From: Acidobacteriota bacterium
GTDB lineage: Bacteria; Acidobacteriota; Thermoanaerobaculia; Multivoradales; Multivoraceae
Length of the DNA: 64,000 nt
Reading direction: 5' to 3'
NCBI GenBank assembly: GCA_026707545.1
Contig: JAPOWR010000001.1
Coordinates: 1,329,778-1,393,777, forward strand
The notes under the pieces are model-generated. The model ran no database searches. It worked only from the letters and a program-made list of their open reading frames with translations, and had not been told where the DNA came from. Positions 1 to 64,000 of this stretch are shown here, in pieces. How positions within the stretch are numbered: the stretch's first letter is position 1; every line of letters starts with the position of its first letter. Both the position numbers and the translations under genes were made by a program.

Positions 1-633
1 CTGGTCGGGATTCTCCTGGCTGCGGTTTCGATGACCGTGCTCGGCCTGCTCGTGCTTCTCTTCTTCCGCGATCCGACGCGGGAGTACGACGGACCGCCCG
101 ACGTCGTTCTCGCGCCCGCCGAAGGCACGGTCACGGCGGTCGAAGTCATCACGGACAGCGCTCTCGGAGACCAGACCTGGCGCCGCATCTCGATCTTCCT
201 GTCGGTGTTCAACGTGCACACTCAGAAGACGCCGGTCGAGGGCGTGGTGATCGGCAGCATCGCGACACCGGGCAGGAAACTGCCGGCGTACCGCAAGGAG
301 GCGGGCGATCTGAACGAGAACCACCTGACCCTGCTCCGGCGCACTGACGGCGATCTGATCGCTGTGCGGCAGATCGCCGGTTTGGTCGCGCGGCGGGTCG
401 TTTCGCGACTGCAGGCCGGTCAACGGGTGATCCAGGGCGAGCCCCTGGGCCTGATCAAGTTCGGCTCCAGGGTGGATGTATTCGTGCCGATGTCTTACGA
501 CCCGCTGGTCGAGAAGGGACAGCGGGTGATCTCCGGTGAGACACCACTCGCCATGCCCACCGATCCGTCGACACCGCCGCCCGGCGACTTCCCGGTGAAG
601 AGACCGCCGGCCCGTTCCTCCGACGCGCGATGA
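1..633 (+). CDS. psd: Phosphatidylserine decarboxylase proenzyme, archaeal-type/Psd-related (5' end probably outside the window)
   Basis: 200-aa ORF from 31..633; the frame stays open back to nt 1. Motifs [10 protein letters not shown] and [11 protein letters not shown] are typical of small PSD-related decarboxylases. Its 4-nt stop/start overlap (ATGA) with the next gene, a CDP-alcohol phosphatidyltransferase, gives a psd-pssA pair. Confidence 0.7.
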
Positions 634-1397
634 CCTGGAAACGCCCCCGAAAGACAGCCAGGCCCCTGCGTGCCGGGGCCTATCTCATCCCCAGCCTGTT
701 CACGACGGCGAATATGCTGCTCGGCTTCTACGCCCTCCTCGCCGGGCTGGAGGGGCAGTTCCGGACCGCCATCCTGATGATCTTCGCCGCCGCCGTTCTC
801 GACACGCTGGACGGACGGATCGCCCGGCTGACCCGTACCGCGAGTCCGTTCGGCCGGGAGTACGACTCCCTCGCCGATCTGGTTTCCTTCGGCCTCGCAC
901 CCGCACTGCTCTGCTACCTGTGGGGTCTGCACGAACTCGGTCGCGTCGGCTTCGCGGCCCCGGCCGTCTACCTGCTCTGCAGCGCTGCCCGGCTCGCGCG
1001 CTTCAACGTCAGCCGCCGGACCAGCGATCCCGCGTACTTCGTGGGTCTCCCGGCGCCGGCGGCGGCGGGCGCGATTGGTTCGATTCTGTTCTTCGTCGAC
1101 ACGAGGGGCGACTCCTTCGTGCTTCAGCTCGCGGTCCTCGGAGCCCTGATCGTGGTCGGCCTGCTCTCCGTCTCCACGTTCCGCTACCTCAGCTTCAAGG
1201 AACTCGATTTCCGGCGTCGGAGAGGCTTCCGGGTCGTTGTGGTAATCGCCGCCATCGCGATTCTCGCCCTGATCCATATCGGCCTGTTCTTCCTGGTCGT
1301 CGCCTTGAGCTACGCGCTCTCGGGACCGACCGCCTGGCTCGGAAGGAGGCTACGGCGGCGTCCGTGGCGCGGCGCTGCTACGCTCCGCCGCCCATGA
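630..1397 (+). CDS. pssA: CDP-diacylglycerol--serine O-phosphatidyltransferase (CDP-alcohol phosphatidyltransferase family)
   Basis: 255 aa, multi-TM. Carries the CDP-alcohol phosphatidyltransferase signature D-x2-DG-x2-AR...G...D-x3-D ([12 protein letters not shown]...[12 protein letters not shown]). Start overlaps the psd stop. Confidence 0.8.
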
Positions 1398-2341
1398 CGA
1401 CTGCCTCGCCCGGCAAGCACCATCGCCTCACCATCCTCGGCTCGGGGCCGGCCGGCCTGACCGCGGCGCTCTACGCCGCCCGAGCCGATCTCGCCCCCCT
1501 GGTCCTCGAAGGCAGCCAGCCCGGAGGCCAGTTGACGATCACCACCGACGTGGAGAACTACCCGGGTTTCCCCAAGGGCATCCTGGGGCCGGAGTTGATC
1601 GACCAGATGCGGGCCCAGGCCCGGCGTTTCGGCGCCGACACCCGGTTCGAGACCGGTACGCGCGTGGATCTGGACGCGCGGCCCTTCCGGATCGAGACGG
1701 ACGGCGGCGAGTACCTCAGCGATGCCCTGATCATCGCCACCGGCGCCTCGGCCCGCCAGCTGGGCCTGCCTTCCGAGGCCGAACTGATGGGCTACGGCGT
1801 CTCGGCCTGTGCCACCTGCGACGGCTTCTTCTTCCGCGACAAGGAACTCGTCGTGGTGGGCGGCGGCGATACGGCGATGGAAGAGGCCACGTTCCTGACC
1901 AAGTTCGCCAGCAAGGTGACCATCGTTCACCGTCGGGGCGAGTTGCGCGCTTCGGTGATCATGCAGGAGCGCGCCGCCGCCAACGAGAAGATCGAGTGGC
2001 GCTTCCACGCCACCGTGGAGGAGATCTACGGCACCCAGGCCGAGGGCGTTCGCGGCGTCCGACTGCGCGATCCCCGCTCCGGCGAGGAATCGGACTTCCC
2101 CTGTCAGGGCGTCTTCATGGCGATTGGGCACAATCCGAACACCGAGCTGTTCCAAGGCCAACTGGCGATGGACGACGTGGGCTATCTGGAGGTCCGTCAT
2201 CCCGGCACCGTGACCCAGATCGAGGGAGTGTTCGCCTGCGGCGACGTGATGGACCCGATTTACCGGCAGGCAGTCACCGCAGCCGGCACGGGCTGCCAGG
2301 CCGCGATCGACGCCGAGCGCTGGCTGAGCGAACTAGACTGA
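1394..2341 (+). CDS. trxB: Thioredoxin-disulfide reductase
   Basis: Internal ATG at 1394, in frame within the 920..2341 ORF. GSGPAG FAD-binding motif, redox-active CATCDG, second GGGD NADPH motif. 315 aa. ATGA overlap with the pssA stop. Confidence 0.9.
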
Positions 2342-2375
2342 CCCACCACCGGATTCGACAAGGACGGGAGCGCGC

Positions 2376-3494
<1,119 letters not shown>

Positions 3495-3500
3495 GCGGCC

Positions 3501-4805
3501 CTAGTCGATCGCGTCGTCGCCGCGGGCGTGCGCCAGCTCCCGCGCACTCGGATGCGCGGACGGACGGAAGGGCACCTCGCACACGCGCGCCTCGTCGGGT
3601 CGGCCCGGTACGGTGGCGTACTCGTCGGGCAGATGGACTTGCAGGCGCGTCCCCACCGCCGATCGATTCACCGGCACGTAGCCCAGGGCGATGTTGCCAC
3701 CCAGCTCCGGAGCGTGCCAGGGAGAGGTCAGGTAGCCGATCGGCTCGCCGCCGTTCGCGTCCGACACGAGCCAGAAGTCCGGCGCGTAGTCGTCGATCGG
3801 CCGGCCGCCCAGCGTCATGCCGACGAGAACCATGGAGAACGGGGGCCGGCCTGCAGCGATCTCGTCACGCATCCATTCGAGCGCCTTCCGGCCGACGTAG
3901 TCGCCCCTCTTCTTGCGCGGCACCTGGTAGGCCAGGTTGCACTGGAAGGGGGTCGTCTCGTGGTCCATGTCCTGTCCCCAGGAGAGGATGCCGGCCTGAA
4001 TGCGACGCTGATGGCCTGGCGCGGTCACCATGAGCCCGTGCCGCTCGCCCGCGCTCAGCACCGCGCTCCAGAGCTTCTCGGCGTGAAGCGTCGCATCCCG
4101 GAGGTAGATCTCGTAGCCCTTCTCGCCCGAGAAGCCAGTCTGGGAGATGACGACCGGGCAGTCCCCGATCCGTGCTTCGAGAAGACCGTAGTAGGGGATC
4201 CTCCGAATCCGCTCACCGACCAGGTCGACCATCAGCGCGCGAGACTTCGGTCCCTGAATCTGCAGCGGACAGACATCGATCTCGTCGATCTCCACGTCCA
4301 TCCGCATCCCGACGTTGACGCCCTGCAGCCAGAACAGGATGTCGGAATCCGCCAGCGAGAGCCAGAACTCGTCCTCAGACAGGCGCAGCAGGACCGGGTC
4401 GTTCAGGATCCCGCCTTTCTCGTTGCAGAGAATGACGTACTTGCCCCGCATTGGCTGGATGCGGGTGGCATCCCGCGTGATCACGTAGTCGATGAACCGC
4501 TCCGCCTCCGGTCCCTTGACCCGGATCTGCCGCTCGACCGCGACGTTCCACATCGTGACGTGCTTCGTCAGGGCCTCGTGCTCTACCGCTGCGCCGCCAT
4601 CCTCCATCCGCACGTAGCCGCGCGGATGATAGATGCGGTTGTAGATCGTGGCCCGCCAGCAGCCTGCCTGGTGCGACAGGTGCCAGTAGGGCGACTTTCG
4701 CACCCGGGTGGAAATCAGCAGCTCCACGGGCGTCGGGCCGCTCTGGCGCAGGTTGATCGGGACGATGCGGTCCGACTGGTCGACGCTGCGCGGCTGACCG
4801 CTCAT
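3501..4805 (-). CDS. GcvT-family aminomethyltransferase (folate-binding; DmdA/aminomethyltransferase-like)
   Basis: GcvT-fold similarity across the ORF. Start placed at the second Met of the ORF (MSGQPRS...), which has a strong SD (GAGGAGGAG) immediately upstream. This leaves a ~50-bp divergent intergenic region with the dimethylglycine-dehydrogenase-like gene. Confidence 0.75.
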   Translation of the reverse strand: MSGQPRSVDQSDRIVPINLRQSGPTPVELLISTRVRKSPYWHLSHQAGCWRATIYNRIYHPRGYVRMEDGGAAVEHEALTKHVTMWNVAVERQIRVKGPEAERFIDYVITRDATRIQPMRGKYVILCNEKGGILNDPVLLRLSEDEFWLSLADSDILFWLQGVNVGMRMDVEIDEIDVCPLQIQGPKSRALMVDLVGERIRRIPYYGLLEARIGDCPVVISQTGFSGEKGYEIYLRDATLHAEKLWSAVLSAGERHGLMVTAPGHQRRIQAGILSWGQDMDHETTPFQCNLAYQVPRKKRGDYVGRKALEWMRDEIAAGRPPFSMVLVGMTLGGRPIDDYAPDFWLVSDANGGEPIGYLTSPWHAPELGGNIALGYVPVNRSAVGTRLQVHLPDEYATVPGRPDEARVCEVPFRPSAHPSARELAHARGDDAID

Positions 4806-4855
4806 GGCTCCTCCTCTTCCGCCGAGCGTCTCGGCTACCATGACCTGCGGGATCG

Positions 4856-7411
4856 ATGACGGAAGTTACCACCGGAGAGGCCCCGCACAGCACGATTCCG
4901 GAACAGCCCGCACGCGCCAGGATCGCCGTCATCGGCGCCGGAATCGTCGGCAACAGCGTCGTCGGTCATCTGGCGAAACTCGGCTGGACGGACCTGGTGC
5001 TGATCGACAAGGGTCCACTGCCGAATCCGGGCGGATCGACCGGCCACGCGTCGAACTTCATCTTCCCCACGGATCACAACCGCGAGATCGCGCTGTTGAC
5101 CCTGGAGAGCCAGCGCCAGTACGCGGCCCTCGGCGTGAACATCTCCTGCGGCGGGATCGAGGTTGCCCGCAGCCGCGAGCGCATGGAAGAGCTGCGCCGC
5201 CGGATGACCTCGGCGCGAACCTGGGGCATCGAGGCCGAACTGCTGACTCCGGCCCAGGTCGTCGCCAAGGCGCCGTTCGTTAACGGCGAGGCCATTCTGG
5301 GCGGCTTCTACACTCCGGGGGCGTCGGTCGTGGATCCGGTCCGGGCCGCGACCCTCCTGCGCGAGCGGGCGAAGGCGCAAGGCGCCCTGACCGTGCTGGA
5401 GAACACGGAAGTGCTCGGCCTGGAGGTGGAGCCGCGGCCATTCCGCCGCCCCGCCATCGGCGCCGTCGTCACGTCGCGTGGCACGATCGAGGTCGAGCAC
5501 GTGGTCATCGCCTGCGGCGTCTGGAGTCCGCGCCTCGCCGCGATGGCCGGAGCGACGATTCCCCTGACGCCGGCCGTACACCAGATGGTCGACCTGGGAC
5601 CGATCGACCTCCTCCGAGAGACGGGCAAAGAGATCGCCTTCCCGATCGTGCGCGACATGGACACCTTCATGTACGAGAGGCAGAGACACGACGCGATGGA
5701 GATCGGCTCCTACGCCCACGAGCCGATTCTGGTGCCGCCCGACGACATTCCCTCGATCGCCGAAGCGGAGCGCACGCCAACCGAAATGCCCTTCACCGCG
5801 AAGCACTTCGCCCCACAACTCGGGCACGCCCGAGACCTGATGGGCGAACTGCTCGCCGGCGCCCGGATGCGGTACGCGGTGAACGGCCTACTGTCCCTGA
5901 CTCCCGACGCACAGCAGGTGCTGGGCGAGACCGCCGAAGTGGAGCGCCTCTGGTCGGCCGCATCGGTGTGGATCAAGGAGGGACCCGGCAGCGGACGCCT
6001 GATCGCCGAGTGGATCACCTACGGATACCCGCGCCTGTGCGACCCGCACGGATCGGATGTCACCCGCTTCCAGCCGCACGAACGGACACAGCGGCATATC
6101 CGGGAACGCTGCCGGGAGCACTTCAACAAGACCTACGGCATCGTCCACCCACGCGAGCAGTGGGAGTCGGCGCGCGGGGTCCACCGGGCGCCGTTCCACG
6201 ATCGGACGGCCGCCCTCGGCGCCGAGTTCCACGAGGCTCGCGGATGGGAGCGTCCCCAGTGGTACGCGTCGAACGAGGACCTCGTCGCGCGCTACGGCGT
6301 GTCGGACCGACCTTGTGAGTGGGATCGTCGCTGGTGGTCGCCGATCATCGACGCGGAGCACCTTCACCTGCGCGAGAAGGCGGGCATCGTCGACCTGAGC
6401 GCCTTTCAGATCTTCGACGTGTCGGGACCCGGCGTCGTTCCCTACCTGGAACGCCTGACGGTAAACCGCTGCGACCGTCCCGTGGGCCGATCGATCTACA
6501 CACCTCTCCTGACGCCCGAGGGCGGAATACGCGCCGACCTGACGATCCTGCGACTGGCCCACGATCGGTTTCGCATCGTCACCGGCGCACTGGACGGCGC
6601 CCGCGACAGGGTCTGGTTCCAGCGCCACCTTCCCGAGGACGGCTCCGTCCGGTTCGAGGACCGTTCCACCACCATGTGCACGATCGGCGTCTGGGGGCCG
6701 CGCGCCGAATCGCTTGTCGCCAGGATTGCCGATGTCCCCTGCTCGCAGGAGGCGTTCCCATACGGTACCGGACGGGAGGTGGTGATCGGCGGGAACCGGG
6801 CGACGATGCTCCGCATCTCCTACGTCGGCGAGAACGGCTGGGAGATCTACGCACCGATGTCCGACGGTGCCCACTTATGGGATGCGATCCGGGAGGCCGG
6901 CGACGACCTGGACGCCCGGCCGGTCGGAATCGGCGTCTACGGCACGACCGGCCGCCTGGAGAAGGGGTACGCCATGATGGGCGCCGACCTGACCTCGGAG
7001 TACTCCCCGGTGGAGGCCGGTCTGGCCCGGCCAGGCGTCAAGAAAGCGGACTTCATCGGCAAGGCGGCATACCTGGAAGCGCGCGCCGAGGGGCCAGCGG
7101 CCAAGCTGTGCACGCTGACGATCGACGATCCGGCCGACGGCTCCGGCAAACCTCGCTTCCCCACCGGCGGCAGCGAACCGATCCTCACGACAGGCGGAGA
7201 CCGCATCGTCGACGCCCGGGGGCGGGAGTCCCGCGTCACCTCCGCCGGCATGGGACCGTCCGTTGGCAGATACCTGCTGATGGCCTACCTGCCCATCGAG
7301 CATGCAACGCCCGGTGACCGGCTGCAGTTGCTCTACATGAACGAACGCTTCCCCGTGACGGTGGCCAGACGAACCATGTTCGATCCCGGGAACGCCCGGA
7401 TGAAGGCATAG
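4856..7411 (+). CDS. FAD-dependent oxidoreductase fused to a C-terminal GcvT aminomethyltransferase domain (dimethylglycine/sarcosine dehydrogenase family)
   Basis: 851 aa. N-terminal Rossmann motif IAVIGAGIVGNSVVGHLA (DAO-type). The C-terminal ~400 aa is a GcvT-like folate-binding domain. This architecture is typical of DMGDH/SarDH. Confidence 0.8.
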   Translation: MTEVTTGEAPHSTIPEQPARARIAVIGAGIVGNSVVGHLAKLGWTDLVLIDKGPLPNPGGSTGHASNFIFPTDHNREIALLTLESQRQYAALGVNISCGGIEVARSRERMEELRRRMTSARTWGIEAELLTPAQVVAKAPFVNGEAILGGFYTPGASVVDPVRAATLLRERAKAQGALTVLENTEVLGLEVEPRPFRRPAIGAVVTSRGTIEVEHVVIACGVWSPRLAAMAGATIPLTPAVHQMVDLGPIDLLRETGKEIAFPIVRDMDTFMYERQRHDAMEIGSYAHEPILVPPDDIPSIAEAERTPTEMPFTAKHFAPQLGHARDLMGELLAGARMRYAVNGLLSLTPDAQQVLGETAEVERLWSAASVWIKEGPGSGRLIAEWITYGYPRLCDPHGSDVTRFQPHERTQRHIRERCREHFNKTYGIVHPREQWESARGVHRAPFHDRTAALGAEFHEARGWERPQWYASNEDLVARYGVSDRPCEWDRRWWSPIIDAEHLHLREKAGIVDLSAFQIFDVSGPGVVPYLERLTVNRCDRPVGRSIYTPLLTPEGGIRADLTILRLAHDRFRIVTGALDGARDRVWFQRHLPEDGSVRFEDRSTTMCTIGVWGPRAESLVARIADVPCSQEAFPYGTGREVVIGGNRATMLRISYVGENGWEIYAPMSDGAHLWDAIREAGDDLDARPVGIGVYGTTGRLEKGYAMMGADLTSEYSPVEAGLARPGVKKADFIGKAAYLEARAEGPAAKLCTLTIDDPADGSGKPRFPTGGSEPILTTGGDRIVDARGRESRVTSAGMGPSVGRYLLMAYLPIEHATPGDRLQLLYMNERFPVTVARRTMFDPGNARMKA

Positions 7412-7422
7412 CCGGCGGGCTG

Positions 7423-8715
<1,293 letters not shown>

Positions 8716-8738
8716 CAGCGGGCCCAGGAAGTCGCCGC

Positions 8739-9323
8739 TCACAACAGCCCCTCCTGCTGCAGATCCTCCTCTTCGGCCCCGGCCTTGAGCGCGCGCAGGC
8801 GCTGCCAGTTGCGCGCCGCCTCGGCCAGCCCCTGCAGGGCCAGGAGCGTGAATGCCACCAGCAGGACGCTCTTGATCGGATACCGCGGCAGACCGCCCGG
8901 ATCCGAGGACACCTCCAGCACCGCCCACGAGTTCCGTACCGCCGGCCAGGACATGATGAGCCCGAAGACCGCGAACGGGATCAGGAACAGCAACGAACCC
9001 CACAGGTCGATCCGCCGGCGCCAACGCTCCGGCAGCCGGCTGAAGATCACGTCGACGCGCACGTGGGCGTTGGTCTGGAGGGCGTACGCCGCGCCGAGCA
9101 GGAAGACCAGGCTGAACATGTACCACTGCAGCTCGAGATACGCGTTCGAGCTCAGGTTCCAGCCGGTGAAGCGCCCCAGGTAGCGTACGACTGCGTTGTA
9201 CGCTCCGACCGCGACCATGGCCAGTGTCAGCCAGGAGACCGCGACCCCGAGCCGCGAGTTGAAGCGGTCGACCCGGGCCACGAAGCGGGCCAGGAAGCCG
9301 CCCGGGGTTGGTGCTGACGCCAT
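8739..9323 (-). CDS. dctQ: TRAP transporter small permease
   Basis: Real protein begins at MASAPTPGGFLARF... (ATG at 9323..9321). 194 aa, 4 TM. Sits immediately upstream of dctM. The upstream part of the 444-aa ORF is GC-rich junk. Confidence 0.75.
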   Translation of the reverse strand: MASAPTPGGFLARFVARVDRFNSRLGVAVSWLTLAMVAVGAYNAVVRYLGRFTGWNLSSNAYLELQWYMFSLVFLLGAAYALQTNAHVRVDVIFSRLPERWRRRIDLWGSLLFLIPFAVFGLIMSWPAVRNSWAVLEVSSDPGGLPRYPIKSVLLVAFTLLALQGLAEAARNWQRLRALKAGAEEEDLQQEGLL

Positions 9324-9356
9324 GAGCGCGGGCAGGCTACCACCAGCGCTCCGGCC

Positions 9357-10679
9357 GTGATGGGCACTCCGGGGACTGACCTTCCCCGCCGGTTCGCGCG
9401 TCTGACGGCGCTCAATACAGCGTCCAATCTCACCGTGCCGCTGGCCGGTCTCGCCGACACCGTGATGCTCGGCCGGCTCGACGATGTCCGCTTCCTGGCC
9501 GGCGTCGTCCTCGCGGCCCTCATCTTCGACTACCTCTACTTCGGCTGCGCCTTCCTGCGCATGAGCACGACCGGCCTCACGGCCCAGGCCTGGGGGCGCG
9601 AAGACGCCGGGGAAGTCTCGGCGCATCTGTACCGCGCCCTGCTGCTGGCGGCGGCGCTCGGCCTCGCGGCCATAGCGCTCCGGGACCCGCTTGGCGACGC
9701 CGGCTTCGGACTCCTGTCCGGCACGGCCGGCGTGGAGGAGGCCGGCCGTCGCTACTACGACGCGCGCATCTGGGGCGCGCCGGCGGCCTTCGCCAACCTG
9801 GCGCTGGTGGGCTGGTTCCTGGGCCGCGGCGAGGCCGCGAGAGCGCTGCTCCTGGTCGTTCTGGCCAACCTCGGCAACATCGTGCTCAACTGGTGGTTCA
9901 TCGTTCACCTCGGCTGGGCCGCGTTCGGAGCCGGGGTCGCCACCGCCGGGGCTCAGTGGCTGAGTGCCGCCGCCGGCTTGGTCCTGGCGCTGGCGGCCGC
10001 AGGGTCGCTTCCAGCCTGGCCCACCCTCTTCGACCGCGCCGCGCTGCGTCAGATCCTCGCGCTGAGTGGACACCTGGTGATCCGCACGCTGCTCCTGGTC
10101 ACCGCCTTCGCCGTGTTCACCAACGCGAGCGCACTCTTCGGCGCCACCCGGCTGGCCGCCAACGGCGTCATTCTTCGCGTATTGAGCCTCGCCTCCTACT
10201 TCGTCGACGGGGCGGCCTTCGCCGGCGAAACGCTCGCCGGCATGGCCTTCGGCGCCGGCGACCGCCGCGAGTTACGGCGTGTCCTGCTCCTGACGCTGGC
10301 GGCGGCCGTGGGCTGTGCGGTCGTGTTCCTCGTCCCGGCGCTGGCGTTCCCCGATACCGTCTACGGCCTGCTCGTCGATCACGAAGACGTCGCGGCGCTG
10401 GCGGCGGAAAGCAACGTCTGGCTGCTGCCGGTGCTCCTCTTCGCCGCCCTCGCCTACGCCTTCGACGGCTTCTTCCTCGGGCTGACGCGGGGCAGGCTGC
10501 TCAGCCGCGCGATGGCGGTCAGCCTCGGGGTCGGCTTCGCTCCTCTCGCCTGGGCGGCGGTCCACTTCCGGGATCCGGACCTTCTCTGGCTCAGCATGGC
10601 CGGCCTGATGGCCGCGAGGGCGGGAACGCTCGGCTACGCAGCGCGCCCGTACCTGGTACCGGATCGCGGCGGCGCCTGA
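9357..10679 (+). CDS. MATE family efflux transporter
   Basis: 440 aa, 12 predicted TM. MATE/DinF-like N-terminus (TALNTASNLTVPLAGLADTVMLGRL). Confidence 0.8.
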   Translation: MMGTPGTDLPRRFARLTALNTASNLTVPLAGLADTVMLGRLDDVRFLAGVVLAALIFDYLYFGCAFLRMSTTGLTAQAWGREDAGEVSAHLYRALLLAAALGLAAIALRDPLGDAGFGLLSGTAGVEEAGRRYYDARIWGAPAAFANLALVGWFLGRGEAARALLLVVLANLGNIVLNWWFIVHLGWAAFGAGVATAGAQWLSAAAGLVLALAAAGSLPAWPTLFDRAALRQILALSGHLVIRTLLLVTAFAVFTNASALFGATRLAANGVILRVLSLASYFVDGAAFAGETLAGMAFGAGDRRELRRVLLLTLAAAVGCAVVFLVPALAFPDTVYGLLVDHEDVAALAAESNVWLLPVLLFAALAYAFDGFFLGLTRGRLLSRAMAVSLGVGFAPLAWAAVHFRDPDLLWLSMAGLMAARAGTLGYAARPYLVPDRGGA

Positions 10680-10760
10680 GACTTCGCCGGCAGCGAGGGC
10701 GGGGGCTACACTCCGGGCCGCCAGCACAACGTCCACCAGCCTCGGGGAGGCCGAAAGCAG

Positions 10761-11546
10761 ATGGGAAAGCTCGAAGGAAAGACCGCCCTGGTTACCGGCG
10801 GCGGCACCGGCATCGGCCGGGCCACCGCGCTGCTCTTTGCCCGCGAGGGCGCGTCGATCATCGTTTCGGGACGACGGCTCGAGCCGCTCGAGGCGGCCGT
10901 TTCCGAGATCGAGGCCGGCGGCGGCAACGCCTGGGCACACTCGGCCGACATGGAGAATCCGGAGGCCGTCCGGGGCCTCGCGGCCGCCGTCCTGGAGCGT
11001 CACGCCACGGTCGACGTCCTGGTCCACAACGCGGGGCACAGCTCGAAGGTGCGAAGCACCCGCTACATCTCGCAGGAGGAATGGGACAGCGTGATGGCGG
11101 TCAACGCGACCGGTCCGGCGATGCTGACGAAGGCCCTGCTGCCAGCCATGCTCGACCACGGCGGCGCCACGGTGATCATGGTGTCGTCGATGGCGGCGAT
11201 CCGGCCGGGCGTCATGGCCGGCACCGCCTACGGCGCCGCCAAGGCGGCTTCCCGCAACTACATCATGGGGCTCGGCGCCGAACTCCGGCAGCTCGGCATC
11301 CGCGCCACCAGCGTACTCCCCGGAGAAGTCGACACGCCGATCCTCGACAACCGGCCCCGGCCGCCGTCGGAGGAAGAACGGGCCGGGATGATGATGGCCG
11401 AGGACATCGCCGAGGCGATCCTGACCGCGGCGGCGCTGCCTGAACGGACCGTGATCGAGGAGATGACCCTGATGCCGACGAAGCTCCGCGACTACTCCGC
11501 CGACATCGCCGCGGCCCGGACCCTGGGCGCGCCGGAGGAGGACTAG
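10761..11546 (+). CDS. SDR family NAD(P)-dependent oxidoreductase
   Basis: TGGGTGIGRA glycine-rich motif; NAG; YGAAK catalytic motif. 261 aa. Confidence 0.85.
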   Translation: MGKLEGKTALVTGGGTGIGRATALLFAREGASIIVSGRRLEPLEAAVSEIEAGGGNAWAHSADMENPEAVRGLAAAVLERHATVDVLVHNAGHSSKVRSTRYISQEEWDSVMAVNATGPAMLTKALLPAMLDHGGATVIMVSSMAAIRPGVMAGTAYGAAKAASRNYIMGLGAELRQLGIRATSVLPGEVDTPILDNRPRPPSEEERAGMMMAEDIAEAILTAAALPERTVIEEMTLMPTKLRDYSADIAAARTLGAPEED

Positions 11547-11552
11547 CGAAAC

Positions 11553-12056
11553 ATGCCGACGATGACCGAGACCGAACGCGACGCCTTCCTCGTCGAGCCC
11601 GGCTTCCTGATGCGGATCGGCACCGTCTGCGACGACGGCAGACCTCTCGTGACCCCGATCTGGTTCATCTTCGAGGAGGGAGCGATCTGGTTCACCCCAC
11701 GCGAGAACTCCGTCTGGTTCGCCAACCTCCGCCGGGATCCCCGCACCTGCCTCGCGATCGACGAGCAGAACCTCCCCTACCGCAAGGTCCTCGTCGAAGG
11801 CGAGGCGGAACTCGTCCACGACACCGGCGTCGACGACGTCTGGCGCGACCGCTACCGCCGGATCGCCTGCCGCTACGTCCCGGAGGACGCTGCCGAGGAC
11901 TACATCCAGGCCACGATCGACCAGCCGCGCGGGCTCTACCGGCTTCCGCTCGCCCAGGCCACCGTCCGCACGTGGCGCATGCCGGTCGACGACGAGGACC
12001 AGGCCGGCATCTGGCACCAGCGGTACTACCGCCCGGGCACCATTCTCAGCCGCTGA
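11553..12056 (+). CDS. Pyridoxamine 5'-phosphate oxidase family protein (PPOX class, possibly F420/FMN-dependent)
   Basis: 167 aa. Split-barrel FMN-binding-like pattern (RPLVTPIWFIFEEGAIWFTPRENSVWFANL). Confidence 0.6.
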   Translation: MPTMTETERDAFLVEPGFLMRIGTVCDDGRPLVTPIWFIFEEGAIWFTPRENSVWFANLRRDPRTCLAIDEQNLPYRKVLVEGEAELVHDTGVDDVWRDRYRRIACRYVPEDAAEDYIQATIDQPRGLYRLPLAQATVRTWRMPVDDEDQAGIWHQRYYRPGTILSR

Positions 12057-12072
12057 CGCGGGCCGGTGACGG

Positions 12073-12531
12073 CTACTCGGCGGGCGCCTTCCGGTGCACG
12101 ATCGCCGCCCCGATCACGCCGCCGATCGTCGAGAACGCGACGTTGATGATCAGGGAGAACACGACGATCGCGATGACGCCCAAGCCGGCGATCGCACTGA
12201 ACAGGCTGAAGACCTCGATGTCCTCGACCGATTCGGCCGTGAGGGCCCCGATTCCCATCGCGCCCGTGATGCCTCCGAGGATCAGCAATCCGATCAGGAT
12301 GCCCAGAACGGATCCGAAGACGCCGGCCAGTGCGCCGATCTTCGCTCCCTCGCCGTAGGGCGCGGCCGCGGAGGGAGGACCGTCCTTGAGCGCCAGGTAG
12401 ACCGCCAGGATGCCGCCGCCCACCACGAGCGCGCAGCACGCCAGGTTGAGTAGTTGAAGGCCGGGGATCTGCGAGGCAACGGCTCCCGCGCACCCGCCGA
12501 TCGCCGCCGCGCCGACTTTCTTTCCCGTCAC
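12073..12531 (-). CDS. Small multi-TM membrane protein, paralog A of a tandem pair (unknown function)
   Basis: 152 aa. Conserved blocks shared with the neighbouring paralog: MTxKK-AAAIGG, NLAxCxCCALVVGGGxLAVYLA, FSxIGGVIGAA. About 4 TM helices. Confidence 0.5.
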   Translation of the reverse strand: MTGKKVGAAAIGGCAGAVASQIPGLQLLNLACCALVVGGGILAVYLALKDGPPSAAAPYGEGAKIGALAGVFGSVLGILIGLLILGGITGAMGIGALTAESVEDIEVFSLFSAIAGLGVIAIVVFSLIINVAFSTIGGVIGAAIVHRKAPAE

Positions 12532-12542
12532 GATGACACCTC

Positions 12543-13031
12543 CTAGGCTTCGGTCTGGAGCATGGGCTTCTTGTGGAACACCGCGGCGCCGATCACACCG
12601 CCGATGGCGGAGAAGACGACGTCGACGACCAGGCTGATCAGGAATCCGACCAATCCGACTGCCGCCATGGCGCCGGCGGCCTCTTCGCCCCCGAAGGCCT
12701 CGAGCACCTCGGGCGGTACTCCCTCGATCCCCTCCATGATCGACCGGGCCATCTCCATCGGATCACCGACGATCGCCGCCATCGGGATCGCCACGATGGC
12801 GCCGACCACGGCGGCCGCGACGCCGGCCAGGACGCCGATCATCGCGCCATCCCCGAGAGGCGCCTTCTCGGTGGCCGGCTCGCCCCGCATCGCCAGGTAG
12901 ACCGCCAGCATGCCGCCGCCAACGACGAGCGCGCAGCAGATGCAGTTGGCCAGGTTGACGATCGGAATACTGGAGGCGATCCCTGCCGCCCCGCCGCCGA
13001 TGGCGGCCGCTTTCAGTTTCTTCGGTGTCAT
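12543..13031 (-). CDS. Small multi-TM membrane protein, paralog B of a tandem pair (unknown function)
   Basis: Start taken at MTPKKLKAAAIGG (ATG 13031..13029), by analogy with paralog A. Shares the CCALVVGGG and FSAIGGVIGAA blocks. Confidence 0.5.
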   Translation of the reverse strand: MTPKKLKAAAIGGGAAGIASSIPIVNLANCICCALVVGGGMLAVYLAMRGEPATEKAPLGDGAMIGVLAGVAAAVVGAIVAIPMAAIVGDPMEMARSIMEGIEGVPPEVLEAFGGEEAAGAMAAVGLVGFLISLVVDVVFSAIGGVIGAAVFHKKPMLQTEA

Positions 13032-13079
13032 GAAGTCTCCTCGGACTGTCGAACTCGAGAGCACGCCGATCAAGACGCT

Positions 13080-13652
13080 CTACGGGTTCTCGGGTGGCAA
13101 GTTTCGGGGCATCTGTTGCACGATCTGGCCGACCGCCGCCCAGACCAGGATGGCGATCGGCGCTGCCGCCAGTACGGCGGTCACAAACCGGCTCGCCGGT
13201 GTGTTTATCGGCAGTAGCCAGTCGATCGCCGTCGGCGTGAGGAACAGGAGAATGCGCCTGGGCTTCTCGAGTAGCCAGTCGCGCGTGGGACGAAACAGCG
13301 GCAGCACGATCAGCCCCAGAGTGAAGCCGGCGTAGAAACCGAAGCAGCGGTGGCACACGGCCAGGGGGTGGCCTGCCAGATGGAAGCTGCGTTCGGCGAT
13401 CTGGTGGCAGACCGGCGCGAACGCTTCGTAGAGCAGCGCCGCCGCCTGTCCTCCCGAAGCGGCCAGGAACGGCGTGGCGACCACCAATCCGATCACCAGG
13501 CAGCACAGCACGGCCAGCGTTGCGGTCACCGCCAACGTAGCGGGGCTCGCCACGAACGGTGCGGTCCCCCCGATGTCAGAAGCCGCCGCCCCGAGCCGTC
13601 CCACAGGCCCGGCGGCAGATTGGGGTGAAACCCCGAGCCGACGGCGTAGCAT
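13080..13652 (-). CDS. DUF2085-like membrane protein
   Basis: 190 aa. Conserved Cys/His pattern (CHQIAERSF...CHRCFGFY) between TM helices. First gene of the minus-strand trio with the two paralogs. Confidence 0.5.
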   Translation of the reverse strand: MLRRRLGVSPQSAAGPVGRLGAAASDIGGTAPFVASPATLAVTATLAVLCCLVIGLVVATPFLAASGGQAAALLYEAFAPVCHQIAERSFHLAGHPLAVCHRCFGFYAGFTLGLIVLPLFRPTRDWLLEKPRRILLFLTPTAIDWLLPINTPASRFVTAVLAAAPIAILVWAAVGQIVQQMPRNLPPENP

Positions 13653-13732
13653 CGCGGGCTAGTGTAGCGACTGGACTCCGGCGACGGAGGCCGTCCCACC
13701 CGCCGGTATGATCGCGCCGTGAGGAGCGATCG

Positions 13733-15031
13733 TTGAGCGGCTGGAACACGATTCCCGAACTCGGCGACCTGATCGGCCAGGAAGTAAGGCTGCGCGGCTG
13801 GGTTGACGCCCGGCGGTCCAGCGGCAGGATCGGCTTCATTCGCCTGCGGGAATCGGGCGCCACGGTGCAGCTCGTGATCAGCCGAAAGGAGGTGGACGAC
13901 GCCTCCTGGGAGGTGCTCCAGCACGCCGCCCAGGAGTCGACCGTCGCCGCCACCGGCACCGCCGCCGCCGACCCGCGCTCCCCCGGCGGAGTCGAGGTTC
14001 ACGTCTCCTCCCTGGCGCTGGTCCACGGCGCCGATGGCTACCCGATCACGCCGAAGGAACACGGCACCGCGTTCCTGATGGATCATCGCCATCTCTGGCT
14101 GCGCTCCAGCCGCCAGCGGGCGGTGCTGCGGATCCGCAGCGAGGTATGCCAGGCGATCCACGACTTCCACCGTGAACGCGGCTACTACCTCGTCGATTCG
14201 CCGATCCTGACGCCAGCCGCCTGCGAGGGCACGTCGACGCTGTTCGAGACGCCGTACTTCGACCACGGCAATGCCTACCTGAGCCAGTCGGGGCAGCTCT
14301 ATCTCGAACCGGCGGCGGCCGCCCTGGGCAAGGTCTACTGCTTCGGCCCCACCTTCCGGGCCGAGAAGTCGAAGACCCGGCGCCACCTGATGGAGTTCTG
14401 GATGGTCGAGCCGGAAGCCGCCTTTCTCGACTTCGACGGCCTGTGCGAGCTGGCCGAGGACTTCCTCGTCTACCTGGCCGGCCGCGTGCTCGAGAACTGC
14501 GGCGACCCGTTGGCCCTCCTGGAGCGCGACGTTTCGAAGCTCGAAGCCATCCAGAAGCCCTTTCCGCGTCTCCGTTACACGGAAGCGATCGATCTTCTGC
14601 GCCGCCAGGGCTCGGAGATCGAGTTCGGGGAAGACTTCGGCGCTCCCGAGGAAACGTCGATCACCCGGGAGTTCGATCGGCCAGTGATGATCACCCACTA
14701 CCCGACGTCGCTCAAGGCCTTCTACATGGAACCCGATCCGGACGATCCGTCGCTGGCCCTCGCCCTCGACGTGATCGCTCCCGAGGGCTACGGCGAGATC
14801 ATCGGCGGCAGTCAGCGAATCCACGACCACGACCTGCTCCTCGCCCGGCTCAAGGAACACGACCTGCCGCTCGAGGCCTTCCAGTGGTATCTCGACATCC
14901 GCCGCTACGGGACGTTCGAACACAGCGGCTTCGGCATGGGCGTCGAGCGCTTCGTCGCCTGGATGGCGGGCGTCCCCCACCTGCGCGAGACGATTCCCTA
15001 CCCGCGCACGATGGACCGGATCTACCCCTGA
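13733..15031 (+). CDS. asnS: Asparagine--tRNA ligase
   Basis: 432 aa. Class II aaRS motifs FRAEKSKTRRHLMEFWMVEPE and GFGMGVERFVAW. Length and the EFWMxEPE motif favour AsnRS over AspRS. Confidence 0.8.
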   Translation: MSGWNTIPELGDLIGQEVRLRGWVDARRSSGRIGFIRLRESGATVQLVISRKEVDDASWEVLQHAAQESTVAATGTAAADPRSPGGVEVHVSSLALVHGADGYPITPKEHGTAFLMDHRHLWLRSSRQRAVLRIRSEVCQAIHDFHRERGYYLVDSPILTPAACEGTSTLFETPYFDHGNAYLSQSGQLYLEPAAAALGKVYCFGPTFRAEKSKTRRHLMEFWMVEPEAAFLDFDGLCELAEDFLVYLAGRVLENCGDPLALLERDVSKLEAIQKPFPRLRYTEAIDLLRRQGSEIEFGEDFGAPEETSITREFDRPVMITHYPTSLKAFYMEPDPDDPSLALALDVIAPEGYGEIIGGSQRIHDHDLLLARLKEHDLPLEAFQWYLDIRRYGTFEHSGFGMGVERFVAWMAGVPHLRETIPYPRTMDRIYP

Positions 15032-15717
15032 CGACGCTTCGCGATCGACTCGAAGAGCGCCTCGGCTACCGGTTCGAGAACCGCGGCCTGCTCGACCAGG
15101 CCCTGACCCACACCTCCTTCGCCAACGAGCACGGTCTCGGGGAACACAACGAGCGGCTCGAGTTCCTGGGTGACTCTGTGCTCGGCCTGATCGCGGCCGA
15201 CTGCCTCTTCAGGAACCTCCCGGTCGCCCCCGAAGGCGACCTGTCGCGGGTGAAGTCCCACGTCGTGAGCGCCGAAGCCCTGGCGCAGCGGGCGCGGCTC
15301 CTGGAGCTCGGTTCGGCGCTGCGCCTCGGCCGCGGCGAGGAGCGCTCCGGCGGCCGGGACAAGCAATCGCTCCTAGCGTGCGCGCTAGAGGCCGTGATCG
15401 GGGCCGTCTTCCTCGATGGGGGTCTTGAAGCGGTCCGGGACGTGGTCGAGCCGTGGATCGAGGCCGAGGCCATCGAGTCCGCCGACGCCTCCGATGCAAA
15501 GTCCATGCTGCAGGAGCTGCTCCAGGGCCAGGGCCTCGATCCCCCCGTGTACCGGCACGTGGGCCGGGAGGGGCCGGATCACGACCCGGTCTTTCACGTC
15601 GAGTGCTGGATCGACGGCCGGACCGCCGCCAGCGCCCGCGGCCACTCGAAGAAGGCGGCCGAGCGCAACGCCGCCCGAGAGGCGCTGGCCGCGCTCCACG
15701 ACGTCAGCGGCGCTTGA
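15028..15717 (+). CDS. rnc: Ribonuclease III
   Basis: Conserved N-terminus LEERLGYRFENRGLLDQALTHTSF, ERLEFLGDSV catalytic motif, C-terminal dsRBD. The only in-frame ATG/GTG/TTG starts are ~65 codons or more upstream, deep inside asnS. A CTG at 15028 overlaps the asnS stop. Start uncertain. Confidence 0.75.
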   Translation: MTTLRDRLEERLGYRFENRGLLDQALTHTSFANEHGLGEHNERLEFLGDSVLGLIAADCLFRNLPVAPEGDLSRVKSHVVSAEALAQRARLLELGSALRLGRGEERSGGRDKQSLLACALEAVIGAVFLDGGLEAVRDVVEPWIEAEAIESADASDAKSMLQELLQGQGLDPPVYRHVGREGPDHDPVFHVECWIDGRTAASARGHSKKAAERNAAREALAALHDVSGA

Positions 15718-17599
15718 ACCGTCGCTCCAGGTCACGGTCCGTCAGCTCCAGCACCACCGGCCTGCCATGCGGGCAGGTGTACGGGTGGTCGCAGGCGAAG
15801 AGTTCCGCGATCAGGCCCTCCATCTTCTCCGCGGACAGCGCCTGGTGCATCTTGACCGCTGCCCGGCAGGCGCGGCTGGCCGCCAACTGGGTCAGGAGGT
15901 ACTCGGCCAGGGCCTCCTCCTCGCTCGGAAGCTCGTCCCCGGCGGCGACCCGGGTGGCGATCCGCAGCACCAGACTCTCCGCTTCGACGTCGGGCAGCAC
16001 TGCCGGAATCGCCGTGATCGCGGCGCTGCCGCCGGAGAGGCTGCTGACCGAGAAGCCACACCGCTCCAGCCCCGCGGAGCACTCCGCGAGCGCCGCGTGT
16101 TCGGCCGCCGAGAGTTCCAGAACCCGTGGCACGAGGAGGGTCTGGCTGGCGGACTGCTGCTCGCCAAGACTGCGGCGAAACCGCTCGTACAGGATGCGCT
16201 CGTGGGCCACGTGCTGGTCCACGACCAGCAGCGATTCCGGCCCCTCGAGCAGGACCATCGTGCCCTTGTACTGCCCGATCAGCCGGAGCGAGTCCCGGCC
16301 GCGGCCCGACAGCGGCACCGGAGTGGAGGGCTGAGGGCTGTAGGCGACCTCGGCCAGCTTCCCCGCCGGGGCGGCCTGCGCACCGCCATACCGGCTGGCG
16401 AGTTTCTCGGCCCAGTCGGGAGCTTCCGGTGCCGGATCGCTCTCCTCCCGATCACCTCCGCGGTCCCAGGCCATCGCGACTTCCGTTTCCCGGACCTCGC
16501 CGGCGCCGGTCCAGCCCGGAGGCGCCATCGGGCCATCGGGCTCGCGCAGTGGCGCCGGCTCTACGCCCTTCGCCGCCTCGAGTCCGGCCCGTAGCGCGTT
16601 GCCGACACGTCCGAGCACCGCCGCGTCGCGGAAGCGGACTTCCGCCTTCTGGGGATGGACGTTGACGTCGACCGACTCGGGCGGTAAATCGAGGAACAGG
16701 AACATCGCCGGCGCCGGGCCGCCCTTCAGCAAGTCCTTCACGGCCTTGTAGTAGATCCCGAGCACCGCCCGATCGCGCAGCAGGCGCCCGTTGACGAAGA
16801 CGAACTGGCGCCTACCTCTTGCGGTTTCGCTGTCGCCGATGAAGCCATCGATTCCCTGCCGCCTCCTCGGCTCCGGCAGCGGTGTGAGGTGGTGCACAAG
16901 GTCCGCACCGAAGAGTTGACCGATCCGCTCCAGGCGACCGGCCGAGTCGGTCTCGGTGGCCTGGACCCGCAGCACTTCCCGTCGCGGAGCACCGCTGATC
17001 AGGCTGTGCCCCATGACGAACGTCACATCTGGCCGAGCCAGGGCATAACCCTGCACTACCATCGTCGCCTGCCTCAACTCGGTCGGCGCCCGCTTCAGGA
17101 ACTGTTTGCGCGCCGGCACGTTATAGAAGAGCGACTCCACCGTCACCGTCGTGCCGCGGGGATGAGCCACCGGTTCGTTGATCGTGACCTCGCCCCCCTC
17201 GATGCGGATCCGATGGCCGTCGCCGGCGTTGCGGGCAGTCTGCAGTTCGCATCTCGAAACAGCGGCGATCGAAGACAGCGCCTCGCCCCGGAAACCCAGA
17301 GTCCCGACGTGGAGAAGATCCTCGAAGGAGGCGATCTTGCTCGTCGCATGGCGTTCGAGTGCCAGAAGCACGTCCCCTGCGGCGATTCCGGCGCCGTCGT
17401 CCCCGACCGCGATCCGGTCGTTGCCGCCATTCACCAGGTCGATCTCGATCCGGGTCGCTCCGGCGTCGAGCGCGTTCTCGACCAGTTCCTTGACCACCGA
17501 CGACGGACGCTCGACGACCTCGCCGGCCGCGATCTTGGAGATCAGGGTGTCGGCAAGCCGCCGCAGCGGACGGTCCGCCGGCGTGCGGTCCGGCCCCAT
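15704..17599 (-). CDS. mutL: DNA mismatch repair protein MutL
   Basis: 631 aa. GHKL ATPase N-terminus (IAAGEVVERPSSVVKELVENALDAGA). C-terminal dimerisation domain. Confidence 0.9.
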   Translation of the reverse strand: MGPDRTPADRPLRRLADTLISKIAAGEVVERPSSVVKELVENALDAGATRIEIDLVNGGNDRIAVGDDGAGIAAGDVLLALERHATSKIASFEDLLHVGTLGFRGEALSSIAAVSRCELQTARNAGDGHRIRIEGGEVTINEPVAHPRGTTVTVESLFYNVPARKQFLKRAPTELRQATMVVQGYALARPDVTFVMGHSLISGAPRREVLRVQATETDSAGRLERIGQLFGADLVHHLTPLPEPRRRQGIDGFIGDSETARGRRQFVFVNGRLLRDRAVLGIYYKAVKDLLKGGPAPAMFLFLDLPPESVDVNVHPQKAEVRFRDAAVLGRVGNALRAGLEAAKGVEPAPLREPDGPMAPPGWTGAGEVRETEVAMAWDRGGDREESDPAPEAPDWAEKLASRYGGAQAAPAGKLAEVAYSPQPSTPVPLSGRGRDSLRLIGQYKGTMVLLEGPESLLVVDQHVAHERILYERFRRSLGEQQSASQTLLVPRVLELSAAEHAALAECSAGLERCGFSVSSLSGGSAAITAIPAVLPDVEAESLVLRIATRVAAGDELPSEEEALAEYLLTQLAASRACRAAVKMHQALSAEKMEGLIAELFACDHPYTCPHGRPVVLELTDRDLERRFKRR

Positions 17600-18363
17600 C
17601 AGGAGGCCACGTCCCGCAGGGTCCGCTGCATCACGCCGTAGCTTCGCAGCTCCCGGCCCAGGAAGGCGCGCCGGACCTCGCGCGCCACGGCCTCGACCGC
17701 CTTGAGCGTCGACTCCTCGAACCCCCCGTTCTCCTGCAGCCGCACGAGGTCGGCGCCGCCGATGCGGCGCAGGAAGGACAGCGCCGGCTCACCGATCCGG
17801 CGGTTCGCGCCCGCACCGGCGCCGCAGGAGGCGCACAGCAGACCGGCGGCGTCGACGGCCAGAACCGCCTCGTCACCGAGCGCGTCGCCGCAGGAGGGGC
17901 AGTGCCGGGGCGTCGGGAACACACCGGAGAGCCGGAGCGTCCAGCATTCCAGGTAGCGGGCCGCCAGCGAGCGATCGCAGCCGGTGGTCAGTGCCTGCAC
18001 GGTCGTATCCAGCAGCCGATAGAGATGATTGTCCGGCTCGTTCTCCTGCGCGAACACCTGCATGTGCTCGGCGAGGTACGAGGAAACGAGGATCCCCTCC
18101 AGGTCGGCGTGGAGCGCGCCGGGGCTCCGGATCATCTCCGCGTCGCCCAGCCGCACCAGATCCCTGTCGGGCTTCTCGAACCACGACAGATGCACCTTCG
18201 CGAGCTGCTGCAGCTCGCCGCCGAAGCGGCTGAAGCGGGCTCGGGCGCTGCGCGCGGCTCCTCGTTTCAACCCCCAGTCGCGGCTGAGAAAGACGACGAT
18301 CCGGTCCCGCTCGTGAAGATCGATCGTCTGAAGCAGCAGTGCCTCCCCGCTTCGCCGCTTCAT
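17599..18363 (-). CDS. recO: DNA repair protein RecO
   Basis: 254 aa. RecO-like, with a C4 zinc motif (CPSCG...CASCG). Confidence 0.8.
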   Translation of the reverse strand: MKRRSGEALLLQTIDLHERDRIVVFLSRDWGLKRGAARSARARFSRFGGELQQLAKVHLSWFEKPDRDLVRLGDAEMIRSPGALHADLEGILVSSYLAEHMQVFAQENEPDNHLYRLLDTTVQALTTGCDRSLAARYLECWTLRLSGVFPTPRHCPSCGDALGDEAVLAVDAAGLLCASCGAGAGANRRIGEPALSFLRRIGGADLVRLQENGGFEESTLKAVEAVAREVRRAFLGRELRSYGVMQRTLRDVAS

Positions 18364-18378
18364 GCTTCCACCCGCCGT

Positions 18379-19761
18379 TCAGCGAACCAGCCAGTCGATC
18401 ATCAGGGTGGCGAGGCCGAAGTACACCAGGATGCCCGTGATGTCGCTGGACGTCGTGACCATGGGGCCGCTGGCCACAGCCGGGTCGATCCCCATCCGCT
18501 CGAAGGCCATCGGTAGGAGCGAGCCGATCAGCGACGCGAGCATGATGGCGAGGAACAGAGAACTCGCGACCACGGCGCTGTAGGCCGGGTTCTGTTCGAG
18601 GAACGCCGCGACTCCGGCGGCGACTCCCGAACACACCAGCCCGACGACGAGGCCGATCCGGATCTGCTGCATCAGGAAGCGGCGCATGCGGCCGCCGCCC
18701 TCGCCGATCCTGCCGGTGGCCAGACCGCGCACGGTAAGGGTCATCGTCTGACTGCCGATGTTGCCGCCCATGCCCATGACAACGGGCGCGAAGGCCAGCA
18801 GGAACGCTTCGTTCAGGCGCAACTGGAACTGCTTCATCAGGACGCCGGTCAAGGTCAGCCCGATCAGGTTGACGAGCAACCACGGCAGGCGGATGCCGGC
18901 CACGCGCCAGGACCGCTCGCGGTACAGCAGTTCGTCGTCCGACGTGCCCACCATCTTGTAGAAATCTTCCTCCGCCTCCTCCTGCACGATGTCGATCACG
19001 TCGTCGACGGTCACGAGACCCAGCAGGCGGCGGCGGTCGTCCACCACGGGAACCGCGAGGAAGTCGTAGCGCGAAGCGAGCCGCGCGACTTCTTCCTGGT
19101 CCGTATCCGTGTGCGCCGTGACCAGACCGCGGTTCATGATCTCGCCCAGGGTGCGGCTCGGAACGGAGAGCAGGAGCTCCCGCAGCGACAGGACACCGGC
19201 CAGACGGCCCTCCGGATCGACGACGTACAGGTAGAAGATCATCTCGACCTCGCCGTGCTCGCGGATCTTGGCGATCGCGTCACCGACCGCGGTGTCCTCC
19301 GGAAGGGAGAAGAACTCCGTGTTCATGATCCGGCCGGCGGTGTCCTCCTCGTACGCGAACTGCGTCTGCAGTTCGTCCCGGTCGGGCCGGTCGAGCAGCG
19401 CCATCACGGCCTCGCGCAGCTCGTCCTCCAGGCCGTCGACGATCTCGACGCTGTCGTCGACCGCGAGCGGAGCGAGCAACCCGGCGATCTCGGACGGAGT
19501 CAGTTCCTCCAGCAACGGGCGCCGTTCCCCGGGCTCCAGCTCGAGCAGCACCTCGCCGGCCGAATCCGGGTAGTCCTCGAGCGCGAGGCGGACCACGAAC
19601 AACTGCTCCGTGGGCACCAGTTTCCTGAGCGCGGCGGAGACGTCTCCGGGCCGCACCTTGCTCAGCACGCGGGAAAGGTTCCGCCTGGCTCCGCGGCGCG
19701 CGAGCCGGCGCATCGTATCGCCGAGAATCTCGACCCTCTGGGTGGACATGGCGGGCCGCAT
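18379..19761 (-). CDS. mgtE: Magnesium transporter MgtE
   Basis: 460 aa. MgtE N-domain, CBS pair (DFLAVPVVDDRRRLLGLVTVDDVIDIV), 5-TM MgtE membrane domain. Confidence 0.9.
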   Translation of the reverse strand: MRPAMSTQRVEILGDTMRRLARRGARRNLSRVLSKVRPGDVSAALRKLVPTEQLFVVRLALEDYPDSAGEVLLELEPGERRPLLEELTPSEIAGLLAPLAVDDSVEIVDGLEDELREAVMALLDRPDRDELQTQFAYEEDTAGRIMNTEFFSLPEDTAVGDAIAKIREHGEVEMIFYLYVVDPEGRLAGVLSLRELLLSVPSRTLGEIMNRGLVTAHTDTDQEEVARLASRYDFLAVPVVDDRRRLLGLVTVDDVIDIVQEEAEEDFYKMVGTSDDELLYRERSWRVAGIRLPWLLVNLIGLTLTGVLMKQFQLRLNEAFLLAFAPVVMGMGGNIGSQTMTLTVRGLATGRIGEGGGRMRRFLMQQIRIGLVVGLVCSGVAAGVAAFLEQNPAYSAVVASSLFLAIMLASLIGSLLPMAFERMGIDPAVASGPMVTTSSDITGILVYFGLATLMIDWLVR

Positions 19762-19872
19762 CGTACCAGCCGGACACCCGCGCCAGCCCCCGCTGCGGCG
19801 AGTCCGGCGCCTCCTCGCCGAAGCTCCTGAGGGCTTCGGACGGACCTCTGGAGAGGCCCGCCGATCAGTCGT

Positions 19873-20337
19873 TCAGTCGGTCTCGAAGACGGCGTCGATC
19901 TCGACCGGAACGTTGAACGGCAGCTTGTTCGTTCCGACCGCGAAGCGGGCGTGCCGTCCCTTGTCGCCGAAGACTTCGACCATCAGGTCCGAGGCGCCGT
20001 TGATCACTGCCGGGTGGTTCTCGAAGTCGTCGCTGCAGTTCACGAAACCGCCCAGCTTCACGCAGCGGCGCACACGCTCCAGGTCGCCGTCGCACGCGGC
20101 CGCGACCACGGCGACGATGTTCACGCCGACCAGACGGGCCGCCTCCTGTGCCTCCTCGAGCGAGTAGTCCACTCCGACCCTGCCGCGGTACGCCAGCCGG
20201 CCGTCGCGCACCGGCACCTGGCCGGAGACGAAGACGAGCGATCCCGTGCGCACGTAGGGAACGTAGTTCGCCGCCGGCGGGGCGGGGGCGGGAAGCTCCA
20301 GGCCAAGCGCCTCGAGACGCTCCTTCACGGTCGTCAT
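19873..20337 (-). CDS. RidA/YjgF family reactive-intermediate deaminase
   Basis: Start at MTTVKERLEALG (ATG 20337..20335). 154 aa. YjgF/chorismate-mutase-like fold signature. Confidence 0.75.
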   Translation of the reverse strand: MTTVKERLEALGLELPAPAPPAANYVPYVRTGSLVFVSGQVPVRDGRLAYRGRVGVDYSLEEAQEAARLVGVNIVAVVAAACDGDLERVRRCVKLGGFVNCSDDFENHPAVINGASDLMVEVFGDKGRHARFAVGTNKLPFNVPVEIDAVFETD

Positions 20338-20348
20338 ACGGAGCACTC

Positions 20349-21272
20349 CTAAGAGTAGGCGGCGAAGAGCTCTTCGAACGCCTTGATCTGGTTGCCCGCC
20401 GCCGACGACGGCACCAGGATCGGGGTACGGATGCCGGCATCCAACCACCGTTCGACGCCGTCTCGGACCTCCGCCGCGCTGCCGAACAGCGTGCAGTCGG
20501 CAAGCCAGCGATCGGTAAGCAGGCCCGGGATGCGGTCCATCTCGCCCCGCTCCACGGCGCGCTCCACGGCTTCCATCTCCTCGACGTAGCCGGCCGCCTT
20601 CCAGTAGTTGCGGTAGTTCGGCAGCAGGGCGTAGCGGGACAGCGTCTTCCGGTTGCGCGCCGCCGCCAGTCCCCGGTCGTCCGAGATCACGGTCGGGATC
20701 ATGTTGCCTACGAAGAAGTCCGGATCGGTCGCCTTCTCCCCCGCCGCCGCCAGGGAATGGCTCATGCGGGAACGGGCGCCGTTCGCGAACACCATGCCGT
20801 CACCGATCTCGGCTGCGGTGGCGATCATCCGGTCGCGCAGCGTGGCGAGGACGATCGGCGGAAGCTCGCCGGCGCCCCGCACGGCTTTGAGCTCGTCGAC
20901 GAAGGCCCGGATGTCGCCCAGCGGCTTGCCAACGGTGACGCCCAGCCGCTTGTGAGCCGGCGCGTGGCTGACGCCCACGCCGAACCAGAAGCGGCCCCGG
21001 GACACCTCGTGGATGAACGACGCCGTGTACGCGAACTCCGTCACGTGACGGGTGTAGATGTTGACGATCGACGTGCCGAACGGAATCCGTTCCGTACGGA
21101 GCGCGAGCGCCTCGCACAACGCCAGCCCGTCCCCCATGCTCGGGCAGTAGATGCCGCTGAACCCGCGGCGCTCGATCTCCGCCGCCAGGTCGAGGGTCAG
21201 CCGGCGACGCCCGGGAACAGCGGCGAGCGAGATCGCCGGGAGGCCGTTCCGCGCTTCGGAGGTCGTCGTCAT
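20349..21272 (-). CDS. LLM class (luciferase-like) flavin/F420-dependent oxidoreductase
   Basis: 307 aa. TIM-barrel LLM family similarity. Confidence 0.75.
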   Translation of the reverse strand: MTTTSEARNGLPAISLAAVPGRRRLTLDLAAEIERRGFSGIYCPSMGDGLALCEALALRTERIPFGTSIVNIYTRHVTEFAYTASFIHEVSRGRFWFGVGVSHAPAHKRLGVTVGKPLGDIRAFVDELKAVRGAGELPPIVLATLRDRMIATAAEIGDGMVFANGARSRMSHSLAAAGEKATDPDFFVGNMIPTVISDDRGLAAARNRKTLSRYALLPNYRNYWKAAGYVEEMEAVERAVERGEMDRIPGLLTDRWLADCTLFGSAAEVRDGVERWLDAGIRTPILVPSSAAGNQIKAFEELFAAYS

Positions 21273-21377
21273 GGCGGGGGCAGGGTATCAGCGCCCGGTC
21301 TGCACCGAATCCGATCTGCGTTACTCCGCCGGCCGGTCGCCGCAGTGATGGACCGCCGAGCAGCGGCGTGGCGGTTC

Positions 21378-21590
21378 CTACGCCGCCACGTCGATCTGGG
21401 CCGCCGTCGTCTGGGGCGGGGGCACCGGGTCGCCGTCGCGCCGCAGGCCTTCGAGATGGAACTCGATGGCTTCGCGCATCAGCTCGATGACTTCGTCTCG
21501 CGTGTCCGCCGCCGCAACGCAGCCCGGGAGATCGGGAGCGTAGGCCGCATAGTTGTTGGGCGCCTTCTCGATGACGATCGTGTACTTCAC
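21378..21590 (-). CDS. hicB: Type II toxin-antitoxin system HicB-family antitoxin
   Basis: 70 aa MKYTIVIEKAPNNYAAYAPDLPGCVAAADTRDEVIELMREAIEFHLEG, typical UPF0150/HicB. Starts with GTG. Confidence 0.7.
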   Translation of the reverse strand: MKYTIVIEKAPNNYAAYAPDLPGCVAAADTRDEVIELMREAIEFHLEGLRRDGDPVPPPQTTAAQIDVAA

Positions 21591-21591
21591 A

Positions 21592-21783
21592 GGGTTCCTT
21601 GAGGCCCGCCTGTTTGAGGATGCTGTTCCAGGTACCCGGCGGCAAGTCCTTGCTCAGTTTACCAGCGATGGTCACCTTGCCAGGCTTCGTCGGATGTCGG
21701 TACTGCCGGTGGCTGCCCTTCGTTGCGACGAGACGCCAGCCATCGCGCTGAACGGTCCGAATCGCTTCGCGCACGTCGGGCAT
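21592..21783 (-). CDS. hicA: HicA-family mRNA interferase toxin (conserved ~64-codon core; no in-frame stop, the frame reads on to 20800)
   Basis: MPDVREAIRTVQRDGWRLVATKGSHRQYRHPTKPGKVTIAGKLSKDLPPGTWNSILKQAGL matches the HicA/YcfA family. The frame continues through hicB and into the LLM gene without a stop. Confidence 0.6.
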
Positions 21784-21811
21784 CGGACGGGGAGCCTAGC
21801 CGGCAAAGGCC

Positions 21812-23137
21812 ATGACTGAAGGGCGTGCAACGGGGCCTCCGAAGGTACTTGACGTTCGGGCTACGCTACGGGCCGCAATGGAGAAACTCGCTCCGGAGCA
21901 AGTCGGCGCACTGCTCCGCCCCGGCATGAGGGTCGCCGTCCTGGGCGGCTGCAACGAACCCCGCGGCATCGCGTCGGCGCTACATGCTCAACCCGAGGCG
22001 ACCGCGGGCGTGGAGTTCACGGTCACCCGCATCCCCGGCATTGCCTCGCCGACGCTCGCACCCTGGGCCGGATCGACGGTGCGGAGCTTCTTCGTCACCC
22101 CGGAGATGCGGGCCGGCTTCGAGGCCGGCTCCGTTCGCTTCGTGCCGATGCAGTACCGGCATGTCTGGGACGATCTGATGGCCGCGCCCTTCGACCTGGC
22201 GATCGCCCAGTTCACGCCGCCGGACGGGAACGGCGACTGCTCGCTCGGGATCGGCGCCGGCTTCCTGCCGGCGCTGCTGCAACGCCCGGAGATTCCATTC
22301 GTCGCGGAGTGGAACCGCTCCCTGCCCCGGCTGTCGGGCGCCCCGACTGTGCCGGCAAACCGCTTCGACTACGTCGTCGACACCGACGTCGAACCGCCCA
22401 CGCTTGCCAGCCGGAGCGGCCCCGCCGCCGAGCGCATCGGCGCCTTGGTCGCGGAACTGATCCGCGACGGCGACTGCATCGAGACCGGCGTGGGCGCGAT
22501 CCCGGGCGCGGTCCTGGCCGCCTTGCACGGGCACCGCGATCTCGGCTTTCACTCCGGCCTGCTGTCCGATGGCGTGATGGATCTCGTGGAAGCGGGGGCC
22601 GTCACGGGCGCCCGCAAGACGATCGACCGCGGGCGCCTGGTCGCGGCCATGGTCCTGGGCTCACCGCGCCTCTACGACTGGGCGACCCGTTGCGACCTGA
22701 TCGACCTGCGCACCGTCGACTACACCCACGACGTGCGGGTGATCGCCAGGCTGGACAACTTCGTCGCGCTGAACTCCGCGGTCGAGGTGGACCTCTTCGG
22801 CCAGGTCAACTCGGAGATGGTCCGCGGCCGTCAGATCAGCGGCACGGGCGGCGCCGTCGACTTCATGCGCGGCGCCCGGATGTCGGCCGGCGGACGCTCG
22901 ATCGTCGCCCTCGAGGCGACCGCCGGCGGAGGCCGCTTCTCCAGGATCGTCCCGGAACTGCCGCCGGCGCACGCCGCCACCGCGCTGCGGACCGACGCTG
23001 ACATCTTCGTCACCGAGTACGGCGTCGCCGAGGTCCGCGGACTGAACCTCGTCGAACGGGCCCGCCGGCTTGCGCGGATTGCGGCGCCCGAGTTCCGGGA
23101 GGAGTTGGACACCCAGGCTGCGCAGCTCTGTCGCTAG
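21812..23137 (+). CDS. Acetyl-CoA hydrolase/transferase family protein (CoA-transferase)
   Basis: 441 aa. Similar to the 4-hydroxybutyrate/succinyl-CoA:acetate CoA-transferase family (GxGGxxD-like motifs, SEMVRGRQISGTGGAVDF). Confidence 0.75.
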   Translation: MTEGRATGPPKVLDVRATLRAAMEKLAPEQVGALLRPGMRVAVLGGCNEPRGIASALHAQPEATAGVEFTVTRIPGIASPTLAPWAGSTVRSFFVTPEMRAGFEAGSVRFVPMQYRHVWDDLMAAPFDLAIAQFTPPDGNGDCSLGIGAGFLPALLQRPEIPFVAEWNRSLPRLSGAPTVPANRFDYVVDTDVEPPTLASRSGPAAERIGALVAELIRDGDCIETGVGAIPGAVLAALHGHRDLGFHSGLLSDGVMDLVEAGAVTGARKTIDRGRLVAAMVLGSPRLYDWATRCDLIDLRTVDYTHDVRVIARLDNFVALNSAVEVDLFGQVNSEMVRGRQISGTGGAVDFMRGARMSAGGRSIVALEATAGGGRFSRIVPELPPAHAATALRTDADIFVTEYGVAEVRGLNLVERARRLARIAAPEFREELDTQAAQLCR

Positions 23138-23237
23138 CCGTCGACGCGCGCCTGGCACAGCCGACCGAGGCTGACGCCTCGCCCGCCTCTCTCAAGGCCG
23201 GCGGGGACGCCGGCGCACCCGGTGACGACCTGACGCC

Positions 23238-23849
23238 CTAGGCTTTCGCGCTCGGCCGCGCCGAGACCGCCTGATGCCAGCGTAGGAGGTTCGGCGTCTC
23301 CTCCGTCACTCGGAACTTCGTCACGCGACCGAAGTCGATCCCGATCTGGGCCGTGATGTCGGCGATCGAGTACTGGTCGCCGGCGACGAACTCGCGGTCG
23401 GCGAGTTCCTGATCGAGCCAGGCCAGGCGCTTCGTCGCGTGGCGGCGCTGACTCTCGCCGTAGTCCGGGTACTGGTCGATGCGATCGGCGAAGTACGGGT
23501 GGGTGTTGCGGAAGACCTGCATGATCGGCACGGTGATCTCGAGCTCCATCCGGCGCTGCCACATCTCGATGCGGGCGACTTGCTCGGGGTCGCCACCGCC
23601 CATCAGCGCCGGCTCGGGCTGCAACTGCTCGAAGTAGCGGCAGATGGCGACCGACTCGGCGATGAACGTGCCGTCGTCGAGCTCGAGCACCGGGACGCGG
23701 CCCATCGGGTTCTTCTTCCGGAAGGCGTCCTGGCGGTTCTCGGCCTTGCCCACGTCGACCGGCACGACGGGAATCTCGATGCCCTTCTCGGCCAGAAAGA
23801 TGCGTACGCGGCGGCAGTTGGGGGTGGTGGCGGCTTCGTGTAGCTTCAT
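23238..23849 (-). CDS. Glutathione S-transferase
   Basis: Start at MKLHEAATTPNCRRVRIFLAEKG (ATG 23849..23847). Thioredoxin-like N-domain plus helical C-domain. Confidence 0.8.
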   Translation of the reverse strand: MKLHEAATTPNCRRVRIFLAEKGIEIPVVPVDVGKAENRQDAFRKKNPMGRVPVLELDDGTFIAESVAICRYFEQLQPEPALMGGGDPEQVARIEMWQRRMELEITVPIMQVFRNTHPYFADRIDQYPDYGESQRRHATKRLAWLDQELADREFVAGDQYSIADITAQIGIDFGRVTKFRVTEETPNLLRWHQAVSARPSAKA

Positions 23850-23926
23850 GGCGTGAGAGGTCTCCTGACGGTGGTGGGCGCGCAGTCTAACCGGATCCAA
23901 ACCCTGAAAGGCGAGGCGCATCACCA

Positions 23927-24724
23927 ATGATCGAACTCCTGTCCCAGCCGGCCTTTTGGGCGGCCCTGTTCTCGGTGACGCTGATCCAGATCGCGCTCGG
24001 CGCGGACAACCTGATCATCATCACGATCATCGCCAACAAGCTGCCGGAAGAGCGGCGCCAGCAGGCGATCCGGTTGGGACTGCTGCTGGCGATGGCGCTG
24101 CGCATCGTGCTGCTGCTGATCCTGAGCCTGGTGCTAGGAGCGGCGACCACAGAGCTCTGGCACTTCGATGGCGGGCTGCTCGGCGTCCAGATGGCCGGGA
24201 CCGTGGACGGCAAGTCCCTGGTGCTCGTGATCGGCGGGCTCTTCCTGATCTGGAAGGGTGTCAAGGAGCTCCGCGTCAAGCTGAAGGCGGTCGAGCACGA
24301 AGTCGCGAAGGCGAACAGGTTCGCCGAGGTCGTCGCGTTGATCGTCGGCATGAACCTCATCTTCTCGGTCGATTCGATCCTCACCGTCGTCGGCATGACG
24401 GACATCTTCGCGGTCATGGTCGGCTCCGTGCTGATCTCGGTGGCGTTGATGCTGGTCTTCGCCGGCCCGATCTCGCGCTTCCTCAGTTCGAACCCCGAGT
24501 TCGAGATCCTCGGCCTGTTCGTGCTCCTGCTGATCGGCTTCGTCCTGATCCTCGAGGCGGGCCACAGCGCGCACATGGTGGTCAACGGATCCCCCACGCC
24601 CTACATCCCGCAGTGGATCGTCATCTTCATCCTGCTCCTGATGTTCGCGCTCGACCTCTACCAGAACTGGTGGGAGCGCAAGCGTGACGTCGACACGGTG
24701 ACGCTGCACCGGCGGCGGAAGTAG
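23927..24724 (+). CDS. TerC family integral membrane protein
   Basis: 265 aa. GADNLIIITI motif, duplicated TerC-type repeats. Confidence 0.8.
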   Translation: MIELLSQPAFWAALFSVTLIQIALGADNLIIITIIANKLPEERRQQAIRLGLLLAMALRIVLLLILSLVLGAATTELWHFDGGLLGVQMAGTVDGKSLVLVIGGLFLIWKGVKELRVKLKAVEHEVAKANRFAEVVALIVGMNLIFSVDSILTVVGMTDIFAVMVGSVLISVALMLVFAGPISRFLSSNPEFEILGLFVLLLIGFVLILEAGHSAHMVVNGSPTPYIPQWIVIFILLLMFALDLYQNWWERKRDVDTVTLHRRRK

Positions 24725-24822
24725 GGGGAAGCCGACCGGCGCTTGCCCGGTGTACGATCGCCGGCCTCACGCCAGGTCCTGGCCGGCGAGGCCGACGCGC
24801 TCTTCTACCCTCTGGAACCACA

Positions 24823-25527
24823 ATGCCAGACAACGAGTCGACCAGCTCCTCCCTTCCCACGCTCGCCATGCTCGGCGCCACCGGCGACCTCGGCGGCGGT
24901 CTGGCCCGACGATGGGCGGCCGCCGGCTACACGATCGTCATCGGCTCCCGGTCGCGCGAAAAGGGCGCCGGTTCGGCTGAGGACGTGAACGAACAGCTTC
25001 GCGGGCTGGGCCTTCCAGCGACGGTCCGCGGCACGGACAACCTGACTGCGGCCCGAGAGGGTGACATCGTCGTGCTGACCGTGCCCTACGCCTTCCAGCG
25101 GGCGACGCTGGAGGGAGTGCGCGAAACGATCCAGGGGAAGATCCTCGTCGACTGCACGGTGCCGCTCGTACCGCCGAAGGTTGCCCGCGTGCAGCTCCCC
25201 GACGAAGGCTGCGCCGCGAACATCGCGCAACAGGCCGTCGGCCCCGGCGTGCGCGTGGTCTCCGCGTTGCAGAACGTCGGCGCTGCCCATCTGCGCGAGG
25301 AGGGCGCGGTCCATTGTGACGTGCTCGTTGCGGGCGACGATCCCTCGGCCCGCGCCGAGGTCATCGAACTGATCGAGGCGCTCGGCATGCGAGGCTGGCA
25401 TGCCGGACCGCTCGACAACGCGGCCGCCGCCGAGGCGCTGACCTCCGTCCTGATCCAGTTGAACCGCAAGTACGGCATCGCCGGCGCGGGCATCCGGATC
25501 ACGGGCGAACCGACCCGGACGCCCTGA
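24823..25527 (+). CDS. fno: NADPH-dependent F420 reductase
   Basis: 234 aa. LAMLGATGDLGGGLARRWAAAGYTIVIGSR Rossmann motif. Matches the Fno/NpdG family. Confidence 0.8.
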   Translation: MPDNESTSSSLPTLAMLGATGDLGGGLARRWAAAGYTIVIGSRSREKGAGSAEDVNEQLRGLGLPATVRGTDNLTAAREGDIVVLTVPYAFQRATLEGVRETIQGKILVDCTVPLVPPKVARVQLPDEGCAANIAQQAVGPGVRVVSALQNVGAAHLREEGAVHCDVLVAGDDPSARAEVIELIEALGMRGWHAGPLDNAAAAEALTSVLIQLNRKYGIAGAGIRITGEPTRTP

Positions 25528-25618
25528 AGACGCTCGGCAAGCGCTCGGCGAAGGCGCGACACTCGCCTGACGGAGGCGGATAGCCTTCGACCTTAGAGCG
25601 CCGGCGCCTTCACACACC

Positions 25619-26380
25619 ATGCTGAACATCAAGTCCGTCCCGGGCCTGCCCGAAGTCCAACCAGGGGACGACCTGGCGGTACTGATCGCCGAGGCCATGC
25701 GGCAGGCCCGGATGAAGCTGCGAGCCGGCGACGTCCTCGTCCTCGCGCAGAAGATCGTGTCCAAGGCGGAGGGACGGACCGTCGACCTCGCGAGGGTGGA
25801 ACCACGTCCCGAGGCCGTCCGGCTGGCGGCGAAGTGCGACAAGGACCCACGCCTGGTCGAACTGGTGCTCCGGGATTCGACGGCGGTGCTGCGCACCGCG
25901 CCCGGAGTCATCATCGTCGAGCACCGGCTCGGTCTCGTGCTGGCGAACGCCGGAATCGACCAGTCGAACCTGCGTCCCGGCGACGACCACGGGCACGCCC
26001 TGCTCCTGCCGGAAGATCCGGACGCCTCGGCGGCGGCCCTGCGCGAAACCCTGGCGGCGCACTTCGGAGTCGAGCGCCTCGGCGTGATCGTCAACGACAG
26101 CGTCGGTCGCGCCTGGCGGCTGGGCACCGTCGGGCTCGCCATCGGTGTCGCCGGAATGACCGCGCTCTGGGACCTGCGGGGTGATCGCGACCTGTTCGGC
26201 CGTGAACTCCTGGTCTCGGAAACCGGGATCGCCGACCAGGTCGCGAGCGCCGCCCAGATCGTCCAGGGCGAGGGTGACGAGGGCACTCCGGTCGTGCGCG
26301 TTCGCGGCCTCGGGCGGCTTGGACCTGCTCAGACCGCCCGCGACCTGCTGAGACCGCGCGAGCAGGACCTGTTCCGGTGA
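25619..26380 (+). CDS. cofE: Coenzyme F420-0:L-glutamate ligase (single-domain CofE)
   Basis: 253 aa. CofE signature regions (VLAQKIVSKAEGR, VLANAGIDQSN). Confidence 0.85.
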   Translation: MLNIKSVPGLPEVQPGDDLAVLIAEAMRQARMKLRAGDVLVLAQKIVSKAEGRTVDLARVEPRPEAVRLAAKCDKDPRLVELVLRDSTAVLRTAPGVIIVEHRLGLVLANAGIDQSNLRPGDDHGHALLLPEDPDASAAALRETLAAHFGVERLGVIVNDSVGRAWRLGTVGLAIGVAGMTALWDLRGDRDLFGRELLVSETGIADQVASAAQIVQGEGDEGTPVVRVRGLGRLGPAQTARDLLRPREQDLFR

Positions 26381-26393
26381 AGGCGGGTCTCTG

Positions 26394-27407
26394 ATGACGG
26401 AAGGCTCCCCAAGGCACTGCGTGGCGCTTTCCGGCGGTGTCGGCGGCGCCAAGCTGGCGCTCGGGCTGTCGCGTGTCCTGCCCGGGGACGCGCTGACCGT
26501 CGTCTGCAACACCGCGGACGACTTCGACCACCTGGGGCTCCGGATCTGCCCGGATCTGGACACGGTGATCTACACGCTGGCCGGCATCTCGAACCGCGTC
26601 ACCGGCTGGGGTCAGGCCCACGAGACCTGGTCCTTCCTGGAGGCGCTCTCCCACCTCGGCGGCGAGACCTGGTTCCGGCTCGGCGACCGCGATCTAGCGA
26701 CCCATGTGGAGCGAACCCGACGCCTCCGCGCCGGCGAGACCCTGACCGGGGTGACGGCAGCCCTCTGCCGGGCGCTCGGTATCGCCGCCCGCGTGCTGCC
26801 CATGAGCGACGACCCGGTGCGCACGGTCGTGCTGACGGAGACCGGCGAACTCAGCTTCCAGCACTACTTCGTTCGCGATGCCTGCACCCCGACCGTCTCC
26901 GGCTTTCGCTTCGACGGGATCGACGCGGCCCGGCCGTCCCCCGCCTTTCTGGCGGCGCTGGAGGACGACGCGACCGCGACGATCCTCGTCTGTCCCTCGA
27001 ACCCCTTCGTCAGCGTCGATCCCGTGCTGGCGCTAGACGGGGTCGAGGCGGCCCTGCGGCGGACGGGAGTTCCTGTCGTTGCGGTCTCCCCCATTGTCGG
27101 CGGCACGGCGATCAAGGGGCCCGCAGCCAAGATGATGGCGGAACTCGGGATGCCGGTCACCGCGGTCGGGGTCGCCCGGCACTACCGGGAACGCGACCTG
27201 CTCGACGGCTTCGTGATCGACGACGCCGATGCCGGCCAGACCACCGAGATCGAGGATCTCGGCCTTCCCACCCTGGTGACCGGCACGGTGATGGAGACGC
27301 TGGCCGACCGGGAACGCCTGGCCCGGGAGACGATCGACTTCGCCCGCGGCCTCGACCACGGGCGGGGCGACGTCGCGGAAGCCGTGTCGCCGGAACGGTC
27401 CGCGTGA
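26394..27407 (+). CDS. cofD: 2-phospho-L-lactate transferase (LPPG:FO transferase)
   Basis: 337 aa. CofD/FbiA family (ALSGGVGGAKLALGL, SNPFVSVDPVLAL). Confidence 0.85.
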   Translation: MTEGSPRHCVALSGGVGGAKLALGLSRVLPGDALTVVCNTADDFDHLGLRICPDLDTVIYTLAGISNRVTGWGQAHETWSFLEALSHLGGETWFRLGDRDLATHVERTRRLRAGETLTGVTAALCRALGIAARVLPMSDDPVRTVVLTETGELSFQHYFVRDACTPTVSGFRFDGIDAARPSPAFLAALEDDATATILVCPSNPFVSVDPVLALDGVEAALRRTGVPVVAVSPIVGGTAIKGPAAKMMAELGMPVTAVGVARHYRERDLLDGFVIDDADAGQTTEIEDLGLPTLVTGTVMETLADRERLARETIDFARGLDHGRGDVAEAVSPERSA

Positions 27408-28102
27408 CTGCCGGCGGCCTCTGGGCGGTCCTGCCGGTCAAGGCCTGGTCCGAGGCCAAGCGGCGGCTGTCGCCGGTCCTGAGCGCGCCGGAGCGGGAGG
27501 AGTTGGCGAGATCGATGCTCGACGACGTGCTCGACGCCATCGAGGGCGCGCCCGCCGTCACCGGCGCGCTCGGGGTAACCGCGGACGACGTCGCCGCAAC
27601 GTACCTGGAAGAGGCGGGCTGCGAGGTTCTGGCAGAGCCCAGGCGCGGCCTGAACCGGGCGCTCGGCACGGCCGCGGACGAGCTCGCGCGCCGTGGCGCG
27701 TCGACGATGCTCGTATTGCCGATCGACCTGCCCCTGGTCGTTTCGGCCGACCTGGAACAGCTCTGCGCCCGACACCTCGGGGCACGAGCGGGCACCGGCG
27801 GCGAGCCGGCGCCGCCTGCCGCGGTGACCGTCGCGCCGGACCGGTTCCGCTCCGGCACGAACGCGCTCGTCTGTTCGCCGCCGGGATGTATCCCGTTTCG
27901 CTTCGGCGACGGCAGCTTCCATGCCCATCTGCGCGAAGCGGAACGGGTGAAGGCCGCTCGTTCGAGCGTCGCGCTGCCGAATCTCGGCCTGGATGTCGAC
28001 CATCCGGACGACCTGGCGGAGCTGTTGCGACTCGACCGCTCCAGTCGAAGCGTCCGTTTCCTGCGTCGTACCGGCGTGCCGGAGCGGCTGGGTGCCCTCT
28101 GA
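27404..28102 (+). CDS. cofC: 2-phospho-L-lactate (or PEP/3PG) guanylyltransferase
   Basis: 232 aa, GTG start in GTGA overlap with the cofD stop. CofC/FbiD nucleotidyltransferase family (WAVLPVKAWSEAKRRL). Confidence 0.8.
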   Translation: MTAGGLWAVLPVKAWSEAKRRLSPVLSAPEREELARSMLDDVLDAIEGAPAVTGALGVTADDVAATYLEEAGCEVLAEPRRGLNRALGTAADELARRGASTMLVLPIDLPLVVSADLEQLCARHLGARAGTGGEPAPPAAVTVAPDRFRSGTNALVCSPPGCIPFRFGDGSFHAHLREAERVKAARSSVALPNLGLDVDHPDDLAELLRLDRSSRSVRFLRRTGVPERLGAL

Positions 28103-28163
28103 ACCGGGACTGATACCGTTCGCTATCCGCCGCGAGCTGGTTCCCTCCCCCGCCGTCTCCGCC

Positions 28164-30683
28164 ATGTCCCCTGCGCTCAGCACGTTTCTCGAACGCCGCC
28201 CGACACCGGTGGAAGCCCGCGCGCTCGCCGCTGTGGACGCGGGCAGCGGCCTCGATGAACTGATCGAGGTCGCCGGGGAACTTCGCGACCGCGGTCACGG
28301 CGACCTCGTCTCGTACTCACGCAAGGTCTTCCTGCCGCTCACCCACCTCTGCCGCGACATCTGCCACTACTGTGTCTTCGCCCGACCACCGAAGAAGGGC
28401 GAGGCGGCGTACATGCCGCTGGACAACGTCCTGAGCCAGGCGCGCCTGGCCGCGGCGGCGGGCTGCAAGGAGGCGCTGTTCACCCTTGGCGACAAGCCGG
28501 AGTTGCGGTACAAGGCCGCCCGCGAGGGTCTCGCCGAACTCGGACACGACACGACGCTTTCCTACTTGCGCGAGGCGGCGGAACGGGTGCTGATCGAGAC
28601 CGGACTCCTGCCCCACCTGAACCCGGGCCTGATGACCGCCGCGGACATCGAGCACCTTCGACCCGTGGCGCCCTCCATGGGCATCATGCTGGAGAGCGTC
28701 TCGACGCGGCTGCACGAGAAGGGTCAGGCCCACTACGGCTGTCCGGACAAGGTACCCGAACGGCGGCTCGAAACGCTGCGCCTCGCCGGCGAAGCGCGGG
28801 TGCCCTTCACCTCCGGCATCCTGATCGGAATCGGCGAGACCCGGGAAGAGCGAATCGACGCCCTGCTCGCGCTGCGCGAGCTGCACGGGGAGTATGGGCA
28901 CATCCAGGAAGTCATCATCCAGAACTTCCGCGCCAAGCCCGAGACGCGGATGGCGGACGCGCCCGAACCCACGCTAGAGGATCTACTGTGGACGATCGCC
29001 TCGGCGCGCCTCGTGCTCGGCCCGCGGATGCACATTCAGGCGCCGCCCAACCTGAGTCCTGGCGTCCTGCCGCGGCTCGTCGCCGCCGGCATCGACGACT
29101 GGGGCGGCGTGTCGCCCGTCACGCCCGACTTCGTCAATCCGGAAGCCCCCTGGCCGCACCTGGAGCGGCTCGCCGAAGAGACGGCCGCCGCCGGCAAGAC
29201 GCTGATCGAGCGGCTCACCGTCTACCCCGAGTGGGCGCTCGACGGGGGAACCTGGCTCGACGACGGTCGCGGCCGGAGCCGCGAGATCCGCCGCCTGGGC
29301 GGCGTACGCACCGCGGTGCTCCAGCGGATCGACGCCACCGGGTTGCCGCGCACCGACGACTGGTCGCCGGGTGAGCAGACGCCGCCGCCCCAGGACGTCC
29401 TCGACACCGTCACCGCGGCGCCTTCCCGCAACGGCAACGGCCACGCCCTCGCCTCGCCGCTGGTCCGGACGATTCTCGACCGGGCCCAGGCCGGCGAGGA
29501 GCTCAACGAGGACCAGATCACCACCCTGTTCGAGGCCCGCGGCGCCGATTTTTCCGCCGTCTGTGCAGCCGCCGACGCGGTCCGCCGCGAAGTCAACGGC
29601 GACACGGTCACCTACGTCGTCAACCGGAACATCAACTACACGAACGTCTGCTACTTCAAGTGCCAGTTCTGCGCTTTCTCCAAGGGCAAGCTGAGCGAGA
29701 ACCTGCGAGGCAAGCCGTACGACCTGGAACTCGAAGAGGTCATGCGCCGCACCGTGGAGGCCTGGCAGCGGGGTGCCACGGAAGTTTGCATGCAGGGCGG
29801 CATCCATCCCGACTACACGGGTGAGACCTATCTCGGAATCTGCCGCGCGGTGAAGGAAGCCGTGCCCGAGATCCACGTCCACGCCTTCTCGCCGCTCGAG
29901 GTCTGGCAGGGCGCCGCCACCCTCGACATCCCGCTCAAGGACTACCTGTTGCTGCTCAAGGAGGCTGGCCTGGGCACGCTGCCCGGCACCGCGGCCGAGA
30001 TCCTCGACGACGAGGTCCGCGCGGTCATCTGCCCTGACAAGCTGAACACCGACCAGTGGCTCGAGGTCATGGAAACGGCGCACGGCGTCGGCTACCGGAC
30101 GACGGCCACGATCATGTACGGCCACGTCGACGGTCCCCGCAACTGGGCCCGCCACCTGCTCCGTCTGCGTGACCTCCAGAAGCGCACACGCGGCTTCACC
30201 GAGTTCGTGCCGCTGCCCTTCGTCCACATGGAGGCGCCGCTCTACCTCAAGGGCCGCGCCCGCAAGGGGCCAACCTTCCGCGAGGCGGTACTCACGCATG
30301 CGGTCGCACGGCTCGCCCTCCATCCCTGGTTCGAGAACGTCCAGGCCTCCTGGGTCAAGATGGGCCCGGAAGGCGTGGCGGCCTGCCTCAACGCCGGAGT
30401 GAACGACCTCGGCGGCACGCTGATGAACGAGAGCATCACTCGCGCCGCCGGCGCCGAGCACGGCCAGGAACTCCCGCCGTCCGAAATGGAGTCGCTCATC
30501 CGCGAGCTTGGCCGCGTCCCGAAGCAGCGGACGACCGCCTACGGCACGCCGCCGCACGAACGCGTCGAGGCGTCATTCCAGGCCGCGGAGCTGGCCGCCG
30601 TGCTGAACACGCCGGCCCACCGCTACGAGCGCACCGGTCCCTTGCAGCTGGTGCGCCCGGGGCTGGAAGCGGACGGCAGCTAG
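28164..30683 (+). CDS. fbiC: FO synthase, bifunctional CofG+CofH (FbiC-type); alternative GTG start at 28092
   Basis: Two radical-SAM domains with CxxxCxxC motifs (CRDICHYCVF and CYFKCQFCAF). About 840-860 aa. The ORF as tracked starts at 27993, inside cofC. Confidence 0.85.
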   Translation: MSPALSTFLERRPTPVEARALAAVDAGSGLDELIEVAGELRDRGHGDLVSYSRKVFLPLTHLCRDICHYCVFARPPKKGEAAYMPLDNVLSQARLAAAAGCKEALFTLGDKPELRYKAAREGLAELGHDTTLSYLREAAERVLIETGLLPHLNPGLMTAADIEHLRPVAPSMGIMLESVSTRLHEKGQAHYGCPDKVPERRLETLRLAGEARVPFTSGILIGIGETREERIDALLALRELHGEYGHIQEVIIQNFRAKPETRMADAPEPTLEDLLWTIASARLVLGPRMHIQAPPNLSPGVLPRLVAAGIDDWGGVSPVTPDFVNPEAPWPHLERLAEETAAAGKTLIERLTVYPEWALDGGTWLDDGRGRSREIRRLGGVRTAVLQRIDATGLPRTDDWSPGEQTPPPQDVLDTVTAAPSRNGNGHALASPLVRTILDRAQAGEELNEDQITTLFEARGADFSAVCAAADAVRREVNGDTVTYVVNRNINYTNVCYFKCQFCAFSKGKLSENLRGKPYDLELEEVMRRTVEAWQRGATEVCMQGGIHPDYTGETYLGICRAVKEAVPEIHVHAFSPLEVWQGAATLDIPLKDYLLLLKEAGLGTLPGTAAEILDDEVRAVICPDKLNTDQWLEVMETAHGVGYRTTATIMYGHVDGPRNWARHLLRLRDLQKRTRGFTEFVPLPFVHMEAPLYLKGRARKGPTFREAVLTHAVARLALHPWFENVQASWVKMGPEGVAACLNAGVNDLGGTLMNESITRAAGAEHGQELPPSEMESLIRELGRVPKQRTTAYGTPPHERVEASFQAAELAAVLNTPAHRYERTGPLQLVRPGLEADGS

Positions 30684-31720
30684 AGCACGGCCTCCGCGAT
30701 CGCGTCCAACGCCTCCGGCTGCTGACAGCCGAGCAGCAACGAGGCGACCTGACCCCTGCCGCCGGCTTCCTTCCAGGCCGCCAGCCGGTCAATGATCCGC
30801 TCCTTCGGCCCGACGAGCGCGACGTCGTCGACCAGGGCGTCCGGAACGGCGCCGATCGCCTCGCTCCGCTTGCCGCCGAGGAAGTTGTCCTGGATCGCGC
30901 GCGCCTCGTCCGGATAGCCGAGACGCTTCGCGTAGTCGTTGTAGAAGTTCTTGTCGCGCGCGCCCATGCCGCCGATGTAGAGGGCCATGCTCATCTTCAC
31001 CGGGGTGCGGCACTGCTCGACGTCGTCGCCCATGACGACGGTGACGAAGGGCATGACCTTGAAGTCGTCGAGGCTCTTGCCGTTGCCGGCCCTGGCGAAG
31101 CCGCGGTCGAGAGCGCCCTCGAGCAGGTCGAAGCGCTCCGGGTTCATCCAGATCGGGAACACGCCGTCCGCGACCTCCGCGCTGCAGGCGAGGCCGTTCG
31201 GGCTGATCGAGGCGGTGTAGATGGGGATCGAGTCGTCCGCCGCCAGGATGCTCTTCAGGGGCTTGCCAAGGCCCGTGCCGTCCTCGCCGCGATAGGGCAA
31301 CTGGTAGTGGAAGCCCTCGTGGGTGACCGGCTCCTCCCGGGCGAAGACCTTGCGCATGATCTCGATGTACTCCTTCGTGCGGGTCAGCGGCCGGCCATAG
31401 GCCACGCCGTGCCAGCCCTCGATCACCTGCGGACCCGACGGCCCCAGACCCACCAGGAAACGGCCGCCCGAGAGCTGGTTCAGCGTCATCGCGGTCATCG
31501 CGGTCATCGCCGGACTCCGCGCCGGCATCTGCATGATCGCCGTGCCGACCTTGATCTTCTCGGTCTGGGCCAGGGTCCAGGCCGCTGTCGACACCGCGTC
31601 CGAGCCGTAGGCCTCTGCCGTCCACACCGACGTGAAGCCGGCGCTCTCGGCCCGTCGGATGCGATCGATGTCGATGTTGATCTGGCTTCCGAAGGCGCCG
31701 GCAAGCAGTCCGAGTTCCAT
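30680..31720 (-). CDS. LLM class F420-dependent oxidoreductase
   Basis: 346 aa. Similar to F420-dependent G6PD / methylene-H4MPT-reductase-like LLM proteins. Stop overlaps the fbiC stop (convergent). Confidence 0.75.
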   Translation of the reverse strand: MELGLLAGAFGSQINIDIDRIRRAESAGFTSVWTAEAYGSDAVSTAAWTLAQTEKIKVGTAIMQMPARSPAMTAMTAMTLNQLSGGRFLVGLGPSGPQVIEGWHGVAYGRPLTRTKEYIEIMRKVFAREEPVTHEGFHYQLPYRGEDGTGLGKPLKSILAADDSIPIYTASISPNGLACSAEVADGVFPIWMNPERFDLLEGALDRGFARAGNGKSLDDFKVMPFVTVVMGDDVEQCRTPVKMSMALYIGGMGARDKNFYNDYAKRLGYPDEARAIQDNFLGGKRSEAIGAVPDALVDDVALVGPKERIIDRLAAWKEAGGRGQVASLLLGCQQPEALDAIAEAVL

Positions 31721-31813
31721 GGACAGGTCTCCTTCTACGCTGGTTCTCTGGCGGTTCCGGGATCGAAACGCGCGCGAGCGTAGCAGCCCACGCTCGGCGC
31801 ATAGACTGCGGCC

Positions 31814-32629
31814 ATGACGGAGGCCAACGAGCGCCCCGACCCGGGCAGTCCACGACGTCCACCCAGAACGCGCAGCCAGGTGCTCTGGCCGCTCGCCTTC
31901 GTCACCCTGATCCTGGGCATGGTCGTGGTCATCGTGGTCGGATACGTGATCATCCGGCTGACCCAGGTGCCCGGCGACATGGTCGAAAGCGGCCGGGAAC
32001 TTGGCCGCGCCGCGGTGGAGAGCGTGGAGCGCATCGCGCGGGCGTTCCGGACCGGCAGCGTCCAGACGTCGTTCGTGAGCTACGCCACAGAGGTTTCAGG
32101 CAGCGCCTTTCTTCAGTTCGCAACCCTCGATCAGACCGAAGTGCTGGAGCGCACGGACTCGGCCAGCCTCCTCTGGGGCCGGCTCAGGCTCCCTGACGTG
32201 GTCGTCGAGGCGCGCGTCCCGGTCCGCTACACGTACTACCTAGACCTCGAGGACAACTGGCAACTGACCCTCGACGGCAAGACGGTCACCGTCCTGGCAC
32301 CTGGCGTTCGTGCGAACCGGCCTGCCGTCGACGCCTCGGCGATCGAGTACCGTGTCCAGGGGGACTCCATCCTGCGCGACGAGGAAGCGGTGCTCGAGCA
32401 GCTCCGACTCCGCATTACGGACCAGTTGGCCGCTCGCGCGGGCGAGAACATCGCCCTGGTGCGTGAACTGGGACGGCGCAGGACGGCCGATTTCGTACGC
32501 ACATTCCTGCTCGCCCAGTTCGGCGAGGACGTCGAGGACTACCGGATCGAGGTCCACTTTCGGGACGAGGTCGACCTGGAATCGGCCGTCGATCCGGGGC
32601 CTCCGGTCACCGAGGAACCGCGGCTTTGA
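31814..32629 (+). CDS. Hypothetical membrane-anchored protein (DUF4230-like)
   Basis: 271 aa. One N-terminal TM helix (LWPLAFVTLILGMVVVIVVGYVII), then a soluble domain. No recognisable catalytic motifs. Confidence 0.4.
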   Translation: MTEANERPDPGSPRRPPRTRSQVLWPLAFVTLILGMVVVIVVGYVIIRLTQVPGDMVESGRELGRAAVESVERIARAFRTGSVQTSFVSYATEVSGSAFLQFATLDQTEVLERTDSASLLWGRLRLPDVVVEARVPVRYTYYLDLEDNWQLTLDGKTVTVLAPGVRANRPAVDASAIEYRVQGDSILRDEEAVLEQLRLRITDQLAARAGENIALVRELGRRRTADFVRTFLLAQFGEDVEDYRIEVHFRDEVDLESAVDPGPPVTEEPRL

Positions 32630-33933
32630 CCGACCGGCTGGCGCGGAGGCGCCAGCGACTCCGGGCACGCCAGGCGGACCGCTTCGCGCGCATGGCGGAC
32701 CAGGTCTACGTCCACAATCCCTTCTACCGCGCGAAGTGGCGGGCCGCGGGCTTCGACTCGCCGCCGACTCTGGACGATCTCGCCGATCTCCCCTTCACCA
32801 CGAAGGACGAGCTCGCGGCCGACCAGGAAGCGAACGCACCCTGGGGCAGCAATCTGACGTTTCCCCTGGACGCTTACGTCCGCGTTCACCGCACGTCGGG
32901 CACCACCGGCCGTCCGCTGCGCTGGCTCGATACGCCGGCGAGCTGGCAGTGGTTCCTGGACTGCTGGCTCGCGGTCTATGAAGGCGCCGGCGTCACCCCT
33001 GCGGACAGGGTCTTCGCCGCCTTCGGTTTCGGCCCCTTCATCGGTTTCTGGACCGCCTTCGAGGCCGCGCAGCAGCTCGGTTGTCTGGTGCAACCGGGCG
33101 GCCACCTCTCCACCGAGCAGCGGCTTCAGATGATGCAGGACGACAGCAGCACAGTGCTGCTGTCGACCCCCACCTATGCGCTCCGGATGCTCGAGTCCGC
33201 CCGGCGGCTCGGCATCGACCTCGCCCGCGGCGCCGTCGAGCGAACGATCCACGCGGGGGAACCCGGCGCCGGCGTGCCGGCGGTCAAGCAGCAACTCGCG
33301 GCCGGGTTCGGCGCCGACGTCTTCGATCACGCCGGCGCGACGGAGGTGGGCGCCTGGGGCATCCCCTGCGGCGTCGGCGAGCGTCTTCACGTCCTGGAGG
33401 ACGAGTTCATCGTCGAGTGGATCGACCGGGAAACCGGGCGTGTGCGGCAACCGATCGAGGCGGCCGCGGCCGAAGCCGGCGGCGATGACCTGGGTGAACT
33501 CGTGCTGACGAACCTGGGGCGGATCGGCAGTCCGGTCATTCGCTACCGAACCGGCGACGTTGCGCGGCTGTGCGCCGCCGGTTGCTCCTCCGGCAGGCCG
33601 ACGGTCTACCTGGATGGCGGCGTGGTCGCCCGCGCGGACGACATGTTCATCGTCCGCGGCGTGAACGTCTATCCGAGCGCCGTCGACGCGCTCATCCGGG
33701 AGGCGGGCGGCGTCGCGGAGTACCGCGCGACGGTGCGCCGTCGCTCCCGGATGGCCGAGATCGAGGTGGAGATCGAGCCCGAGTCCGGCCGGGACGTCGC
33801 CACCCTCCGGAACCGCGTCCAGGACCTGTTCGAGGAACGCCTCAGCCTGCGTGTGCCGGTCCGGATCGCCGGCTCCGGCGCCCTGCCGCGCTTCGAACTG
33901 AAGGCCGACCGGTTCAGGTTCAAGGAACCGTAG
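32626..33933 (+). CDS. Phenylacetate--CoA ligase family protein (PaaK-like / F390 synthetase-like adenylating enzyme)
   Basis: 435 aa. TSGTTGRP P-loop of adenylate-forming enzymes, PaaK-type C-terminus. TTG start overlapping the upstream stop. Confidence 0.8.
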   Translation: MTDRLARRRQRLRARQADRFARMADQVYVHNPFYRAKWRAAGFDSPPTLDDLADLPFTTKDELAADQEANAPWGSNLTFPLDAYVRVHRTSGTTGRPLRWLDTPASWQWFLDCWLAVYEGAGVTPADRVFAAFGFGPFIGFWTAFEAAQQLGCLVQPGGHLSTEQRLQMMQDDSSTVLLSTPTYALRMLESARRLGIDLARGAVERTIHAGEPGAGVPAVKQQLAAGFGADVFDHAGATEVGAWGIPCGVGERLHVLEDEFIVEWIDRETGRVRQPIEAAAAEAGGDDLGELVLTNLGRIGSPVIRYRTGDVARLCAAGCSSGRPTVYLDGGVVARADDMFIVRGVNVYPSAVDALIREAGGVAEYRATVRRRSRMAEIEVEIEPESGRDVATLRNRVQDLFEERLSLRVPVRIAGSGALPRFELKADRFRFKEP

Positions 33934-36118
33934 TCACCGGTCGATTGGCGACCATCAGACCCGCGAACAGGAGAGCGCCCAGACCGTTCACCGCGAGGCC
34001 TACCGTCGGGCCGCCCAGGTCGGGCACGAGCAGCAGCGCCGCCGAGACCAGCAACAGCACCCGGAGCGGCATGCTGAGTTCGGCACGAAGATAGCCGCCG
34101 ATGCCCGCGGCCAGGGCGATGATGCCGACGACCGCCGCGCCCAGGGCCAGCAGCAGGGGCGGCAGACCCGCCGCGCCGCCGGCGAACAGGCTCGCTCCGT
34201 TCTCGTCCATCAGCAGCAACGACGGTCGGTAGACGAACATGAACGGGAGCGTGAAGCCCACCAGCGAGAACCGGAAGGCAGCCAACGCGGTGGACATGAC
34301 CGGGGCCTGAGCCAGGCTGGACGCCGCATAGGCGGCGAGCGCGACCGGCGGCGTAACCATGGACATCATGCCGAAGTAGAAGATGAAGAGATGCGCGGCG
34401 AGGGGAATGACGCCCAATTCCGAGAGCAGCGAACCCATCAGTGTCGCCATCAGCAGGTAGCACACCACCGACGGCACGCCCATGCCCAGCACGAGCGAGG
34501 TGACCATGATCCCGAGCAGCGCAAGGAACAGGTTTGTTGCCACGACGGACTTGATCGAGGCCGAGAAGTCGGCGGCGATGCCGGTCTGCTGGACGATGCC
34601 GATGATCACGCCGACGCAGGCACTCGCCGCGACCAGGGGAATCCCGTTGCGGGCAGCCCGGGTCAGGGCGCCCAGGATGTGCGGCCGCCAAGCCCTGTGG
34701 ATCAGGCCGAACACCATGAGTCCCAGCATCGCCACGATGCCCGAGGACAGCCAGGACTCGAAGACCTGCCGGAAGGACGGGTCCGCCCGCGTGTCCGCCC
34801 AAACGAGCTGGTGCAGGATCGCCACCGCCGCGAAGCAGGCGAGGGTCAGGTACCGCAGCCTCCGCGGCAGTTCGAACTCCTTGCGCAGCACGGCCAGAAC
34901 CAGGATCACGATCAGGGAGCCGGTGACCGCGCGAAACGGCGAGAAGCGGAGCAGCAGGAGCAGGATCAGGGCCCCGAGAGCCGAGACGAACACCAGCGCG
35001 TCGAACCGCCTCACCGGCGGCGGCTCGCCCTCCCGCTTGGGCGTACCGACCCGCCGCGAGTAGAAGTGGACGATCAGGAAGATGGACAGGTAGAAGAGCA
35101 CCGCCGGCAGCAGGGCTGCCTGCACGATCTGCAGGAAGGTGACCTGGGGCTCGACGATCTCGAGCATCATGTAGGCGCCCGCTCCCATGACGGGCGGCAC
35201 CAGCGCACCTCCCGAAGCCGCCGCAGCCTCGACCGCGGCGGCGATATGGCGCCTGAAGCCATTGCTGCGCATCATCGGAATCGTGAAGGCGCCGGTGGTC
35301 ACCGCGTTCGCCACCGCGCTGCCGGACAGGGAGCCCAGGAGGCCGCTGCTCAGTACGGCGACCTTCGCCGGCCCACCCGGCTTGGTTCCGAACACCCGTT
35401 CCGCGAAGCGCATGATGAACTGGGTCGCTCCGGACATCTCGAGGAATGCTCCGAAGACGACGAACAGGAAGACGTACCGGAACATGACCGAGGCCGCCGG
35501 ACCGAACACCCCCAGGCTCTGCAGGAAGGTCGTGCCGACGACATCCCGGGGGTTCTGGCCGGCGTGCGGGAAGAGCCAGTCCGGCAGGACGGGCAACCCG
35601 CTCCGCAGGCTGTAGTAGCAGTACAGCGTGTGAGCAACAAAGGCCAGGGCCAGCGCGGGCACAATCCAGCCGATGCTGCGCCGCGCCGCCTCGAGCACCA
35701 GGACCAGGCCGACCAGGCCGAGAGCGATGTCGGCTCCTGTTTCGATTCCGGCTCGGTTTCCGAGCGACCTGCCCTCCGACCAGAGATGCTCGAAGGCCGG
35801 CTCTGTCTGGACGACGACGTAGGCGCACGCCGCGACGGCGGCCAGTCCGAGGACCATGTCGAGACCGCGCAGCCAGGGGTTTGCCGCCAACTTCGCGTGG
35901 AGCGGGAAGGCGAGGAAGCAAAGCAGGAGCCCGGCGCCGACGAACACCGCCAGCGACGACTGGGGCAGCAGCACCCCGTAGTTCACTTCGAACAGGACGA
36001 AAAAGCACAGGCCGACGCCCAGCGCGCCGATCAGGGCGCGTCTTGTGTGCTCAAGCCGCGAACCCGGCCGAGACGCCGCCTCGCCGCCTGCCGTCTGGGA
36101 CTGGTCGGCCGAACTCAA
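33920..36118 (-). CDS. TRAP transporter fused permease subunit (TAXI-type, DctQ-DctM fusion)
   Basis: 732 aa, about 16-18 TM. Fused 4TM/12TM architecture typical of TAXI-TRAP permeases. Confidence 0.85.
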   Translation of the reverse strand: MSSADQSQTAGGEAASRPGSRLEHTRRALIGALGVGLCFFVLFEVNYGVLLPQSSLAVFVGAGLLLCFLAFPLHAKLAANPWLRGLDMVLGLAAVAACAYVVVQTEPAFEHLWSEGRSLGNRAGIETGADIALGLVGLVLVLEAARRSIGWIVPALALAFVAHTLYCYYSLRSGLPVLPDWLFPHAGQNPRDVVGTTFLQSLGVFGPAASVMFRYVFLFVVFGAFLEMSGATQFIMRFAERVFGTKPGGPAKVAVLSSGLLGSLSGSAVANAVTTGAFTIPMMRSNGFRRHIAAAVEAAAASGGALVPPVMGAGAYMMLEIVEPQVTFLQIVQAALLPAVLFYLSIFLIVHFYSRRVGTPKREGEPPPVRRFDALVFVSALGALILLLLLRFSPFRAVTGSLIVILVLAVLRKEFELPRRLRYLTLACFAAVAILHQLVWADTRADPSFRQVFESWLSSGIVAMLGLMVFGLIHRAWRPHILGALTRAARNGIPLVAASACVGVIIGIVQQTGIAADFSASIKSVVATNLFLALLGIMVTSLVLGMGVPSVVCYLLMATLMGSLLSELGVIPLAAHLFIFYFGMMSMVTPPVALAAYAASSLAQAPVMSTALAAFRFSLVGFTLPFMFVYRPSLLLMDENGASLFAGGAAGLPPLLLALGAAVVGIIALAAGIGGYLRAELSMPLRVLLLVSAALLLVPDLGGPTVGLAVNGLGALLFAGLMVANRPVTTVP

Positions 36119-37095
36119 CCCGCGTCTTCGGGCCAGACGCCGATCTCGCGGTAGTACCGCTCAGAGCCCGGATGGAAGGGCGTGCCCGTGTTGCGGGCTG
36201 CGTTGGCCTCGTTGATGGCGCGGCCGGCGGGATGTCTGTCGGCGATCGCCTGACGATTCTCCCAGATCGTCCTGGTGATCTCGTAGATCAGTTCCTCATC
36301 CGCATCAGCGGACGTGATCAGGTGCATCGAGCCGACGTTGAGACCCGGATAGTCCTCCGTGAGGTCAGAGTACGCGTCGGCCGGGATCGTGGCAAGCTGG
36401 AAGAACGGATAGTCCCGGGCGAGCTGCTGGCGCTTCTCCTCGTCGAAGGGCAGGAAGAGGATGTCGTGTGTGCTGCAGGCCTGGGTTACCGCTCCTGTGG
36501 GCACCGCGCCGCCGAGAAACGCAGCGTCGATCGAACCGTCGCCGAGCATGTCGACCGCTCCGCTCTGGGTGCCGTACACCTGGGTGAAGTCGTCGTAGGT
36601 CACGCCATGGGCGGCCAGAAGGGGCTGTACGAACATCTCGAATCCGGCCCCGGCGACGCCGACCATCGCGCGCCGCCCCGCCAGGTCGCTCATCTTCGTC
36701 AGGCCCGAGTCGGCCTTGGTGATGAAGGTGGCGATGTTCGGGGCCAGCGTGACGACCGCGCGAATGTCATAGCTCTGCTCCCAGCCCGAGTCGCCAAGGA
36801 CCGCGAAGTAGCTGATCGCCGAGTTCGACATGGCGAGCTCCAGTTCCCCTCGCACCAGCCGGCGGATGTTCTCCTGCGATCCCTTCGTGCCGCGGGGCTG
36901 CACCCGCCACTCGTTCTCGCCCCGATTCTCGTTCAGCACCTCGGCGATCGCGCCGCCGACGACCGGAAAGGCACCGCCCACCGGGGCCGTGCCCATGCTC
37001 AGGAACTGGGGACCGCCGGACGCGCCATCGCCCGGATCGCCGCAGGCGAAGAGCGGGAGGAGCGCCGCCAGCAGGACGAGGCAGCGAGTTTTCAT
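36115..37095 (-). CDS. TAXI family TRAP transporter solute-binding lipoprotein
   Basis: 326 aa. Signal peptide plus lipobox (LLPLFAC). TAXI/Imp-like SBP similarity. Stop overlaps the permease start. Confidence 0.8.
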   Translation of the reverse strand: MKTRCLVLLAALLPLFACGDPGDGASGGPQFLSMGTAPVGGAFPVVGGAIAEVLNENRGENEWRVQPRGTKGSQENIRRLVRGELELAMSNSAISYFAVLGDSGWEQSYDIRAVVTLAPNIATFITKADSGLTKMSDLAGRRAMVGVAGAGFEMFVQPLLAAHGVTYDDFTQVYGTQSGAVDMLGDGSIDAAFLGGAVPTGAVTQACSTHDILFLPFDEEKRQQLARDYPFFQLATIPADAYSDLTEDYPGLNVGSMHLITSADADEELIYEITRTIWENRQAIADRHPAGRAINEANAARNTGTPFHPGSERYYREIGVWPEDAG

Positions 37096-37174
37096 CGTGG
37101 TGACTCCGGGAGTGCTGGACGGTTTGCGGGCCCGCGGGCGGAGCCCGTGATCATACTCTGCCGCTGGTCCGCTC

Positions 37175-38476
37175 TCAGCGGGCCGGTTCGGCGATGCAGT
37201 ACAGGAAGCTGGCGGTGCGCAGATAGAGCCGACCCTCGGCCACGCCTAGCGACGAGAGCGTAAAGCCCTGGACCTGGTTCTTCGCCAGGATCTCGAACTC
37301 GGGGCCGTCCCGGACCACCGTGGTCACGCCGTCCTCGCTGGTCGCGTAGACCTTGCCGTCGGCGACCAGCAGCGAGGCGCTGTAGGTGCCCGGCTCGAGC
37401 CGCTGGTTCTCCCACTCCGGCTCGCCGGTTCTGGCGTCGAGCCGTGACAGGAGACCGTTGTCGCGAAGCAGGTAGAGCGTCTCTCCGTCCGTCGCGGGGG
37501 TCGGCACGTCGGGACCTCGATCGGTCTGCCACAGGAGTTCCGGCTCGCCGCCGGCCCGGAGCCGCAACGCCTTCATCGGATTGACGCGGGTGGGGACGAA
37601 GACCAGATCCCCCGACGAAACCGGCGACGCGACGACCCGGTACATCGGGCTGTCCCTGGGGTTGAAACCTTCCACGCGCCATAGCTCGCGGCCGCTCTCC
37701 GGGTCGTGCCCGGTCGCGACGTCGCCGCCGTTCAACACCAGGACATGCCCGTCGCCAACCTCCACTAGAGCCGGCGTGATGTAAGCGTCGGGCGACTCCA
37801 TGCGGGCCTCCGTCGGCCGTTCCTGCCTCCAGATCGTCTCCCCGGAAGAAGACTCGATTGCCAGCAGGTAGGACGGATCGTCCGTCTTCATGCCGTGAAG
37901 GACCGGCACGTAGAGCACCTCCCGCCAGAGCAGCGCGGATGAGCCGTAGCCGTGGTTCAGACCGAAGGCGCCGTAGTCCTGTTCGAGTTCCCGCGCCCAG
38001 AGCTGGTTGCCGTCGAAGTCGTAGGCCTGCAGGGCGCCCGTTCCCGTCAGCACCCAGACCCGCTCACCGTCGGTGATCGGGGACGGCGACGACATATTGT
38101 GCTTGCGCTGGAATCGGTTGCCGCCTCCGATCGTCCGCTGCCATGTGACCTCCCCCGAACCGGCGTCGACGCGCCACAGCGACAGGTCGTCGCCCTCGGC
38201 GACGTTCAGGAACACGATGTCGCCGACCACGATCGGGGTCGATCCGGAACGATCCGGTAGCTCCAGCTTCCAGAGGATGTTCCGCTCGACGTTGCCGTCG
38301 TGCGACCATTCGAGCGGCAGGCCAGTGTGTGCGCTGTAGCCGTTTCGCTCTGGCCCGCGCCAGTTCGGCCAGTCCGCCCCGCTCGCCGCCTCTGCCGCGA
38401 ACAGCGCCGGCAGGATGCAGCAGACGGCGAGGCGGCCTCGGCCTCGACGTCGCGATTCCACTTTCGTTCGGTTCAT
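37175..38476 (-). CDS. PQQ-like beta-propeller repeat protein (secreted)
   Basis: 433 aa. Signal peptide; repeated WxxxxGG/GxxVW propeller blades (BamB/PQQ-repeat-like). Confidence 0.7.
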
Positions 38477-41418
38477 GCTGCCTCCCTTGCCGCGGCCGGC
38501 TCACCGGCGCCGCCGGTTTCGTCGGTCTCTTCCGCCGCTTCCGGCATCAGCAGCACCTGGACCCGATTCTCGCCTCCCAGGTAGTCCACGGCCGCGCCGC
38601 GGATCATCTCGGCGTCGAGTCCATCGAACAGATCCTCGTAGGCCAGGATGCTGAGCGGATCGTCGCCGTACTGGTACACGCTCTGCAGGACGCCGAGCCA
38701 GAAGCCGTTCGTCTCCTTCGCCGTCTCCCGGCCGCGACGCTGCTGCTCACTGATCTGGGCGATCTCATCGTCCGCGGCCAGGTCATTGCGGAGAAGGGCA
38801 ATCTCCTCCTCGACCGCTTCGAGCATCTCCTCGACGCGGTCCGGAGCGCAACTGAACGAAACCTGGATGGCGAAGGTGGATAGCGGAATCCGATCCGAAC
38901 CCCCGGCGACGTTGGCGCTATAGGTGCCGCCGAGATCCTCCCGCAGGCGTTCCCGGAGGCGGTCCCGGAGCAGCGAGACCATCGAGTTCAGCCGGTAGCG
39001 GTTCAACTGGCTCTGCTCGAAGGGACCGCTGTAGACCACAGCGACCTGGCTCTGGTCCTCCAGACCCTTGTAGACGGTCCGCTCGATCCTCCCCTCCGGC
39101 GTGCGCACACCGACGTCCCGCCAGCTCTCCTGGCGGGTAGCTGTCGGCAGGCCGCCAAGCCAGGTCGTAACCAGCGGTTCGATCGAGTCCAGTTCGAAGT
39201 TGCCGGCAAAGAAGAAGATGAAGTCCGAGAAGTCCGCAAAACGGTCCTCGTAGACGGCGAAGATGCGGTCAAGATCGAGATCCTCCAGCATCTCCTCGGT
39301 CAGGATGCGCCGCCGCGGATGCTCCTGGGTCAGGATCTCCCGAAGCGTCTTGACCCAGGCGTACATCGGCATCGCGCTCTGGTTGCGCAGCAGAGCGCCC
39401 TGGCGGGTCAGGAAGGACTCGAACGCCTCCTGATCTCGCCGCGGAGCGGTCGCGCCGAGGTAGATCAACTCGAACAGCGTTTCCAGGTCCTTGGGCGAGC
39501 CCCGGCCGTTGATGCCCTCGAACAGCGGGCCGATGACCGGGCCGACCCGCGCCACCTTGCCGGCCAGCGCCTTGTTCAACTGGGTCAGACTGAAGTTGCC
39601 GAATCCGGACAGTTGGGCCACCGAGGTCGCCAGGTTCGCCTCCAGCCAGTCCTCATCCGAGACCAGGGAGGTGCCGCCGGGGCTGAAGGAGGCGAACAGA
39701 ACCTCGTCGTTCTTGAAGTCGCTGGGGCGCAGCACGACGCGGACGCCGTTCGACAGGCGCCACTCGGTCACACCGAGTTCCTCGATCGCCTTGCGCTCGA
39801 CGATCTGGCTCGGCGAGGGCCGGCTCGGCACGAGGGCGCCTTCGCCGACATCATCCTCGTAGGCCGCGATCTCGACCTCGCCGACCCGGCCGAAGACGGC
39901 CAGCAGTTCCTCCTCGGTGGGCGGTTCGAGGCCGTCCTTCTCGGGTCCGCTGGTGAGGATGACGCGATCCTCGTCGTGAATCCAGCCGCTGGCGGCCGCG
40001 TTGACTTCCGCCAGGGCGATCTCCGGCACGTACCGCCGCGCGATCTCGCGCTCGTAGGCGATGCCAGGGAAGGCTTCGCCGGTCAGGAAGTTGCGCTGGT
40101 ACTCGCTCGTGAAGGCGGCGGAGTGCGTCTTGTCCCGCTCGTCGTAGGCGCGGTCCATCGCCCGCAGGGTGTTCACCTTGGCCCGTTCCAGTTCGCTCTC
40201 TTCGAAGCCATGGCGACGGGCGCGCTCGGACTCGGTAAGCAGCGCTTCCAGCGCCTCGACCGCGGCGCCCTCGCGTGCCCCCGCCGCAAGCAGGTAGAGG
40301 CTGCGCGTACGGGCCAGAGTCCCCCTGGTGCTCGTCGCGCCGATGAACGGCGGATCGGCCTCCTCGGCCCGCTCGGCCAGTCGGTTGTTCAACATCCCGT
40401 TGTAGAGGCCGCGGACCAGGCGCGCGCGGTAGTCGGCAACGGTCGTGTACGGATCCACCTCGCCCTTGTAGGCGACCGAGATCGAAGAGCGCGGCAGCTC
40501 CGGATCGGTGAACACGGAAACCAGCGTCTCCTCGTGCGGGGGAATCTCTGCCTCGAACCGCTCGCGCGGCTGGGCCGGCCCCACGAGATCGCCGAATCGG
40601 CGGCTGATCTCCCCCTCGATCGCGGCAGCGTCGAAGTCGCCGACCGCGATCACCGCCATCAGGTCCGGCCGGTACCAGTCGCGGTAGAAGTCCCGCAGCC
40701 GCTCCGGCGGCGCCTCGCGCAGGATCTCCGGGTCGCCGATCGGCAGCCTTTCGGCATACCGGGAGCCGTGGAACCGGTACGGGATCTCGGCGTCGCGCAG
40801 CCGCGCGCCCGCGCCCCGGTCGCCACGCCACTCCTCGACCACGACTCCGCGCTCGCGCTCGATCTCTTCGTCCTCGAAGCTGACTCCGGACGCCCAGTCC
40901 TCGAGCACGAGAAGCGCCGTGTCGAGAATCTCCGGGTCGTCGGTCGGCACCTCGAGCATGTAGACCGTCTCGTCGAAACTCGTGTACGCGTTGACGTCGG
41001 GACCGAAGCGCATGCCGATGCCCTGCAGGTAGTCGAGCAGCTCCGTCTTCTCGAAGTTCCGGGTGCCGTTGAAGGCCATGTGTTCCACGAAGTGGGCGAG
41101 GCCGAGCTGGTCGTCGTCCTCGAGCACCGAGCCGGCCCGCACGACGAGGCGCAGGAAGGCGCGGTTCTCCGGCCGCCCGTTGGCTCGCACGTAGTACCGG
41201 AGCCCGTTGTCGAGGCGCCCCGTCAGCACCGCCGGATCCTCCGGCAGAACCTCTGCCAGCTCGTAGGTCCAGCCGGCATCGCCTTCCGTCACTTCGCCGT
41301 CGGCTCCCTGCTGCGCGGCAGCCATAGCGACCACGCCGAGGAACACCGCAAGCGAAGCGATCCCCGCCCGGACACCGTAACTCGCGCCAGCCTCCCAAAG
41401 GCGATTCCACTCGTTCAT
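38473..41418 (-). CDS. M16 family zinc metallopeptidase (insulinase-like, two M16 units)
   Basis: 981 aa. Signal peptide. Inverted zinc motif HFVEHMAF...E. Duplicated M16 active/inactive domain pairs. Confidence 0.85.
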   Translation of the reverse strand: MNEWNRLWEAGASYGVRAGIASLAVFLGVVAMAAAQQGADGEVTEGDAGWTYELAEVLPEDPAVLTGRLDNGLRYYVRANGRPENRAFLRLVVRAGSVLEDDDQLGLAHFVEHMAFNGTRNFEKTELLDYLQGIGMRFGPDVNAYTSFDETVYMLEVPTDDPEILDTALLVLEDWASGVSFEDEEIERERGVVVEEWRGDRGAGARLRDAEIPYRFHGSRYAERLPIGDPEILREAPPERLRDFYRDWYRPDLMAVIAVGDFDAAAIEGEISRRFGDLVGPAQPRERFEAEIPPHEETLVSVFTDPELPRSSISVAYKGEVDPYTTVADYRARLVRGLYNGMLNNRLAERAEEADPPFIGATSTRGTLARTRSLYLLAAGAREGAAVEALEALLTESERARRHGFEESELERAKVNTLRAMDRAYDERDKTHSAAFTSEYQRNFLTGEAFPGIAYEREIARRYVPEIALAEVNAAASGWIHDEDRVILTSGPEKDGLEPPTEEELLAVFGRVGEVEIAAYEDDVGEGALVPSRPSPSQIVERKAIEELGVTEWRLSNGVRVVLRPSDFKNDEVLFASFSPGGTSLVSDEDWLEANLATSVAQLSGFGNFSLTQLNKALAGKVARVGPVIGPLFEGINGRGSPKDLETLFELIYLGATAPRRDQEAFESFLTRQGALLRNQSAMPMYAWVKTLREILTQEHPRRRILTEEMLEDLDLDRIFAVYEDRFADFSDFIFFFAGNFELDSIEPLVTTWLGGLPTATRQESWRDVGVRTPEGRIERTVYKGLEDQSQVAVVYSGPFEQSQLNRYRLNSMVSLLRDRLRERLREDLGGTYSANVAGGSDRIPLSTFAIQVSFSCAPDRVEEMLEAVEEEIALLRNDLAADDEIAQISEQQRRGRETAKETNGFWLGVLQSVYQYGDDPLSILAYEDLFDGLDAEMIRGAAVDYLGGENRVQVLLMPEAAEETDETGGAGEPAAAREAA

Positions 41419-41437
41419 GGTTCCTCCCTAGTTCTCA

Positions 41438-42190
41438 TCAGCGGCTTCCGGCGGTTGCCGCCCCGCCTTCCACTCGCACCACCGCACCGACGGGCAGCGC
41501 CTGGACCAGTGCCTCGAGCGCGCGGTCCGCGGCTCCACGGCTGCGGCTGTCCACCGTCAGCTTGACCCGGTAGTCGCCGTCCATCACCGGATAACTGCCG
41601 ATCTCGACCTCCGCATGAGCGGCGACGACCAGATCGAGCATCTCGGCGATGTCGGTCTCGCGGCACATCGTGTAGACGGCACGGCTGTAGAACCGCCGAC
41701 CGGCAGCCAACCGGTCCCGCAGCAGGGGCAGCTTCATGCGGAAGATCCGCGGTACCCCCGGCAGTACGTAGACGTTCTCCATCACGACGGACGGCCAGGG
41801 CACGTCCGGCGTGCTGACCAGTTCCGCACCCTCCGGTACATCGGCCATCCGAAGGTGTCCCTCCGTGCAGCGCTCCCCCACCATCTCGCGGATCTTCGCC
41901 ACCAGCTCCGAAGAGCGCACCAGAGGCCGCCCGAATGCGTGAGCCACCGCCTTGAGCGTGACGTCGTCATGGGTCGGCCCCACGCCGCCGCTCGTGATCA
42001 CGTAGTCGAAGCGGTGCCGCAGGCGACGAATGTCGGCCGCGATGCCGACGGCGTCGTCCGGGCAGATGACGACCCGCTCGAGTTCGATGCCGAGACCGAA
42101 CAGCTCCCGCGCCAGCAGGGTCAGATTCGCCTCCTCCACCTTGCCGGTGAGAATCTCGTTCCCGATGATCAGGGCCGCTGCCGTCGGCAT
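41438..42190 (-). CDS. CinA-like molybdopterin-binding (MoCF biosynthesis domain) protein
   Basis: 250 aa. N-terminal MogA/MoaB-like domain (AALIIGNEILTGKVEEANLTLLAREL...SGGVGPTHDDVT). Confidence 0.7.
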   Translation of the reverse strand: MPTAAALIIGNEILTGKVEEANLTLLARELFGLGIELERVVICPDDAVGIAADIRRLRHRFDYVITSGGVGPTHDDVTLKAVAHAFGRPLVRSSELVAKIREMVGERCTEGHLRMADVPEGAELVSTPDVPWPSVVMENVYVLPGVPRIFRMKLPLLRDRLAAGRRFYSRAVYTMCRETDIAEMLDLVVAAHAEVEIGSYPVMDGDYRVKLTVDSRSRGAADRALEALVQALPVGAVVRVEGGAATAGSR

Positions 42191-42202
42191 CGGCGTAGCT
42201 TA

Positions 42203-42994
42203 TTACCGGCCCTCGAATCGCGGCGGCCGGCGCTCCGTCAAGGCCTGCACCCCCTCGCGCGCGTCGGCGGTGCGGAAGGTGACCTCCTGCTCCGCGCTCT
42301 CCAGATCGAGGGCCTCGCCGAGGGTGCGTTCGAAGGTCCCACGTACCGTGCGCTTGGTTGCCTTGACGGCGATCGGCCCGGCGGCGGCGATCTCGAGCGC
42401 CAGATCCTCGACGACCTGGTCGAAGTCCCCGTCGGCTTCGCGGCTGGCGATCCCCCACTCGACCGCCGTCGCCGCGTCGATCAGGCGGCCACTGTAGAGG
42501 AGCTCGGCGGCCCGGGCAGGACCGATCAGCCGGGGCAGTGTCCAGGTGGCGGCCATCCCGGGGTGAATCCCGAGCTTCACGAAGGTCATGCCGACCCGCG
42601 CGCCGGTCTTGATCACCCGCATGTCGCAGCCGAGGGCAAAGCAGAGCCCGGCACCGATCGCGTGGCCGTTGATCGCGGCGATGGACGGCGCCTCGAGGTC
42701 ACGAACGGAGAGGTACAGACGGTAGAAGTTCGCGCCGCCGCCGAGGCCGGGGCCCGCGCCAGGATCCTCGCTGACCTCCTCCTGGATGCTCTTCAGGCTG
42801 CCGCCGGCGCTGAAGGCGCGTCCGGACCCGCTCACGATGACCACCCGGGTCTCGTCCCGCTCGTTGATCAGGGGAACGGCGTCCCGGATCTCCCCGCCCA
42901 TCGCCGGCGTCATCGCGTTCAACTGTGACGGCACGTTCAGGGTCAACCGCGTGACCGGACCCTGGTGTGACACCTGGATGTGCTCGAAACTCAT
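42203..42994 (-). CDS. Enoyl-CoA hydratase/isomerase family protein
   Basis: 263 aa. Crotonase fold motifs (VIVSGSGRAFSAGGSL, GHAIGAG). Confidence 0.85.
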   Translation of the reverse strand: MSFEHIQVSHQGPVTRLTLNVPSQLNAMTPAMGGEIRDAVPLINERDETRVVIVSGSGRAFSAGGSLKSIQEEVSEDPGAGPGLGGGANFYRLYLSVRDLEAPSIAAINGHAIGAGLCFALGCDMRVIKTGARVGMTFVKLGIHPGMAATWTLPRLIGPARAAELLYSGRLIDAATAVEWGIASREADGDFDQVVEDLALEIAAAGPIAVKATKRTVRGTFERTLGEALDLESAEQEVTFRTADAREGVQALTERRPPRFEGR

Positions 42995-43026
42995 GGCACC
43001 GGACCTCCTTCGGTAAGATGCGGCGC

Positions 43027-43593
43027 ATGCTAACGATCACCGAGCTGGCACAGAAGAAGGTGGCTGAAGCGATGAAGGACGAGGAGCGCGACGACCTCGC
43101 TCTCCGCATCGCGATCGCCGGCCGGACAGGCGGCGGCTTCCGCTACCAGATGGACCTGGTCGGCCTCGACGAGGCCCGCCCTGGCGACGAGATCCTGGAC
43201 ACCGAGGCGTTCAAGGTCTACGTCGACTCCGAGAGCGCCCCGGATCTCGATGGCGCCACGATCGACTTCGTCACCCGGCTCTCCGAGAGCGGTTTCAAGT
43301 TCGACAACCCGAACTCGGTCTGGGGCGACGGAGTGGCCGCCGACGTCCAGCGCGTCCTCGATGAACAGATCAACCCGCAGATCGCCGCGCACGGCGGCTT
43401 CGTCACCCTGCTCAAGGTCAAGGACGAAACCGCCTACATCACGATGGGCGGCGGTTGCCAGGGCTGCGGCATGGCCGACTACACGCTCAAGCAGGGCGTC
43501 GAGCAGGCCATCGTGGAGGCGGTGCCGGCCGTGCAGCGCGTCCTCGACACGACGGATCACGCCGCCGGCACGAACCCCTACTACGCGCCGTAG
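43027..43593 (+). CDS. nfuA: Fe-S biogenesis protein NfuA (A-type carrier domain + Nfu domain)
   Basis: N-terminal HesB/IscA-like domain, C-terminal Nfu domain with a CxxC motif (GGGCQGCGMA). Start chosen at MLTITELAQ (ATG 43027); another ATG lies at 43018. Confidence 0.75.
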   Translation: MLTITELAQKKVAEAMKDEERDDLALRIAIAGRTGGGFRYQMDLVGLDEARPGDEILDTEAFKVYVDSESAPDLDGATIDFVTRLSESGFKFDNPNSVWGDGVAADVQRVLDEQINPQIAAHGGFVTLLKVKDETAYITMGGGCQGCGMADYTLKQGVEQAIVEAVPAVQRVLDTTDHAAGTNPYYAP

Positions 43594-43722
43594 CAGGGGG
43601 CCCAGGAGGCGGCGCGGTCCTCCCGTATTGCCCAACCCCCACCGTTGTGGAATAGTCCCTCACTGGTCGAGCGACGCGCTCCGATTCGCCTTCGCTCGCC
43701 GGAATAGAGCACGTCACGATCG

Positions 43723-45129
43723 ATGGGCACGCACCGTTTCAGGCGGGGATTGAGCCTGCCCATCTCGGGCGCTCCGGAGCAGACGGTGGAGGACGCCGCG
43801 GCTCCCGGTACCGTGGCGATCAGCGCCGCCGACTACCCGGGTATGAAGCCGGCGATGCACGTGGCACCGGGCGATGCGGTGAGGCGCGGGCAGCTCCTGT
43901 TCGAGGATCGCAAGCAGCCCGGCGTGCGCTTCACCTCCCCCGCCGCGGGCACGGTGACCGCCGTGAACCGGGGCGCGAAGCGGGCCCTGATCTCGGTCGT
44001 CGTGCGGGTGGACGCCTCCGACCGGGCCAGCGCCGGCGCCCAGGCCGACTTCGCGGGCTACACGGGCCGCCACCCCAGCGCGCTCAGCCGCGAGGAGGTC
44101 GTGGCACTGCTGGTCGAGTCCGGCGACTGGACCGCCCTGCGGGCCCGTCCCTTCGGACGCACCGCGGCTCCCGGATCGACGCCGAAGTCGATCTTCGTGA
44201 CCGCGATGAGCAGCGAGCCCTTCGCTCCTGCCACCGACATGATCGCCGGCGGACGGGCCGGCGACCTGGAACGGGGCCTCGCCGCGCTGGCGCGGCTGAC
44301 GGACGGACCGGTGTACCTCTGCCGCGCACCCGGCACGCTCGCCGGCATCGAGACCAGCGGTTCGTTACGCGTCGAGGAGTTCAGGGGACCCCACCCGGCC
44401 GGCGCCGCGGGGCTGCACATTCACACCCTGGACCCGGTGGACCGCAACAAGCTGGTGTGGCAGATCGGGCTGCAGGACACGCTGGCGATCGGCCGCCTGT
44501 TCGCCACGGGTGAACCCGACGTCCAGCGCATCATTGCTCTGGGCGGTCCACCGGTGCAGAGGCCCAGGCTGCTGCGCACCCGGCTCGGCGCCGCGCTCGC
44601 CGACGTGACGAGGGGCGAGATCGGTACCGGTGCGGAAGCCGTCCCCGACGGTACCGTGCGGGTGATCACCGGCTCGCCGCTCAGCGGTCGCACGGCGATG
44701 GGCAAGGAGATGCCGGCCGATCTCCACGGCTACCTCGGCCGCTTTCACGACACCGTATCGGTGCTCGAGGACGACCACGGCCGCCACTTCCTGGGCTGGC
44801 TCAACCCCGGTTTCGGCGCCTTCTCCCGCGCCCGCGCCTTCGCTTCCTCGCTGCTGCCGCGCCGGTCGTTCGCGATGACCACGACCACGCACGGCTCGCC
44901 GCGCGCCATCGTGCCCATCGGCCTCTACGAGAGCGTCTTTCCCTGGGACCTGCAGCCGACCTTCCTGCTCAAGTCCCTGGTCGCCGGGGACATTGAGCGG
45001 GCCGAGGAACTCGGCTGCCTGGAACTGCTGGAGGAGGACCTGGCGCTCTGCACGTTCGTCTGCCCGGGCAAGACGGAGTATGGGCCGTACCTCCGCGACG
45101 CGCTCGAACTGATCGAGAAGGAAGGCTAG
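43723..45129 (+). CDS. nqrA: Na+-translocating NADH:quinone reductase subunit A
   Basis: 468 aa. N-terminus RRGLSLPISGAPEQ matches NqrA. First gene of the nqr operon. Confidence 0.9.
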   Translation: MGTHRFRRGLSLPISGAPEQTVEDAAAPGTVAISAADYPGMKPAMHVAPGDAVRRGQLLFEDRKQPGVRFTSPAAGTVTAVNRGAKRALISVVVRVDASDRASAGAQADFAGYTGRHPSALSREEVVALLVESGDWTALRARPFGRTAAPGSTPKSIFVTAMSSEPFAPATDMIAGGRAGDLERGLAALARLTDGPVYLCRAPGTLAGIETSGSLRVEEFRGPHPAGAAGLHIHTLDPVDRNKLVWQIGLQDTLAIGRLFATGEPDVQRIIALGGPPVQRPRLLRTRLGAALADVTRGEIGTGAEAVPDGTVRVITGSPLSGRTAMGKEMPADLHGYLGRFHDTVSVLEDDHGRHFLGWLNPGFGAFSRARAFASSLLPRRSFAMTTTTHGSPRAIVPIGLYESVFPWDLQPTFLLKSLVAGDIERAEELGCLELLEEDLALCTFVCPGKTEYGPYLRDALELIEKEG

Positions 45130-45135
45130 GGGCGA

Positions 45136-46395
45136 ATGAGATTCCTGCGCCGGATTCTCGACAAGCAGGCCCGCCACTTCGAGCCGGGGGGAAGGTTCGA
45201 GCGCTTCTACCCGCTGTACGAGGCGCCGGACACCTTCCTGTACACCCCGGGCAAGACGACGGCCGGCGCCGCCCACGTACGCGATGCGCTCGACCTGAAG
45301 CGCCTGATGATGACCGTCGTCGTGGCGCTGGTGCCCTGCGTGCTGATGGCGATGTGGAACACGGGCCGTCAGGCCCACCTGGCGATCGCGGGCGGTGCCA
45401 CCGCGCTGCCCAACTGGCGGACCGACGCGATGGAGATGCTCGGGCTGTCGTTCGACGCTTCCAGCCTGCTCGCCAACACGGTCCACGGCGCGCTGTACTA
45501 CGTGCCGGTCCTGGTCGTGACCTTCGCCGTCGGCGGCGCCTGGGAGGGACTGTTCGCCGTTGTCCGGCGGCACGACGTGAACGAGGGCTTCCTGGTCACC
45601 GGCATGCTCTTCCCCCTGGTGCTGCCGCCGACGATCCCGCTGTGGCAGGTCGCCGTCGGCATCAGCTTCGGCGTGGTCGTCGGCAAGGAGATCTTCGGTG
45701 GAACGGGCTACAACGTCCTGAACCCGGCTCTGACGGCGCGGGTCTTCCTGTTCTTCGCCTATCCGGCCCAGATCTCGGGCGACGCCGTGTGGATCGCTGC
45801 GGGCACGTCGTCGGCACCAGATGGCTACAGCGGCGCCACCGCGCTCGGCGAGATCGCGGTGCTTGAGCCCGTCGAGGGCTCCGACGCGCCGCTGGACGGA
45901 CTGAGCGCCATCGAGGGCAAGGTCTCCTGGATGCAGGCCTTTCTCGGCGACATTCCGGGATCGATGGGCGAGACCTCCGCGCTGGCCTGCCTGATCGGCG
46001 CGGCGATTCTGATCGCGACCGGCATCGGTTCCTGGCGGATCATGGTCGCGGCGACGGCCGGCACGGCGGCGATCTCCCTGCTGCTCAACCTCATCGCATC
46101 GCCGACCAACGCGATGCTCTCTGTCCCCTTCCACTGGCACCTCGTGCTCGGCGGCTGGGCCTTCGGCATCGTCTTCATGGCTACGGACCCGGTGAGCGCC
46201 GCGCAGACGAACCGGGGACGCTACATCTACGGCTTCCTGGTCGGCGTGCTGGCCGTCCTGATCCGCACGATCAACCCCGCCTTCCCGGAAGGCGTGATGC
46301 TCGGCATCCTGTTCATGAACCTGTTCGCGCCCCTGATCGACCACTACGTGCTGAAGGCGAACATCAAGCGCCGCCAGGCACGCTACGCGCAGTAA
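45136..46395 (+). CDS. nqrB: Na+-NQR subunit B
   Basis: 419 aa integral membrane protein. NqrB/RnfD family with the FMN attachment region. Confidence 0.9.
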
Positions 46396-46421
46396 GCTCC
46401 ACTCGACCGGCGGAGTTCACC

Positions 46422-47201
46422 ATGGCAAACCGACAGGCCACCGGCTACACCCTCCTGTTCGCGACCGCGATCTGCATCGTGTGCGGGATCCTCGTGTCCT
46501 CCTTCGCGGTCAGCCTGGAGGAGCTCCAGGACGAGAACATCGCCCTCGACAAGCAGAAGCGGGTGCTGGAGGCCGTGGGCCTGCTCCAGCCCGGTGAGCC
46601 GATCGAAGAGGCCGAGGTCGCGGAGCGCTTCGCGCCGATCGAACCGGTGCTCATCGAGCTCACCTCGGGCGAGGCGGTGGACGGCGACACGGCGACCTTC
46701 GACCAGCAGCGCCGCGCCCGGGATCCCGCCACCAGCATCGAAGCCCCCGACAACCTGGCCAAGGTCAAGCGCATTCCCGATCAGTCCCTGCTGTACGAGG
46801 TGCGCGGCGACGGCGGCGAACTCGAAATGGTCGTGCTGCCGATCGAGGGTCTGGGACTCTGGGGAACCCTGTACGGCTTTCTGGCGCTCGACGCGGACAC
46901 GACGACCGTGCGCGGCATCACCTACTACCAGCACAAGGAGACGCCGGGCCTGGGCGGCGAGGTGGACAATCCGAGCTGGAAGGACAAGTGGCCCGGACGC
47001 AAGGCCTTCGATGACGACGGCGAGGTTCGCCTGGCCGTGATCAAGGGCTTTGCCGGGAACGCCGAGGAGGACCCCTACGAGGTCGACGGTCTCGCCGGCG
47101 CGACGATCACCAGCAACGGGGTAACGAACATGCTCGATTTCTGGCTCGGGGAGAACGGCTTCGAGCCCTACCTCAACCGGATCCGCGCGGAGGCCAACTG
47201 A
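46422..47201 (+). CDS. nqrC: Na+-NQR subunit C
   Basis: 259 aa. Single N-terminal TM, FMN-binding domain (SGATITSNG threonine attachment motif). Confidence 0.9.
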
Positions 47202-47827
47202 TGGCTGTCAAGAAGAGCGAAGCGGCGCTCGATCCCCTCTTCAACAATAATCCGATCGCGCTCCAGGTCCTAGGCATCTGCTCGGCGCTGGCGGTGACGA
47301 CGAAGATGGAGACCTCGGTCGTCATGTGCGCGGCCGTCATCGCCGTGCTCACCCTGTCGAACCTGACGATCAGCCTGCTCCGGCATCAGATCCCGAACAG
47401 CATCCGGATCATCGTCCAGTTGACCGTCATCGCATCGCTGGTCATCGTCACCGACCAGATCCTCAAGGCCTACGTGTTCGAGATCAGCAAGCAGCTCTCG
47501 GTGTTCGTCGGGCTGATCATCACGAACTGCATCATCATGGGGCGGGCGGAAGCCTTCGCGATGCAGAACCCGCCGTCCCTGGCCATCCTCGACGGCATCG
47601 GCAACGGCATCGGCTACAGCGCGATCCTGATGGTCACGGCGTTCCTGCGCGAGCTGTTCGGTTCCGGGAAGCTCTACGGCTACAGCGTTCTGCCCACGGT
47701 CTCGGAAGGAGGCTGGTACCTGCCGAACGGCCTGATGCTGCTGTCTCCCGCCGCCTTCTTCATCATCGGCGGATTGATCTGGGCGCTACGCGTGTACAAA
47801 CCCGCTCAAGTCGAGATGGACGGGTAA
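47201..47827 (+). CDS. nqrD: Na+-NQR subunit D
   Basis: 208 aa. NqrD/RnfE family, 6 TM. Confidence 0.9.
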
Positions 47828-47923
47828 GGAGGGACGCCATGCACAAGCGACGAAGCACTCCCCACGCGGCGCGTGTAGCCCTGCTCCTTGTTCAAGTCGA
47901 GATGGACGGCTAGGGAGGACGCC
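47807..47923. repeat. ~31-bp direct duplication of the nqrD 3' end plus Shine-Dalgarno (copy 1 at 47807..47838, copy 2 at 47893..47923), with a 54-bp spacer
   Basis: Two copies of CAAGTCGAGATGGACGG[G/C]TA[A]GGGAGGACGCC seen directly in the sequence. Copy 1 spans the nqrD stop; copy 2 lies immediately upstream of the nqrE ATG. Confidence 0.85.
47839..47913 (+). CDS. Candidate 24-aa micro-ORF MHKRRSTPHAARVALLLVQVEMDG between nqrD and nqrE
   Basis: ATG preceded by AAGGAGGGA at SD distance. Ends with the same QVEMDG-stop as NqrD. Not in the supplied ORF track as a separate entry. Translation unproven. Confidence 0.25.
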   Translation: MHKRRSTPHAARVALLLVQVEMDG

Positions 47924-47928
47924 GGACG

Positions 47929-48546
47929 ATGTTCGAGGACTACCTGAACCTGGCCGTGAAGGCCATCTTCATCGAGAACATGGCCCTGACCTTCTTCCTG
48001 GGCATGTGCTCCTTCCTGGCCGTGTCGAAGAAGGTCGAGACCGCGGTCGGCCTCGGCCTGGCGGTCATCTTCGTGCTCACCGTGACCGTGCCCGCGAACA
48101 ACCTGATCCAGACTTACCTCCTGAACGAGGGCGCTCTCGCCTGGATCAGCCCCGAGTTCGCCGGCGTCGACCTGACCTTCCTGAACCTGCTCTGCTTCAT
48201 CGGCACGATCGCGGCGATGGTCCAGCTCGTGGAAATGACGACCGACCGCTTCTTCCCCGCGCTGCACGCCACACTGGGCATCTTCCTGCCCCTGATCGCG
48301 GTGAACTGCGCCATCCTGGGGGGCTCCCTGTTCATGGTCGAACGGGACTACGACTTCGGGGAAAGCGTCGTCTTCGGCCTGGGCAACGGTATCGGCTGGT
48401 TCCTGGCCGTCGTCGCCCTGGCGTCCATCCGTGAGCGCCTGCGCTACAGCAACGTGCCCCACGGTCTGCGCGGCCTGGGCATGACCTTCGTCATCACCGG
48501 ACTGATGGCGTTCGGCTTCATGGCTTTCGGGGGCATCCAGTTGTGA
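47929..48546 (+). CDS. nqrE: Na+-NQR subunit E
   Basis: 205 aa. NqrE/RnfA family, 6 TM. Confidence 0.9.
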
Positions 48547-49760
48547 TCACCGTCGTCCTCGGGGTGACGATGTTCACCGTCGTCATCCTCGCCCTGGTCA
48601 CGGCCCTGATGCAGGCCAAGGCCCGGCTCGTCGCCGGCGGCGAGGTGTCGATCCTGATCAACGAGGAGAAGACGCTGGCCGCCGCGACCGGCGGCACCCT
48701 GCTCGGCACCCTGGCCGAGCACCAGATCTTCATCCCTTCCGCCTGCGGAGGCCAGGGCACGTGCGGCGTCTGCACGGTCGACGTGTTCGAGGGCGGTGGC
48801 GCCATGCTGCCGACCGAGAAGACGCACATCAGCCGCCGCGAGGCGCGCGAGGGCTGCCGCCTGAGCTGCCAGGTCAAGATCAAGGAGGACATGAAGATCG
48901 GCATCCCCGCCGAGGTCTTCGGGGTCAAGAAGTGGCAGTGCAAGGTGCGCTCGAACGAGAACGTCGCCACCTTCATCAAGGAACTCGTGCTGGAGCTGCC
49001 CGAAGGCGAGGAGGTGCCCTTCCGCGCCGGCGGCTACATCCAGATCGAGTGCCCGCCGCACGTGGTGAACTACAGCAACTTCGCCATCGAGGACGAGTAC
49101 CACGACGACTGGGACCGCTTCAAGATCTGGGACCTGGTGTCCAAAGTCGACGAGACCGTGATCCGGGCCTACTCGATGGCGAACTACCCCGACGAGAAGG
49201 GCGTCATCATGCTGAACGTGCGCGTGGCGACGCCGCCTCCCCGCCAGATGGACCTGCCGCCCGGTCAGATGTCCTCCTACATCTTCGACTTGAAGCCAGG
49301 CGACGAGGTGACGATCGCCGGCCCCTTCGGCGAGTTCTTCGCCAAGGACACGGACGCCGAGATGGTCTTCGTCGGCGGAGGCGCCGGCATGGCGCCCATG
49401 CGCTCCCACATCTTCGACCAGTTCCGACGCATCCACACGAACCGCAAGGTGTCCTTCTGGTACGGCGCCCGCTCCTACCGAGAGGCCTTCTACATCGACC
49501 ACTTCGACCGGATCGCCGAAGAGAACCCGAACTTCACCTGGCACCTCGCCCTCTCCGACCCACTCGAGGAAGACAACTGGGACGGCTACACCGGCTTCAT
49601 CCACCAGGTCCTATACGACAACTACCTGAAGGACCACCCCGCCCCGGAAGACGTCGAGTACTACCTCTGCGGCCCCCCCCTGATGCTCCAGGCCTGCATG
49701 AAGATGCTCGACGACCTCGGCGTCGAACCCGAGAACATCGCCTTCGACGACTTCGGCTAG
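48543..49760 (+). CDS. nqrF: Na+-NQR subunit F
   Basis: 405 aa. N-terminal TM, 2Fe-2S ferredoxin domain ([10 protein letters not shown]...C), FAD/NADH-binding ferredoxin-reductase-type domain. Confidence 0.9.
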
Positions 49761-49808
49761 GCCTGGCGATGCGCTGCGGGCGCGGGGCGTTGGTGGCACC
49801 CGCCAGGC

Positions 49809-49971
49809 GCGGGTCCGGGGGGAGGGGTCCCAGGTGCCGTTCGCGCTTGGTCGGAAGATGTAAGGGGGTGCGCTCACTGCACTCCGCTCGCTTCGGTCAG
49901 GCACCGGTTGCCGTGATGGCGCCGGCCGTCGCTCGCTCCGAGCCACCTGGGACCCCTCCCCCCGGACCCGC
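49809..49971. repeat. Palindromic repetitive element, copy 1 (28-bp perfect inverted-repeat arms at 49809..49836 and 49944..49971, 107-nt loop)
   Basis: Arms GCGGGTCCGGGGGGAGGGGTCCCAGGTG / CACCTGGGACCCCTCCCCCCGGACCCGC are exact reverse complements. Sits between nqrF and apbE. Confidence 0.8.
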
Positions 49972-50050
49972 ACCTGGCTGGACGTCGTCGAGCTGTCGCA
50001 TCGCACCGTCGGCACCGAAGTCGTCTCGGTCGAAGCGGGGATGGCGACCA

Positions 50051-51109
50051 GGCTGGCCGGTGTTGGCAGTCCTCGCTGGCCTCACGATCGGCTGTGGGCA
50101 GGCATCTGAGGAGCTCGTGCTGCAGGGGCCGACGATGGGCACCTACTATCGGGTGCGCGCCATTGCGGACTCGGGTGATCGCGAGACGATTCGGGCTCTG
50201 GTCCAGCAACGGTTGGATGCGGTTGACCGCAGGATGTCGACCTACCGGGACGACTCGGAGATCTCTCGCTTCAATCGGCTCGCGGCCGGCGAGTCCTTCG
50301 TGTTCGCAGAGGAAACCTGGGCAGTCCTGGAACTCGCCTGGCGGGTGCGCGAGGAGAGCAACGGTGCGTTCGACCCAACAGTGGGGCCCCTCGTCGACGC
50401 CTGGGGCTTCGGTGCGCCCGGACGCGGTGCGGAGCCGACACCTCCTCTCGATGATCGCCTAGTGGAGCTACGTCGGGCGGTGGGCTCGATCGAGCTGGCA
50501 TCTGAGGGCCACCGAGTTCTCAAGCTCGAAGACGGAGCAGCTCTCGACTTATCCGCTATCGCCAAGGGTTGGGCAGTCGATAGCGTTTCCGAGGCTCTGC
50601 TCAAAGCCGGTTACACCAATCACCTCGTAGAGGTCGGCGGCGAGGTGCGCACCACCGGAAGTAGCCCAGCGGGCGACCCGTGGCGCATCGCGATTGAACG
50701 GCCACCCGTTCGAGTGACCGATCCCGCGCCAACAAGCGCCCCGGCAACCACAACGGCGGAGGCCCCAAAAGCCGGGCTCCAGAGGGTTCTCCTCTTCACC
50801 GACGGATCCCTGGCGACCTCGGGCGACTACCGAAACTACTGGGAGCGTGATGGCGTCCGCTACTCCCACACGATCGACCCCCGCACGGGACGGCCCGTTG
50901 AACACGCCCTTGCCTCGACCAGCGTGTTCCACACCAGCTGCGCCGTGGCCGACGCCTACGCCACCGCCCTGATGGTCCTCGGCCCCGAGGACGGCCTGGA
51001 GTGGGCGGACGAGAACGACATCGCCGCCCTGCTCCTTGTCTACCGCGAGGACTCACTCGAAGAACTCCCGAGCCGCGCTTTTCGCAACCGGTTCGGACCC
51101 GCCGAGTAG
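50051..51109 (+). CDS. apbE: FAD:protein FMN transferase ApbE (flavin-trafficking, Na+-NQR maturation)
   Basis: ApbE-family conservation over ~350 aa. Putative lipobox LAGLTIGC. In-frame start is GTG 50051 or TTG 50054. An out-of-frame ATG at 50032 would supply a better signal peptide. Confidence 0.8.
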   Translation, partial: GWPVLAVLAGLTIGCGQASEELVLQGPTMGTYYRVRAIADSGDRETIRALVQQRLDAVDRRMSTYRDDSEISRFNRLAAGESFVFAEETWAVLELAWRVREESNGAFDPTVGPLVDAWGFGAPGRGAEPTPPLDDRLVELRRAVGSIELASEGHRVLKLEDGAALDLSAIAKGWAVDSVSEALLKAGYTNHLVEVGGEVRTTGSSPAGDPWRIAIERPPVRVTDPAPTSAPATTTAEAPKAGLQRVLLFTDGSLATSGDYRNYWERDGVRYSHTIDPRTGRPVEHALASTSVFHTSCAVADAYATALMVLGPEDGLEWADENDIAALLLVYREDSLEELPSRAFRNRFGPAE

Positions 51110-51133
51110 CGGGCAGCCCGACGCCGTCCAGCC

Positions 51134-51309
51134 GGTCCGGGGCTCCGTGGGGGGAGGGGTCCCAGCGGACTCGAAGCGAGCGACGCCCGGCGACCCTCTG
51201 CCGACTGACAACGAACCGGAGCGAGCGTAGTGGAGTGCGCGCAGTCCTCCCATCCTCTCAGAGAGCGCGCACGGCCGCTGGGACCCTTCCCCCCACGGAA
51301 CCCCGGACC
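51134..51309. repeat. Palindromic repetitive element, copy 2 (inverted-repeat arms ~35 bp at 51134..51168 and 51275..51309, 2 mismatches), inverted relative to copy 1
   Basis: Arms share the GGTCCGGGG...GGGGGAGGGGTCCCAG core with copy 1. Internal segments (AGCGAGCGACG, GAGCGAGCG.AGTG) match the reverse complement of copy 1's interior. Confidence 0.75.
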
Positions 51310-51357
51310 AGGCGGGTGCTCTCCTCCGCCCCGCGCCGGTAGACTCGCCTGTGAGTC

Positions 51358-51540
51358 ATGGCGGTCCTGTTTCTCACGATTACTGTCATCGCCGCTTCGG
51401 TGATTCTCATGGCGGTCGGCGTGCTGTTGAGCGGGCGCTGCCTGCGAGGGTCCTGCGGGGGTCCCGATGTGCTCGGGCCCGATGGTGAGCCGCTGAGTTG
51501 CTCCAACTGCCCGCTGCGCCGTGCGCGGGAGGAGACCTGA
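51358..51540 (+). CDS. nqrM: Probable (Na+)-NQR maturation factor NqrM (DUF539-like small Cys-rich membrane protein)
   Basis: 60 aa. One N-terminal TM (LFLTITVIAASVILMAVGVLL), then CLRGSCGG...CSNC. NqrM is known to follow apbE in nqr loci. Confidence 0.55.
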   Translation: MAVLFLTITVIAASVILMAVGVLLSGRCLRGSCGGPDVLGPDGEPLSCSNCPLRRAREET

Positions 51541-53729
51541 TCGTCACCGAGGGCGCCACCGAGCGCCCGATCCAGATCACTCACCACGGCGAGACGCAGC
51601 CGTTCTCCCGCGGGTTGCTCGCCCGCAGCCTCTACGCTGCCGGACTCGACTTCGACCGGGCCTACCGTCGGGTGGAGCAACTGCAGCGACAGTTGCAGCA
51701 CGAAGGCACGACCAGCCTCGAGAAGCGGCGTCTCGTACGGCGGATCGCCGACTTTCTGGACACGGAAGAGGGCTCAGACACCGCCGGTCGCTACCGGCTG
51801 ATCCGGCGCCTGCGGCGGCTGCCCAAACCCCTGATCCTCTACATCGGCGGCGCCGGCGGCACAGGGAAATCGACGCTGGCCCTCGACCTGGCGCCGCAAC
51901 TCCGCATCTACCGGATCAACGCCACCGACACCGTGCGTCAGGTGATGCGGATGGTGTTCGCGCCGGCGATTCTGCCGGCGCTTCACGTCTCGAGCTATGA
52001 GGCGGCAACGGACCCTTCCGCCGAACTTGCCGCGGGAGCCGCGAATCCACAACTCGCCACGCTCGAAGAGCAGGCGACCAGGGTATGCGTCGGCGTGCGG
52101 GCCGTGGTCGAAAGGGCGATCGCCGAGAACATCAGCCTCGTGGTCGAGGGAGTCCACCTCTCGCCCGGACTGGTTCCCTTCACCGACCTGGAGGGAGAGG
52201 CGTATCAGTTCTTCGTCGTTCTCTCCACCCCGGACGAGGAGGTTCATCGGAGTCACTTTCTGGCGCGCGAGACCTTCGACGGCCGGAAGTCGAGCCGGCA
52301 CCTGGATCACTTCACGGTGATTCGCGAACAGCAGGACCGCCTCCTGCACCTGGCCGGAGAGGCCGACATCCCCATCCTGGACACGACGGACCGCGAACAA
52401 TCGCTCTCGGCGGCCATCGCCCTGCTCGGACAGAGCCTCTCCCAGCGACTTCCCTGGCTGACCCAGGCATCGGTCGAGTCGCTCGGCGAACGACGCACGC
52501 CGGCTCTGCTCCTGGTGATCGACGGATTACCCGACCGGCCCCTGCGCTCGCTCGGTGCACGGACGCCCCTGGAGGCCGCCCGCACCCCGACTCTCGACCG
52601 GCTAGCCAGGGAAGGCGTCTGCGGTCTGGCCGACCCGGTGGCACCGGGCGTCGTTCCGGATACGGCCTCGGGCAACCTCGCCCTGTTCGCGCAGTCACCG
52701 CGGGTGATGACGCGTGGACCGATCGAGGCGCTCGGCGCCGGCCTCAAGCTGAAGGCGGGCACGATCGCCATTCGGGGCAACTTCGCCACCCTCGATGAAC
52801 GCGGCAGCGTCGTCGACCGCCGCGCCGGCCGCATCCGCGAGGACGCGAAGAAGCTGGCGAAGGCGATCGACAAGCTGGACCTTCCCGCTTCCGATCGGGT
52901 CAAGGTGCGCGTGCGGGCAACGACCGAGCATCGGCTCGCGATCACGCTGCGCGGAGGCGGGCTGACTTCGGCCATCCAGGGCTCCGACCCGGGCGAGGGG
53001 GCTCCGTCCGGGCCGCCCCTGGCGCCGCGACCCCTCGATCCCAACGACGACAGCGCCGAGCGAACCGCCCGTGTCCTCGCCCTGTTCGAACAGGAGGCCC
53101 GCCGGGTCCTGGCCCGGCACCCGGTCAATGAGAAACGCCTGGAGAACGGAAAGCTGGCGGCCAACGCCGTCCTCACCCGGGGCGTGGGCCGGGTCCACCG
53201 CCTGCTTCCCCTGGAACCCGGCGGGTTGCCGCTCGAAGCTGCCTGCGTCGGCGGCGACCGCACCGTGATGGGGATCGCCTCGGCGCTCGGCGCTTCCGTG
53301 ATCCGCCGCCGCGGCATGACCGCGAACGTGGATACGGACCTCTCGCTCAAGTTCGACTGCGCCCTGGAGGCGCTCGAGGAGCACGACCTGGTGATGGTCC
53401 ACGTCAAGGGCGCCGACATCGCCGCCCACGACCGCCGCCCCGATCTGAAGGTCGCCTTCCTGGAACGGCTCGACCGCGAACTGGGGACCCTGCTCGACCG
53501 GCTGGAGCAACCCGTCCGGGTCGCCGTGACGGCCGATCACGCCACCCTGTCTGAACTGGGCGCGCATGGCGCCGATCCCGTGCCGGTGCTGATCTGGGGT
53601 GAGGGGATCGCACCGGACGGCGTGACAAGTTACGGCGAGCGCGCCGCGGGAACCGGCAGGTTGAATCGGTTCCCGCTCCAGCTCCTGATCGAGCGTCTCT
53701 TCGAGCAGCACGGCAGCGAGACGATCTGA
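51498..53729 (+). CDS. Fusion protein: ATP-cone + 2-phosphoglycerate-kinase-like P-loop kinase + archaeal-type cofactor-independent phosphoglycerate mutase (ApgM-like) domain
   Basis: 743-aa ORF. ATP-cone-like segment PIQITHHGETQPFSRGLLARSL. P-loop LILYIGGAGGTGKST with a 2PGK-like kinase body. C-terminal ~400 aa with the ApgM pattern LLLVIDGLPDRP...TPLEAARTPTLDRLAREG. First codon of the ORF is TTG at 51498, overlapping nqrM by 43 nt. True start uncertain (an in-frame CTG at 51535 is an alternative). Confidence 0.6.
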   Translation: MLQLPAAPCAGGDLIVTEGATERPIQITHHGETQPFSRGLLARSLYAAGLDFDRAYRRVEQLQRQLQHEGTTSLEKRRLVRRIADFLDTEEGSDTAGRYRLIRRLRRLPKPLILYIGGAGGTGKSTLALDLAPQLRIYRINATDTVRQVMRMVFAPAILPALHVSSYEAATDPSAELAAGAANPQLATLEEQATRVCVGVRAVVERAIAENISLVVEGVHLSPGLVPFTDLEGEAYQFFVVLSTPDEEVHRSHFLARETFDGRKSSRHLDHFTVIREQQDRLLHLAGEADIPILDTTDREQSLSAAIALLGQSLSQRLPWLTQASVESLGERRTPALLLVIDGLPDRPLRSLGARTPLEAARTPTLDRLAREGVCGLADPVAPGVVPDTASGNLALFAQSPRVMTRGPIEALGAGLKLKAGTIAIRGNFATLDERGSVVDRRAGRIREDAKKLAKAIDKLDLPASDRVKVRVRATTEHRLAITLRGGGLTSAIQGSDPGEGAPSGPPLAPRPLDPNDDSAERTARVLALFEQEARRVLARHPVNEKRLENGKLAANAVLTRGVGRVHRLLPLEPGGLPLEAACVGGDRTVMGIASALGASVIRRRGMTANVDTDLSLKFDCALEALEEHDLVMVHVKGADIAAHDRRPDLKVAFLERLDRELGTLLDRLEQPVRVAVTADHATLSELGAHGADPVPVLIWGEGIAPDGVTSYGERAAGTGRLNRFPLQLLIERLFEQHGSETI

Positions 53730-54248
53730 GTGGCGAAGAAAGTCGAACGCCCTGTCCAGCGCCGTGCGGATCTTGCAGGCGGTCGCGGCTTCGCCTGCGT
53801 CGCCCTCGACCGACCTGCCGATCCCGTCAACGTCGGCCACGTCCTGCGGGCAGCGCTCTGCTTCCAGGCCCGGATGATCATCCTCGGCCAGCCATCGGAA
53901 CACATCGACGTCCGGCGGCTGCCGACCGATCCGACCCGCGCCTACCGGCACGTTCCGGTGATCGAGGTGGAGGATCTGCTCGAGGCAACTCCTCGCGACA
54001 CGGCCCTCGTCGCGGTGGAGATCGTTCCGGATGCGATCGCACTTCCCGATTTCGTTCACCCCGAGCGGGCCTGCTACGTGTTCGGGCCCGAGAGCGGTTC
54101 GGTTTCGGAGCGCATCCTGAAGCACAGCGACCATCGCCTTCGCGTTCCCACCGCGGTATCGCTGAACCTCGGCATGACGGTTGGCGTCGTGCTCTACGAC
54201 CGCTGCGCCGACCGCTGGCGCCGCAACCGACAGGAAGGGTCCGACTGA
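53730..54248 (+). CDS. TrmH/SpoU family RNA 2'-O-methyltransferase (TrmL-like)
   Basis: 172 aa. SPOUT fold motifs (DPVNVGHVLRAALCF, YVFGPESGSVSE). Confidence 0.65.
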   Translation: MAKKVERPVQRRADLAGGRGFACVALDRPADPVNVGHVLRAALCFQARMIILGQPSEHIDVRRLPTDPTRAYRHVPVIEVEDLLEATPRDTALVAVEIVPDAIALPDFVHPERACYVFGPESGSVSERILKHSDHRLRVPTAVSLNLGMTVGVVLYDRCADRWRRNRQEGSD

Positions 54249-54249
54249 G

Positions 54250-54942
54250 TCAGTTTTCGCCGGGCGATGTCGCCGTCTCGGCAAAGAGCGACAGCAGGGG
54301 AAGCCCGAGCCGCTCGCGCACCAGGCGGCGCACCAGACGCTGACGGAGATCCGGCAGCCTCTGCTCCTCCACTCGTCCCGCCGTCCGGCGCAGCGCTTCG
54401 TCGGCGCCCGCCACTACGGCCTCGCGGTCCGGGGCTGCCAGCGAGTCGAACGCCCGCGCGACCAGTTCGAGATCCAACTCCGCCAGTCTCGCCTCGATCT
54501 CCGGCGCCGGTCCGTCGAGCGCCAGGAGCCTGCGTCTTGTGGCGTCGACTCCCTGAAGCGAGGAGGGCAGGGCTGCCGCGAGTGCGACCAGCTTCCGAGG
54601 CACATCGATAGCCGGCGGCGGCCTTTGAACCGACGGTATCGGTCCCAGCTCCCGATGGACGGCCCATGCCTTCTCCACCGCCGGCCGGCAGTAGCGCAGA
54701 CTGCTCACCCGCCGCTTGGGCGCATCCGGCGAGGCGGCCGCCCGTTCGGCCCGCCGCGCGAACACTTCGCGGATGCTCTCGAGAACCAGGGTTAGCGGTA
54801 CGCCATCCCGCCGCCACTGCCGCGCAAGACGCCAGTCCGCCGGACTCAGCAGCAGGGGTGCTCCCCGCAGCCTGATGAACTCCTCCTCGATGACCTCGAA
54901 GTAGTCGCGGTCCCCGCTCCCGGGATCCGCTCCCGGCGTCAC
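54250..54942 (-). CDS. Hypothetical protein
   Basis: 230-aa ORF co-oriented with, and overlapping by 4 nt, the birA gene upstream. Acidic/helical. No motif I can assign. Confidence 0.35.
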   Translation of the reverse strand: MTPGADPGSGDRDYFEVIEEEFIRLRGAPLLLSPADWRLARQWRRDGVPLTLVLESIREVFARRAERAAASPDAPKRRVSSLRYCRPAVEKAWAVHRELGPIPSVQRPPPAIDVPRKLVALAAALPSSLQGVDATRRRLLALDGPAPEIEARLAELDLELVARAFDSLAAPDREAVVAGADEALRRTAGRVEEQRLPDLRQRLVRRLVRERLGLPLLSLFAETATSPGEN

Positions 54943-55757
54943 GCCTCGATGACCTCGCCCGACGCGATCGTGCGCAGGCCGGCCGGCGTCTCGAGGCGGA
55001 AGCGTCCGCCGTCGTCGAAGCCGGCGAACCGGCCCGAAACCGTCTCGCCGCCGATCCGGCAGCTCACTTCGTCGCCCTCGCGATGGATCGTGCAGCGGCG
55101 GTAGGAATCCAGGGTGTACTCCAAATCACCCGCACGACCCAGCTCGCATTCCATCGAACTGGCGAGCCGTGCGACGGCGGCCGCCCGCGAAGGCGGCCTT
55201 CCGGTTTCGAGCGCGATCGATGTTGACACGGGCGTCGGCAGCTCGCCTGCTGTGCCGAAGTCGTAGTTCACGCCGAAACCGATCACGGCCACGGTCTCTC
55301 CCCCGCCGCCGACTACCGTCTCGATCAGGACGCCCGCGATCTTGCGGCCCTCCACGAGCACGTCGTTGGGCCACTTGAGGCCCGCTCGCCCGTCGACGAA
55401 GTCCGTCACCGCACGGCACACGCCGATGCCGGCGAGAAGGGGCAGCGACCCGAGCTGATCCTCCAGGGGGCCAGCTCCCGCGATCGGCAACGGCTGCAGC
55501 CAGGTGCAGTAGAGACCCCGTTCCGCGGTGCTGACCCAGGAGCGGCCCTGTCGACCCCGACCCGCCGTCTGCTCGAAGGCCACGACCAGGGCAGGCTGCG
55601 GCATCGACTCTTCCTCGAAAAACCGCTCCGCGAGTGTCTTGACGAAGCGGTTCGTCGAATCGACGGTATCCATCAACACGAAGTTTCCCGCCAGGCGCGG
55701 CGACCAGGCCAGCAGTTCCCCGGTGAACTGGTCGAATGCCTCGGAGCGGTCCGCCAT
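54939..55757 (-). CDS. birA: Biotin--[acetyl-CoA-carboxylase] ligase
   Basis: Start at MADRSEAFDQF (ATG 55757..55755). BirA catalytic motifs (FEQTAGRGRQGRSW, KWPNDVLVEGRKIAGVLIE). About 272 aa. Confidence 0.8.
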   Translation of the reverse strand: MADRSEAFDQFTGELLAWSPRLAGNFVLMDTVDSTNRFVKTLAERFFEEESMPQPALVVAFEQTAGRGRQGRSWVSTAERGLYCTWLQPLPIAGAGPLEDQLGSLPLLAGIGVCRAVTDFVDGRAGLKWPNDVLVEGRKIAGVLIETVVGGGGETVAVIGFGVNYDFGTAGELPTPVSTSIALETGRPPSRAAAVARLASSMECELGRAGDLEYTLDSYRRCTIHREGDEVSCRIGGETVSGRFAGFDDGGRFRLETPAGLRTIASGEVIEA

Positions 55758-55785
55758 CGGGGCGCGAAGGCTAGCAGCACTCACA

Positions 55786-58455
55786 CTAGTGGCCGAGCGC
55801 CTCGGACACCCGTTGGCGACGTTCCTCGAGTTCGGCGAGGCGCGCGCGGTTGCCCTCGACCACGTGGACCGGAGCCTTCTCGAGGAACCCGGTGTTCGAG
55901 AGTCGGCCCCGGGCCCCGGCAATCTCGGCATCGATCTTCTGCAGGTCCCTGGCGAGTTTCGCGCGCTCGGACTCGCTCATCGCAGGAACCTCGACCTCGA
56001 ACGCGAGATTCACTCCCCCGACCCGGTCCCGGACCGACCCGGCCGGCCCCCTGCCGGCTGTGACCTGACCGACACCGGCCACCGCGTCCAGCAGGGATGC
56101 CTGGTCGACGACGAAGGCGATCAGGTCCCGGTCGCCGTCCTCGACGAAGACGGACATCTTCGCCGCCGCGGCGAGGTTCCGCTCGCGGCGCAGACTCCGG
56201 GCCGCCTGGACGGCGGCGATCACGACGTCCATGCCGCGCTCCACGTCGTCCGAAACTAGGTCGTCGTCGCCCAGCGGGTAGGCCTGAAGCGCGATGCTCT
56301 CCGGCTCCCCGGAGCCCGGAGCCGTGGCTCGCGGCAGGCGCTGCCAGAGCTCCTCCGTCAAGTGCGGCATCACCGGATGGAGCAGCCGCAGGCTCGATTC
56401 GATCGCGAACAGAACCGTCTCGGCGACCCGCGGCCTGGGCGCCCTTCCCGAGAGGGCCGGCTTCGCGAACTCGATGTACCAGTCGCAGAGCTCGTGCCAG
56501 AAGAAGTAGTAGAGCGCGTTGCAGGCACGGTCGAAACGAAACTCCTCCAGGGCCTCGTTGACCGCGGCCGCGGTCGCTGACAGGCGCGAGAGGATCCACC
56601 TTTCGGGCGCCGCCAGGTCGTCACCGAGCAACTCGGCGGCCGACCCTGGAACGCTGGCCCCTTCGGTCCGTGCCAGCGCGAACCGGACCGCGTTCCAGAT
56701 CTTGTTGCCGAAGGCGCGATAGCCCGCCATCCGCTCGAGGTCGAGCGGAATGTCGCGTCCCGGAACGTCGAGCACCGCCAGCGTGAAGCGCATTGCATCG
56801 GCCCCGTACTCCTCGACCAGGTCCATCGGGTCGACCGTGTTGCCCTTCATCTTCGACATCTTCTCGCCCCGCGCGTCCCGCACCAGACCGGTCAGATGGA
56901 CGGCGCGGAACGGCACGTCGCCGCAGAAGTGCTGCGAGAGCATGACCATGCGGGCGACCCAGAAGAACAGGATGTCGAATCCCGTGATCAGCACGTCCGT
57001 CGGGTACCAGGTCTGCAGGTCCGGGGCATCCCGGTCGGGCCAGCCGAGGGTCGACAGCGGCCAGAGCCCCGACGAGAACCAGGTGTCCAGCACGTCGGGG
57101 TCGCGGGTCAGTTCGTCCGTGCCGGCCAGTTCCTCGGCCTCCCGGCGGTCCATCGCGACGTAACAGGCCCCGTCGCGGTCGTACCAGGCCGGAATGCGGT
57201 GTCCCCACCAGAGCTGCCGCGAGATGACCCACGGCCGGATGTTGCGCAGCCAGTGTTCCCAGGTCTTGTCCCAGGTGTCGGGGATCAGCTCCAACCGCCC
57301 GTCCTCGACGGCGGCGAGCGCCTCCTTCGCCATGCCCGAAACATCGGCGAACCACTGCGGCGACAGCATCGGCTCGATCGGTTCCCCGCTCCGCTGCGAG
57401 TGGCCCACGCTGTGGACGTGCCGCTCGGTCCCGACCAGGCGCCCCTCCGCTTCGAGCCGTTCGACCACCCGCCGCCGGGCTTCCAGGCGGTCCAGGCCTT
57501 CGAAGTCGGCACCGGCCTCGGCCGTCATCCGCCCGTCCAGGCCGATCACGCGCACGCCCGGGAGATCGTGCCTGCGCGCGATCTCGTAGTCGTTCGGGTC
57601 ATGAAACGGCGTGACCTTGACCAGTCCGGTGCCGAACTCCGGGTCGACGTATTCATCGGCGACCAGCCGCAGACGCCGCCCCAGGATCGGCAGCCGTGCG
57701 AAGCGGCCTCCGAGGCGTCGGTAGCGATCGTCGTCTGGATGGAAGGCAACCGCGGTATCGCCCAGCATCGTCTCCGGCCGTGTCGTCGCGACGATCAACG
57801 GTTCTTCGGGGACGCTACCGCTGCCTTCCTCCGGCTCCAGCGGATACGCCAGGTGGTAGAGCTTGCCCTCGACCTCCCGGTTCTCCACTTCCAGGTCCGA
57901 CACCGCCGTCTGCAGGACCGGCGACCAGTTGACCATGTGCTCGCCGCGGTAGATCAGGTCCTCGCGGTACAGCTCGACGAAGGCGGTCCGCACGGCGTGC
58001 GCGAGGCGTTCGTCCAGGGTGAACCGCTCTCGAGACCAGTCGCAGGAAGCCCCCAGCCGCTGCAGCTGGCCCCGGATGTTCGAGTGGTACTCATCCTTCC
58101 AGCGCCATACGCGCTCAACGAACTTCTCGCGGCCGAGTTCGACCCGGCTCGATCCCTGTAGCTCCAGGTGCCGCTCGACCATCAGTTGGGTCGCGATGCC
58201 GGCGTGGTCCGTGCCGGGAAGCCAGAGGGCGTTGTCGCCCCGCATCCGCCGCCAGCGGGTCACCAGGTCCTGGAGCGTGCTCTGCAGCGCGTGCCCGATG
58301 TGCAGCCTGCCGGTCACGTTCGGCGGCGGAATCAGGATGCAGTAGGGAGCCGGTCCCCTCCGTTCGGGATCCTCCGGGCAACGGAACAGATCCCGCTCCG
58401 CCCACCACGCCTGCCACTTGCCCTCGTAGGACGCCGGGTCGAAGCGCTTCTTCAC
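55786..58455 (-). CDS. valS: Valine--tRNA ligase
   Basis: 889 aa. HIGH ([13 protein letters not shown]) and KMSKM (KMSKMKGN) class I motifs. C-terminal coiled-coil. Confidence 0.95.
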
Positions 58456-58871
58456 GGCGGCCCGAGTCGGTGGTTCAGGTACTCGATGATCTCGGCAGTG
58501 CTCGAGCCCGGGGGAAAGACCTCGTCCACACCGGCCGCTCTGAGTCCCCCGATGTCCCGTTCCGGAACGATGCCGCCCGCGAACACCAGGACGTCGTCCG
58601 CATCCGCCGCTCTGAGCCCGTCGACGACTTCGGGGAGCAGGGTGTTGTGGGCCCCGGACAGGATGGACAGACCGACGGCGCGGACATCCTCCTGCACGGC
58701 CGCGGCGACGATCTGCTCCGGTGTCTTGCGCAAACCGGTGTAGATCACCTCGAAGCCGGCATCCCGCAACGCCCGGGCGACGACCTTCGCGCCCCGATCG
58801 TGGCCGTCGAGCCCGGGCTTGGCGACCAGAATCCGGTGCGGGGTCATAGCGCCTGGGCGCTCCGCGCTCAC
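58452..58871 (-). CDS. Cobalamin (B12)-binding domain protein (methylmalonyl-CoA-mutase small-subunit-like)
   Basis: 139 aa (or 131 aa from [27 protein letters not shown]). DxHxxG B12-binding signature. 4-nt overlaps with valS downstream and with the response regulator upstream. Confidence 0.75.
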
Positions 58872-60223
58872 GCGGGTTCCTCCCGCCGCAGACCGTGCAG
58901 ATCCATCTTCTTGTACAGGTTGCTTCGCGGCGTTCCGATCGCCTTGGCGGTCCGGGTCACGTTCCAGCCATATTCCTCGAGTTTCTTCGCCAGGTAGAGA
59001 CGTTCAGCGCTCTCCCTGAACTCCCGCAGCGTCGAAACCGCGAGAATAGCCTCCGACAACTCCCCACGCTCCGGGCCGGCGAGCCGGAGCACGTCTCCGC
59101 GGTCTATCTCGTCGCCGGGCGTCAGGATCAGCAGACGCTCCACCAGGTTCTTCAGTTCGCGCACGTTGCCACGCCACGGCATTGCCTGCAGTTGCCGGGT
59201 CGCCTCGCCTGTCAGGGTCTTGGGCCGGTAGTTGTTCTCCGCCGCGAAGCGCTCGATGAAGTGATCGACCAAGAGCGGCAGGTCGTCCAGACGCTCCCGT
59301 AGCGGCGGCGCATGAACCGGGACGACGTTGAGCCGGTAGAAGAGGTCCTCGCGGAAGCGGCCCTCCTCGATTTCGGCCAGCAGATCCCGGTGGGTCGCCG
59401 CCACCACCCGGACATCGACGGTGACCGTAGTACGGGCGCCGACCGGCTCGATCTCGCCGCTCTGCAGCGCCCGCAGCACCTTCGCCTGGGTCCGGGCGGA
59501 CATGTCCCCCACCTCGTCCAGGAAGATCGTGCCACCGTCCGCGGCCGTGAACTTGCCGATCTGGCGGCGCACGGCGCCGGTGAAAGCGCCCCTCTCGTGG
59601 CCGAACAGCTCGGACTCGATCAGTTCGTCCGGAATCGCGGCGCAGTTCACCTGCACCAGCGGCATGTCGCTGCGCGGGCTGCCGGCATGGATGGCTCGCG
59701 CCACGAGTTCCTTGCCGACGCCACTCTCGCCGGTGATCAGAACCGTGGCCGGAGTCGGCGCGGCCCGCTCGATCACGGCCCGCAGCTCCCGCATCGCGGC
59801 GGACTCGCCCACCAACTCGAACGGCGCCCCACGCAGCAGCCGGTTCTCGTCCTCGAGCCGCTGGCGCTCGACGGCGTTTCGCAGCGCCAGGAGCACCCGG
59901 TCCCGTTCGAGCGGTTTCTCCAGGAAGTCGTATGCTCCAAGCCGGGTCGCCTCGACCGCGGCCGCGATGTCGCCGTGACCGCTGATCATCACGACCGGCA
60001 TGTCGTGACCGCGTTCCCTGAGGCGCGAAAGCGTGGCCAGGCCGTCCATCTCGGGCATCTTGATGTCCAGCAGGACGGCCGCTGGAGGCCGCATCATCAC
60101 CCGGCGCAGTGCCTCCCTGCCGGTCGACGCCTCCTCGACCCGGTAGCGCTCGAACTCGAGGATCATCCGCAGCGAGCTTCGGATCGACTCCTCGTCGTCG
60201 ACCACGAGCACCCGAGGGGCCAT
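58868..60223 (-). CDS. Sigma-54-dependent response regulator (NtrC family: REC + AAA+ + Fis-type HTH)
   Basis: 451 aa. REC domain with D at LLDIKMP; sigma54-interaction domain (GESGVGKE Walker A, GAFTGA motif); C-terminal HTH. Confidence 0.85.
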
Positions 60224-60228
60224 GGGCG

Positions 60229-61749
60229 TCAGGGGACTTCGATGACCGAGAAGAACCGCTGTGGGCCGGAAGTCCCGGGAATCACTGCCTCCACACGGAT
60301 CAGGTCTCCGGTCTCGAGATCGGCCGTCGCCGCCTTCAGGTCGTCCAGATCGCGAATCTCGGCGTCTTCGATCCCGGTGATCACGACGCCGGGCTGGAAG
60401 CCCCTCTCGGCGAAGACGCTACGGGCCGAGACGTCCGAGACGTAGACGCCCCGCTGGCGCCGGTCCAGCCCCACGCGCTCGCGGAGATTCGCGGTCAGCG
60501 GCTGCAACTCGAGACCCAGCCACTCCATGCCTTCGCCCCGCGTCGGGGCCGGTCTCGCGGGGCTGCTCTCGGCAACCTGCGGTGGACGTTCCTCCAGCAG
60601 GACATCCAGTGTGATCCGCCGGTTCTCACGGAGGACCTCCAGCTCGACGCTCTCGCCGGGCGGCAGCGCCGCGACGTAGTCGATCAGGTCGCGGGTGCCG
60701 ACGACATCGTGGTCGTCGACGCGCAGGATCACGTCTCCGGACTCGACACCGGCCTTCTTCGCGGGAGTGTCCTCCACCACCTGCTGCACGAAGGCGCCAT
60801 GCGGTTCGTCCAGTTCGTAGTAGCGGGCTTCGATGTGCTCCAGGTCGCGGATCTGCACGCCGAGATAGCCGCGCCTCACCCTGCCCTCGTCGCGTAACTG
60901 CGGAAGGACTCCCTCCAGCACGTCGACCGGTACCGCGAAGCCGATGTTCTCGGCCCACGCCATCGCTGTGGCGATGCCGACGACCTCGCCCGCGGTGTTG
61001 ACCAGCGGCCCCCCGGAGTTGCCCCGGTTGATCGCCGCGTCGGTCTGGATGTAGTTCGCGAAGCTCGTGGGTCCGCCCTCGATCGGGAAGGAGCGACCCT
61101 TGGCGCTGACGACGCCCACGGTCACGGACGCCTCGAAGCTCAGGGGGCTGCCGATCGCCATGATCCAGTCTCCGACCCTCAGTTCGTCCGAGTCTCCGAG
61201 CGGCAGGAACGGCAGCTCCTCGTCCACATCGATCTTGATCAGGGCAAGATCGGTCTCCCGGTCGCGGCCCCGGACCTCGGCCTCGTACTCGCGGCCGTCG
61301 AGACGGACCGTGATGTCGTCCGCTTCGTCGATCACGTGGTTGTTCGTCACGATCCAGCCGTCGGCGGAGATCAGGAAACCGCTGCCGGCGCCCTGGAGCC
61401 GCTGTTCGTCGGGCTCAGGCTCGCCTTGTGGCTGCCGCTGGAACGGGTTGCGCCGGAAGAAAAAACCGGGGCCGGAGCTCTCTTCGATCCTCGCGACTTC
61501 GACCGTGACCACCGCCGGCAGCACCGCTTCCGCCAGATCGGCGAAGCTCTCGATCGACGTCCTGGCATGACGTTCGACCCGTCTCGCCTGTTCGCGGCGG
61601 GAGTCTTCTTCCGCGGCCTCAGCACTCCGGCCGGCCTCTTCCGCCCGCGTCGGTTCCGTGAGATTCAGGCCACCCGCGATGATCATGCCGAACACCAGGG
61701 CGCCGAACACCATCAGGGCGGTCAGGAGGAGCTGTTTCTTCGTATTCAT
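60229..61749 (-). CDS. htrA: DegP/HtrA (Do) family periplasmic serine endoprotease with PDZ domains
   Basis: Start at MNTKKQLLLTALMVFGALVF (ATG 61749..61747). Catalytic triad context (TNNHV, DLALIKI, GNSGGPL). Two PDZ domains. Confidence 0.85.
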   Translation of the reverse strand: MNTKKQLLLTALMVFGALVFGMIIAGGLNLTEPTRAEEAGRSAEAAEEDSRREQARRVERHARTSIESFADLAEAVLPAVVTVEVARIEESSGPGFFFRRNPFQRQPQGEPEPDEQRLQGAGSGFLISADGWIVTNNHVIDEADDITVRLDGREYEAEVRGRDRETDLALIKIDVDEELPFLPLGDSDELRVGDWIMAIGSPLSFEASVTVGVVSAKGRSFPIEGGPTSFANYIQTDAAINRGNSGGPLVNTAGEVVGIATAMAWAENIGFAVPVDVLEGVLPQLRDEGRVRRGYLGVQIRDLEHIEARYYELDEPHGAFVQQVVEDTPAKKAGVESGDVILRVDDHDVVGTRDLIDYVAALPPGESVELEVLRENRRITLDVLLEERPPQVAESSPARPAPTRGEGMEWLGLELQPLTANLRERVGLDRRQRGVYVSDVSARSVFAERGFQPGVVITGIEDAEIRDLDDLKAATADLETGDLIRVEAVIPGTSGPQRFFSVIEVP

Positions 61750-61869
61750 CGTCAGGAGTACCTCGCTCAATAGGGAAAGCATACAACCGTACCGGCCACC
61801 CGTTGCCAAGCGCACCGGCCGGCCATCTCACTCGGGTGCAATCCACTTGCCAACGTTGCTGTTGCCCCG

Positions 61870-61899
61870 CCCCAACCATCGGTTGTATAGTCGACACCC
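61870..61899 (+). promoter_or_regulatory. Candidate sigma70-type promoter for rimP-nusA-infB (TTGCCC - 18 bp - TATAGT)
   Basis: A -35-like hexamer at 61870..61875 and a -10-like TATAGT at 61894..61899, ~105 bp upstream of the rimP ATG. Sequence-only inference. Confidence 0.3.
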
Positions 61900-62003
61900 G
61901 ACTGCCGGCGCTCTCCCTTCCGGGACGCGAATCCGCCGAAAACCGGCAGCCGGTTGCTGAGAGTGGGTGCTTCGGCCCGCTCTCTTTTGTTTAGGGACGT
62001 TGT

Positions 62004-62471
62004 ATGGGTACCGCCATCGATTCCGACTTCCTCCGACGCCTCGAGCGTCTCGTGGCGAGCCACTCGTGCGAGTTGCTCGACGCCGCGTTTCGGGGCAGCA
62101 GTCTGCGTCTAGTGATCGATCACGCCGACGGCGTCACCCACGAACACTGCGCCGGCGTCTCCAGGGAGGCGTCCGTCCTCCTCGACGCCGAGGACTTCGG
62201 CCCCGCCTCCGGATACGTGCTGGAAGTCAGCTCGCCGGGACTCGACCGCGAACTCTACGGCGCCCGCGACTACGAGCGCTTCCGCGGACGGCGGGCTCAG
62301 GTCACCTTCACCGATGCCGCGAGCGGAAACCGCCGCACGGTACGTGGTCTCCTGGAAGGGCTGAGTGCCGAGGCTTCCGGTGTCGCACTCATCCTGGAGG
62401 ACGACAGCGGCACGACCATGCCCTTGACCATCGACCGCATTCACAAGGCCAGACTCCTGGTCGAACTCTGA
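62004..62471 (+). CDS. rimP: Ribosome maturation factor RimP
   Basis: 155 aa. RimP/DUF150 pattern (LEVSSPGLDRELYGARDYERF). Confidence 0.85.
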   Translation: MGTAIDSDFLRRLERLVASHSCELLDAAFRGSSLRLVIDHADGVTHEHCAGVSREASVLLDAEDFGPASGYVLEVSSPGLDRELYGARDYERFRGRRAQVTFTDAASGNRRTVRGLLEGLSAEASGVALILEDDSGTTMPLTIDRIHKARLLVEL

Positions 62472-62488
62472 CTCCGGGGAATCCGACA

Positions 62489-63928
62489 ATGGCTCAGCCA
62501 CACACTCCCGAAGTGAACATCAACGAGGTCCTCAGGCAGGTCGCCCACGAGAAGGACATCGATCTCGACCGGTGGATCGTCGCCCTCGAGGATGCGGTGG
62601 CCTCCGCGGCCAAGAAGCAGCACCACATCAAGGAGCCGGTGCGCTCCTACATGGACCGCGAAACCGGTCAGTTCAGCGCATTCAGCTACCGCCTGGTCGT
62701 GGACGAGGTCGAAGACCCGTTCGCCGAATGGACTCTCGAAGAGGCGCGCGAGCACAAGGAGGACGCCGAGGTCGGCGAGGAGATCGAGTTCCCGATCTCC
62801 ACCCAGGGGCTAGGCCGGATCGCCGCCCAGTCGGCGAAGCAGGTGCTCTATCAGCGGGTTCGGGAAGCCGAGCGAGAGAAGATCTACGGCGAGTTCGAGA
62901 ACCGTGTCGGCGAGGTGGTCAACGGCACCGTGAGACGCTTCGAGCGCGGCGACATCATCGTCGACCTCGGTCGCACCGAGGCGATCGTGCCCCGCAGCGA
63001 ACAGTCCCGCCACGAGCGCTACAGCCAGGGCGAGCGGATCCGGGGCGTGATCGTCGAGGTGCACAAGCAGCCCAAGGGACCTCAGATCGTGATGTCCCGC
63101 ACCGATCCGCGCCTGCTGGTCAAGCTGTTCGAGATGGAAGTGCCGGAGATCTACGACGGCACCGTGGTCATCAAGACGGCGGTGCGCGCTCCCGGGGAAC
63201 GCGCCAAAGTGGCCGTCCTGAGCCGGGAACGCGACGTCGACCCGGTCGGCGCCTGCGTCGGCATGAAGGGGTCGCGCGTGCAGTCGATCATCCGTGAACT
63301 CCGGGGCGAGAAAATCGACATCATCGAGTACTCGGAAGATCAGGTCACCTTCGCGCAGAGCGCGCTGGCGCCGGCACGGATTACCCGCGTCTCGGTGACC
63401 CACGAAGGCGCGACGCCGCACCTCGACGTGATCGTCGAGGACGAGCAGCTGTCGCTGGCGATCGGCAAGCGGGGCCAGAACGTGCGCCTCGCCAGCGAAC
63501 TCATCGGTGCCCGGATCGACATCAAGAGCGAAACGGACGTCAAGGACGAGGTCGCCGACGCGCTGGCGAAAATGCTGAACGTCGACCGCGGTGCGGACGA
63601 ACTCGACCTCACCGAGATCCCGGGAGTCGACGAGGGACTGGCGATCGCCCTCTCGGAAGCAGGCTTCGATGGGCTCGAAACCCTCGAGAGCGCAGGCCTG
63701 GAAGCTCTGACCATGGTTCCAGGTGTCGACGAGGCGCTGGCCGCGTCGATCCTCGAATGGACCGCCGAACGCTCCGGGTCGGCCGAGGTCAGCGAAGCGG
63801 CGGTGGAAGGCGACGGCCCCGCGATGGATGAAGATGACTTCATGGCCGCGCTCAACCGCGTCTTCGAGGAGGAGGCCGGAACCGCGGACGAGGGCGACGA
63901 GAAGGACACGGGGGACGGCGCAACCTAG
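62489..63928 (+). CDS. nusA: Transcription termination/antitermination factor NusA
   Basis: Start at MAQPHTPEVNINEV (ATG 62489). S1 and KH1/KH2 domains (VGACVGMKGSRVQSIIREL), acidic C-terminal repeat. 479 aa. Confidence 0.9.
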   Translation: MAQPHTPEVNINEVLRQVAHEKDIDLDRWIVALEDAVASAAKKQHHIKEPVRSYMDRETGQFSAFSYRLVVDEVEDPFAEWTLEEAREHKEDAEVGEEIEFPISTQGLGRIAAQSAKQVLYQRVREAEREKIYGEFENRVGEVVNGTVRRFERGDIIVDLGRTEAIVPRSEQSRHERYSQGERIRGVIVEVHKQPKGPQIVMSRTDPRLLVKLFEMEVPEIYDGTVVIKTAVRAPGERAKVAVLSRERDVDPVGACVGMKGSRVQSIIRELRGEKIDIIEYSEDQVTFAQSALAPARITRVSVTHEGATPHLDVIVEDEQLSLAIGKRGQNVRLASELIGARIDIKSETDVKDEVADALAKMLNVDRGADELDLTEIPGVDEGLAIALSEAGFDGLETLESAGLEALTMVPGVDEALAASILEWTAERSGSAEVSEAAVEGDGPAMDEDDFMAALNRVFEEEAGTADEGDEKDTGDGAT

Positions 63929-63968
63929 GGCGCCTGAGCCGACACGACGCAAGGGGAACCGAGGACTC

Positions 63969-64000
63969 CATGGCAAAAATCCGGCTCCAGGACCTGGCCA
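63969..64000 (+). CDS. infB: Translation initiation factor IF-2 (N-terminal 10 codons only; continues beyond the window)
   Basis: MAKIRLQDLA matches the conserved IF-2 N-terminus (MxKxRxYELAK). Expected gene order rimP-nusA-infB. Confidence 0.55.

Follow-up and report, generated by a model that had tools for sequence, protein, structure and literature searches.

Paracoccus denitrificans and Oligotropha carboxidovorans are experimentally confirmed producers of coenzyme F420 (Ney et al. 2017, cited in PMC8498797), and FbiE occurs as a standalone protein in the clusters of Chloroflexi/Thermomicrobia (Braga et al. 2020, summarised in PMC8498797). In mycobacteria, dehydro-F420-0 is reduced by FbiB, in which CofE is fused to a nitroreductase (PMC8498797). 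Acidobacteria are already among the phyla listed in a review as encoding F420 biosynthesis (PMC8498797).

The locus studied here belongs to an uncultured marine MAG of Thermoanaerobaculia (Candidatus Multivoraceae, Acidobacteriota). The analysed DNA, which is referred to as the window, is a 64,000-nt stretch of contig JAPOWR010000001.1 of assembly GCA_026707545.1 (forward-strand positions 1,329,778-1,393,777). Related chromosomes suggest a genome of ~4-5 Mb, and the names of isolates and samples hint at sponges or other invertebrates as hosts of the Multivoraceae family. Gene identities were examined with NCBIfam curated cut-offs, a Pfam scan and comparison with solved structures. The cluster was then compared with those of 36 species-level Acidobacteriota genomes, including up to 10 kb on each side, with 11 Chloroflexi loci and with proteobacterial loci L047-L088 (Gamma-, Alpha- and Betaproteobacteria), a set without the Paracoccus and Oligotropha loci themselves.

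Gene content of the cluster and its surroundings

Five genes in the order fno-cofE-cofD-cofC-fbiC run head to tail along the + strand at 24823-30683, and a sixth gene converges on fbiC:

24823..25527, + strand: fno (npdG), F420H2:NADP+ oxidoreductase, 234 aa; TIGR01915, 194.7 bits versus a cut-off of 149.8
25619..26380, + strand: cofE, standalone F420-0:L-glutamate ligase, 253 aa; TIGR01916, 273.6 bits versus 180.65
26394..27407, + strand: cofD, phospho-acid transferase onto FO, 337 aa; TIGR01819, 307.1 bits versus 257.45
27404..28102, + strand: cofC, guanylyltransferase activating a C3 phospho-acid, 232 aa; TIGR03552, 149.5 bits versus 105
28164..30683, + strand (probable start): fbiC (fused cofG-cofH), FO synthase, ~839 aa; NF006687, 1147.8 bits versus 1018
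30680..31720, - strand: luciferase-like (LLM-class) F420-dependent oxidoreductase of the Rv3520c family, 346 aa, convergent with fbiC; TIGR03559, 386.3 bits versus 335

The original prediction had read a full F420 cluster here and had proposed the profile-HMM thresholds as a check; all five cluster genes exceeded their NCBIfam cut-offs and Pfam agreed, which bore this reading out and demonstrated the five gene identities. The locus is very probably a working-type F420 biosynthesis cluster, with a layout common in Gram-negative bacteria. Judged from the protein families, FbiC would build the deazaflavin core FO, CofC would activate a three-carbon phospho-acid with GTP, and CofD would transfer the activated phospho-acid to FO. 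The standalone CofE would then add the gamma-glutamyl tail and Fno would exchange hydride between F420 and NADPH, while the Rv3520c-family LLM protein next door may be among the enzymes that consume or reduce the cofactor.

The fno product matched Pfam F420_oxidored, and its best solved structure was Thermobifida fusca Fno (5N2I, E 4.6e-38), with 1JAX also matching. CofE covered TIGR01916 over its full length (profile positions 3-244 of 244), its top solved structures were the archaeal CofE proteins 2G9I, 7ULD and 2PHN, and PF01996 was its sole Pfam domain. The Pfam scan detected no nitroreductase domain (PF00881) in this single-domain protein, as had been predicted for a bare 253-aa CofE. Assignment as an FbiB fusion (NF009810) was rejected, since the protein reached 216.2 bits versus a cut-off of 304 and matched only positions 13-243 of 449. 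CofD spanned positions 2-301 of the 301 in TIGR01819, and CofC matched PF01983 with 92.3 bits. Both halves of FbiC passed their cut-offs (CofG, 478.5 bits; CofH, 573.4 bits), and the protein contained two CxxxCxxC radical-SAM motifs, CRDICHYC and CYFKCQFC.

The fbiC start originally placed at 27993 had to be replaced. Translation probably begins at ATG 28164, near which similarity to FbiC orthologues starts, or possibly at GTG 28092, which would give 863 aa; in other genomes, gene callers picked one or the other. Depending on this start, cofC and fbiC either overlap by 11 nt or are 61 nt apart. Translational coupling, claimed for the array as a whole, was clear only at the cofD/cofC junction, where the GTG start of cofC overlaps the cofD stop (GTGA, 27404-27407). 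The other junctions did not support it: fno and cofE are separated by 91 nt and cofE and cofD by 13 nt, and in one relative (L006) fno is on the opposite strand. The flanking genes, which encode a CoA-transferase, a GST and TerC upstream and the LLM protein, a membrane protein of no assigned function and a PaaK-like ligase downstream, are lineage-specific.

Three nearby proteins had been proposed as F420H2 users, of which the LLM protein at 30680-31720 was retained. Every one of its top solved structures was an F420-dependent Mer enzyme. Almost every Acidobacteriota locus has an orthologue with 87-98% identity downstream of fbiC, and six further loci have one with 51-70% identity close to the cluster. 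The LLM protein at 20349-21272 (best score 86.3 bits versus 219.8 for TIGR03620) and the PPOX protein at 11553-12056 (64.8 bits versus 79.05 for TIGR03618) fell below the F420-specific cut-offs and passed only for their general Pfam domains. The predicted Na+-NQR was confirmed in the same organism as a complete nqrA-F operon at 43723-49760, 13 kb downstream, with all six subunits over cut-off and apbE following.

Active site and specificity residues of CofC

The CofC active site, comprising three Mg2+-binding Asp, a carboxylate-binding Ser, Thr/Asn and Lys, was taken as defined in 6BWH and 7P97. Residues K13, K19, D108, T152, N153, S171, D197 and D199 of the window protein are all kept, are invariant or nearly so among homologues, and align with K20, K26, D116, T147, N148, S165, D191 and D193 of MycB3-CofC, respectively.

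The best-scoring solved CofC was the 3-phosphoglycerate (3-PG) guanylyltransferase of Mycetohabitans (7P97, E 8.8e-22). Together with the standalone CofE and the lack of a linked reductase, this would fit a 3PG-F420 route as in Mycetohabitans, in which CofC activates 3-phospho-D-glycerate and no reductase is needed. A CofC of the 3-PG type is recognised by Ser/Thr at S162 of Mrhiz-CofC, backed by M91 and C95 (PMC8764529). In mutagenesis, all S162 replacements but S162T moved the preference to 2-phospho-L-lactate (2-PL) and PEP, and M91L and C95L lowered 3-PG use (PMC8764529). The window CofC has L83, L87, S150 and G168 where 7P97 has M91, C95, H145 and S162; Gly is found at the last position in 118 of the 120 homologues, and the Leu and Gly match M. 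tuberculosis FbiD (L92, G163). With Leu83, Leu87 and Gly168 replacing Met91, Cys95 and Ser162, and with Ser in place of His145, 3PG-F420 is therefore very unlikely.

The phospho-acid donor is predicted from these residues to be 2-PL or PEP, not 3-PG. The alignment with characterised enzymes that the original prediction had proposed argued against one of the three donors it had left open. As to the other two, its reservation stands: PEP and 2-PL are not separable from the CofC sequence, and CofD filters the intermediate too (PMC8764529).

The phospho-acid donor and the search for a reductase

An FbiE-type reductase was not found in the 64-kb window by Pfam and NCBIfam scans or by tblastn (best E 0.4), in the 36 Acidobacteriota loci up to 10 kb on each side, or in the proteobacterial loci compared, save one betaproteobacterium. 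A split-off reductase gene, which had been named as a finding that would overturn the original reading, was likewise absent from the window and these flanks. We slightly and tentatively prefer PEP as the donor, in which case dehydro-F420-0 would be reduced by an enzyme encoded outside the window. In favour of PEP, 10 of the 11 Chloroflexi loci have a gene for an FbiE-like reductase between cofE and cofD, and the exceptional betaproteobacterial cluster, which has the same layout, carries an FbiE-like gene after fbiC.

The absence of FbiE from the window, from the flanks in the 36 Acidobacteriota loci and from the other proteobacterial loci would fit an archaeal-type route, possible but on balance doubtful, in which a kinase supplies 2-PL and CofC and CofD install it directly; no reductase gene would lie beside the cluster because this route has no reduction step. 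The standalone CofE is consistent with it. CofD is marginally nearer to M. mazei CofD (3C3D, 209 bits) than to M. smegmatis FbiA (6UVX, 185.5 bits), a small difference that perhaps reflects phylogeny only. Furthermore, the CofC enzymes of Paracoccus and Oligotropha preferred 2-PL in vitro, although this preference may be an artefact of the M. jannaschii CofD used in the assay (PMC8764529). Against 2-PL, no sequence has been identified in any organism for the lactate kinase (CofB) that would make it (PMC8498797, PMC6450877, PMC7253369), no kinase gene was found conserved beside the cluster in the loci compared, and abundant 2-PL is not expected in most organisms, or outside methanogens (PMC7253369).

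PEP could also be used without any reduction, leaving dehydro-F420 as the final cofactor. The lack of a reductase gene in or near the cluster would agree with this, and the redox properties of dehydro-F420 are reported to be identical to those of F420 (PMC7253369). However, dehydro-F420 is reported to be less stable (PMC8498797; PMC8764529), the Gram-negative bacteria tested to date make F420 according to a review, and a 64-kb window without the gene is little guide to a genome of ~4-5 Mb, so we consider this outcome improbable. PEP with subsequent reduction remains the slightly preferred reading. That the lineage and most Proteobacteria of the same layout lack any FbiE and make saturated F420 from PEP through a different type of reductase is given a very slim chance. 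In that case, the best local candidate for the missing dehydro-F420-0 reductase, which Bashiri et al. (2019) reportedly named "CofX", would be the Rv3520c-family LLM protein. Its gene adjoins fbiC in almost all of the 36 Acidobacteriota genomes and is found again close to the cluster in several Proteobacteria.

Distribution and comparison with known clusters

In the 36 related Acidobacteriota genomes the same cluster was found, each protein being 70-97% identical; kept in this many species-level genomes at such identity, it is therefore under selection. The order fno-cofE-cofD-cofC-fbiC also occurs in about 20 loci of Gamma-, Alpha- and Betaproteobacteria. In a tree of cofE, cofD and cofC, the Acidobacteriota clade grouped with Proteobacteria, apart from Chloroflexi; the trees were built by neighbour-joining on ~750 columns and do not fix the branching of Acidobacteriota relative to Proteobacteria. 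A proteobacterial-type cluster in this lineage is most simply explained by lateral transfer. The context, which had been put forward as unusual, proved to be less so, with its gene order shared by many Gammaproteobacteria and other Proteobacteria and its phylum listed already.

The cluster is genuine, intact and ordinary; because its layout is that of many Proteobacteria, a known system gains a lineage and no new one is revealed. With it, predicted F420 production comes to include an entire family of uncultured marine Thermoanaerobaculia, and 36 further natural pairs of CofC and CofD become available in which CofE is standalone and no reductase is linked. These genomes share two questions of the field, namely the source of 2-PL and the reducer of dehydro-F420 outside Actinobacteria and Chloroflexi, which cultured Proteobacteria already allow to be tested no less easily than the Thermoanaerobaculia locus.

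Compared with the archaeal cofC/cofD/cofE/cofG/cofH system, the window has the same single-domain CofE, and archaeal structures are the top-scoring matches of its CofD and CofE; in archaea, however, CofG and CofH are separate and a single array of the genes is unusual (PMC6450877), whereas the window has a fused FbiC in a cluster. Mycobacterial fbiA/fbiB/fbiC/fbiD likewise include a fused FbiC, and FbiD of M. tuberculosis has the same Leu and Gly as the window CofC, but CofE of the window is not joined to a nitroreductase as in FbiB, and for CofD the match to FbiA is weaker than the one to archaeal CofD. Mycetohabitans (Paraburkholderia) rhizoxinica, the 3PG-F420 producer, shares the standalone CofE, needs no reductase and supplies the top solved CofC match, but its signature is Met91, Cys95 and Ser162 rather than Leu, Leu and Gly. 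Chloroflexi clusters resemble the window in standalone CofE, Fno, CofD (46-59% identical) and CofC; they differ in what lies between cofE and cofD, namely an FbiE-like nitroreductase and often a TIGR03618 PPOX protein, neither of which is inserted there in the window, and fbiC was not adjacent in the Chloroflexi loci seen, whereas it is adjacent here. The proteobacterial clusters share fno, standalone cofE, cofD, cofC and fused fbiC, and FbiE is usually unlinked in them. Their CofE and CofD are 46-62%, FbiC 57-65% and CofC 32-47% identical to those of the window, which differs in its host, a member of Thermoanaerobaculia in the Acidobacteriota, and in having flanking genes of its own.

Gene content and junctions of the F420 cluster

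ORF listing combined with a third-position G+C filter resolved one clear gene per interval across 24.8-31.7 kb, in a window whose G+C content is ~68% all along. Five of these genes form the F420 cluster, and their products were scored against the curated equivalog cut-offs of NCBIfam.

Genes of the F420 biosynthesis cluster, with NCBIfam bit scores and cut-offs
24823-25527, + strand: fno/npdG, 194.7 bits (cut-off 149.8)
25619-26380, + strand: cofE, 253 aa, 273.6 bits (cut-off 180.65)
26394-27407, + strand: cofD, 307.1 bits (cut-off 257.45)
27404-28102, + strand: cofC, 149.5 bits (cut-off 105)
start at ATG ~28164 or GTG 28092, + strand: fbiC, 1147.8 bits (cut-off 1018)

None of the five failed its threshold, E-values ranged from 1e-44 down to 0, and Pfam assignments were concordant. 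The CofG and CofH domains were matched separately by NCBIfam within the fbiC product, which carries both CxxxCxxC radical-SAM motifs. These results confirmed the predicted F420 cluster and excluded chance matches; judged by its sequence, the cluster is real and includes all four core enzymes as well as Fno. CofE, as had been proposed, is a standalone ligase, since its 253 aa cover the entire CofE profile and include no nitroreductase domain. Scans for Rfam families, tRNAs, promoters and terminators returned nothing useful within or around the cluster.

The original prediction also described the array as translationally coupled, and this held for one junction only. The cofD and cofC genes overlap at GTGA, whereas gaps of 91 nt and 13 nt separate fno from cofE and cofE from cofD, respectively. 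The start of fbiC differed between gene callers on identical contigs, being either GTG 28092 or ATG ~28164. Numbered from GTG 28092, similarity to most fbiC orthologues begins at around residues 20-25, which favors ATG ~28164 and thus a 61-nt spacer between cofC and fbiC. The long ORF from 27993, previously taken as fbiC, was ruled out, because callers pick 28092 or 28164 and orthologue similarity favors the latter. Furthermore, fno lies on the opposite strand in a related locus (L006) whose CofC is 62-63% identical, indicating that fno is not an obligate operon member.

Enzymes and other genes around the cluster

Three nearby proteins had been proposed as F420H2 users. This was supported for the luciferase-like (LLM) protein at 30680-31720 (- strand), which reached 386.3 bits against the cut-off of 335 for the F420-specific family TIGR03559 and whose closest matches among solved structures are F420-dependent Mer enzymes. 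In contrast, the LLM protein at 20349-21272 and the PPOX-class protein at 11553-12056 passed general Pfam domains but no F420-specific cut-off. Small PPOX-class genes lie inside some other F420 clusters: in locus L008, a PPOX/FDOR-class gene (7643-8023) shares 4 nt with the start of cofC, and in five Chloroflexi loci (L065, L068, L078, L084, and L089) a PPOX-like gene follows cofE and precedes the reductase gene fbiE. The L078 copy reached 104.9 bits, above the TIGR03618 cut-off of 79. Orthology between the PPOX gene at 11553 in the window and these Chloroflexi genes was rejected, the window gene having a single match, 29% identical, in one locus.

In the window, fbiC and the LLM gene are convergent and overlap by 4 nt at 30680-30683. 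A gene for a 229-aa SAM-dependent methyltransferase lies between the two in the near-identical strain GCA_026707375.1 (L002, 15105-15794) and in 23 of the 36 Acidobacteriota loci, and is absent from the window. Another SAM methyltransferase gene and a CMP/dCMP-type deaminase gene flank fno in seven to eight gammaproteobacterial clusters. Beyond the LLM gene, 31814-32629 (+ strand) encodes a protein of 271 aa, membrane-anchored at its N terminus, that matched nothing in Pfam, NCBIfam or PDB; this gene is overlapped by 4 nt by 32626-33933 (+ strand), encoding a PaaK/F390-synthetase-like adenylate-forming ligase that scored below all subfamily cut-offs. Both genes adjoin the LLM gene across this lineage; among the loci compared, no other phylum shows them there. 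Between the upstream LLM gene and a CoA-transferase gene, a HicB-like antitoxin gene (21378-21653, - strand) marks a small strain-variable site: a HicA partner was called in L003 and not in L001, and L002 carries an extra Mrr_N gene.

Na+-NQR is present, as stated, with nqrA-F at 43723-49760 plus apbE; these are ordinary neighbors ~13 kb off, with nothing tying them functionally to the cluster. About 20 kb from the cof genes, 51498-53729 (+ strand) encodes a 743-aa fusion of an N-terminal 2-phosphoglycerate kinase-like domain (NF008994, 244.8 bits, below the cut-off of 603) and a C-terminal archaeal-type cofactor-independent phosphoglycerate mutase (TIGR00306, 329.6 bits, above the cut-off of 320), an unusual architecture in a bacterium. 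On paper, this protein would turn 3-phosphoglycerate (3-PG) into 2,3-bisphosphoglycerate.

The phospho-acid donor and the dehydro-F420-0 reductase

The original prediction left the CofC donor open among 2-phospho-L-lactate (2-PL), phosphoenolpyruvate (PEP) and 3-PG, and this stood for the first two. The best-scoring solved structure for the window CofC was 7P97, the 3-PG-using enzyme of Mycetohabitans, in which S162 is decisive, S162T alone retains most 3-PG activity, and M91 and C95 modulate the pocket; H145 together with Ser served to engineer Mycobacterium smegmatis FbiD into 3-PG use (Hasan et al. 2022, PMC8764529). We aligned the window CofC to the 7P97 sequence by HMMER, reproducing every published residue number. 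All catalytic residues were kept, but M91, C95, H145, and S162 corresponded to L83, L87, S150, and G168, and G168 was conserved in 118 of 120 homologues. The PEP-using M. tuberculosis FbiD likewise has Leu and Gly at specificity positions. Despite 7P97 being the top structure, these non-3-PG states make synthesis of 3PG-F420 from 3-PG very unlikely.

The choice between 2-PL and PEP in vivo is not readable from CofC assays, and CofD selects the intermediate too (PMC8764529); the FbiA structure paper names no CofD determinants for EPPG versus LPPG (PMC7253369). Presence of a dehydro-F420-0 reductase was therefore used as a proxy for the PEP route. NCBIfam and Pfam scans found a nitroreductase domain in no ORF of the 64-kb window, so the split-off reductase gene that had been considered is absent from this stretch. 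The comparative loci yielded a standalone reductase family, FbiE, of ~200 aa with a nitroreductase signature. Its best NCBIfam match was the FbiB C-terminal domain at 117-135 bits, below the cut-off of 249.55, and its database homologues carry PF00881, some being named 'FbiB-like' by JGI. In 10 of the 11 Chloroflexi loci, fbiE sits between cofE and cofD; in a single betaproteobacterium, Pusillimonas caeni (L071), whose cluster is ordered fno-cofE-cofD-cofC-fbiC, an fbiE-like gene occupies 13247-13963 directly 3′ of fbiC and overlaps the fbiC end. This species is cultured and could be a tractable model for studying the PEP route with a Gram-negative type of cluster.

A tblastn search of the window plus the full set of 89 loci with seven Chloroflexi FbiE-like queries gave no match outside Chloroflexi and L071; best E-values were 0.19-0.4 in the window, the 36 Acidobacteriota loci and the other proteobacterial loci. 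A profile built from the Chloroflexi and Pusillimonas proteins saturated against the protein collection (7996 of 8000 scored candidates matched); the 120 matches listed were Chloroflexi-type or unnamed proteins, uninformative for the window's genome. Clustering of 4064 flanking ORFs gave LLM proteins as the sole accessory family common to Acidobacteriota and proteobacterial clusters, and no kinase. That the adjacent LLM protein, of the Rv3520c family, replaces the missing reductase seems very unlikely, and an unreduced dehydro-F420 end product is improbable.

We tentatively prefer PEP as the donor, with an unlinked reductase, although confidence in this reading falls short of even. Counted for it are the FbiE genes of the sister Chloroflexi clusters and of one same-layout cluster. 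Furthermore, 2-PL is not considered a common metabolite and its lactate kinase has never been found (PMC7253369, PMC6450877); our search of the literature after 2021 found no paper identifying one. The scarcity of 2-PL and the missing kinase also weigh against 2-PL as the donor, which is nevertheless a distinct possibility, given that FbiE is consistently missing near these clusters, that the window CofD is slightly closer to M. mazei CofD than to M. smegmatis FbiA (209 versus 185.5 bits), and that Paracoccus and Oligotropha CofC preferred 2-PL in vitro, as measured with non-cognate CofD (PMC8764529). The question is a field-wide one, of the lactate kinase 'CofB' and the missing reductase 'CofX', and is not peculiar to this locus, which gives no special handle on it.

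Distribution and ancestry of the cluster

An identical CofE protein is encoded on metagenomic contigs as long as 836 kb and in the NCBI assembly GCA_026707375.1, and the entry identical to the window CofC is labelled as belonging to an 'Acidobacteria bacterium' MAG. Scanning one genome per species turned up a copy with 99% identity in 'Acidobacteria bacterium COS1_bin_13' and copies with 61-83% identity in another 35 genomes, which are named Thermoanaerobaculia, Candidatus Multivorans/Multivoraceae, Holophagales, or Acidobacteria; in NCBI taxonomy, Candidatus Multivorans belongs to class Thermoanaerobaculia of the Acidobacteriota. Judging by isolate and sample names, the origin may be a sponge or another marine invertebrate. 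Neither F420 in sponge Acidobacteriota nor 'Candidatus Multivorans' was the subject of any paper in our literature search.

The entire neighborhood is syntenic among the Acidobacteriota loci, running from CoA-transferase, GST, and TerC through fno, cofE, cofD, cofC, and fbiC to the LLM side, with the SAM methyltransferase (in those 23 of 36 loci), LLM, membrane-anchored protein, PaaK-like ligase, and TRAP transporter. The cluster is conserved through a whole family of uncultured Thermoanaerobaculia. In neighbor-joining trees of concatenated CofE, CofD, and CofC, the Acidobacteriota formed a single clade (50/50 bootstraps) that grouped with Proteobacteria, Chloroflexi being split off (50/50); exact placement relative to Proteobacteria was not fixed by the trees.

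The core order fno-cofE-cofD-cofC-fbiC also occurred in ~20 loci of Gamma-, Alpha-, and Betaproteobacteria, where CofE and CofD are 46-62% and FbiC is 57-65% identical to the window proteins. In three gammaproteobacterial MAGs (L051, L073, and L079), a gene for a ~2021-aa non-ribosomal peptide synthetase (~1-6200, - strand) lies directly upstream of the F420 cluster, a hint that F420 and secondary metabolism may be connected in these bacteria. The setting, originally thought unusual, proved familiar: Alpha- and Betaproteobacteria are confirmed F420 producers, and Acidobacteria were already named among the phyla encoding the pathway (2021 review, PMC8498797). In content and order, the cluster is the known Gram-negative F420 type in an additional lineage.

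Follow-up and report, generated by a model that had tools for sequence, protein, structure and literature searches.

Mycobacterial interspersed repetitive units (MIRUs) are said to insert at start codons and to carry an internal ORF that is coupled to the gene at -4 nt, with minimal effect on expression (Supply et al. 1997, summarised in PMC12548453). The same review recognises short ORFs that serve to "deliver" ribosomes to a downstream gene (PMC12548453). Distance is important for termination-reinitiation, as experiments in E. coli and Haloferax found a steep decay with distance and a near abolition of the process by a spacer of ~20 nt (PMC10666635).

We analysed the junction between nqrD and nqrE in a sponge-associated acidobacterium (Thermoanaerobaculia/'Candidatus Multivorans' group), within a 64-kb stretch of DNA that we refer to as the window. 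At this site, an ancestral 15-nt junction gained 86 nt, comprising a second copy of the gene boundary and 53-54 nt of unrelated filler. We consider it probable that the insertion is a young boundary duplication around filler that persists as a neutral scar. It contains no CRISPR-like array, known RNA or gene, and it looks like a tolerated scar rather than an evolved regulatory element. The feature is therefore best regarded as an ordinary structural polymorphism with a neat anatomy.

Anatomy of the nqrD-nqrE junction

The operon has the canonical order nqrA-B-C-D-E-F-apbE. Both genes flanking the insertion belong to curated NCBIfam equivalog families: NqrD (208 aa; 47201..47827, + strand) exceeded the cut-offs of NF006777/TIGR01939, with 331.9 bits against NF006777 (cut-off 235), and NqrE (205 aa; 47929..48546, + strand) reached 314.4 bits against TIGR01940 (cut-off 247.55). 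NqrC and NqrF likewise exceeded their curated NCBIfam equivalog cut-offs. The operon junctions measure 6, 26, -1, 101, and -4 nt, with the D-E junction being the only one expanded. An overlap of nqrC and nqrD, which an earlier note on this DNA had reported, amounts to 1 nt, and nqrE and nqrF also overlap, by 4 nt.

The expanded junction is flanked by two copies of a direct repeat. The last codons of nqrD are CAA GTC GAG ATG GAC GGG TAA, encoding the terminal QVEMDG and a stop at 47825-47827. Repeat copy 1, TCAAGTCGAGATGGACGGGTAAGGAGGGACGCC (33 nt; 47806-47838, + strand), consists of these last six codons, the stop TAA, and the SD-like AAGGAGGG; a GGAGGG read from the sequence at 47828..47833 (+ strand) would act as the SD. 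Repeat copy 2, TCAAGTCGAGATGGACGGCTAGGGAGGACGCC (32 nt; 47892-47923, + strand), comprises a relic nqrD tail, a relic stop (TAG, 47911-47913), and the native nqrE SD (GGAGG, 47914-47918). Copy 2 is followed by GGACG and then the nqrE ATG, which begins 15 nt past the relic stop.

Start to start, the copies are 86 nt apart. They share an exact 18-nt core, TCAAGTCGAGATGGACGG, at 47806 and 47892, which continues as GTAAGGAGGGACGCC in copy 1 and as CTAGGGAGGACGCC in copy 2. Three differences separate them: GGG in copy 1 for GGC in copy 2, TAA for TAG, and one extra G. BLAST aligned the pair over 33 columns at 90.9% identity, and a repeat finder returned 27 nt at 93% identity. Even when up to two mismatches were tolerated, the 17-mer CAAGTCGAGATGGACGG turned up at just two places in the 64-kb window, against a shuffle expectation of 0.01, and none of 100 shuffles contained two or more matches. 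Among direct repeats no more than 300 nt apart in the whole window, this pair had the top identity but was not the longest. No comparable case was present elsewhere in the 64-kb window, so there was no sign of a genome-wide tendency. The repeat at the nqrD end and nqrE start, 86 nt apart, had been proposed in the earlier note and is confirmed by the sequence, the repeat search, and BLAST; that copy 1 holds the nqrD stop and copy 2 adjoins the nqrE ATG can be read directly from the sequence. Its further description of a 24-codon ORF with a good SD, ending in the C-terminal hexapeptide of NqrD, agrees with the translation and coordinates that we obtained.

This micro-ORF, MHKRRSTPHAARVALLLVQVEMDG* (24 codons; 47839..47913, + strand), is in the same frame as nqrE, and its last six codons are the repeated nqrD tail. 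Its ATG lies 6 nt past the GGAGG core (47828-47832) and 11 nt past the nqrD stop. Its own stop precedes the nqrE ATG by 15 nt, which is the ancestral distance between the nqrD stop and nqrE. Given a GGAGG at 6-nt spacing, the micro-ORF is probably translated. Its peptide matched no NCBIfam model, a search of 5.8 billion protein clusters yielded none with shared words, and across about 180 related nqr loci the micro-ORF was present in no relative. The micro-ORF is not a gene, and annotation should not call one.

Between the copies lies the filler (47839..47891, + strand), which is 53 nt long, or 54 nt counting T47892. The repeated part accounts for only 32-33 of the 86 nt, and the middle 53-54 nt is no copy of local sequence. 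We found no other copy of the filler on either strand of the 64-kb window, in 100 related loci, in JGI metagenomes (searched with a 24-mer), or in viral contigs (searched with two patterns). The best partial matches, a 14-mer at 51026 and 15/16 positions at 44070-44055, were at chance level by a rough composition-based estimate. Matches between the spacer and upstream sequence were significant only within the repeat itself, and the spacer had no significant match to nqrE (z = -0.4).

These observations bear on the suggestion of a local tandem duplication with a unit of SD plus gene end. The boundary was indeed duplicated, but the 86-nt period does not represent two copies of a unit. A simple tandem duplication requires similarity along the whole unit, and we rejected it given that only 32-33 of 86 nt are repeated while the rest is at background. 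We also rejected the filler as a hypermutated local copy, as purine/pyrimidine and strong/weak recoding gave no signal. Decay is a poor explanation because, at the rate of an nqrE-tail relic in sister lineages (1-1.3 times the four-fold-site rate; see below), a local copy dating from after the divergence of the nearest relative should still be at least ~90% identical, whereas the middle is at background. Hence, either the filler never was a local copy or the insertion would be much older and imported, and we rank the second possibility lower.

Searches for a function of the spacer at the RNA or regulatory level were uniformly negative. The folded spacer RNA was no more stable than shuffles (z = -0.11), no Rfam match to the spacer had E < 0.2, and no promoter-like or terminator-like site was found within it. 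A 13-nt palindrome, CACGCGGCGCGTG, occurred at chance frequency. With no Rfam family, stable structure, promoter, or terminator, we rejected the spacer as an RNA or regulatory element.

Occurrence, polarity and age of the insertion

The identical 101-nt spacer is present in three public assemblies, namely ENA ERZ23500023 and the Logan assemblies of ERR5004244 and ERR5005031, each of which matched the window with 0 mismatches over 3.6-9.4 kb. These assemblies represent at least two sequencing runs and two assemblers or pipelines. The NqrA allele of the strain was carried by 11 contigs. Several samples contained the strain, in which the insertion appears to be fixed, and this implies that the insertion is at least not strongly deleterious.

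We surveyed nqrD-nqrE spacers at 100 loci from genomes and 79 from metagenomes. Across these ~180 related loci the spacers ranged from -47 to 25 nt, with the exception of four distant taxa having spacers of 184 nt (L083), 87 nt (L097), 70 nt (L095), and 38 nt (L068). The relatives belong to the Acidobacteriota (Holophagales / Thermoanaerobaculia / 'Candidatus Multivorans'), and the insertion was absent from all ~35 sampled members of the clade. Proteins exactly matching NqrD and NqrE were found on dozens of public sponge-metagenome contigs, nearly all with a spacer of 12-15 nt. The survey thus bears out the earlier note's impression that a spacer of ~100 nt is unusual for nqr operons. Comparing related nqrD-nqrE junctions, as the note had proposed, showed that no close relative has the spacer and that the micro-ORF is not conserved, both of which support its suggestion that the duplication may simply be a scar.

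The nearest uninserted relatives (L003, L007, L017, L020, and L022; e.g., GCA_009836625) have identical NqrD and NqrE proteins and read ...GCTCAAGTCGAGATGGACGGCTAGGGAGGACGCCGGACGATG, which is copy 2 and everything downstream, unchanged. The single junction corresponds base for base to copy 2 plus GGACG-ATG in L003, L007, L017, L020, L014, and L015. Relatives without the insertion carry the copy-2 version at the end of nqrD. Accordingly, copy 2 with its SD is ancestral and the 86 nt were added upstream.

At four-fold sites, nqrD diverged by 5% and nqrE by 11% from the nearest uninserted relatives. Over 60 nt to either side, the flanks of the insertion are identical to those of the relatives, save two changes inside copy 1. 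The last six codons of nqrD displayed no special synonymous conservation in the clade, and nucleotide-level constraint on the nqrD tail is therefore not supported as an explanation for the identical 18-mer. The 18/18 identity between copies instead indicates youth. Overall, the insertion looks recent, derived, and private to one strain. Counting against this, three changes within ~15 nt of copy 1 are more than the identical flanks predict.

Other expanded junctions in nqr operons

A second duplication occurs between nqrE and nqrF in the same clade. The L002, L009/L019, L023, and L025 loci have a 59-nt copy of the nqrE tail between the two genes, derived from a 62-nt tandem duplication bounded by TGA microhomology and a subsequent loss of 3 nt. 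This relic is recognisable over its whole length at ~70-85% identity to its source and contains no filler. Its divergence between lineages is 1-1.3 times the four-fold-site rate. A 20-codon ORF (ATGA...GTGA) in the relic bridges the genes and is open in all four haplotypes. Substitutions between L002 and L009 (one synonymous and two non-synonymous) look neutral. In L023, the relic seems to combine the L025 and L009 types as a mosaic. By eye, relic substitutions were not adenine-specific, and we rejected a diversity-generating retroelement with template and variable repeats. The nqrE/nqrF duplication is independent of the nqrD/nqrE insertion and offers a modest parallel to it. Between nqrF and apbE, the same operon also has a long hairpin, which is an inserted element that varies among strains.

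Two of the distant taxa with long nqrD-nqrE spacers have ORFs that span them, which is likewise a modest parallel. In L083, a 58-codon ORF starts 8 nt past the nqrD stop and its TAG abuts the nqrE ATG. In L097, a 27-codon ORF begins 4 nt past the nqrD stop and ends in a TGA directly adjoining the nqrE ATG. An N-terminal match between the 58-aa product of the L083 ORF and the micro-ORF peptide (BLASTP E = 0.007, shuffle p = 0.002) was rejected as homology, because equally good matches are common among off-frame Arg/Ser/Pro-rich translations of GC-rich loci and the protein database holds the L083 ORF as a singleton.

Among the collected loci, 8 of 42 nqr junctions with spacers of 60-300 nt were bridged by an ORF relative to 3.7 expected from shuffles, and of the four spacers above 60 nt at the nqrD-nqrE junction in any taxon, three were bridged end to end, although the bridging criteria were set after the data had been seen and spacers made of coding relics are open by inheritance. 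These counts provide hints that continuous translation across expanded junctions may be favoured. A broader generalization would hold that expanded junctions in operons of membrane complexes, whether boundary-duplicated or inserted, are systematically bridged by throw-away ribosome-relay ORFs. The micro-ORF in the window, the nqrE-nqrF relic ORF, and the ORFs of L083 and L097 would then be independent instances of one selected solution. We regard this generalization as improbable; if true, it would extend a MIRU-like principle beyond mycobacteria.

Explanations for the insertion and comparison with known systems

A young boundary duplication would have arisen in a single repair or replication accident that doubled ~32 nt of the boundary. 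One candidate is a staggered break whose two sides were both filled in, the DNA between them being captured or untemplated, and another is microhomology-mediated template switching. We infer a single step, and that no source of the filler was found in the searched data counts against it. The downstream copy keeps the native nqrE initiation region entire, while the upstream copy supplies the last codons and stop of nqrD. The overlapping functions of one 31-nt segment are now on separate copies, and both genes remain intact. The differences in copy 1 (GGC to GGG, TAG to TAA, and the extra G) are all compatible with its role as the nqrD end.

Under a young duplication, the micro-ORF would be a by-product: by chance the filler begins with an ATG that follows the upstream SD, and the frame runs into the relic nqrD stop. 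Placing a stop at the former position of the nqrD stop would restore the ancestral termination context for nqrE, along with any termination-dependent initiation that nqrE had, and would help to account for the harmlessness of the insertion. If the 18-nt repeats recombined with each other, 86 nt would be removed and the ancestral junction regenerated exactly. The changes in copy 1 keep the stop and an SD, AAGGAGGG, of at least native strength, and could reflect selection for translation of the micro-ORF.

Such selection is central to an alternative that we deem unlikely, in which the micro-ORF is a relay leader. Ribosomes leaving nqrD would re-initiate on the micro-ORF and be delivered to the nqrE start, thereby preserving coupling and the NqrD:NqrE ratio across a spacer otherwise expected to break it. 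The SD is strong and optimally spaced, the micro-ORF stop is at the ancestral 15 nt from the nqrE ATG, spacers of ~20 nt nearly abolish reinitiation in tested systems (PMC10666635), and short ORFs that deliver ribosomes have been recognised previously (PMC12548453). Other junctions point in the same direction, as the long spacers of L083 and L097 are bridged by ORFs with stops abutting the nqrE ATG, bridged junctions number 8 versus 3.7 expected, and the nqrE-nqrF relic ORF is open in every haplotype. However, the micro-ORF exists in one haplotype and in no close relative. An ATG in two of the three frames would meet a stop before nqrE anyway, making a harmless layout likely by chance, and nqrE keeps an intact SD that could support initiation of its own. 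The statistics on bridging are modest and were obtained post hoc, with coding-relic spacers being open by inheritance, and the nqrE-nqrF relic substitutions look neutral. Hence, coupling of nqrE to nqrD through the micro-ORF is plausible in that it fits the geometry, but it is without comparative support at the nqrD/nqrE locus.

It is quite unlikely that the spacer is instead an old, decayed 86-nt tandem duplication, made up of a relic nqrE head and nqrD tail, that persisted in an unsampled lineage before its import by homologous recombination in the conserved flanks. This history could account for a weak, roughly colinear match of CGCGGCGCGTGTA to CGCTACGCGTGTA at a spacing of 81, and for the 3' part of copy 1 having diverged further than the flanks. 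Duplications can persist and recombine, as illustrated by the nqrE-nqrF relic and its mosaic-like form in L023. Without gaps, the filler reached at best 25/54 identical positions against the nqrD tail and likewise against the nqrE head (p ~0.02 each), but these p-values derive from composition-naive shuffles that ignore codon periodicity. Local alignment of the filler to the 3' end of nqrD gave only a 13-nt patch that was not significant (p = 0.13-0.2). Similarity between the copies falls from 18/18 to ~11/14 and then abruptly to background, a sharp boundary rather than a graded one. An old origin also needs divergence that predates the whole clade together with absence from its ~35 sampled members. 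Furthermore, the non-coding 18-mer of copy 2 should have decayed, given that the nqrD tail is without special synonymous constraint.

We give similarly little credence to the footprint of a mobile or site-specific element. Candidates include an att-like remnant with an 18-nt core and partly similar arms at the nqrD 3' end, an insertion sequence with a long target duplication that lost its interior, a MIRU-like intercistronic element, and off-target integration of the Cas1-Cas2 type that duplicated ~30 nt. Any of these might leave a unique insert between direct repeats of 32-33 nt whose perfect core gives way to homeologous sequence. The nqrF-apbE hairpin is another strain-variable element in this operon, and insertion at start codons together with coupling of an internal ORF has been described for MIRUs (PMC12548453). 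Yet no second copy of the filler turned up in the 64-kb window, the 185 loci, JGI metagenomes, or viral contigs. The terminal inverted repeats of the insert are at most 5 nt, and the genes called in the neighbourhood of nqr included no integrase or transposase. Two events, integration followed by interior loss, are needed under both the att-remnant and the insertion-sequence model. Integration of the CRISPR type typically produces a duplication of ~28-37 nt around an insert of 30-40 nt, in a genome that has a CRISPR-Cas system. Set against these commonly quoted lengths, the repeat fits at 32-33 nt, but the 53-nt insert is long for a CRISPR spacer, and the 64-kb window has no CRISPR-like array.

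An assembly artefact, which the earlier note had considered, is effectively excluded with a negligible chance of being correct: although mis-joins at repeats do occur in metagenome assemblies and this repeat is a short one, three assemblies agree on an identical spacer, its unique filler must exist in the reads, and the Logan contigs break ~300 nt upstream inside nqrD, away from the repeat.

On its own, the young boundary duplication is of small significance, but it provides a clean natural example of a tight operon junction absorbing an insertion. The tail of nqrD doubles as the ribosome-binding region of nqrE, and duplicating the boundary gave each function its own copy. Considered with the second junction duplication and the ORF-bridged spacers of distant taxa, it suggests that where coupled translation sets the subunit ratios of an operon, insertions may be buffered by short ORFs.

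Among known systems, the locus resembles target-site duplications and staggered-break fill-in in having direct repeats of the target flanking unrelated DNA. Its duplication of 32-33 nt greatly exceeds that of ordinary transposons, and neither transposon ends nor an enzyme could be identified. As with delivery uORFs and synthetic bicistronic designs (PMC12548453), a short SD-led ORF ends before the gene and the SD of the gene lies in the 3' end of the ORF. Those arrangements are conserved or engineered with overlapping stop and start, whereas here the ORF is predicted in one strain and leaves a 15-nt gap.

The locus shares with MIRUs a short (40-100 nt) extra sequence between co-directional operon genes and a small ORF on the same strand that could pass ribosomes on to the next gene, leaving expression little affected. 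In contrast to MIRUs, which are dispersed, multi-copy, and often form variable tandem arrays, it was found as one copy across the window, the 185 loci, JGI metagenomes, and viral contigs. The ORF of MIRUs overlaps the downstream start by 4 nt, while the gaps here are 11 and 15 nt, and MIRUs end in element sequence, while the ends here duplicate the local gene boundary. The nqrE/nqrF duplication differs in being a plain tandem without filler that is found in several species-level lineages, whereas the nqrD/nqrE insertion has filler and is confined to one strain. Nonetheless, the two belong to the same operon and clade, and both have a copy of the upstream gene's tail in the spacer, a bridging ORF, and a downstream copy that keeps the initiation region of the downstream gene.

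A second junction duplication in sister lineages

In sister lineages, the spacer between nqrE and nqrF holds a diverged 59-nt copy of the nqrE tail. We located this duplication in five related nqr loci (L002:4255-4317, L009:4255-4317, L019:3615-3677, L023:4255-4317, and L025:4254-4316). It is an independent event within the same operon as the 86-nt insertion at the nqrD/nqrE boundary. The relic creates a 20-codon ORF whose start (ATGA) overlaps the nqrE stop and whose end (GTGA) overlaps the nqrF start. The encoded peptides form a decay series running from MTRGTGLMAFGLTPFGGIQS (L025) to MTTSTGPAAFGSMVFEGARP (L002), and the relic has diverged at approximately the rate of four-fold sites.

Two distant Acidobacteriota have long spacers at the nqrD-nqrE junction itself (L083:3616-3799 and L097:3625-3711), each spanned in its entirety by a small ORF of 58 codons in L083 and 27 codons in L097. 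Both ORFs start 4-8 nt past the nqrD stop, and the stop codon of each adjoins the nqrE ATG. No homologue of the L083 spacer ORF was found in the protein database searched.

Length variation and a hairpin elsewhere in the operon

The nqrF-apbE spacer carries a long imperfect palindrome (window 49761-50045) with arms of 38 nt each at 49799-49836 and 49944-49981, which are 94.7% complementary. RNA folding of this region gave -181 kcal/mol (z = -5.8), and no second copy of the arm sequence was present elsewhere in the window. Across strains sharing identical NqrD and NqrE, the nqrF-apbE spacer is anywhere between 8 and about 380 nt long, and two related loci (L004 and L026) lack a portion of it. 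One possible identity for the palindrome is a hairpin element of the MITE or REP type; another is an RNA processing site or a terminator.

NqrA is 468 aa in the window and was called at 480 aa in most relatives. At about position 44623, the nqrA of the window lacks 33 nt (11 codons) that are present in L022 and L004, and this difference is a further strain-specific, in-frame indel of the operon.

Contig ends and internal similarities

Logan contigs (public assemblies of runs ERR5004244 and ERR5005031 carrying the same inserted spacer) begin at window positions 47525 and 47527 for the two runs, and another stops at about 47554, all inside nqrD. These ends suggest a branch of the assembly graph arising from co-occurring strains, and the breaks (47525-47554) lie away from the nqrD/nqrE insertion.

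The nqrA tail and stop, TCGAGAAGGAAGGCTAGGG (window 45113-45131), matched the nqrD tail and stop, TCGAGATGGACGGCTAGGG, at 17 of 19 positions. Because the BLAST E-value was about 1, this likeness probably reflects chance and a common SD context. Within the window, an 89-nt stretch of nqrD (47268-47356) also shares 75% DNA identity with nqrE (47996-48084), which is explained by the known paralogy of these two genes within the Rnf-Nqr family.

Follow-up and report, generated by a model that had tools for sequence, protein, structure and literature searches.

The two palindromic sequences that flank apbE in the nqr operon of this Acidobacteriota genome are members of a single non-coding repeat family of approximately 215 bp, named E here. 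The family is previously undescribed; it adds a well-documented case to an established type of bacterial repeat and does not amount to a new type of system. The best overall explanation, with a probability of about one half, is that the two copies are selected repeats, inserted separately at the two ends of apbE, that act via a hairpin in the mRNA. They are located in a window of 64 kb (the whole stretch of DNA analysed), where the gene order is nqrA-F, apbE and then a 60-amino acid ORF resembling NqrM. The genes around the two copies are as follows.

48543 to 49760, + strand: nqrF, with Pfam domains Fer2, FAD_binding_6 and NAD_binding_1; homologues are 90-97% identical
49769 to 51109, + strand: apbE ORF in its longest conserved form; Pfam ApbE, E = 7.9e-83
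51338 to 51346, + strand: relic of the apbE-nqrM junction, GGTAGACTC, identified by alignment with L093; the ancestral apbE stop codon TAG (51340-51342) is now 3' of copy 2
51358 to 51540, + strand: nqrM-like ORF, 60 amino acids; Pfam NqrM E = 0.0039 (below threshold), with a GSCGG motif

The nqrM-like ORF is conserved at the related loci L007, L016, L028, L049 and L093. The ATG of apbE at 49769 is 8 nt past the nqrF stop, and its frame runs through copy 1. An alternative start, a GTG at 50060, is located just 5' of the lipobox LTIGC. A frameshift or sequencing error at the apbE ATG at 50041 is ruled out, as the same frame relation is found in all orthologues.

The inverted pair enclosing apbE between nqrF and nqrM is present as the first-pass annotation had described it, with the family covariance model R1 matching the + strand at one copy and the - strand at the other. 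The parts of the two copies are given below.

49785 to 49997, + strand: E copy 1, on a family model of 212 positions; R1 205.9 bits, E = 9e-42; nhmmer match 49793-49989
49797 to 49804, + strand: outer-end motif CACCCGCC of copy 1, at the stem base; near-invariant across 27 aligned copies
49799 to 49836, + strand: left arm of copy 1 (inverted repeat I3, 38 nt, 95% complementary); orthologue divergence 0.058 per site, versus 0.28-0.31 for flanking spacer
49837 to 49943, + strand: central region of copy 1, 107 nt, holding P2, block A, the spacer and block B
49839 to 49846 with 49870 to 49877, + strand: small palindrome P2 of copy 1; modest covariation support
49870 to 49897, + strand: block A of copy 1, conserved; orthologue divergence 0.071
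49898 to 49925, + strand: hypervariable spacer of copy 1; orthologue divergence 0.414
49926 to 49943, + strand: block B of copy 1, conserved; orthologue divergence 0.094
49944 to 49981, + strand: right arm of copy 1 (inverted repeat I3); orthologue divergence 0.032
49976 to 49990, + strand: inner-end motif GGCTGGACGTCGTCG of copy 1, a conserved 3' block of the family alignment
51112 to 51330, - strand: E copy 2, oriented against both copy 1 and nqr transcription; R1 169.9 bits, E = 2.6e-34
51134 to 51168, + strand: left (inner-side) arm of copy 2 (inverted repeat I4, 35 nt, 94% complementary); orthologue divergence 0.056-0.069
51275 to 51309, + strand: right (outer-side) arm of copy 2 (inverted repeat I4); orthologue divergence 0.072-0.081

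The conserved span of E is about 212 nt, from the CACCCGCC motif to GGCTGGACGGCGTCGG, which is longer than the limits first given. Each copy consists of an interrupted stem of approximately 45 bp around a centre of fixed length (105-107 nt across the 27 copies in the alignment). The centre contains the small palindrome P2, a hypervariable spacer and two conserved blocks, each with CGCTCGCTCCG, at a constant spacing of about 44 nt. No conserved ORF and no codon-position signal are found in E. At a finer scale the first-pass annotation was accurate: copy 1 has perfect 28-nt inner arms (49809-49836 and 49944-49971) around a 107-nt loop, and the arms of copy 2, described as about 35 nt long with two mismatches, are complementary at 33 of 35 positions and enclose 106 nt. 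Its judgement that the shared arm core is not a chance similarity also stands; the 17-mer GGGGGGAGGGGTCCCAG occurs four times in the window, once in each arm, against an expectation of 0.73, and none of 100 shuffles reaches four. R1 gives 206 and 170 bits for copy 1 (+) and copy 2 (-) versus 51 and 30 bits when each is read on its other strand, and in the (+) and (-) orientations the copies can be aligned across the whole of about 200 nt, flanks included, with a core identity of 69%. From the nqrF stop there are 36 nt to the CACCCGCC motif of copy 1 and 24 nt to the start of its R1 match; the R1 match of copy 2 ends 28 nt before the nqrM ATG, and the outer-end motif of copy 2, GGCGGGTG, lies 38 nt from that ATG.

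The expectation that these sequences belong to a REP- or MITE-like family is borne out by full-length homologues at about 20 non-homologous loci of related genomes, and the doubt that there might be no other copies and no real similarity between the two is dispelled within the clade. In total, about 40 full copies at about 20 independent loci were detected, only in Thermoanaerobaculia-type Acidobacteriota MAGs (Ca. Multivorans and relatives), with covariance-model matches of 150-212 bits. The exact arm core occurs at 77 loci in representative genomes, about 25 of which are full elements, all in Acidobacteriota MAGs; metagenomes add 15 further E loci. Within the window there are only the two copies, and copy number appears low (2 in 64 kb; 1-3 exact-core loci per representative genome). 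One contig of 1.4 Mb has copies at approximately 48, 296 and 1392 kb. Core matches in Streptomyces, Synechococcus, archaea and others are chance 17-mers with no element there, as is the lone arm core at L061, in an AT-rich context. The exact arm core is absent from viral contigs, and a literature search for E in sponge Acidobacteria found nothing.

At about 18 of 21 independent loci, a stop codon precedes the outer end of E by 8-60 nt. The neighbouring genes are almost always convergent or co-directional, and among the copies placed with confidence none is situated between divergent genes. In tandem gene contexts, E is in the sense orientation nine times versus two or three times in the antisense orientation. 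For all of these counts, genes at the related loci were called by the author's GC3 heuristic. There are six independent E pairs, all of them (+,-), so that the same end points outward, and the genes inside them share no common function. At the moaA-idi locus, the pair encloses a small ORF in one genome, two small ORFs and a HicB-like ORF in another, and a 476-amino acid low-GC ORF in a third. No E-enclosed segment recurs in a second genomic context.

Folding of each copy, a check proposed at the outset, gives RNA energies of -140.6 kcal/mol for copy 1 (z = -7.9) and -126.4 kcal/mol for copy 2 (z = -5.0), by far the strongest hairpins of the 64-kb window. Across the family, 94.7% of stem cells are paired versus 85.2% in shuffles, and double changes occur at 21 of 45 stem pairs versus 13.6, a value that none of 500 shuffles reaches; slid registers of the stem pair at just 39-56%. 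The long stem of E is maintained by compensatory changes. On the model strand, its mismatches comprise 24 G-U, 19 A-C and 35 others, with no G-U excess, and a re-tally by transcribed strand (the author's own, with contexts from gene calls) gives about 17 G-U versus 26 A-C. A G-U excess is normally expected for an RNA made from one strand, and its absence from the E stems speaks against an RNA reading. Within the loop, helix 7 (columns 120-127 with 165-173) does not rise above shuffles (71 of 500), an alternative hairpin P2' (GGGGTGC/GCACTCC) is unsupported at 67.7% pairing, and individual loop folds are heterogeneous.

Searches for known signals returned little. No Rfam 15 model reaches its gathering threshold in the 64-kb window, and at E-values up to 10 there are only chance-level matches (such as mir-940, 21 bits against a 106-bit threshold). 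No sigma-70 promoter consensus is found at or after either copy. There is no T-run or U-tract after either hairpin, and a consensus scan detects no intrinsic terminator at the elements; without a U-tract after either hairpin or a promoter after copy 2, these are not canonical terminators. As for a Rho site, there is no C-over-G skew over the E central region as a whole, and block A alone is C-rich.

The orthologous nqr loci make it possible to gauge constraint directly. Divergence per site is 0.03-0.08 in the arms and 0.03-0.09 in the loop blocks, against 0.18 and 0.34 at the 4-fold sites of nqrF and apbE, 0.28-0.34 in the flanking spacer and 0.41 in the loop spacer. In both copies, the arms and the two loop blocks thus evolve 3-10 times more slowly than 4-fold sites or flanking spacer. 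Since their insertion, both copies have been under purifying selection, acting on the stem and the two loop blocks. The unpaired loop blocks are equally conserved in copy 1 and in copy 2, where they are antisense to the mRNA. A single-strand RNA motif cannot account for their conservation in the antisense copy, a further observation that weighs against an RNA reading. Orthologues share stably inherited arm variants that are specific to their locus.

Comparison of the nqrF-apbE junctions in relatives gives an insertion history rather different from the suggestion that the repeats are a footprint of apbE acquisition. Loci L094 and L095 lack E and have apbE adjoining nqrF; in L094, nqrF, apbE and nqrM abut, with a gap of 15 nt and a 4-nt overlap. 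As relatives without E already have this arrangement, apbE is ancestral in the operon and was not delivered by the E pair. Orthologues of copy 1 are found in L007, L028, L045, L018, L036 and L082, and truncated ones in L016, L049 and L093. Orthologues of copy 2 are found in L007, L028 and L016 (98.6% identical to that of L016); L049 has lost the hairpin of copy 2 by deletion, and no part of copy 2 is present in L093, where apbE ends in GCTAGACTC and the nqrM ATG follows the TAG after 12 nt. Because L093 keeps a remnant of copy 1 without any trace of copy 2, the two copies were inserted separately. The identities agree with separate insertion: 61-69% between the E copies of a pair, and 79-82% between copy 1 and copies at other loci. 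The two copies sit within the original apbE ORF, one at each end, and neither occupies a pre-existing spacer. Copy 1 entered at the extreme 5' end, in the signal-peptide region. Copy 2 came later, in the opposite orientation and a few bases before the stop codon, giving ApbE a new C-terminal tail (PAE*).

Presence/absence differences are found at orthologous sites elsewhere, between L078a and L042 (97% identical flanks) and between L004c and L087 (95%), as well as between copy 2 and L093. No consistent target-site duplication emerges from these three filled/empty comparisons. The first has a direct repeat of about 11 nt that is equally consistent with deletion between repeats, the second is an indel of about 290 nt with no duplication, and at copy 2 the junctions share CGG only. 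Strings resembling GGCGTCGG at both ends of E were considered as duplications; they do not co-vary within copies and are part of the consensus. L049 and L008 were rejected as clean empty sites, being deletion derivatives that retain the inner terminus. Loss of the hairpin by deletion has occurred in some lineages, in at least five independent cases (L016, L049 twice, L008, L042 and L093). A second small repeat, F, is inserted at an identical stem/loop junction in at least three E loci, and its presence inside E varies between genomes that are about 95% identical.

Whether copy 1 is translated bears on both its history and its action. The apbE ATG at 49769 and an uninterrupted frame from it are kept in six of six full orthologues; indels among orthologues are +3 or +6 nt, and the deletions in two derivatives (-204 and -156 nt) are in frame. 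The same frame is also stop-free in 13 of 21 other E copies, copy 1 has no third-position excess, and no amino-acid-level selection on its peptide is detected. On balance, translation is somewhat doubtful. It may be that copy 1 is an in-frame insert of about 87 codons in the cleaved lipoprotein signal peptide of ApbE, and the peptide may then include MRCGRGALVAPARRGSGGRGPRCRS. Translation through copy 1 would rule it out as a terminator.

Several known repeat classes are relevant to E, the closest being REP/REPIN dimers, ERIC-like MITEs and Rickettsia palindromic elements (RPEs). Intercistronic stabiliser hairpins, such as the malE-malF REP of E. coli and the puf operon hairpins of Rhodobacter, have functions shown experimentally. 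Like E, they place a very stable stem between cistrons of unequal need, here structural subunits and maturation factors; unlike E, they are far shorter, and the E constraint is strand-symmetric and its role predicted from sequence. The modules of pdif and of integron cassettes are gene modules bounded by structured recombination sites. These are analogies only: there are inverted structured sites and, at moaA-idi, variable content that includes the HicB-like ORF, but no recombinase and no Xer-type 28-bp site were found, and the sites at nqr arrived separately. Integron sites are in one orientation with an integrase nearby, while E pairs are inverted and no integrase lies beside the nqr locus; nor do the E ends (CACCCGCC and GGCTGGACGGCGTCGG) have the R''/R' cores (RYYYAAC/GTTRRRY) of attC.

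In ERIC- and Correia-type MITEs, effects on mRNA processing and stability have been reported. ERIC/RU-type and Correia-type elements are imperfect palindromes of 100-170 bp in transcribed intergenic DNA (PMC2229807, PMC2759123, PMC10969869). E falls in the same size range, is likewise a long imperfect palindrome of low to moderate copy number, occupies transcribed intergenic or intragenic sites in either orientation and shows presence/absence polymorphism. As in MITEs generally, E has terminal inverted repeats, no coding capacity and variable presence; it has no clear target-site duplication, with a flanking direct repeat in one of three filled/empty pairs. It differs from the ERIC and Correia elements in being extremely GC-rich, in its purifying selection and compensatory evolution and in its consistent outward pair polarity. 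No related insertion sequence with E ends was seen among the loci examined, and none of the 77 exact-core loci has a transposase between E arms about 0.5-1 kb apart.

REP dimers, REPINs and BIMEs (PMC3733652, PMC3116915) resemble E in that inverted arms with a spacer of conserved length form one large hairpin (27 of 27 E copies). They too are located 3' of ORFs near stop codons, among co-directional or convergent genes, sometimes lie in ORF termini and supply the stop codon, and persist vertically. A REP unit, however, is an imperfect palindrome of 20-40 bp with a terminal GTAG or CGTC tag, the CGTC families having stems of 8-9 bp and loops of 4-5 nt (PMC3733652). E lacks GTAG, and has CGTC near the stem base on both strands without the geometry of the CGTC families. 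Its arms, of about 35-45 nt, do not fold alone, whereas REP units are small stem-loops of 5-13 bp; its spacer of 105-107 nt has conserved internal blocks; and REPs number tens to hundreds per genome, where the counts for E are two copies in 64 kb and at most three exact-core loci per representative genome. RPEs and intragenic REPs (PMC1950309, PMC3733652) are palindromes inside a coding gene that do not destroy it. Similarly, copy 1 separates the conserved ATG from the ApbE lipobox and leaves the frame intact, and copy 2 took the place of the final codon or codons and provides the stop. Unlike an RPE, the copy 1 insert, if translated, would be in a cleaved signal peptide and not in the mature protein, and shows no amino-acid constraint.

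The likeliest function of E is as a hairpin in the nqr transcript that would set the expression of apbE apart. Both copies are within the nqrA-F-apbE-nqrM transcription unit, and each would give the mRNA a very stable stem. Such a stem could be a barrier or a processing site, blocking 3' exonucleases and possibly serving as an RNase III target, and that of copy 1 may additionally brake ribosome entry into apbE. The level of the maturation enzyme ApbE would then be decoupled from that of the structural subunits NqrA-F and from that of NqrM. This mechanistic step is put forward tentatively, at somewhat under even odds. Placement after stop codons and away from divergent genes fits a transcript-level role, as do the stability of the RNA hairpins and the excess of sense over antisense copies in tandem gene contexts. 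REPs have been reported to be distributed likewise, near stop codons and not between divergent genes (PMC3733652), and the roles proposed for REPs and BIMEs are in mRNA stability, termination or supercoiling (PMC3733652, PMC3116915). The equal conservation of the inverted copy may be explained by a stem that works in either orientation.

A DNA-level hairpin role is nearly as likely as the mRNA role, the constraint being equal on both strands. In this possible alternative, E is a selected hairpin or cruciform whose loop blocks are contacts for a host or transposase-type recogniser. BIMEs that bind gyrase and IHF, and REP/REPIN hairpins bound by RAYT/HUH enzymes, are the relevant analogues, and a doubtful but plausible form of such a role would be a site serving architecture, topology or recombination where transcription units end. 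The absence of a G-U excess and the identical conservation map in both orientations agree with it, as do the two DNA strands, which fold equally well (-72 to -74 kcal/mol), the fixed length of a centre with a hypervariable spacer, and the constant spacing of the CGCTCGCTCCG blocks. The single polarity of the six independent pairs suggests a DNA-level rule, and the variable presence of F at the same junction implies that some enzyme recognises E DNA. Against it, no partner protein emerged, and outside E the block motif shows no enrichment (8 matches versus 12.8 expected). The preference for sites just after stop codons also needs a separate explanation. A dimeric binder of double-stranded DNA would not tolerate compensatory arm changes such as those in L065b, and recognition would therefore have to be of structure. 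One version of this reading, in which E copies are structure-specific hairpin or cruciform DNA sites marking the edges of small gene modules with the outer end out, draws on the polarity of the pairs, the variable moaA-idi content and the F junction, and is quite improbable; if it were true, the clade would have a new module-bounding or recombination site, similar to but unrelated to pdif and attC, with apbE in one such module.

It is also improbable, if marginally less so, that E is a selfish or neutral relic, a decaying non-autonomous MITE- or REPIN-like element conserved by gene conversion or arm-templated repair. Its low copy number, its variable presence between 95-97% identical genomes (L078 versus L042; L004 versus L087), the repeated hairpin deletions and the lack of shared function among enclosed genes would suit a relic. 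However, stably inherited arm variants indicate no homogenisation among copies, repair between arms keeps complementarity and not the low substitution rate observed (3-10 times below the neutral proxies), and the unpaired loop blocks are conserved too. Least probable by far is a composite mobile cassette or invertible segment, with the E pair as the ends of a unit that delivers or flips apbE, and this reading is largely refuted for the nqr locus. An inverted arrangement around exactly one gene, the three different contents at moaA-idi and the lower GC3 of apbE (0.76, against 0.90-0.96 in nqrA-F) made it attractive, but nqrM and the next gene are also lower (0.79 and 0.85), apbE has the same position in relatives without E, the copies are 69% identical and were inserted at different times, and no enclosed segment appears in a second context. 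The proposed use of the pair as an inversion substrate likewise finds no counterpart in relatives, as apbE has the same orientation in eight of eight orthologous loci examined.

Palindromic repeats are usually catalogued and seldom shown to be constrained; E is constrained in orthologues from at least six species and in paralogues. With constraint in both orientations, the nqr locus is well suited to the question of RNA-level or DNA-level action of such elements. The tempting story of apbE delivery is replaced by two separate insertions, each at one extremity of an essential maturation gene; one of the insertions may have been tolerated through its location in a cleaved signal peptide. In these MAGs, E hairpins cause deletions and probably assembly and annotation errors, including uncertain ApbE starts, and the R1 model offers a means of masking or annotating these hairpins. 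The nesting of F in E points to a still-active, hairpin-specific mobilisation activity in this clade of uncultured symbionts.

The two palindromes at the ends of apbE in the nqr locus (nqrA-F, copy 1, apbE, copy 2 and a 60-aa NqrM-like ORF) belong to a single repeat family, here called E. The first-pass annotation had placed two long hairpin-forming elements within 49761-51357, and these were confirmed, arm and loop sizes included:

49785-49997, plus strand: E copy 1; arms 49799-49836 and 49944-49981 (38 nt, 95% complementary, inner 28 nt in perfect pairing), loop of 107 nt
51112-51330, minus strand: E copy 2; arms 51134-51168 and 51275-51309 (35 nt, 94% complementary), 106 nt between them

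The 17-mer GGGGGGAGGGGTCCCAG is common to all four arms and occurs nowhere else in the window (0.73 occurrences expected; 0 of 100 shuffles reach four), so the shared arm core exceeds chance. The suggested opposite orientation also holds, since the plus strand of copy 1 aligns to the minus strand of copy 2 over about 200 nt including flanks, with 69% identity in the core. These are by a wide margin the strongest hairpins of the 64-kb window. Both are very stable when folded as RNA (-140.6 kcal/mol, z = -7.9, for copy 1; -126.4 kcal/mol, z = -5.0, for copy 2), and with DNA parameters either strand folds equally well (-72 to -74 kcal/mol). The NqrM-like ORF has the GSCGG motif and a weak Pfam match (E-value 0.004, below threshold). 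The 743-aa ORF at 51498-53729, with phosphoglycerate-mutase/metalloenzyme domains, overlaps the nqrM end by about 40 nt when taken from TTG 51498, the first start it could use; its true start is probably further downstream.

A 17-mer scan with one genome per species gave 77 loci. By BLAST and nhmmer, about 25 of these hold full-length (~200 nt) E homologues, all in Acidobacteriota MAGs (labelled Holophagales, Thermoanaerobaculia, Candidatus Multivorans or just Acidobacteria), and the remainder are chance 17-mers. Ca. Multivorans is placed in Thermoanaerobaculia, and to judge by isolate names only, many of the E-bearing MAGs look like members of marine sponge/coral series. With 15 further loci from a metagenome scan using a loop-to-arm motif, the proposed REP/MITE-like repeat family was borne out. 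On true copies, R1, a covariance model built from 27 E copies, scores 150-212 bits on one strand vs 25-57 on the other; in the window it finds copies 1 and 2 only. The family is dispersed but low-copy, as one 1.4-Mb contig carries copies at about 48, 296 and 1392 kb. E was absent from viral contigs and resembled nothing in Rfam, and no account of it turned up in a literature search.

In the multiple alignment, E consists, in this order, of an outer motif (CACCCGCC), an interrupted stem (about 33 base pairs counted), a central region, the second arm and an inner motif (GGCTGGACGGCGTCGG). In every aligned copy the central region is 105-107 nt long, and it includes P2, a small palindrome adjoining the stem, and two conserved blocks, each with CGCTCGCTCCG, about 44 nt apart; its spacer is constant in length and hypervariable in sequence. 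RNAalifold predicts the long stem, with double-sided changes that keep pairing in 21 of 45 pairs. In the named structure, pairing holds in 94.7% of cells vs 85.2% in shuffles, and 21 pairs are compensated vs 13.6; none of the shuffles comes up to these figures. When the partner is slid by 1-3 columns, pairing falls to 39-56%, and in one copy (L065b) seven changed arm-core positions are fully compensated in the opposite arm. The alignment indicates that selection on pairing maintains the stem. Support for P2 is modest (at pair 69/105, 17 copies have UA, 10 have CG and none is broken), two further candidate loop helices had no support in the aligned copies, and loop folds from single sequences are heterogeneous.

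The orthologous nqr locus was compared in seven other MAGs of the 17-mer scan and in metagenome contig L082, at 85-96% nucleotide identity.

Divergence among orthologous nqr loci (copy 1; copy 2)
Arms: 0.03-0.06; 0.06-0.08
Two loop blocks: 0.07-0.09; 0.03-0.04
Loop spacer: 0.41; 0.41
Flanking spacer: 0.28-0.31; 0.30-0.34

Divergence at 4-fold degenerate sites is 0.18 in nqrF and 0.34 in apbE. Copy 2, though inverted to transcription, has the conservation map of copy 1. The pairing and the two loop blocks are under selection, and these rates argue that the resident copies are under purifying selection in either orientation. Arm variants are locus-specific and stably inherited, and homogenisation among copies is therefore not the cause of conservation. 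Template-directed repair between arms would preserve complementarity without slowing arm evolution. Stem mismatches (24 G-U, 19 A-C and 35 other, beside 810 Watson-Crick pairs) show no excess of G-U over A-C, and the constraint is therefore strand-symmetric.

Gene contexts were taken from a heuristic, GC3-based gene caller. Nearly all E copies lie between convergent or co-directional genes, and in about 18 of 21 independent loci a stop codon precedes the outer end by 8-60 nt. Exceptions, with the outer end pointing toward the next gene's start, are L087a, copy 2 at nqr and, at moaA-idi, the copy on the idi side. All six independent two-copy loci (nqr, moaA-idi, a TPR-gene locus, L065, L078 and L081) are arranged (+,-) with outer ends outward, for which the chance is 0.25^6 when orientations are random, or 1/64 if persistence is confined to inverted pairs. 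Flanking genes are convergent at four of the six, where this polarity is simply explained by each gene having its own E copy in sense orientation behind it. The enclosed content varies (ApbE; a TPR protein; FolE and a PTPS-like protein; unknowns; 143 bp of nothing), and none of the enclosed segments recurred in another context among the loci compared. At moaA-idi it differs among three genomes (L004 949-1463, L087 4656-6433, L022 666-3023), the contents being one small ORF; two paralogous small ORFs with a DUF7387/HicB-like ORF; and a 476-aa ORF of 59% GC with no Pfam match.

In distant relatives (NqrF 78-79% identical), apbE follows nqrF by 15-89 nt and no E is detectable, even with filters off; in one locus, L094, the place of nqrM is taken by a 72-aa ORF without a Pfam match, which overlaps the apbE stop. 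In the closer L093 (NqrF 90%), copy 1 is reduced to its first ~30 nt (CACCCGCCTGGCGCGGGTCCGGTGGGAGG), joined to the apbE signal-peptide codons, and copy 2 leaves no trace: the nqrM ATG comes 12 nt after the apbE stop (GCTAGACTC). The window keeps this ancestral junction string, GGTAGACTC...ATG, at 51338-51360 downstream of copy 2, which marks copy 2 as an insertion of ~237 nt a few bases before the old apbE stop; the ApbE ending changed from ...RFGS* to ...RFGPAE*. Because L093 has the copy 1 remnant, no copy 2 and the ancestral junction, the copies arrived separately, copy 1 first. Partners are only 61-69% identical in every pair, while copy 1 shares 79-82% identity with E copies elsewhere. 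Low GC3 is not peculiar to apbE (0.76): nqrM (0.79) and the next gene (0.85) also lie below nqrA-F (0.90-0.96). The junctions indicate that apbE was not delivered by the E pair, and the idea that the pair is a footprint of apbE acquisition is wrong.

The nqrD-nqrE junction has a change of its own, an 86-nt local duplication (47806-47891) of the nqrD 3' end and nqrE ribosome-binding region, absent in L007, L028, L045 and L016. The result is a 24-codon ORF (~47839-47913, MHKRRSTPHAARVALLLVQVEMDG*) preceded by GGAGGG and ending in the same residues as NqrD. L093 has this junction in three tandem copies (3159-3368, ~94-nt period), with a similar small ORF.

Presence and absence of E in 95-97%-identical genomes (L078a vs L042; L004c vs L087), and of copy 2 between the window and L093, involve indels of ~240-290 nt with no consistent target-site duplication at those compared; one case has a ~11-nt flanking direct repeat. 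Independent deletions, frequently at microhomologies, have removed hairpins in L016, L049 (both copies), L008, L042 and L093. Three of these (L016 4926-5005, L049 2273-2392, L093 5253-5300), all with different breakpoints, took the right half of copy 1 along with the spacer as far as the codons of the ApbE signal peptide, at least two in frame with the upstream ATG. In L018, synteny with the window stops inside the apbE 3' end (~3290, window ~51073), a rearrangement breakpoint at about the expected position of copy 2; copy 2 and nqrM are absent, and what follows is a 1081-aa ORF on the opposite strand. Another ORF end was reshaped by E in L004 (4105-4298; L087 ~1928-1953), where VLPVTGGTEAT... 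replaces MADTES... at the N-terminus of a downstream mevalonate-kinase-like gene. In L084 (identical to L092), two partial same-strand E segments (65-116 and 4804-4986) surround a 4.7-kb low-GC3 segment with an ORF that, by eye, we take to resemble an IS1595/ISXO2-type transposase; they may be one E copy split by insertion.

Several E copies hold a ~68-nt insertion at the stem top, always between ...CCCAGGTGCC and GTTCGCGC.... This is a separate repeat, F, of about 68-85 nt with two tandem GC hairpins (CCGTGCGCCCG-NNNN-CGGGCGCACGG and GGTGGCGCG-GATC-GCGCCACC), which sits at exactly this stem/loop junction in at least three different E loci, also adjoins E inner ends and is also found alone. 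It is not present in the window. L010 has F and its ~95%-identical orthologue L080 does not, so F moved recently and site-specifically.

Copies of F
L010: 6999-7072
L022: 701-773, 3180-3249
L035: 5162-5231
L078: 738-814
L084: 113-174
L086: 11150-11232
L087: 4428-4498, 4656-4760, 6331-6412

Both ends of apbE carry E, inside the nqr transcription unit, and the reading we favour, tentatively (probability about 0.4), is that its stems act in the transcript as barriers or processing sites, which would decouple ApbE from NqrA-F and NqrM. The REP-like placement of the family, the extreme RNA stability of the hairpins and the bias of tandem contexts to sense orientation (9 vs 2-3) are consistent with such a role, for which there are well-known precedents. 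The main rival, a protein-bound hairpin or cruciform at the DNA level, seems less probable, though the strand-symmetric constraint, unpaired blocks conserved whatever the orientation, fixed spacing and the site-specific nesting of F all speak for it. That E is a purely selfish relic is improbable given the rate data. A composite cassette, or inversion of the apbE segment, is essentially refuted for the nqr locus; the proposed inversion substrate has left no sign, apbE having the same orientation at all orthologous loci.

The repeat-family reading was right, and E is distributed like, and would work like, REP dimers/REPINs and ERIC-type MITEs. With no GTAG/CGTC-type unit, no regular target-site duplication, no known transposase and a very low copy number, it lacks some of the features that define each class, and it is best described as a new form of a known kind, the "bacterial palindromic intergenic repeat".

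At apbE, E may behave as RPE do. The ApbE start is ambiguous (50033-50063): in L045 and L018 an in-frame ATG (TCGATGTGG) gives a classic lipoprotein signal peptide, where the window, L007, L028 and L036 have AAG. ATG 50041 does not reflect a sequencing error, since every orthologue has it out of frame. Across copy 1 the apbE frame stays open back to ATG 49769, 8 nt past the nqrF stop; this ATG and the open frame are kept in six of six full-length orthologues. Length changes upstream of the copy 1 arm are +3 or +6 nt, and the independent deletions in L016 (-204 nt) and L049 (-156 nt) are in frame, so that the hydrophobic segment and lipobox are joined to MR..VAPARRGSGGRGPRCRS, whereas indels in the outer flank of copy 2, which is untranslated, measure 1, 4 and 10 nt; the chance of at least four in-frame events is ~1%. 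Against translation, the same frame is stop-free in 13 of 21 copies elsewhere, GTG 50060 is a possible alternative start (giving MLAVLAGLTIGC, without a charged N-region), and copy 1 shows no third-position excess; the downstream signal-peptide and mature region has 0.35 at position 3 vs 0.09-0.12 at positions 1 and 2. From the sequence, translation of copy 1 is conceivable at somewhat less than even odds. A translated copy 1 would have a parallel in the in-frame Rickettsia palindromic elements and intragenic REPs (PMC1950309, PMC3733652). If copy 1 is translated, its ~87 extra codons would lie inside a signal peptide cleaved at the lipobox cysteine, and the insertion would be tolerated for that reason.

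Follow-up and report, generated by a model that had tools for sequence, protein, structure and literature searches.

A predicted 2-phosphoglycerate kinase-phosphoglycerate mutase fusion in Acidobacteriota and its possible link to phosphate homeostasis

Background

The 2-phosphoglycerate kinase (2PGK; EC 2.7.2.16) of Methanothermus fervidus, represented by the models PRK04220 and PRK12337 and by COG2074, is composed of an ATP-cone followed by a P-loop small-molecule kinase domain. The 2PGK family also includes mevalonate-3-phosphate 5-kinase and the plant protein Lpa1. [quoted passage not shown] The phosphoglycerate mutase ApgM (TIGR00306; COG3635; PDB 2ZKT, 3IDD and 3KD8) belongs to a family in which PhpG and a proposed homoserine kinase are also found. 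Apart from the priming of dPGM, we know of no established bacterial role for free 2,3-bisphosphoglycerate (2,3-BPG). Members of COG2074 are found together with COG3635 in Thermus and Deinococcus (PMC1274311). For cDPG, to which the pathway leads in methanogens, a function in storing phosphate and energy has been proposed (PMC10690619). In plants, seed phytate and total P are under the control of the 2PGK homolog Lpa1 (PMC4844318).

In this work we focused on a gene in a 64-kb stretch of Acidobacteriota DNA, hereafter the window, for which an earlier note had proposed a fusion of a 2PGK-like kinase with an ApgM-type mutase. The predicted protein shares with 2PGK the succession of an ATP-cone and a P-loop small-molecule kinase, keeps the Walker A motif and the conserved Arg, His and Glu positions, and gives a strong full-length match. 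It differs in scoring under the equivalog cut-offs, in being joined to a mutase and in not lying beside a cDPG synthetase gene. Although its kinase belongs to the same family as that of the cDPG pathway, the fusions have no cDPGS nearby, occur in mesophilic-looking Acidobacteriota MAGs and have polyphosphate and inorganic phosphate (Pi) genes as neighbours. Compared with ApgM, the fusion has the motif xT..G[TSN] instead of GSDxxH and lies below the PRK04024 cut-off, and its mutase subtype is always paired with a kinase. The likeness to 6-phosphofructo-2-kinase/fructose-2,6-bisphosphatase (PFK-2/FBPase-2) is an analogy only, as the second domain of that enzyme is a histidine phosphatase (dPGM fold), not homologous to the alkaline-phosphatase-fold ApgM of the fusion, and it has no ATP-cone. 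Plant LPA1 (low phytic acid 1), likened to the fusion by description, is a 2PGK-like P-loop protein tied to phosphorus storage, but it is eukaryotic and has no mutase domain.

Results

The mechanical listing of open reading frames in the window gave a 743-aa ORF with a TTG start (51498..53729, plus strand, as are all features below). NCBIfam and Pfam profile matches confirmed both predicted enzyme halves within it, and its translation contains the motifs quoted in the earlier note, GGAGGTGKST and LLLVIDGLPDRP...TPLEAARTPTLD. The fusion is thus real, a single polypeptide with both halves matched by family models. An inter-domain linker (52449..52502; residues 318-335) has a Pro, P319, that is invariant in the alignments, and the AF2 pLDDT dips to 64 in this segment. 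A frameshift joining two separate genes, which the note had named as a way of being wrong, was ruled out, as was a mis-assembly. The fusion is unbroken in more than 100 loci from many assemblies, and the search for it in other genomes retrieved more than 1000 proteins of the same architecture, which at 50% identity fall into 11 deep clusters with lengths of at least 760 aa. Conservation extends to the linker, and dN/dS in the window lineage is about 0.1 (0.10-0.13) in each half, over dS of up to 1.06. Reading frames are intact in 33 of 34 relatives, the exception being L030, in which the frame is disrupted. Databases label these proteins simply 'iPGM', and a search of a limited literature collection found no relevant description of the fusion or of 2PGK together with polyphosphate. 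Scans of the whole window with Rfam and of positions 50900-54500 for promoters and terminators gave nothing useful.

The kinase domain (51831..52448; residues 112-317) carries its Walker A motif GGAGGTGKST at 51846-51875. Both NCBIfam 2-phosphoglycerate kinase models matched it together with the preceding segment, PRK12337 over residues 30-318 (E 1.4e-72) and PRK04220 over residues 25-315 (E 1.2e-65). The fusion did not reach the equivalog cut-offs (221.9 vs 343 and 244.8 vs 603), one of which is exceeded by the stand-alone kinase of locus L137 (353.8 vs 343). Residues G118, G121, G123, K124, S125, D144, R147, R151, R201, R206, E217, H220, H250, R251, R257 and R263 are invariant in 61 sequences. 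Comparison of the kinase half with the PDB by sequence gave no match below E 0.1, and a fold search was used instead. It returned a small-molecule P-loop kinase fold and not that of a zeta-toxin or an AAA+ protein, the possibility raised against the assignment to the 2PGK family, which holds. The kinase half is predicted to phosphorylate 2-phosphoglycerate (2-PG) to 2,3-BPG with ATP.

The segment in front of the kinase (51573..51818; residues 26-107), apparently a beta-hairpin followed by helices in the AF2 model, had been called an ATP-cone. This call fared less evenly: PRK04220 aligns the module from model position 6, but Pfam ATP-cone (PF03477) gave a sub-threshold score over residues 30-107 of this protein (18.3 bits vs 25.8, E 0.0035). 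Because the orthologous module of the homologs P0100 and P0041 passes the same Pfam model (49.0 and 36.0 bits, respectively), we regard the cone homology as real but diverged in the window copy. Other fusions keep an extra N-terminal cone-like module that is absent from the window lineage, and bacterial 2PGKs also carry this first repeat. The extra module of the distant homologs was not recognised by Pfam and is cone-like only by BLAST matches between internal repeats (E 5.5e-6 and 3e-5). The window-lineage copy would then descend from a two-cone ancestor and have been shortened at its N-terminus by a deletion, and the cone that it retains may have a regulatory role as a putative nucleotide sensor.

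The C-terminal half (52503..53702; residues 336-735) was matched by ApgM models over residues 336-732. TIGR00306 exceeded its cut-off (329.6 bits vs 320), whereas the equivalog cut-offs of PRK04024 (366.3 vs 489), PRK04135 (221.7 vs 468) and PRK04200 (209.4 vs 426) were missed. Pfam PhosphMutase and Metalloenzyme also matched, an alkaline-phosphatase-superfamily core and a cap domain are present, and the closest solved structure is an ApgM with 36-40% identity. The ApgM-type assignment made earlier is thus borne out by NCBIfam, Pfam and the nearest solved structure. The putative metal ligands D342, D640, H644, D680, H681 and H690 are invariant in the alignment. From the 2ZKT alignment and general knowledge of iPGM, we take them to correspond to the iPGM ligands (D; D-x3-H; D-H; H). 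In the 61 sequences there is no variation at the seven metal or nucleophile positions or at any P-loop or lid residue. The putative nucleophile T389 (52662-52664) lies in the motif D-T389-A-S-G-N, with Thr in place of Ser and without the His at +4. The same holds for 11 of 11 representatives of the fused clusters, while GSDxxH is found in most stand-alone ApgMs. The mutase domain belongs to a distinct, divergent subtype with a putative Thr nucleophile. Given the Thr and the lost +4 His, simple iPGM activity is not guaranteed, and the domain may catalyse a reaction different from plain 3PG/2PG isomerisation.

The 5' end of the ORF overlaps by 43 nt an nqrM-like small ORF of 60 aa (51358..51540), the last gene of an nqrA-F/apbE/nqrM block. 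The Pfam NqrM score of this small ORF is sub-threshold (17.4 bits vs 22), the ortholog in L058 passes (22.6), and the ORF is placed after nqrF and apbE in all relatives. The earlier reading, a start at TTG 43 nt inside nqrM, agrees with the mechanical ORF listing, but the protein probably begins elsewhere. The TTG at 51498 is replaced by CTG in L004, L006-11, L021-25, L027, L029 and L031, which rules it out as a conserved start, although the window genome itself may use it nonetheless. In the nqrM frame most substitutions in 51498-51540 are synonymous (361 S vs 253 N), compared with 174 S and 517 N in the fusion frame. The annotated codons 1-13 (51498..51536) thus appear to evolve as nqrM and not as fusion protein, and probably lie outside the functional protein. 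The AF2 pLDDT is 30-35 over residues 1-20. The absence of an in-frame ATG or GTG near the conserved N-terminus was confirmed. In the window genome no further TTG occurs either between 51498 and the invariant QPFSRG, so that the TTG is the sole canonical start, and upstream of QPFSRG in L004 and L023 an ATG, GTG or TTG is missing altogether.

The only start-like codon invariant across all 34 related loci is a CTG at 51537..51539, which overlaps the nqrM stop TGA (51538-51540). It is preceded by a Shine-Dalgarno-like element, GGGAGGAG (51527..51534), whose GGAGGA core is invariant in the same loci, giving the arrangement GGAGGA-N3-CTG and a product of about 730 aa. As the element doubles as C-terminal codons of nqrM (R-E-E/D), its conservation has two possible causes. 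The fusion-frame coding signature starts at this CTG (41% synonymous vs 10% and 22%), and the indel found between it and QPFSRG is of 3 nt. By comparison across relatives, CTG 51537 is most likely the true start, reached by translational coupling or re-initiation from the nqrM stop, and is proposed as a candidate. nqrM contains no X_XXY_YYZ heptamer that would support a programmed -1 frameshift into the frame of the fusion. Where the TTG is absent, gene callers are inconsistent and have produced four different N-termini, presumably because the deletion destroyed the canonical start. The case carries a lesson for annotation, in that a gene that probably lost its canonical start in this way is nevertheless under strong selection.

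In 38 close relatives the conserved neighbours of the fusion are nqr, apbE, nqrM and spoU. The distant fusion loci have other company: Pi/polyphosphate genes (PPK1, PPK2, PPX, CHAD, PhoU, Na/Pi, PstCA) were found at 28 of 45 of them, these loci not being phylogenetically independent, and at none of 51 controls (0/35 window-lineage and 0/16 stand-alone loci). PstB and response-regulator matches were left out of the counts as non-specific. About a third of the distant loci had no Pi gene within the flank examined. Five of the seven deep fusion clusters (36-40% identity) adjoin Pst, PhoU, PHO4, PPX or YjbB-like genes, and PPK1 adjoins the fusion in L035 and L131. In L058 overlapping stop/start junctions join the genes in the order PhoU|fusion|PPX. 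For the family, these neighbours suggest an enzyme through which phosphate storage is tied to an intermediate of glycolysis. Neither the 64-kb window nor the loci of 35 close relatives contained a Pi/polyphosphate neighbour, so that in the window lineage the physiological link would be by descent only.

A tblastn search with the cDPGS of L137 as query located cDPGS directly upstream of stand-alone bacterial 2PGKs (L037-L056), and at none of about 117 fusion loci nor in the 64-kb window. Since these 2PGKs lie directly behind cDPGS, the 2PGK family probably feeds 2,3-BPG chemistry in bacteria. In L137, 2PGK, cDPGS and an ordinary-looking ApgM form one operon, in that order, and a separate 2PGK-like gene immediately precedes each of the stand-alone Thr-type mutases P0136 and P0150. 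Both this operon and such split kinase-then-mutase gene pairs lend independent support to the earlier idea of two successive activities. In a search of a large protein database with cDPGS, the best 120 matches were all methanogen-like. cDPGS-2PGK operons in bacterial MAGs call into question the textbook confinement of cDPG.

Discussion

We propose, with a probability of about 0.5, that the fusion is a bifunctional and probably nucleotide-gated synthase that converts 3-phosphoglycerate (3PG) via 2-PG into 2,3-BPG and serves phosphate homeostasis; its substrates, product and physiological role are those that we infer from sequence comparison and gene context. 3PG would be drawn from central metabolism and converted to 2-PG by the ApgM-like domain, and the 2PGK-like P-loop domain would use ATP to turn 2-PG into 2,3-BPG. 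The ATP-cone module would act as a regulatory sensor, with two copies in the ancestral form and one in the window copy. In the family the module would belong to the phosphate/polyphosphate homeostasis gene set, and the product would buffer phosphate or energy in soluble form, or act as an effector alongside polyphosphate, and have neither a glycolytic nor an F420 role. In the window lineage, deletion of the first cone-like module would have placed the remaining gene against nqrM. The one intermediate arrangement seen suggests that the same deletion also took response-regulator, Na/Pi and PhoU genes. Translation of the window copy would now most likely be coupled to termination at the nqrM stop (GGAGGA-N3-CTGA at 51537).

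If this is true, an enzyme still to be characterised connects lower glycolysis to phosphate storage in many Acidobacteriota and several other lineages, 2,3-BPG gains a bacterial role, and the widespread bacterial 2PGK homologs acquire a testable function. Plant LPA1, whose part in phytate accumulation is unexplained, would then offer a parallel. More tentatively, the kinase and Thr-type mutase module, fused or adjacent, could be an unrecognised part of bacterial phosphate/polyphosphate homeostasis that makes, and possibly breaks, 2,3-BPG as a buffer or second-messenger-like effector under the control of ATP-cone sensors. It would then be a bacterial counterpart of both the PFK-2/FBPase-2 logic and the cDPG phosphate storage of methanogens.

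Three other functions, each unlikely, were weighed against the proposed synthase. The first is an enzyme that holds a bisphosphate at a set point, as PFK-2/FBPase-2 does: the kinase would make 2,3-BPG, the mutase-fold domain would dephosphorylate it via a phospho-Thr, and cone sensing would set the level. However, the substrate-side motifs of the ApgM cap domain (RxN, DRRAGR, TEHR) are kept as in true mutases, and the ordinary-looking ApgM beside 2PGK and cDPGS in L137 fits a supply of 2-PG and not hydrolysis. Removal of phosphate could also be left to the SixA-like, PTP-like and HAD phosphatases whose genes often flank the fusion.

Phosphopentomutase needs phosphorylation and works via a bisphosphate intermediate. 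By analogy, the kinase might only give catalytic 2,3-BPG or phosphorylate Thr389, so that the net activity is that of an ATP-gated 3PG/2PG mutase. This self-priming is similarly improbable, as it leaves the phosphate/polyphosphate neighbourhood unexplained, and some canonical stand-alone ApgMs with Thr (GTDxGH) have no kinase. Moreover, a full-size two-cone kinase under selection as strong as that on the mutase seems excessive for priming.

The third alternative is that the substrates are different, another phospho-acid or a phosphonate, possibly in organophosphate scavenging under the Pho regulon. The sub-equivalog scores point this way, as do weaker matches to PhpG (250 bits), hyp_Hser_kinase (206) and, weakest, mevalonate-3-phosphate 5-kinase (43 bits), the divergent active-site motif, and a Pst, PhoU and OprP context typical of Pi-starvation genes. 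Against these stand the 2PGK and ApgM families themselves, which are the best matches by a wide margin, the ApgM identity of the nearest solved structure, and the L137 operon, which ties both families to cDPG synthesis. On balance we do not expect different substrates, and the 2,3-BPG synthase remains the preferred reading.

That the window copy is a decaying remnant, 5'-truncated, without a proper start and no longer expressed, is very unlikely. Decay would account for the missing first module, for the lack of a conserved canonical start codon and for the disrupted frame of L030, but the low dN/dS and the intact frames of the other relatives argue against it, together with invariant catalytic residues, an indel upstream of the fold that keeps the frame, and an invariant Shine-Dalgarno-like element ahead of the CTG. 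The earlier suggestion of a phospho-acid donor made by the fusion for the F420 biosynthesis encoded about 20 kb away, drawn from co-residence in the same window, is more improbable still, as the conserved neighbours are the nqr block and spoU in close relatives and Pi/polyphosphate genes in distant ones, with no F420 gene among the Pfam-labelled neighbours of 13 sampled loci.

The gene downstream of the fusion encodes a SpoU-family RNA 2'-O-methyltransferase (53730..54248; Pfam SpoU_methylase, E 2.9e-19) and follows without a spacer, the fusion stop TGA (53727..53729) abutting its GTG start at 53730 (context ATC TGA GTG). This neighbour was found in 35 of the 38 close relatives and at no distant fusion locus.

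Domain architecture of the fusion

The open reading frame (ORF) described in the earlier note, 743 codons on the + strand at 51498..53729 with a TTG start, is present exactly as given there, and both of its proposed halves were borne out by NCBIfam and Pfam searches. Residues 25-318 match the NCBIfam 2-phosphoglycerate kinase (2PGK) models (E 1e-65 to 1e-72), and residues 336-732 the models of the archaeal-type phosphoglycerate mutase (ApgM), with a TIGR00306 score of 329.6 exceeding the cut-off of 320; Pfam PhosphMutase and Metalloenzyme gave further matches. The ATP-cone match in Pfam is sub-threshold for the window protein and significant for the equivalent module of its homologs. Over its whole length the C-terminal half aligns with the ApgM of Pyrococcus (2ZKT, E 2e-72), and a PDB sequence search with the N-terminal half found no relative.

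The nucleophile motif, GSDtAH in 2ZKT, reads DTAsGn in the window fusion. Among the best 150 cluster representatives, all fused proteins have Thr at the nucleophile and none has His four residues further on, whereas most stand-alone ApgMs carry GSDxxH, some GTDxGH and a minority Thr without His. The two closest stand-alone proteins of this minority type, P0136 and P0150, each have a 2PGK-like gene directly 5' (36% and 32% identity to the window N-terminal half, respectively), with a junction consisting of a 16-nt gap or an overlap. Kinase and Thr-type mutase therefore constitute a conserved pair, encoded in some cases as a single fused protein. The metal-site residues D342, D640, H644, D680, H681 and H690, together with T389, are invariant in 61 sequences, as are the cap-domain motifs R426-x-N428, D440-RRAGR and T476-EHR. 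With its Thr nucleophile and no His at +4, the mutase domain belongs to a distinct ApgM subtype.

Phosphate and polyphosphate genes around the fusion

Neighbours labelled by Pfam were collected at three loci with fusions of about 60% identity. L058 has overlapping PhoU/fusion/PPX junctions, plus PPK1, and L059 has two PPK2 genes near the fusion. At L060, Pst permease and ATPase genes are followed by CHAD, a ParA-like gene, PPK2, PPK2, PPK1, a SixA-like gene, the fusion and CNNM. The neighbour proteins of these loci served as references for a phmmer census (E<1e-8) of all ORFs of 140 loci. At least one of PPK1, PPK2, PPX, CHAD, PhoU, Na/Pi or PstC/A was found at 28 of 45 distant fusion loci where the flank is 6 kb or longer, and a gene of this set at 19 of the 26 with 12 kb or more. 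None was found at the control loci, comprising 35 of the window lineage and 16 with stand-alone 2PGK or ApgM (Fisher's test 8e-13, the loci being related to one another). Immediately upstream of the fusion, the genes met most often are those for a histidine phosphatase of SixA-like type (13 loci) and for PhoU (9), and PPK1 lies directly 5' of the fusion in L035 (38% identity) and L131 (49%). Among the loci scored negative, L077 has a phosphate-selective OprO/P porin, and in the L087 group the fusion lies between genes for a PTP-like phosphatase and for a HAD hydrolase.

Phosphate genes also adjoin five of seven deep fusion clusters (36-40% identity): P0126 (OprP, PstS, PhoU, PstCABB), P0127 (PstS), P0128 (a YjbB-like Na/Pi+PhoU gene, PhoU_div, PHO4), P0129 (PPX, PHO4, PhoU_div) and P0131 (PhoU, PstCABB). 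They are absent from the available flank of P0125 and P0276. A search of the accessible literature found no description of this association.

A recurrent Acidobacteriota polyphosphate supercluster (L060:3075-13595; same order in L065, L078, L082, L096, L109 and L130) runs from CHAD through a ParA/MinD-like ATPase, two PPK2 genes, PPK1 on the opposite strand and the SixA-like histidine phosphatase to the kinase-mutase fusion and CNNM/CBS, a Mg-transporter-like protein. At L087:9198-12928 (also L085, L095 and L121; 56% GC, marine-looking) the phosphatase 5' of the fusion is a 180-aa PTP/DSP-like protein and the HAD hydrolase lies 3'; TRAP-transporter, enoyl-CoA-hydratase and CoA-transferase genes precede the set, and polyphosphate genes are absent within 10 kb. 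The P0276 fusion (803 aa; L149:847-6656) is divergent from bacterial-microcompartment shell genes (BMC, EutN/CcmL) and an aldehyde dehydrogenase gene, not from phosphate genes.

Bacterial 2PGK homologs beside cyclic-2,3-diphosphoglycerate synthetase

[quoted passage not shown] In Actinomycetota MAGs (L037-L056), a cDPGS homolog (33-40% identity, E to 3e-75) lies directly 5' of every stand-alone 2PGK-like gene, for example at L049:8619-9875 with the 2PGK next at 10001; these 2PGKs are of the two-cone type. This adjacency therefore ties bacterial 2PGK homologs to 2,3-BPG chemistry. Neither the 64-kb window nor any fusion locus examined yielded a cDPGS hit; a protein-database search with cDPGS returned chiefly methanogen sequences and is uninformative on the remainder of the fusion-bearing genomes. 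The L137 homolog (L137:4060-5535) has no Pfam-A or NCBIfam match and was recognized only through its similarity to a PDB sequence and through the precomputed label PF27272, so that such genes are easily overlooked in annotation. In the literature, the product cDPG is described as exclusive to hyperthermophilic methanogens; against this, cDPGS genes occur on the bacterial-looking contigs mentioned here.

Proposed function

Given the observed domain architecture, conserved residues, purifying selection and genomic associations, the best supported reading, to which we assign a probability of about 0.5, is an ATP-gated route. The ApgM-like domain would convert 3PG to 2PG, the kinase domain would phosphorylate 2PG with ATP to 2,3-BPG, and the cone module or modules would gate synthesis by nucleotide status. 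The ApgM sharing the L137 operon with 2PGK and cDPGS supports this sequence of steps. The altered nucleophile motif keeps three other readings alive, all of them unlikely and to a similar degree: a synthase/phosphatase that sets the 2,3-BPG level in the manner of PFK-2/FBPase-2, a self-priming, phosphopentomutase-like mutase, or an enzyme acting on another substrate pair. For the ATP-gated route, the conserved neighbours of the family suggest a product that buffers phosphate or energy, or one that controls how polyphosphate and Pi are handled. In methanogens cDPG, formed one step beyond 2,3-BPG, has been proposed to store phosphate and energy (PMC10690619). In plants the 2PGK homolog LPA1, which governs the phytate content and total phosphorus of seeds (PMC4844318), is linked to phosphorus storage. 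The previously suggested role as phospho-acid donor for F420 found no support.

Neither the 2PGK nor the ApgM family is new, and a 2005 paper (PMC1274311) already noted that the two co-occur phyletically in Thermus and Deinococcus. The following appear to be novel: that the kinase and the Thr-type mutase form a module, fused or adjacent; that this module lies systematically in phosphate/polyphosphate loci; that it is separate from cDPGS-linked 2PGKs; and that the window lineage carries a truncated derivative lacking a proper start. The fusion is a concrete, testable lead towards understanding phosphate metabolism in bacteria and the role of their 2PGK homologs.

Translation start

The fusion ORF overlaps by 43 nt a 60-codon ORF (51358..51540, +) that follows nqrF and apbE and matches NqrM weakly; its L058 ortholog is above the Pfam threshold. 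In the apbE-nqrM spacer of about 250 nt (51110-51357), we found no Rfam family, sigma-70-like promoter or terminator. The TTG start inside nqrM holds as an ORF listing but not as a conserved start: the position of TTG 51498 reads CTG in L004, L006-11, L021-25, L027, L029 and L031, and in L004 and L023 the stretch from the preceding in-frame stop to the invariant QPFSRG motif is free of ATG, GTG and TTG. Over the 39 nt from the TTG to the nqrM stop, synonymous pairwise differences outnumber non-synonymous ones when read as nqrM (361 vs 253), and the reverse holds when read as the fusion (174 vs 517). Just 3' of that stop, the fusion frame bears a coding signature (41% synonymous, as against 10% and 22% for the two alternative frames); the sole indel there is of 3 nt. 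The selection data for the fusion (dN/dS about 0.1 in both halves) speak against a decaying pseudogene, which we consider very improbable.

The structure model shows residues 1-20 as disordered and a fold from residue 26 onwards. Among start-like elements, only GGAGGA-N3-CTG is invariant; its CTG (51537-51539, +) overlaps the nqrM stop TGA (51538-51540). We infer that the fusion is translated by coupled initiation or re-initiation at or near this CTG, giving about 730 aa. The nqrM codons could also account for the invariance of GGAGGA and of the C preceding TGA, and the CTG is a candidate start; TTG 51498 may still be used in the window genome. In nqrM there is no slippery heptamer that would support a frameshift into the fusion. 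Public gene calls for the TTG-less orthologs P0016, P0017 and P0018 (761, 806 and 678 aa) differ at their N-termini by up to 128 residues; one spans all of nqrM and another cuts into the cone module.

Probable truncation in the window lineage

Fusions outside the window lineage have about 80 extra N-terminal residues (consensus FLRGMxTHDLVQRGLxFxxAYAxARAxRD). Pfam did not recognize this module; by sequence comparison it is probably a repeat of the cone-like one that has diverged. Residues 35-80 of the window protein match both repeats in the 2PGK of L137 (first repeat, E 5.5e-6), and its residues 33-70 match the L145 kinase in the first repeat (E 3e-5). The gene order at L058 is nqrA-F, apbE, nqrM, response regulator, Na/Pi cotransporter, PhoU, fusion, PPX and PPK1; in the window it is nqrF, apbE, nqrM, fusion and spoU. 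The window arrangement could thus derive from an L058-like order by loss of the first module and the three intervening genes (response regulator, Na/Pi and PhoU), a scenario based on L058 as the one intermediate locus. Such a deletion would explain the absence of a proper start codon.

Convergent with spoU in the window is a 230-aa ORF (54250-54942, -), which overlaps a biotin-ligase-like gene (54939-55931, -) by 4 nt and had no Pfam or NCBIfam match at E<=0.01. In one close relative (L030:9629-12207) the fusion is split into two overlapping ORFs by a stop 191 codons after the CTG, owing either to misassembly or to a true pseudogene in that MAG.
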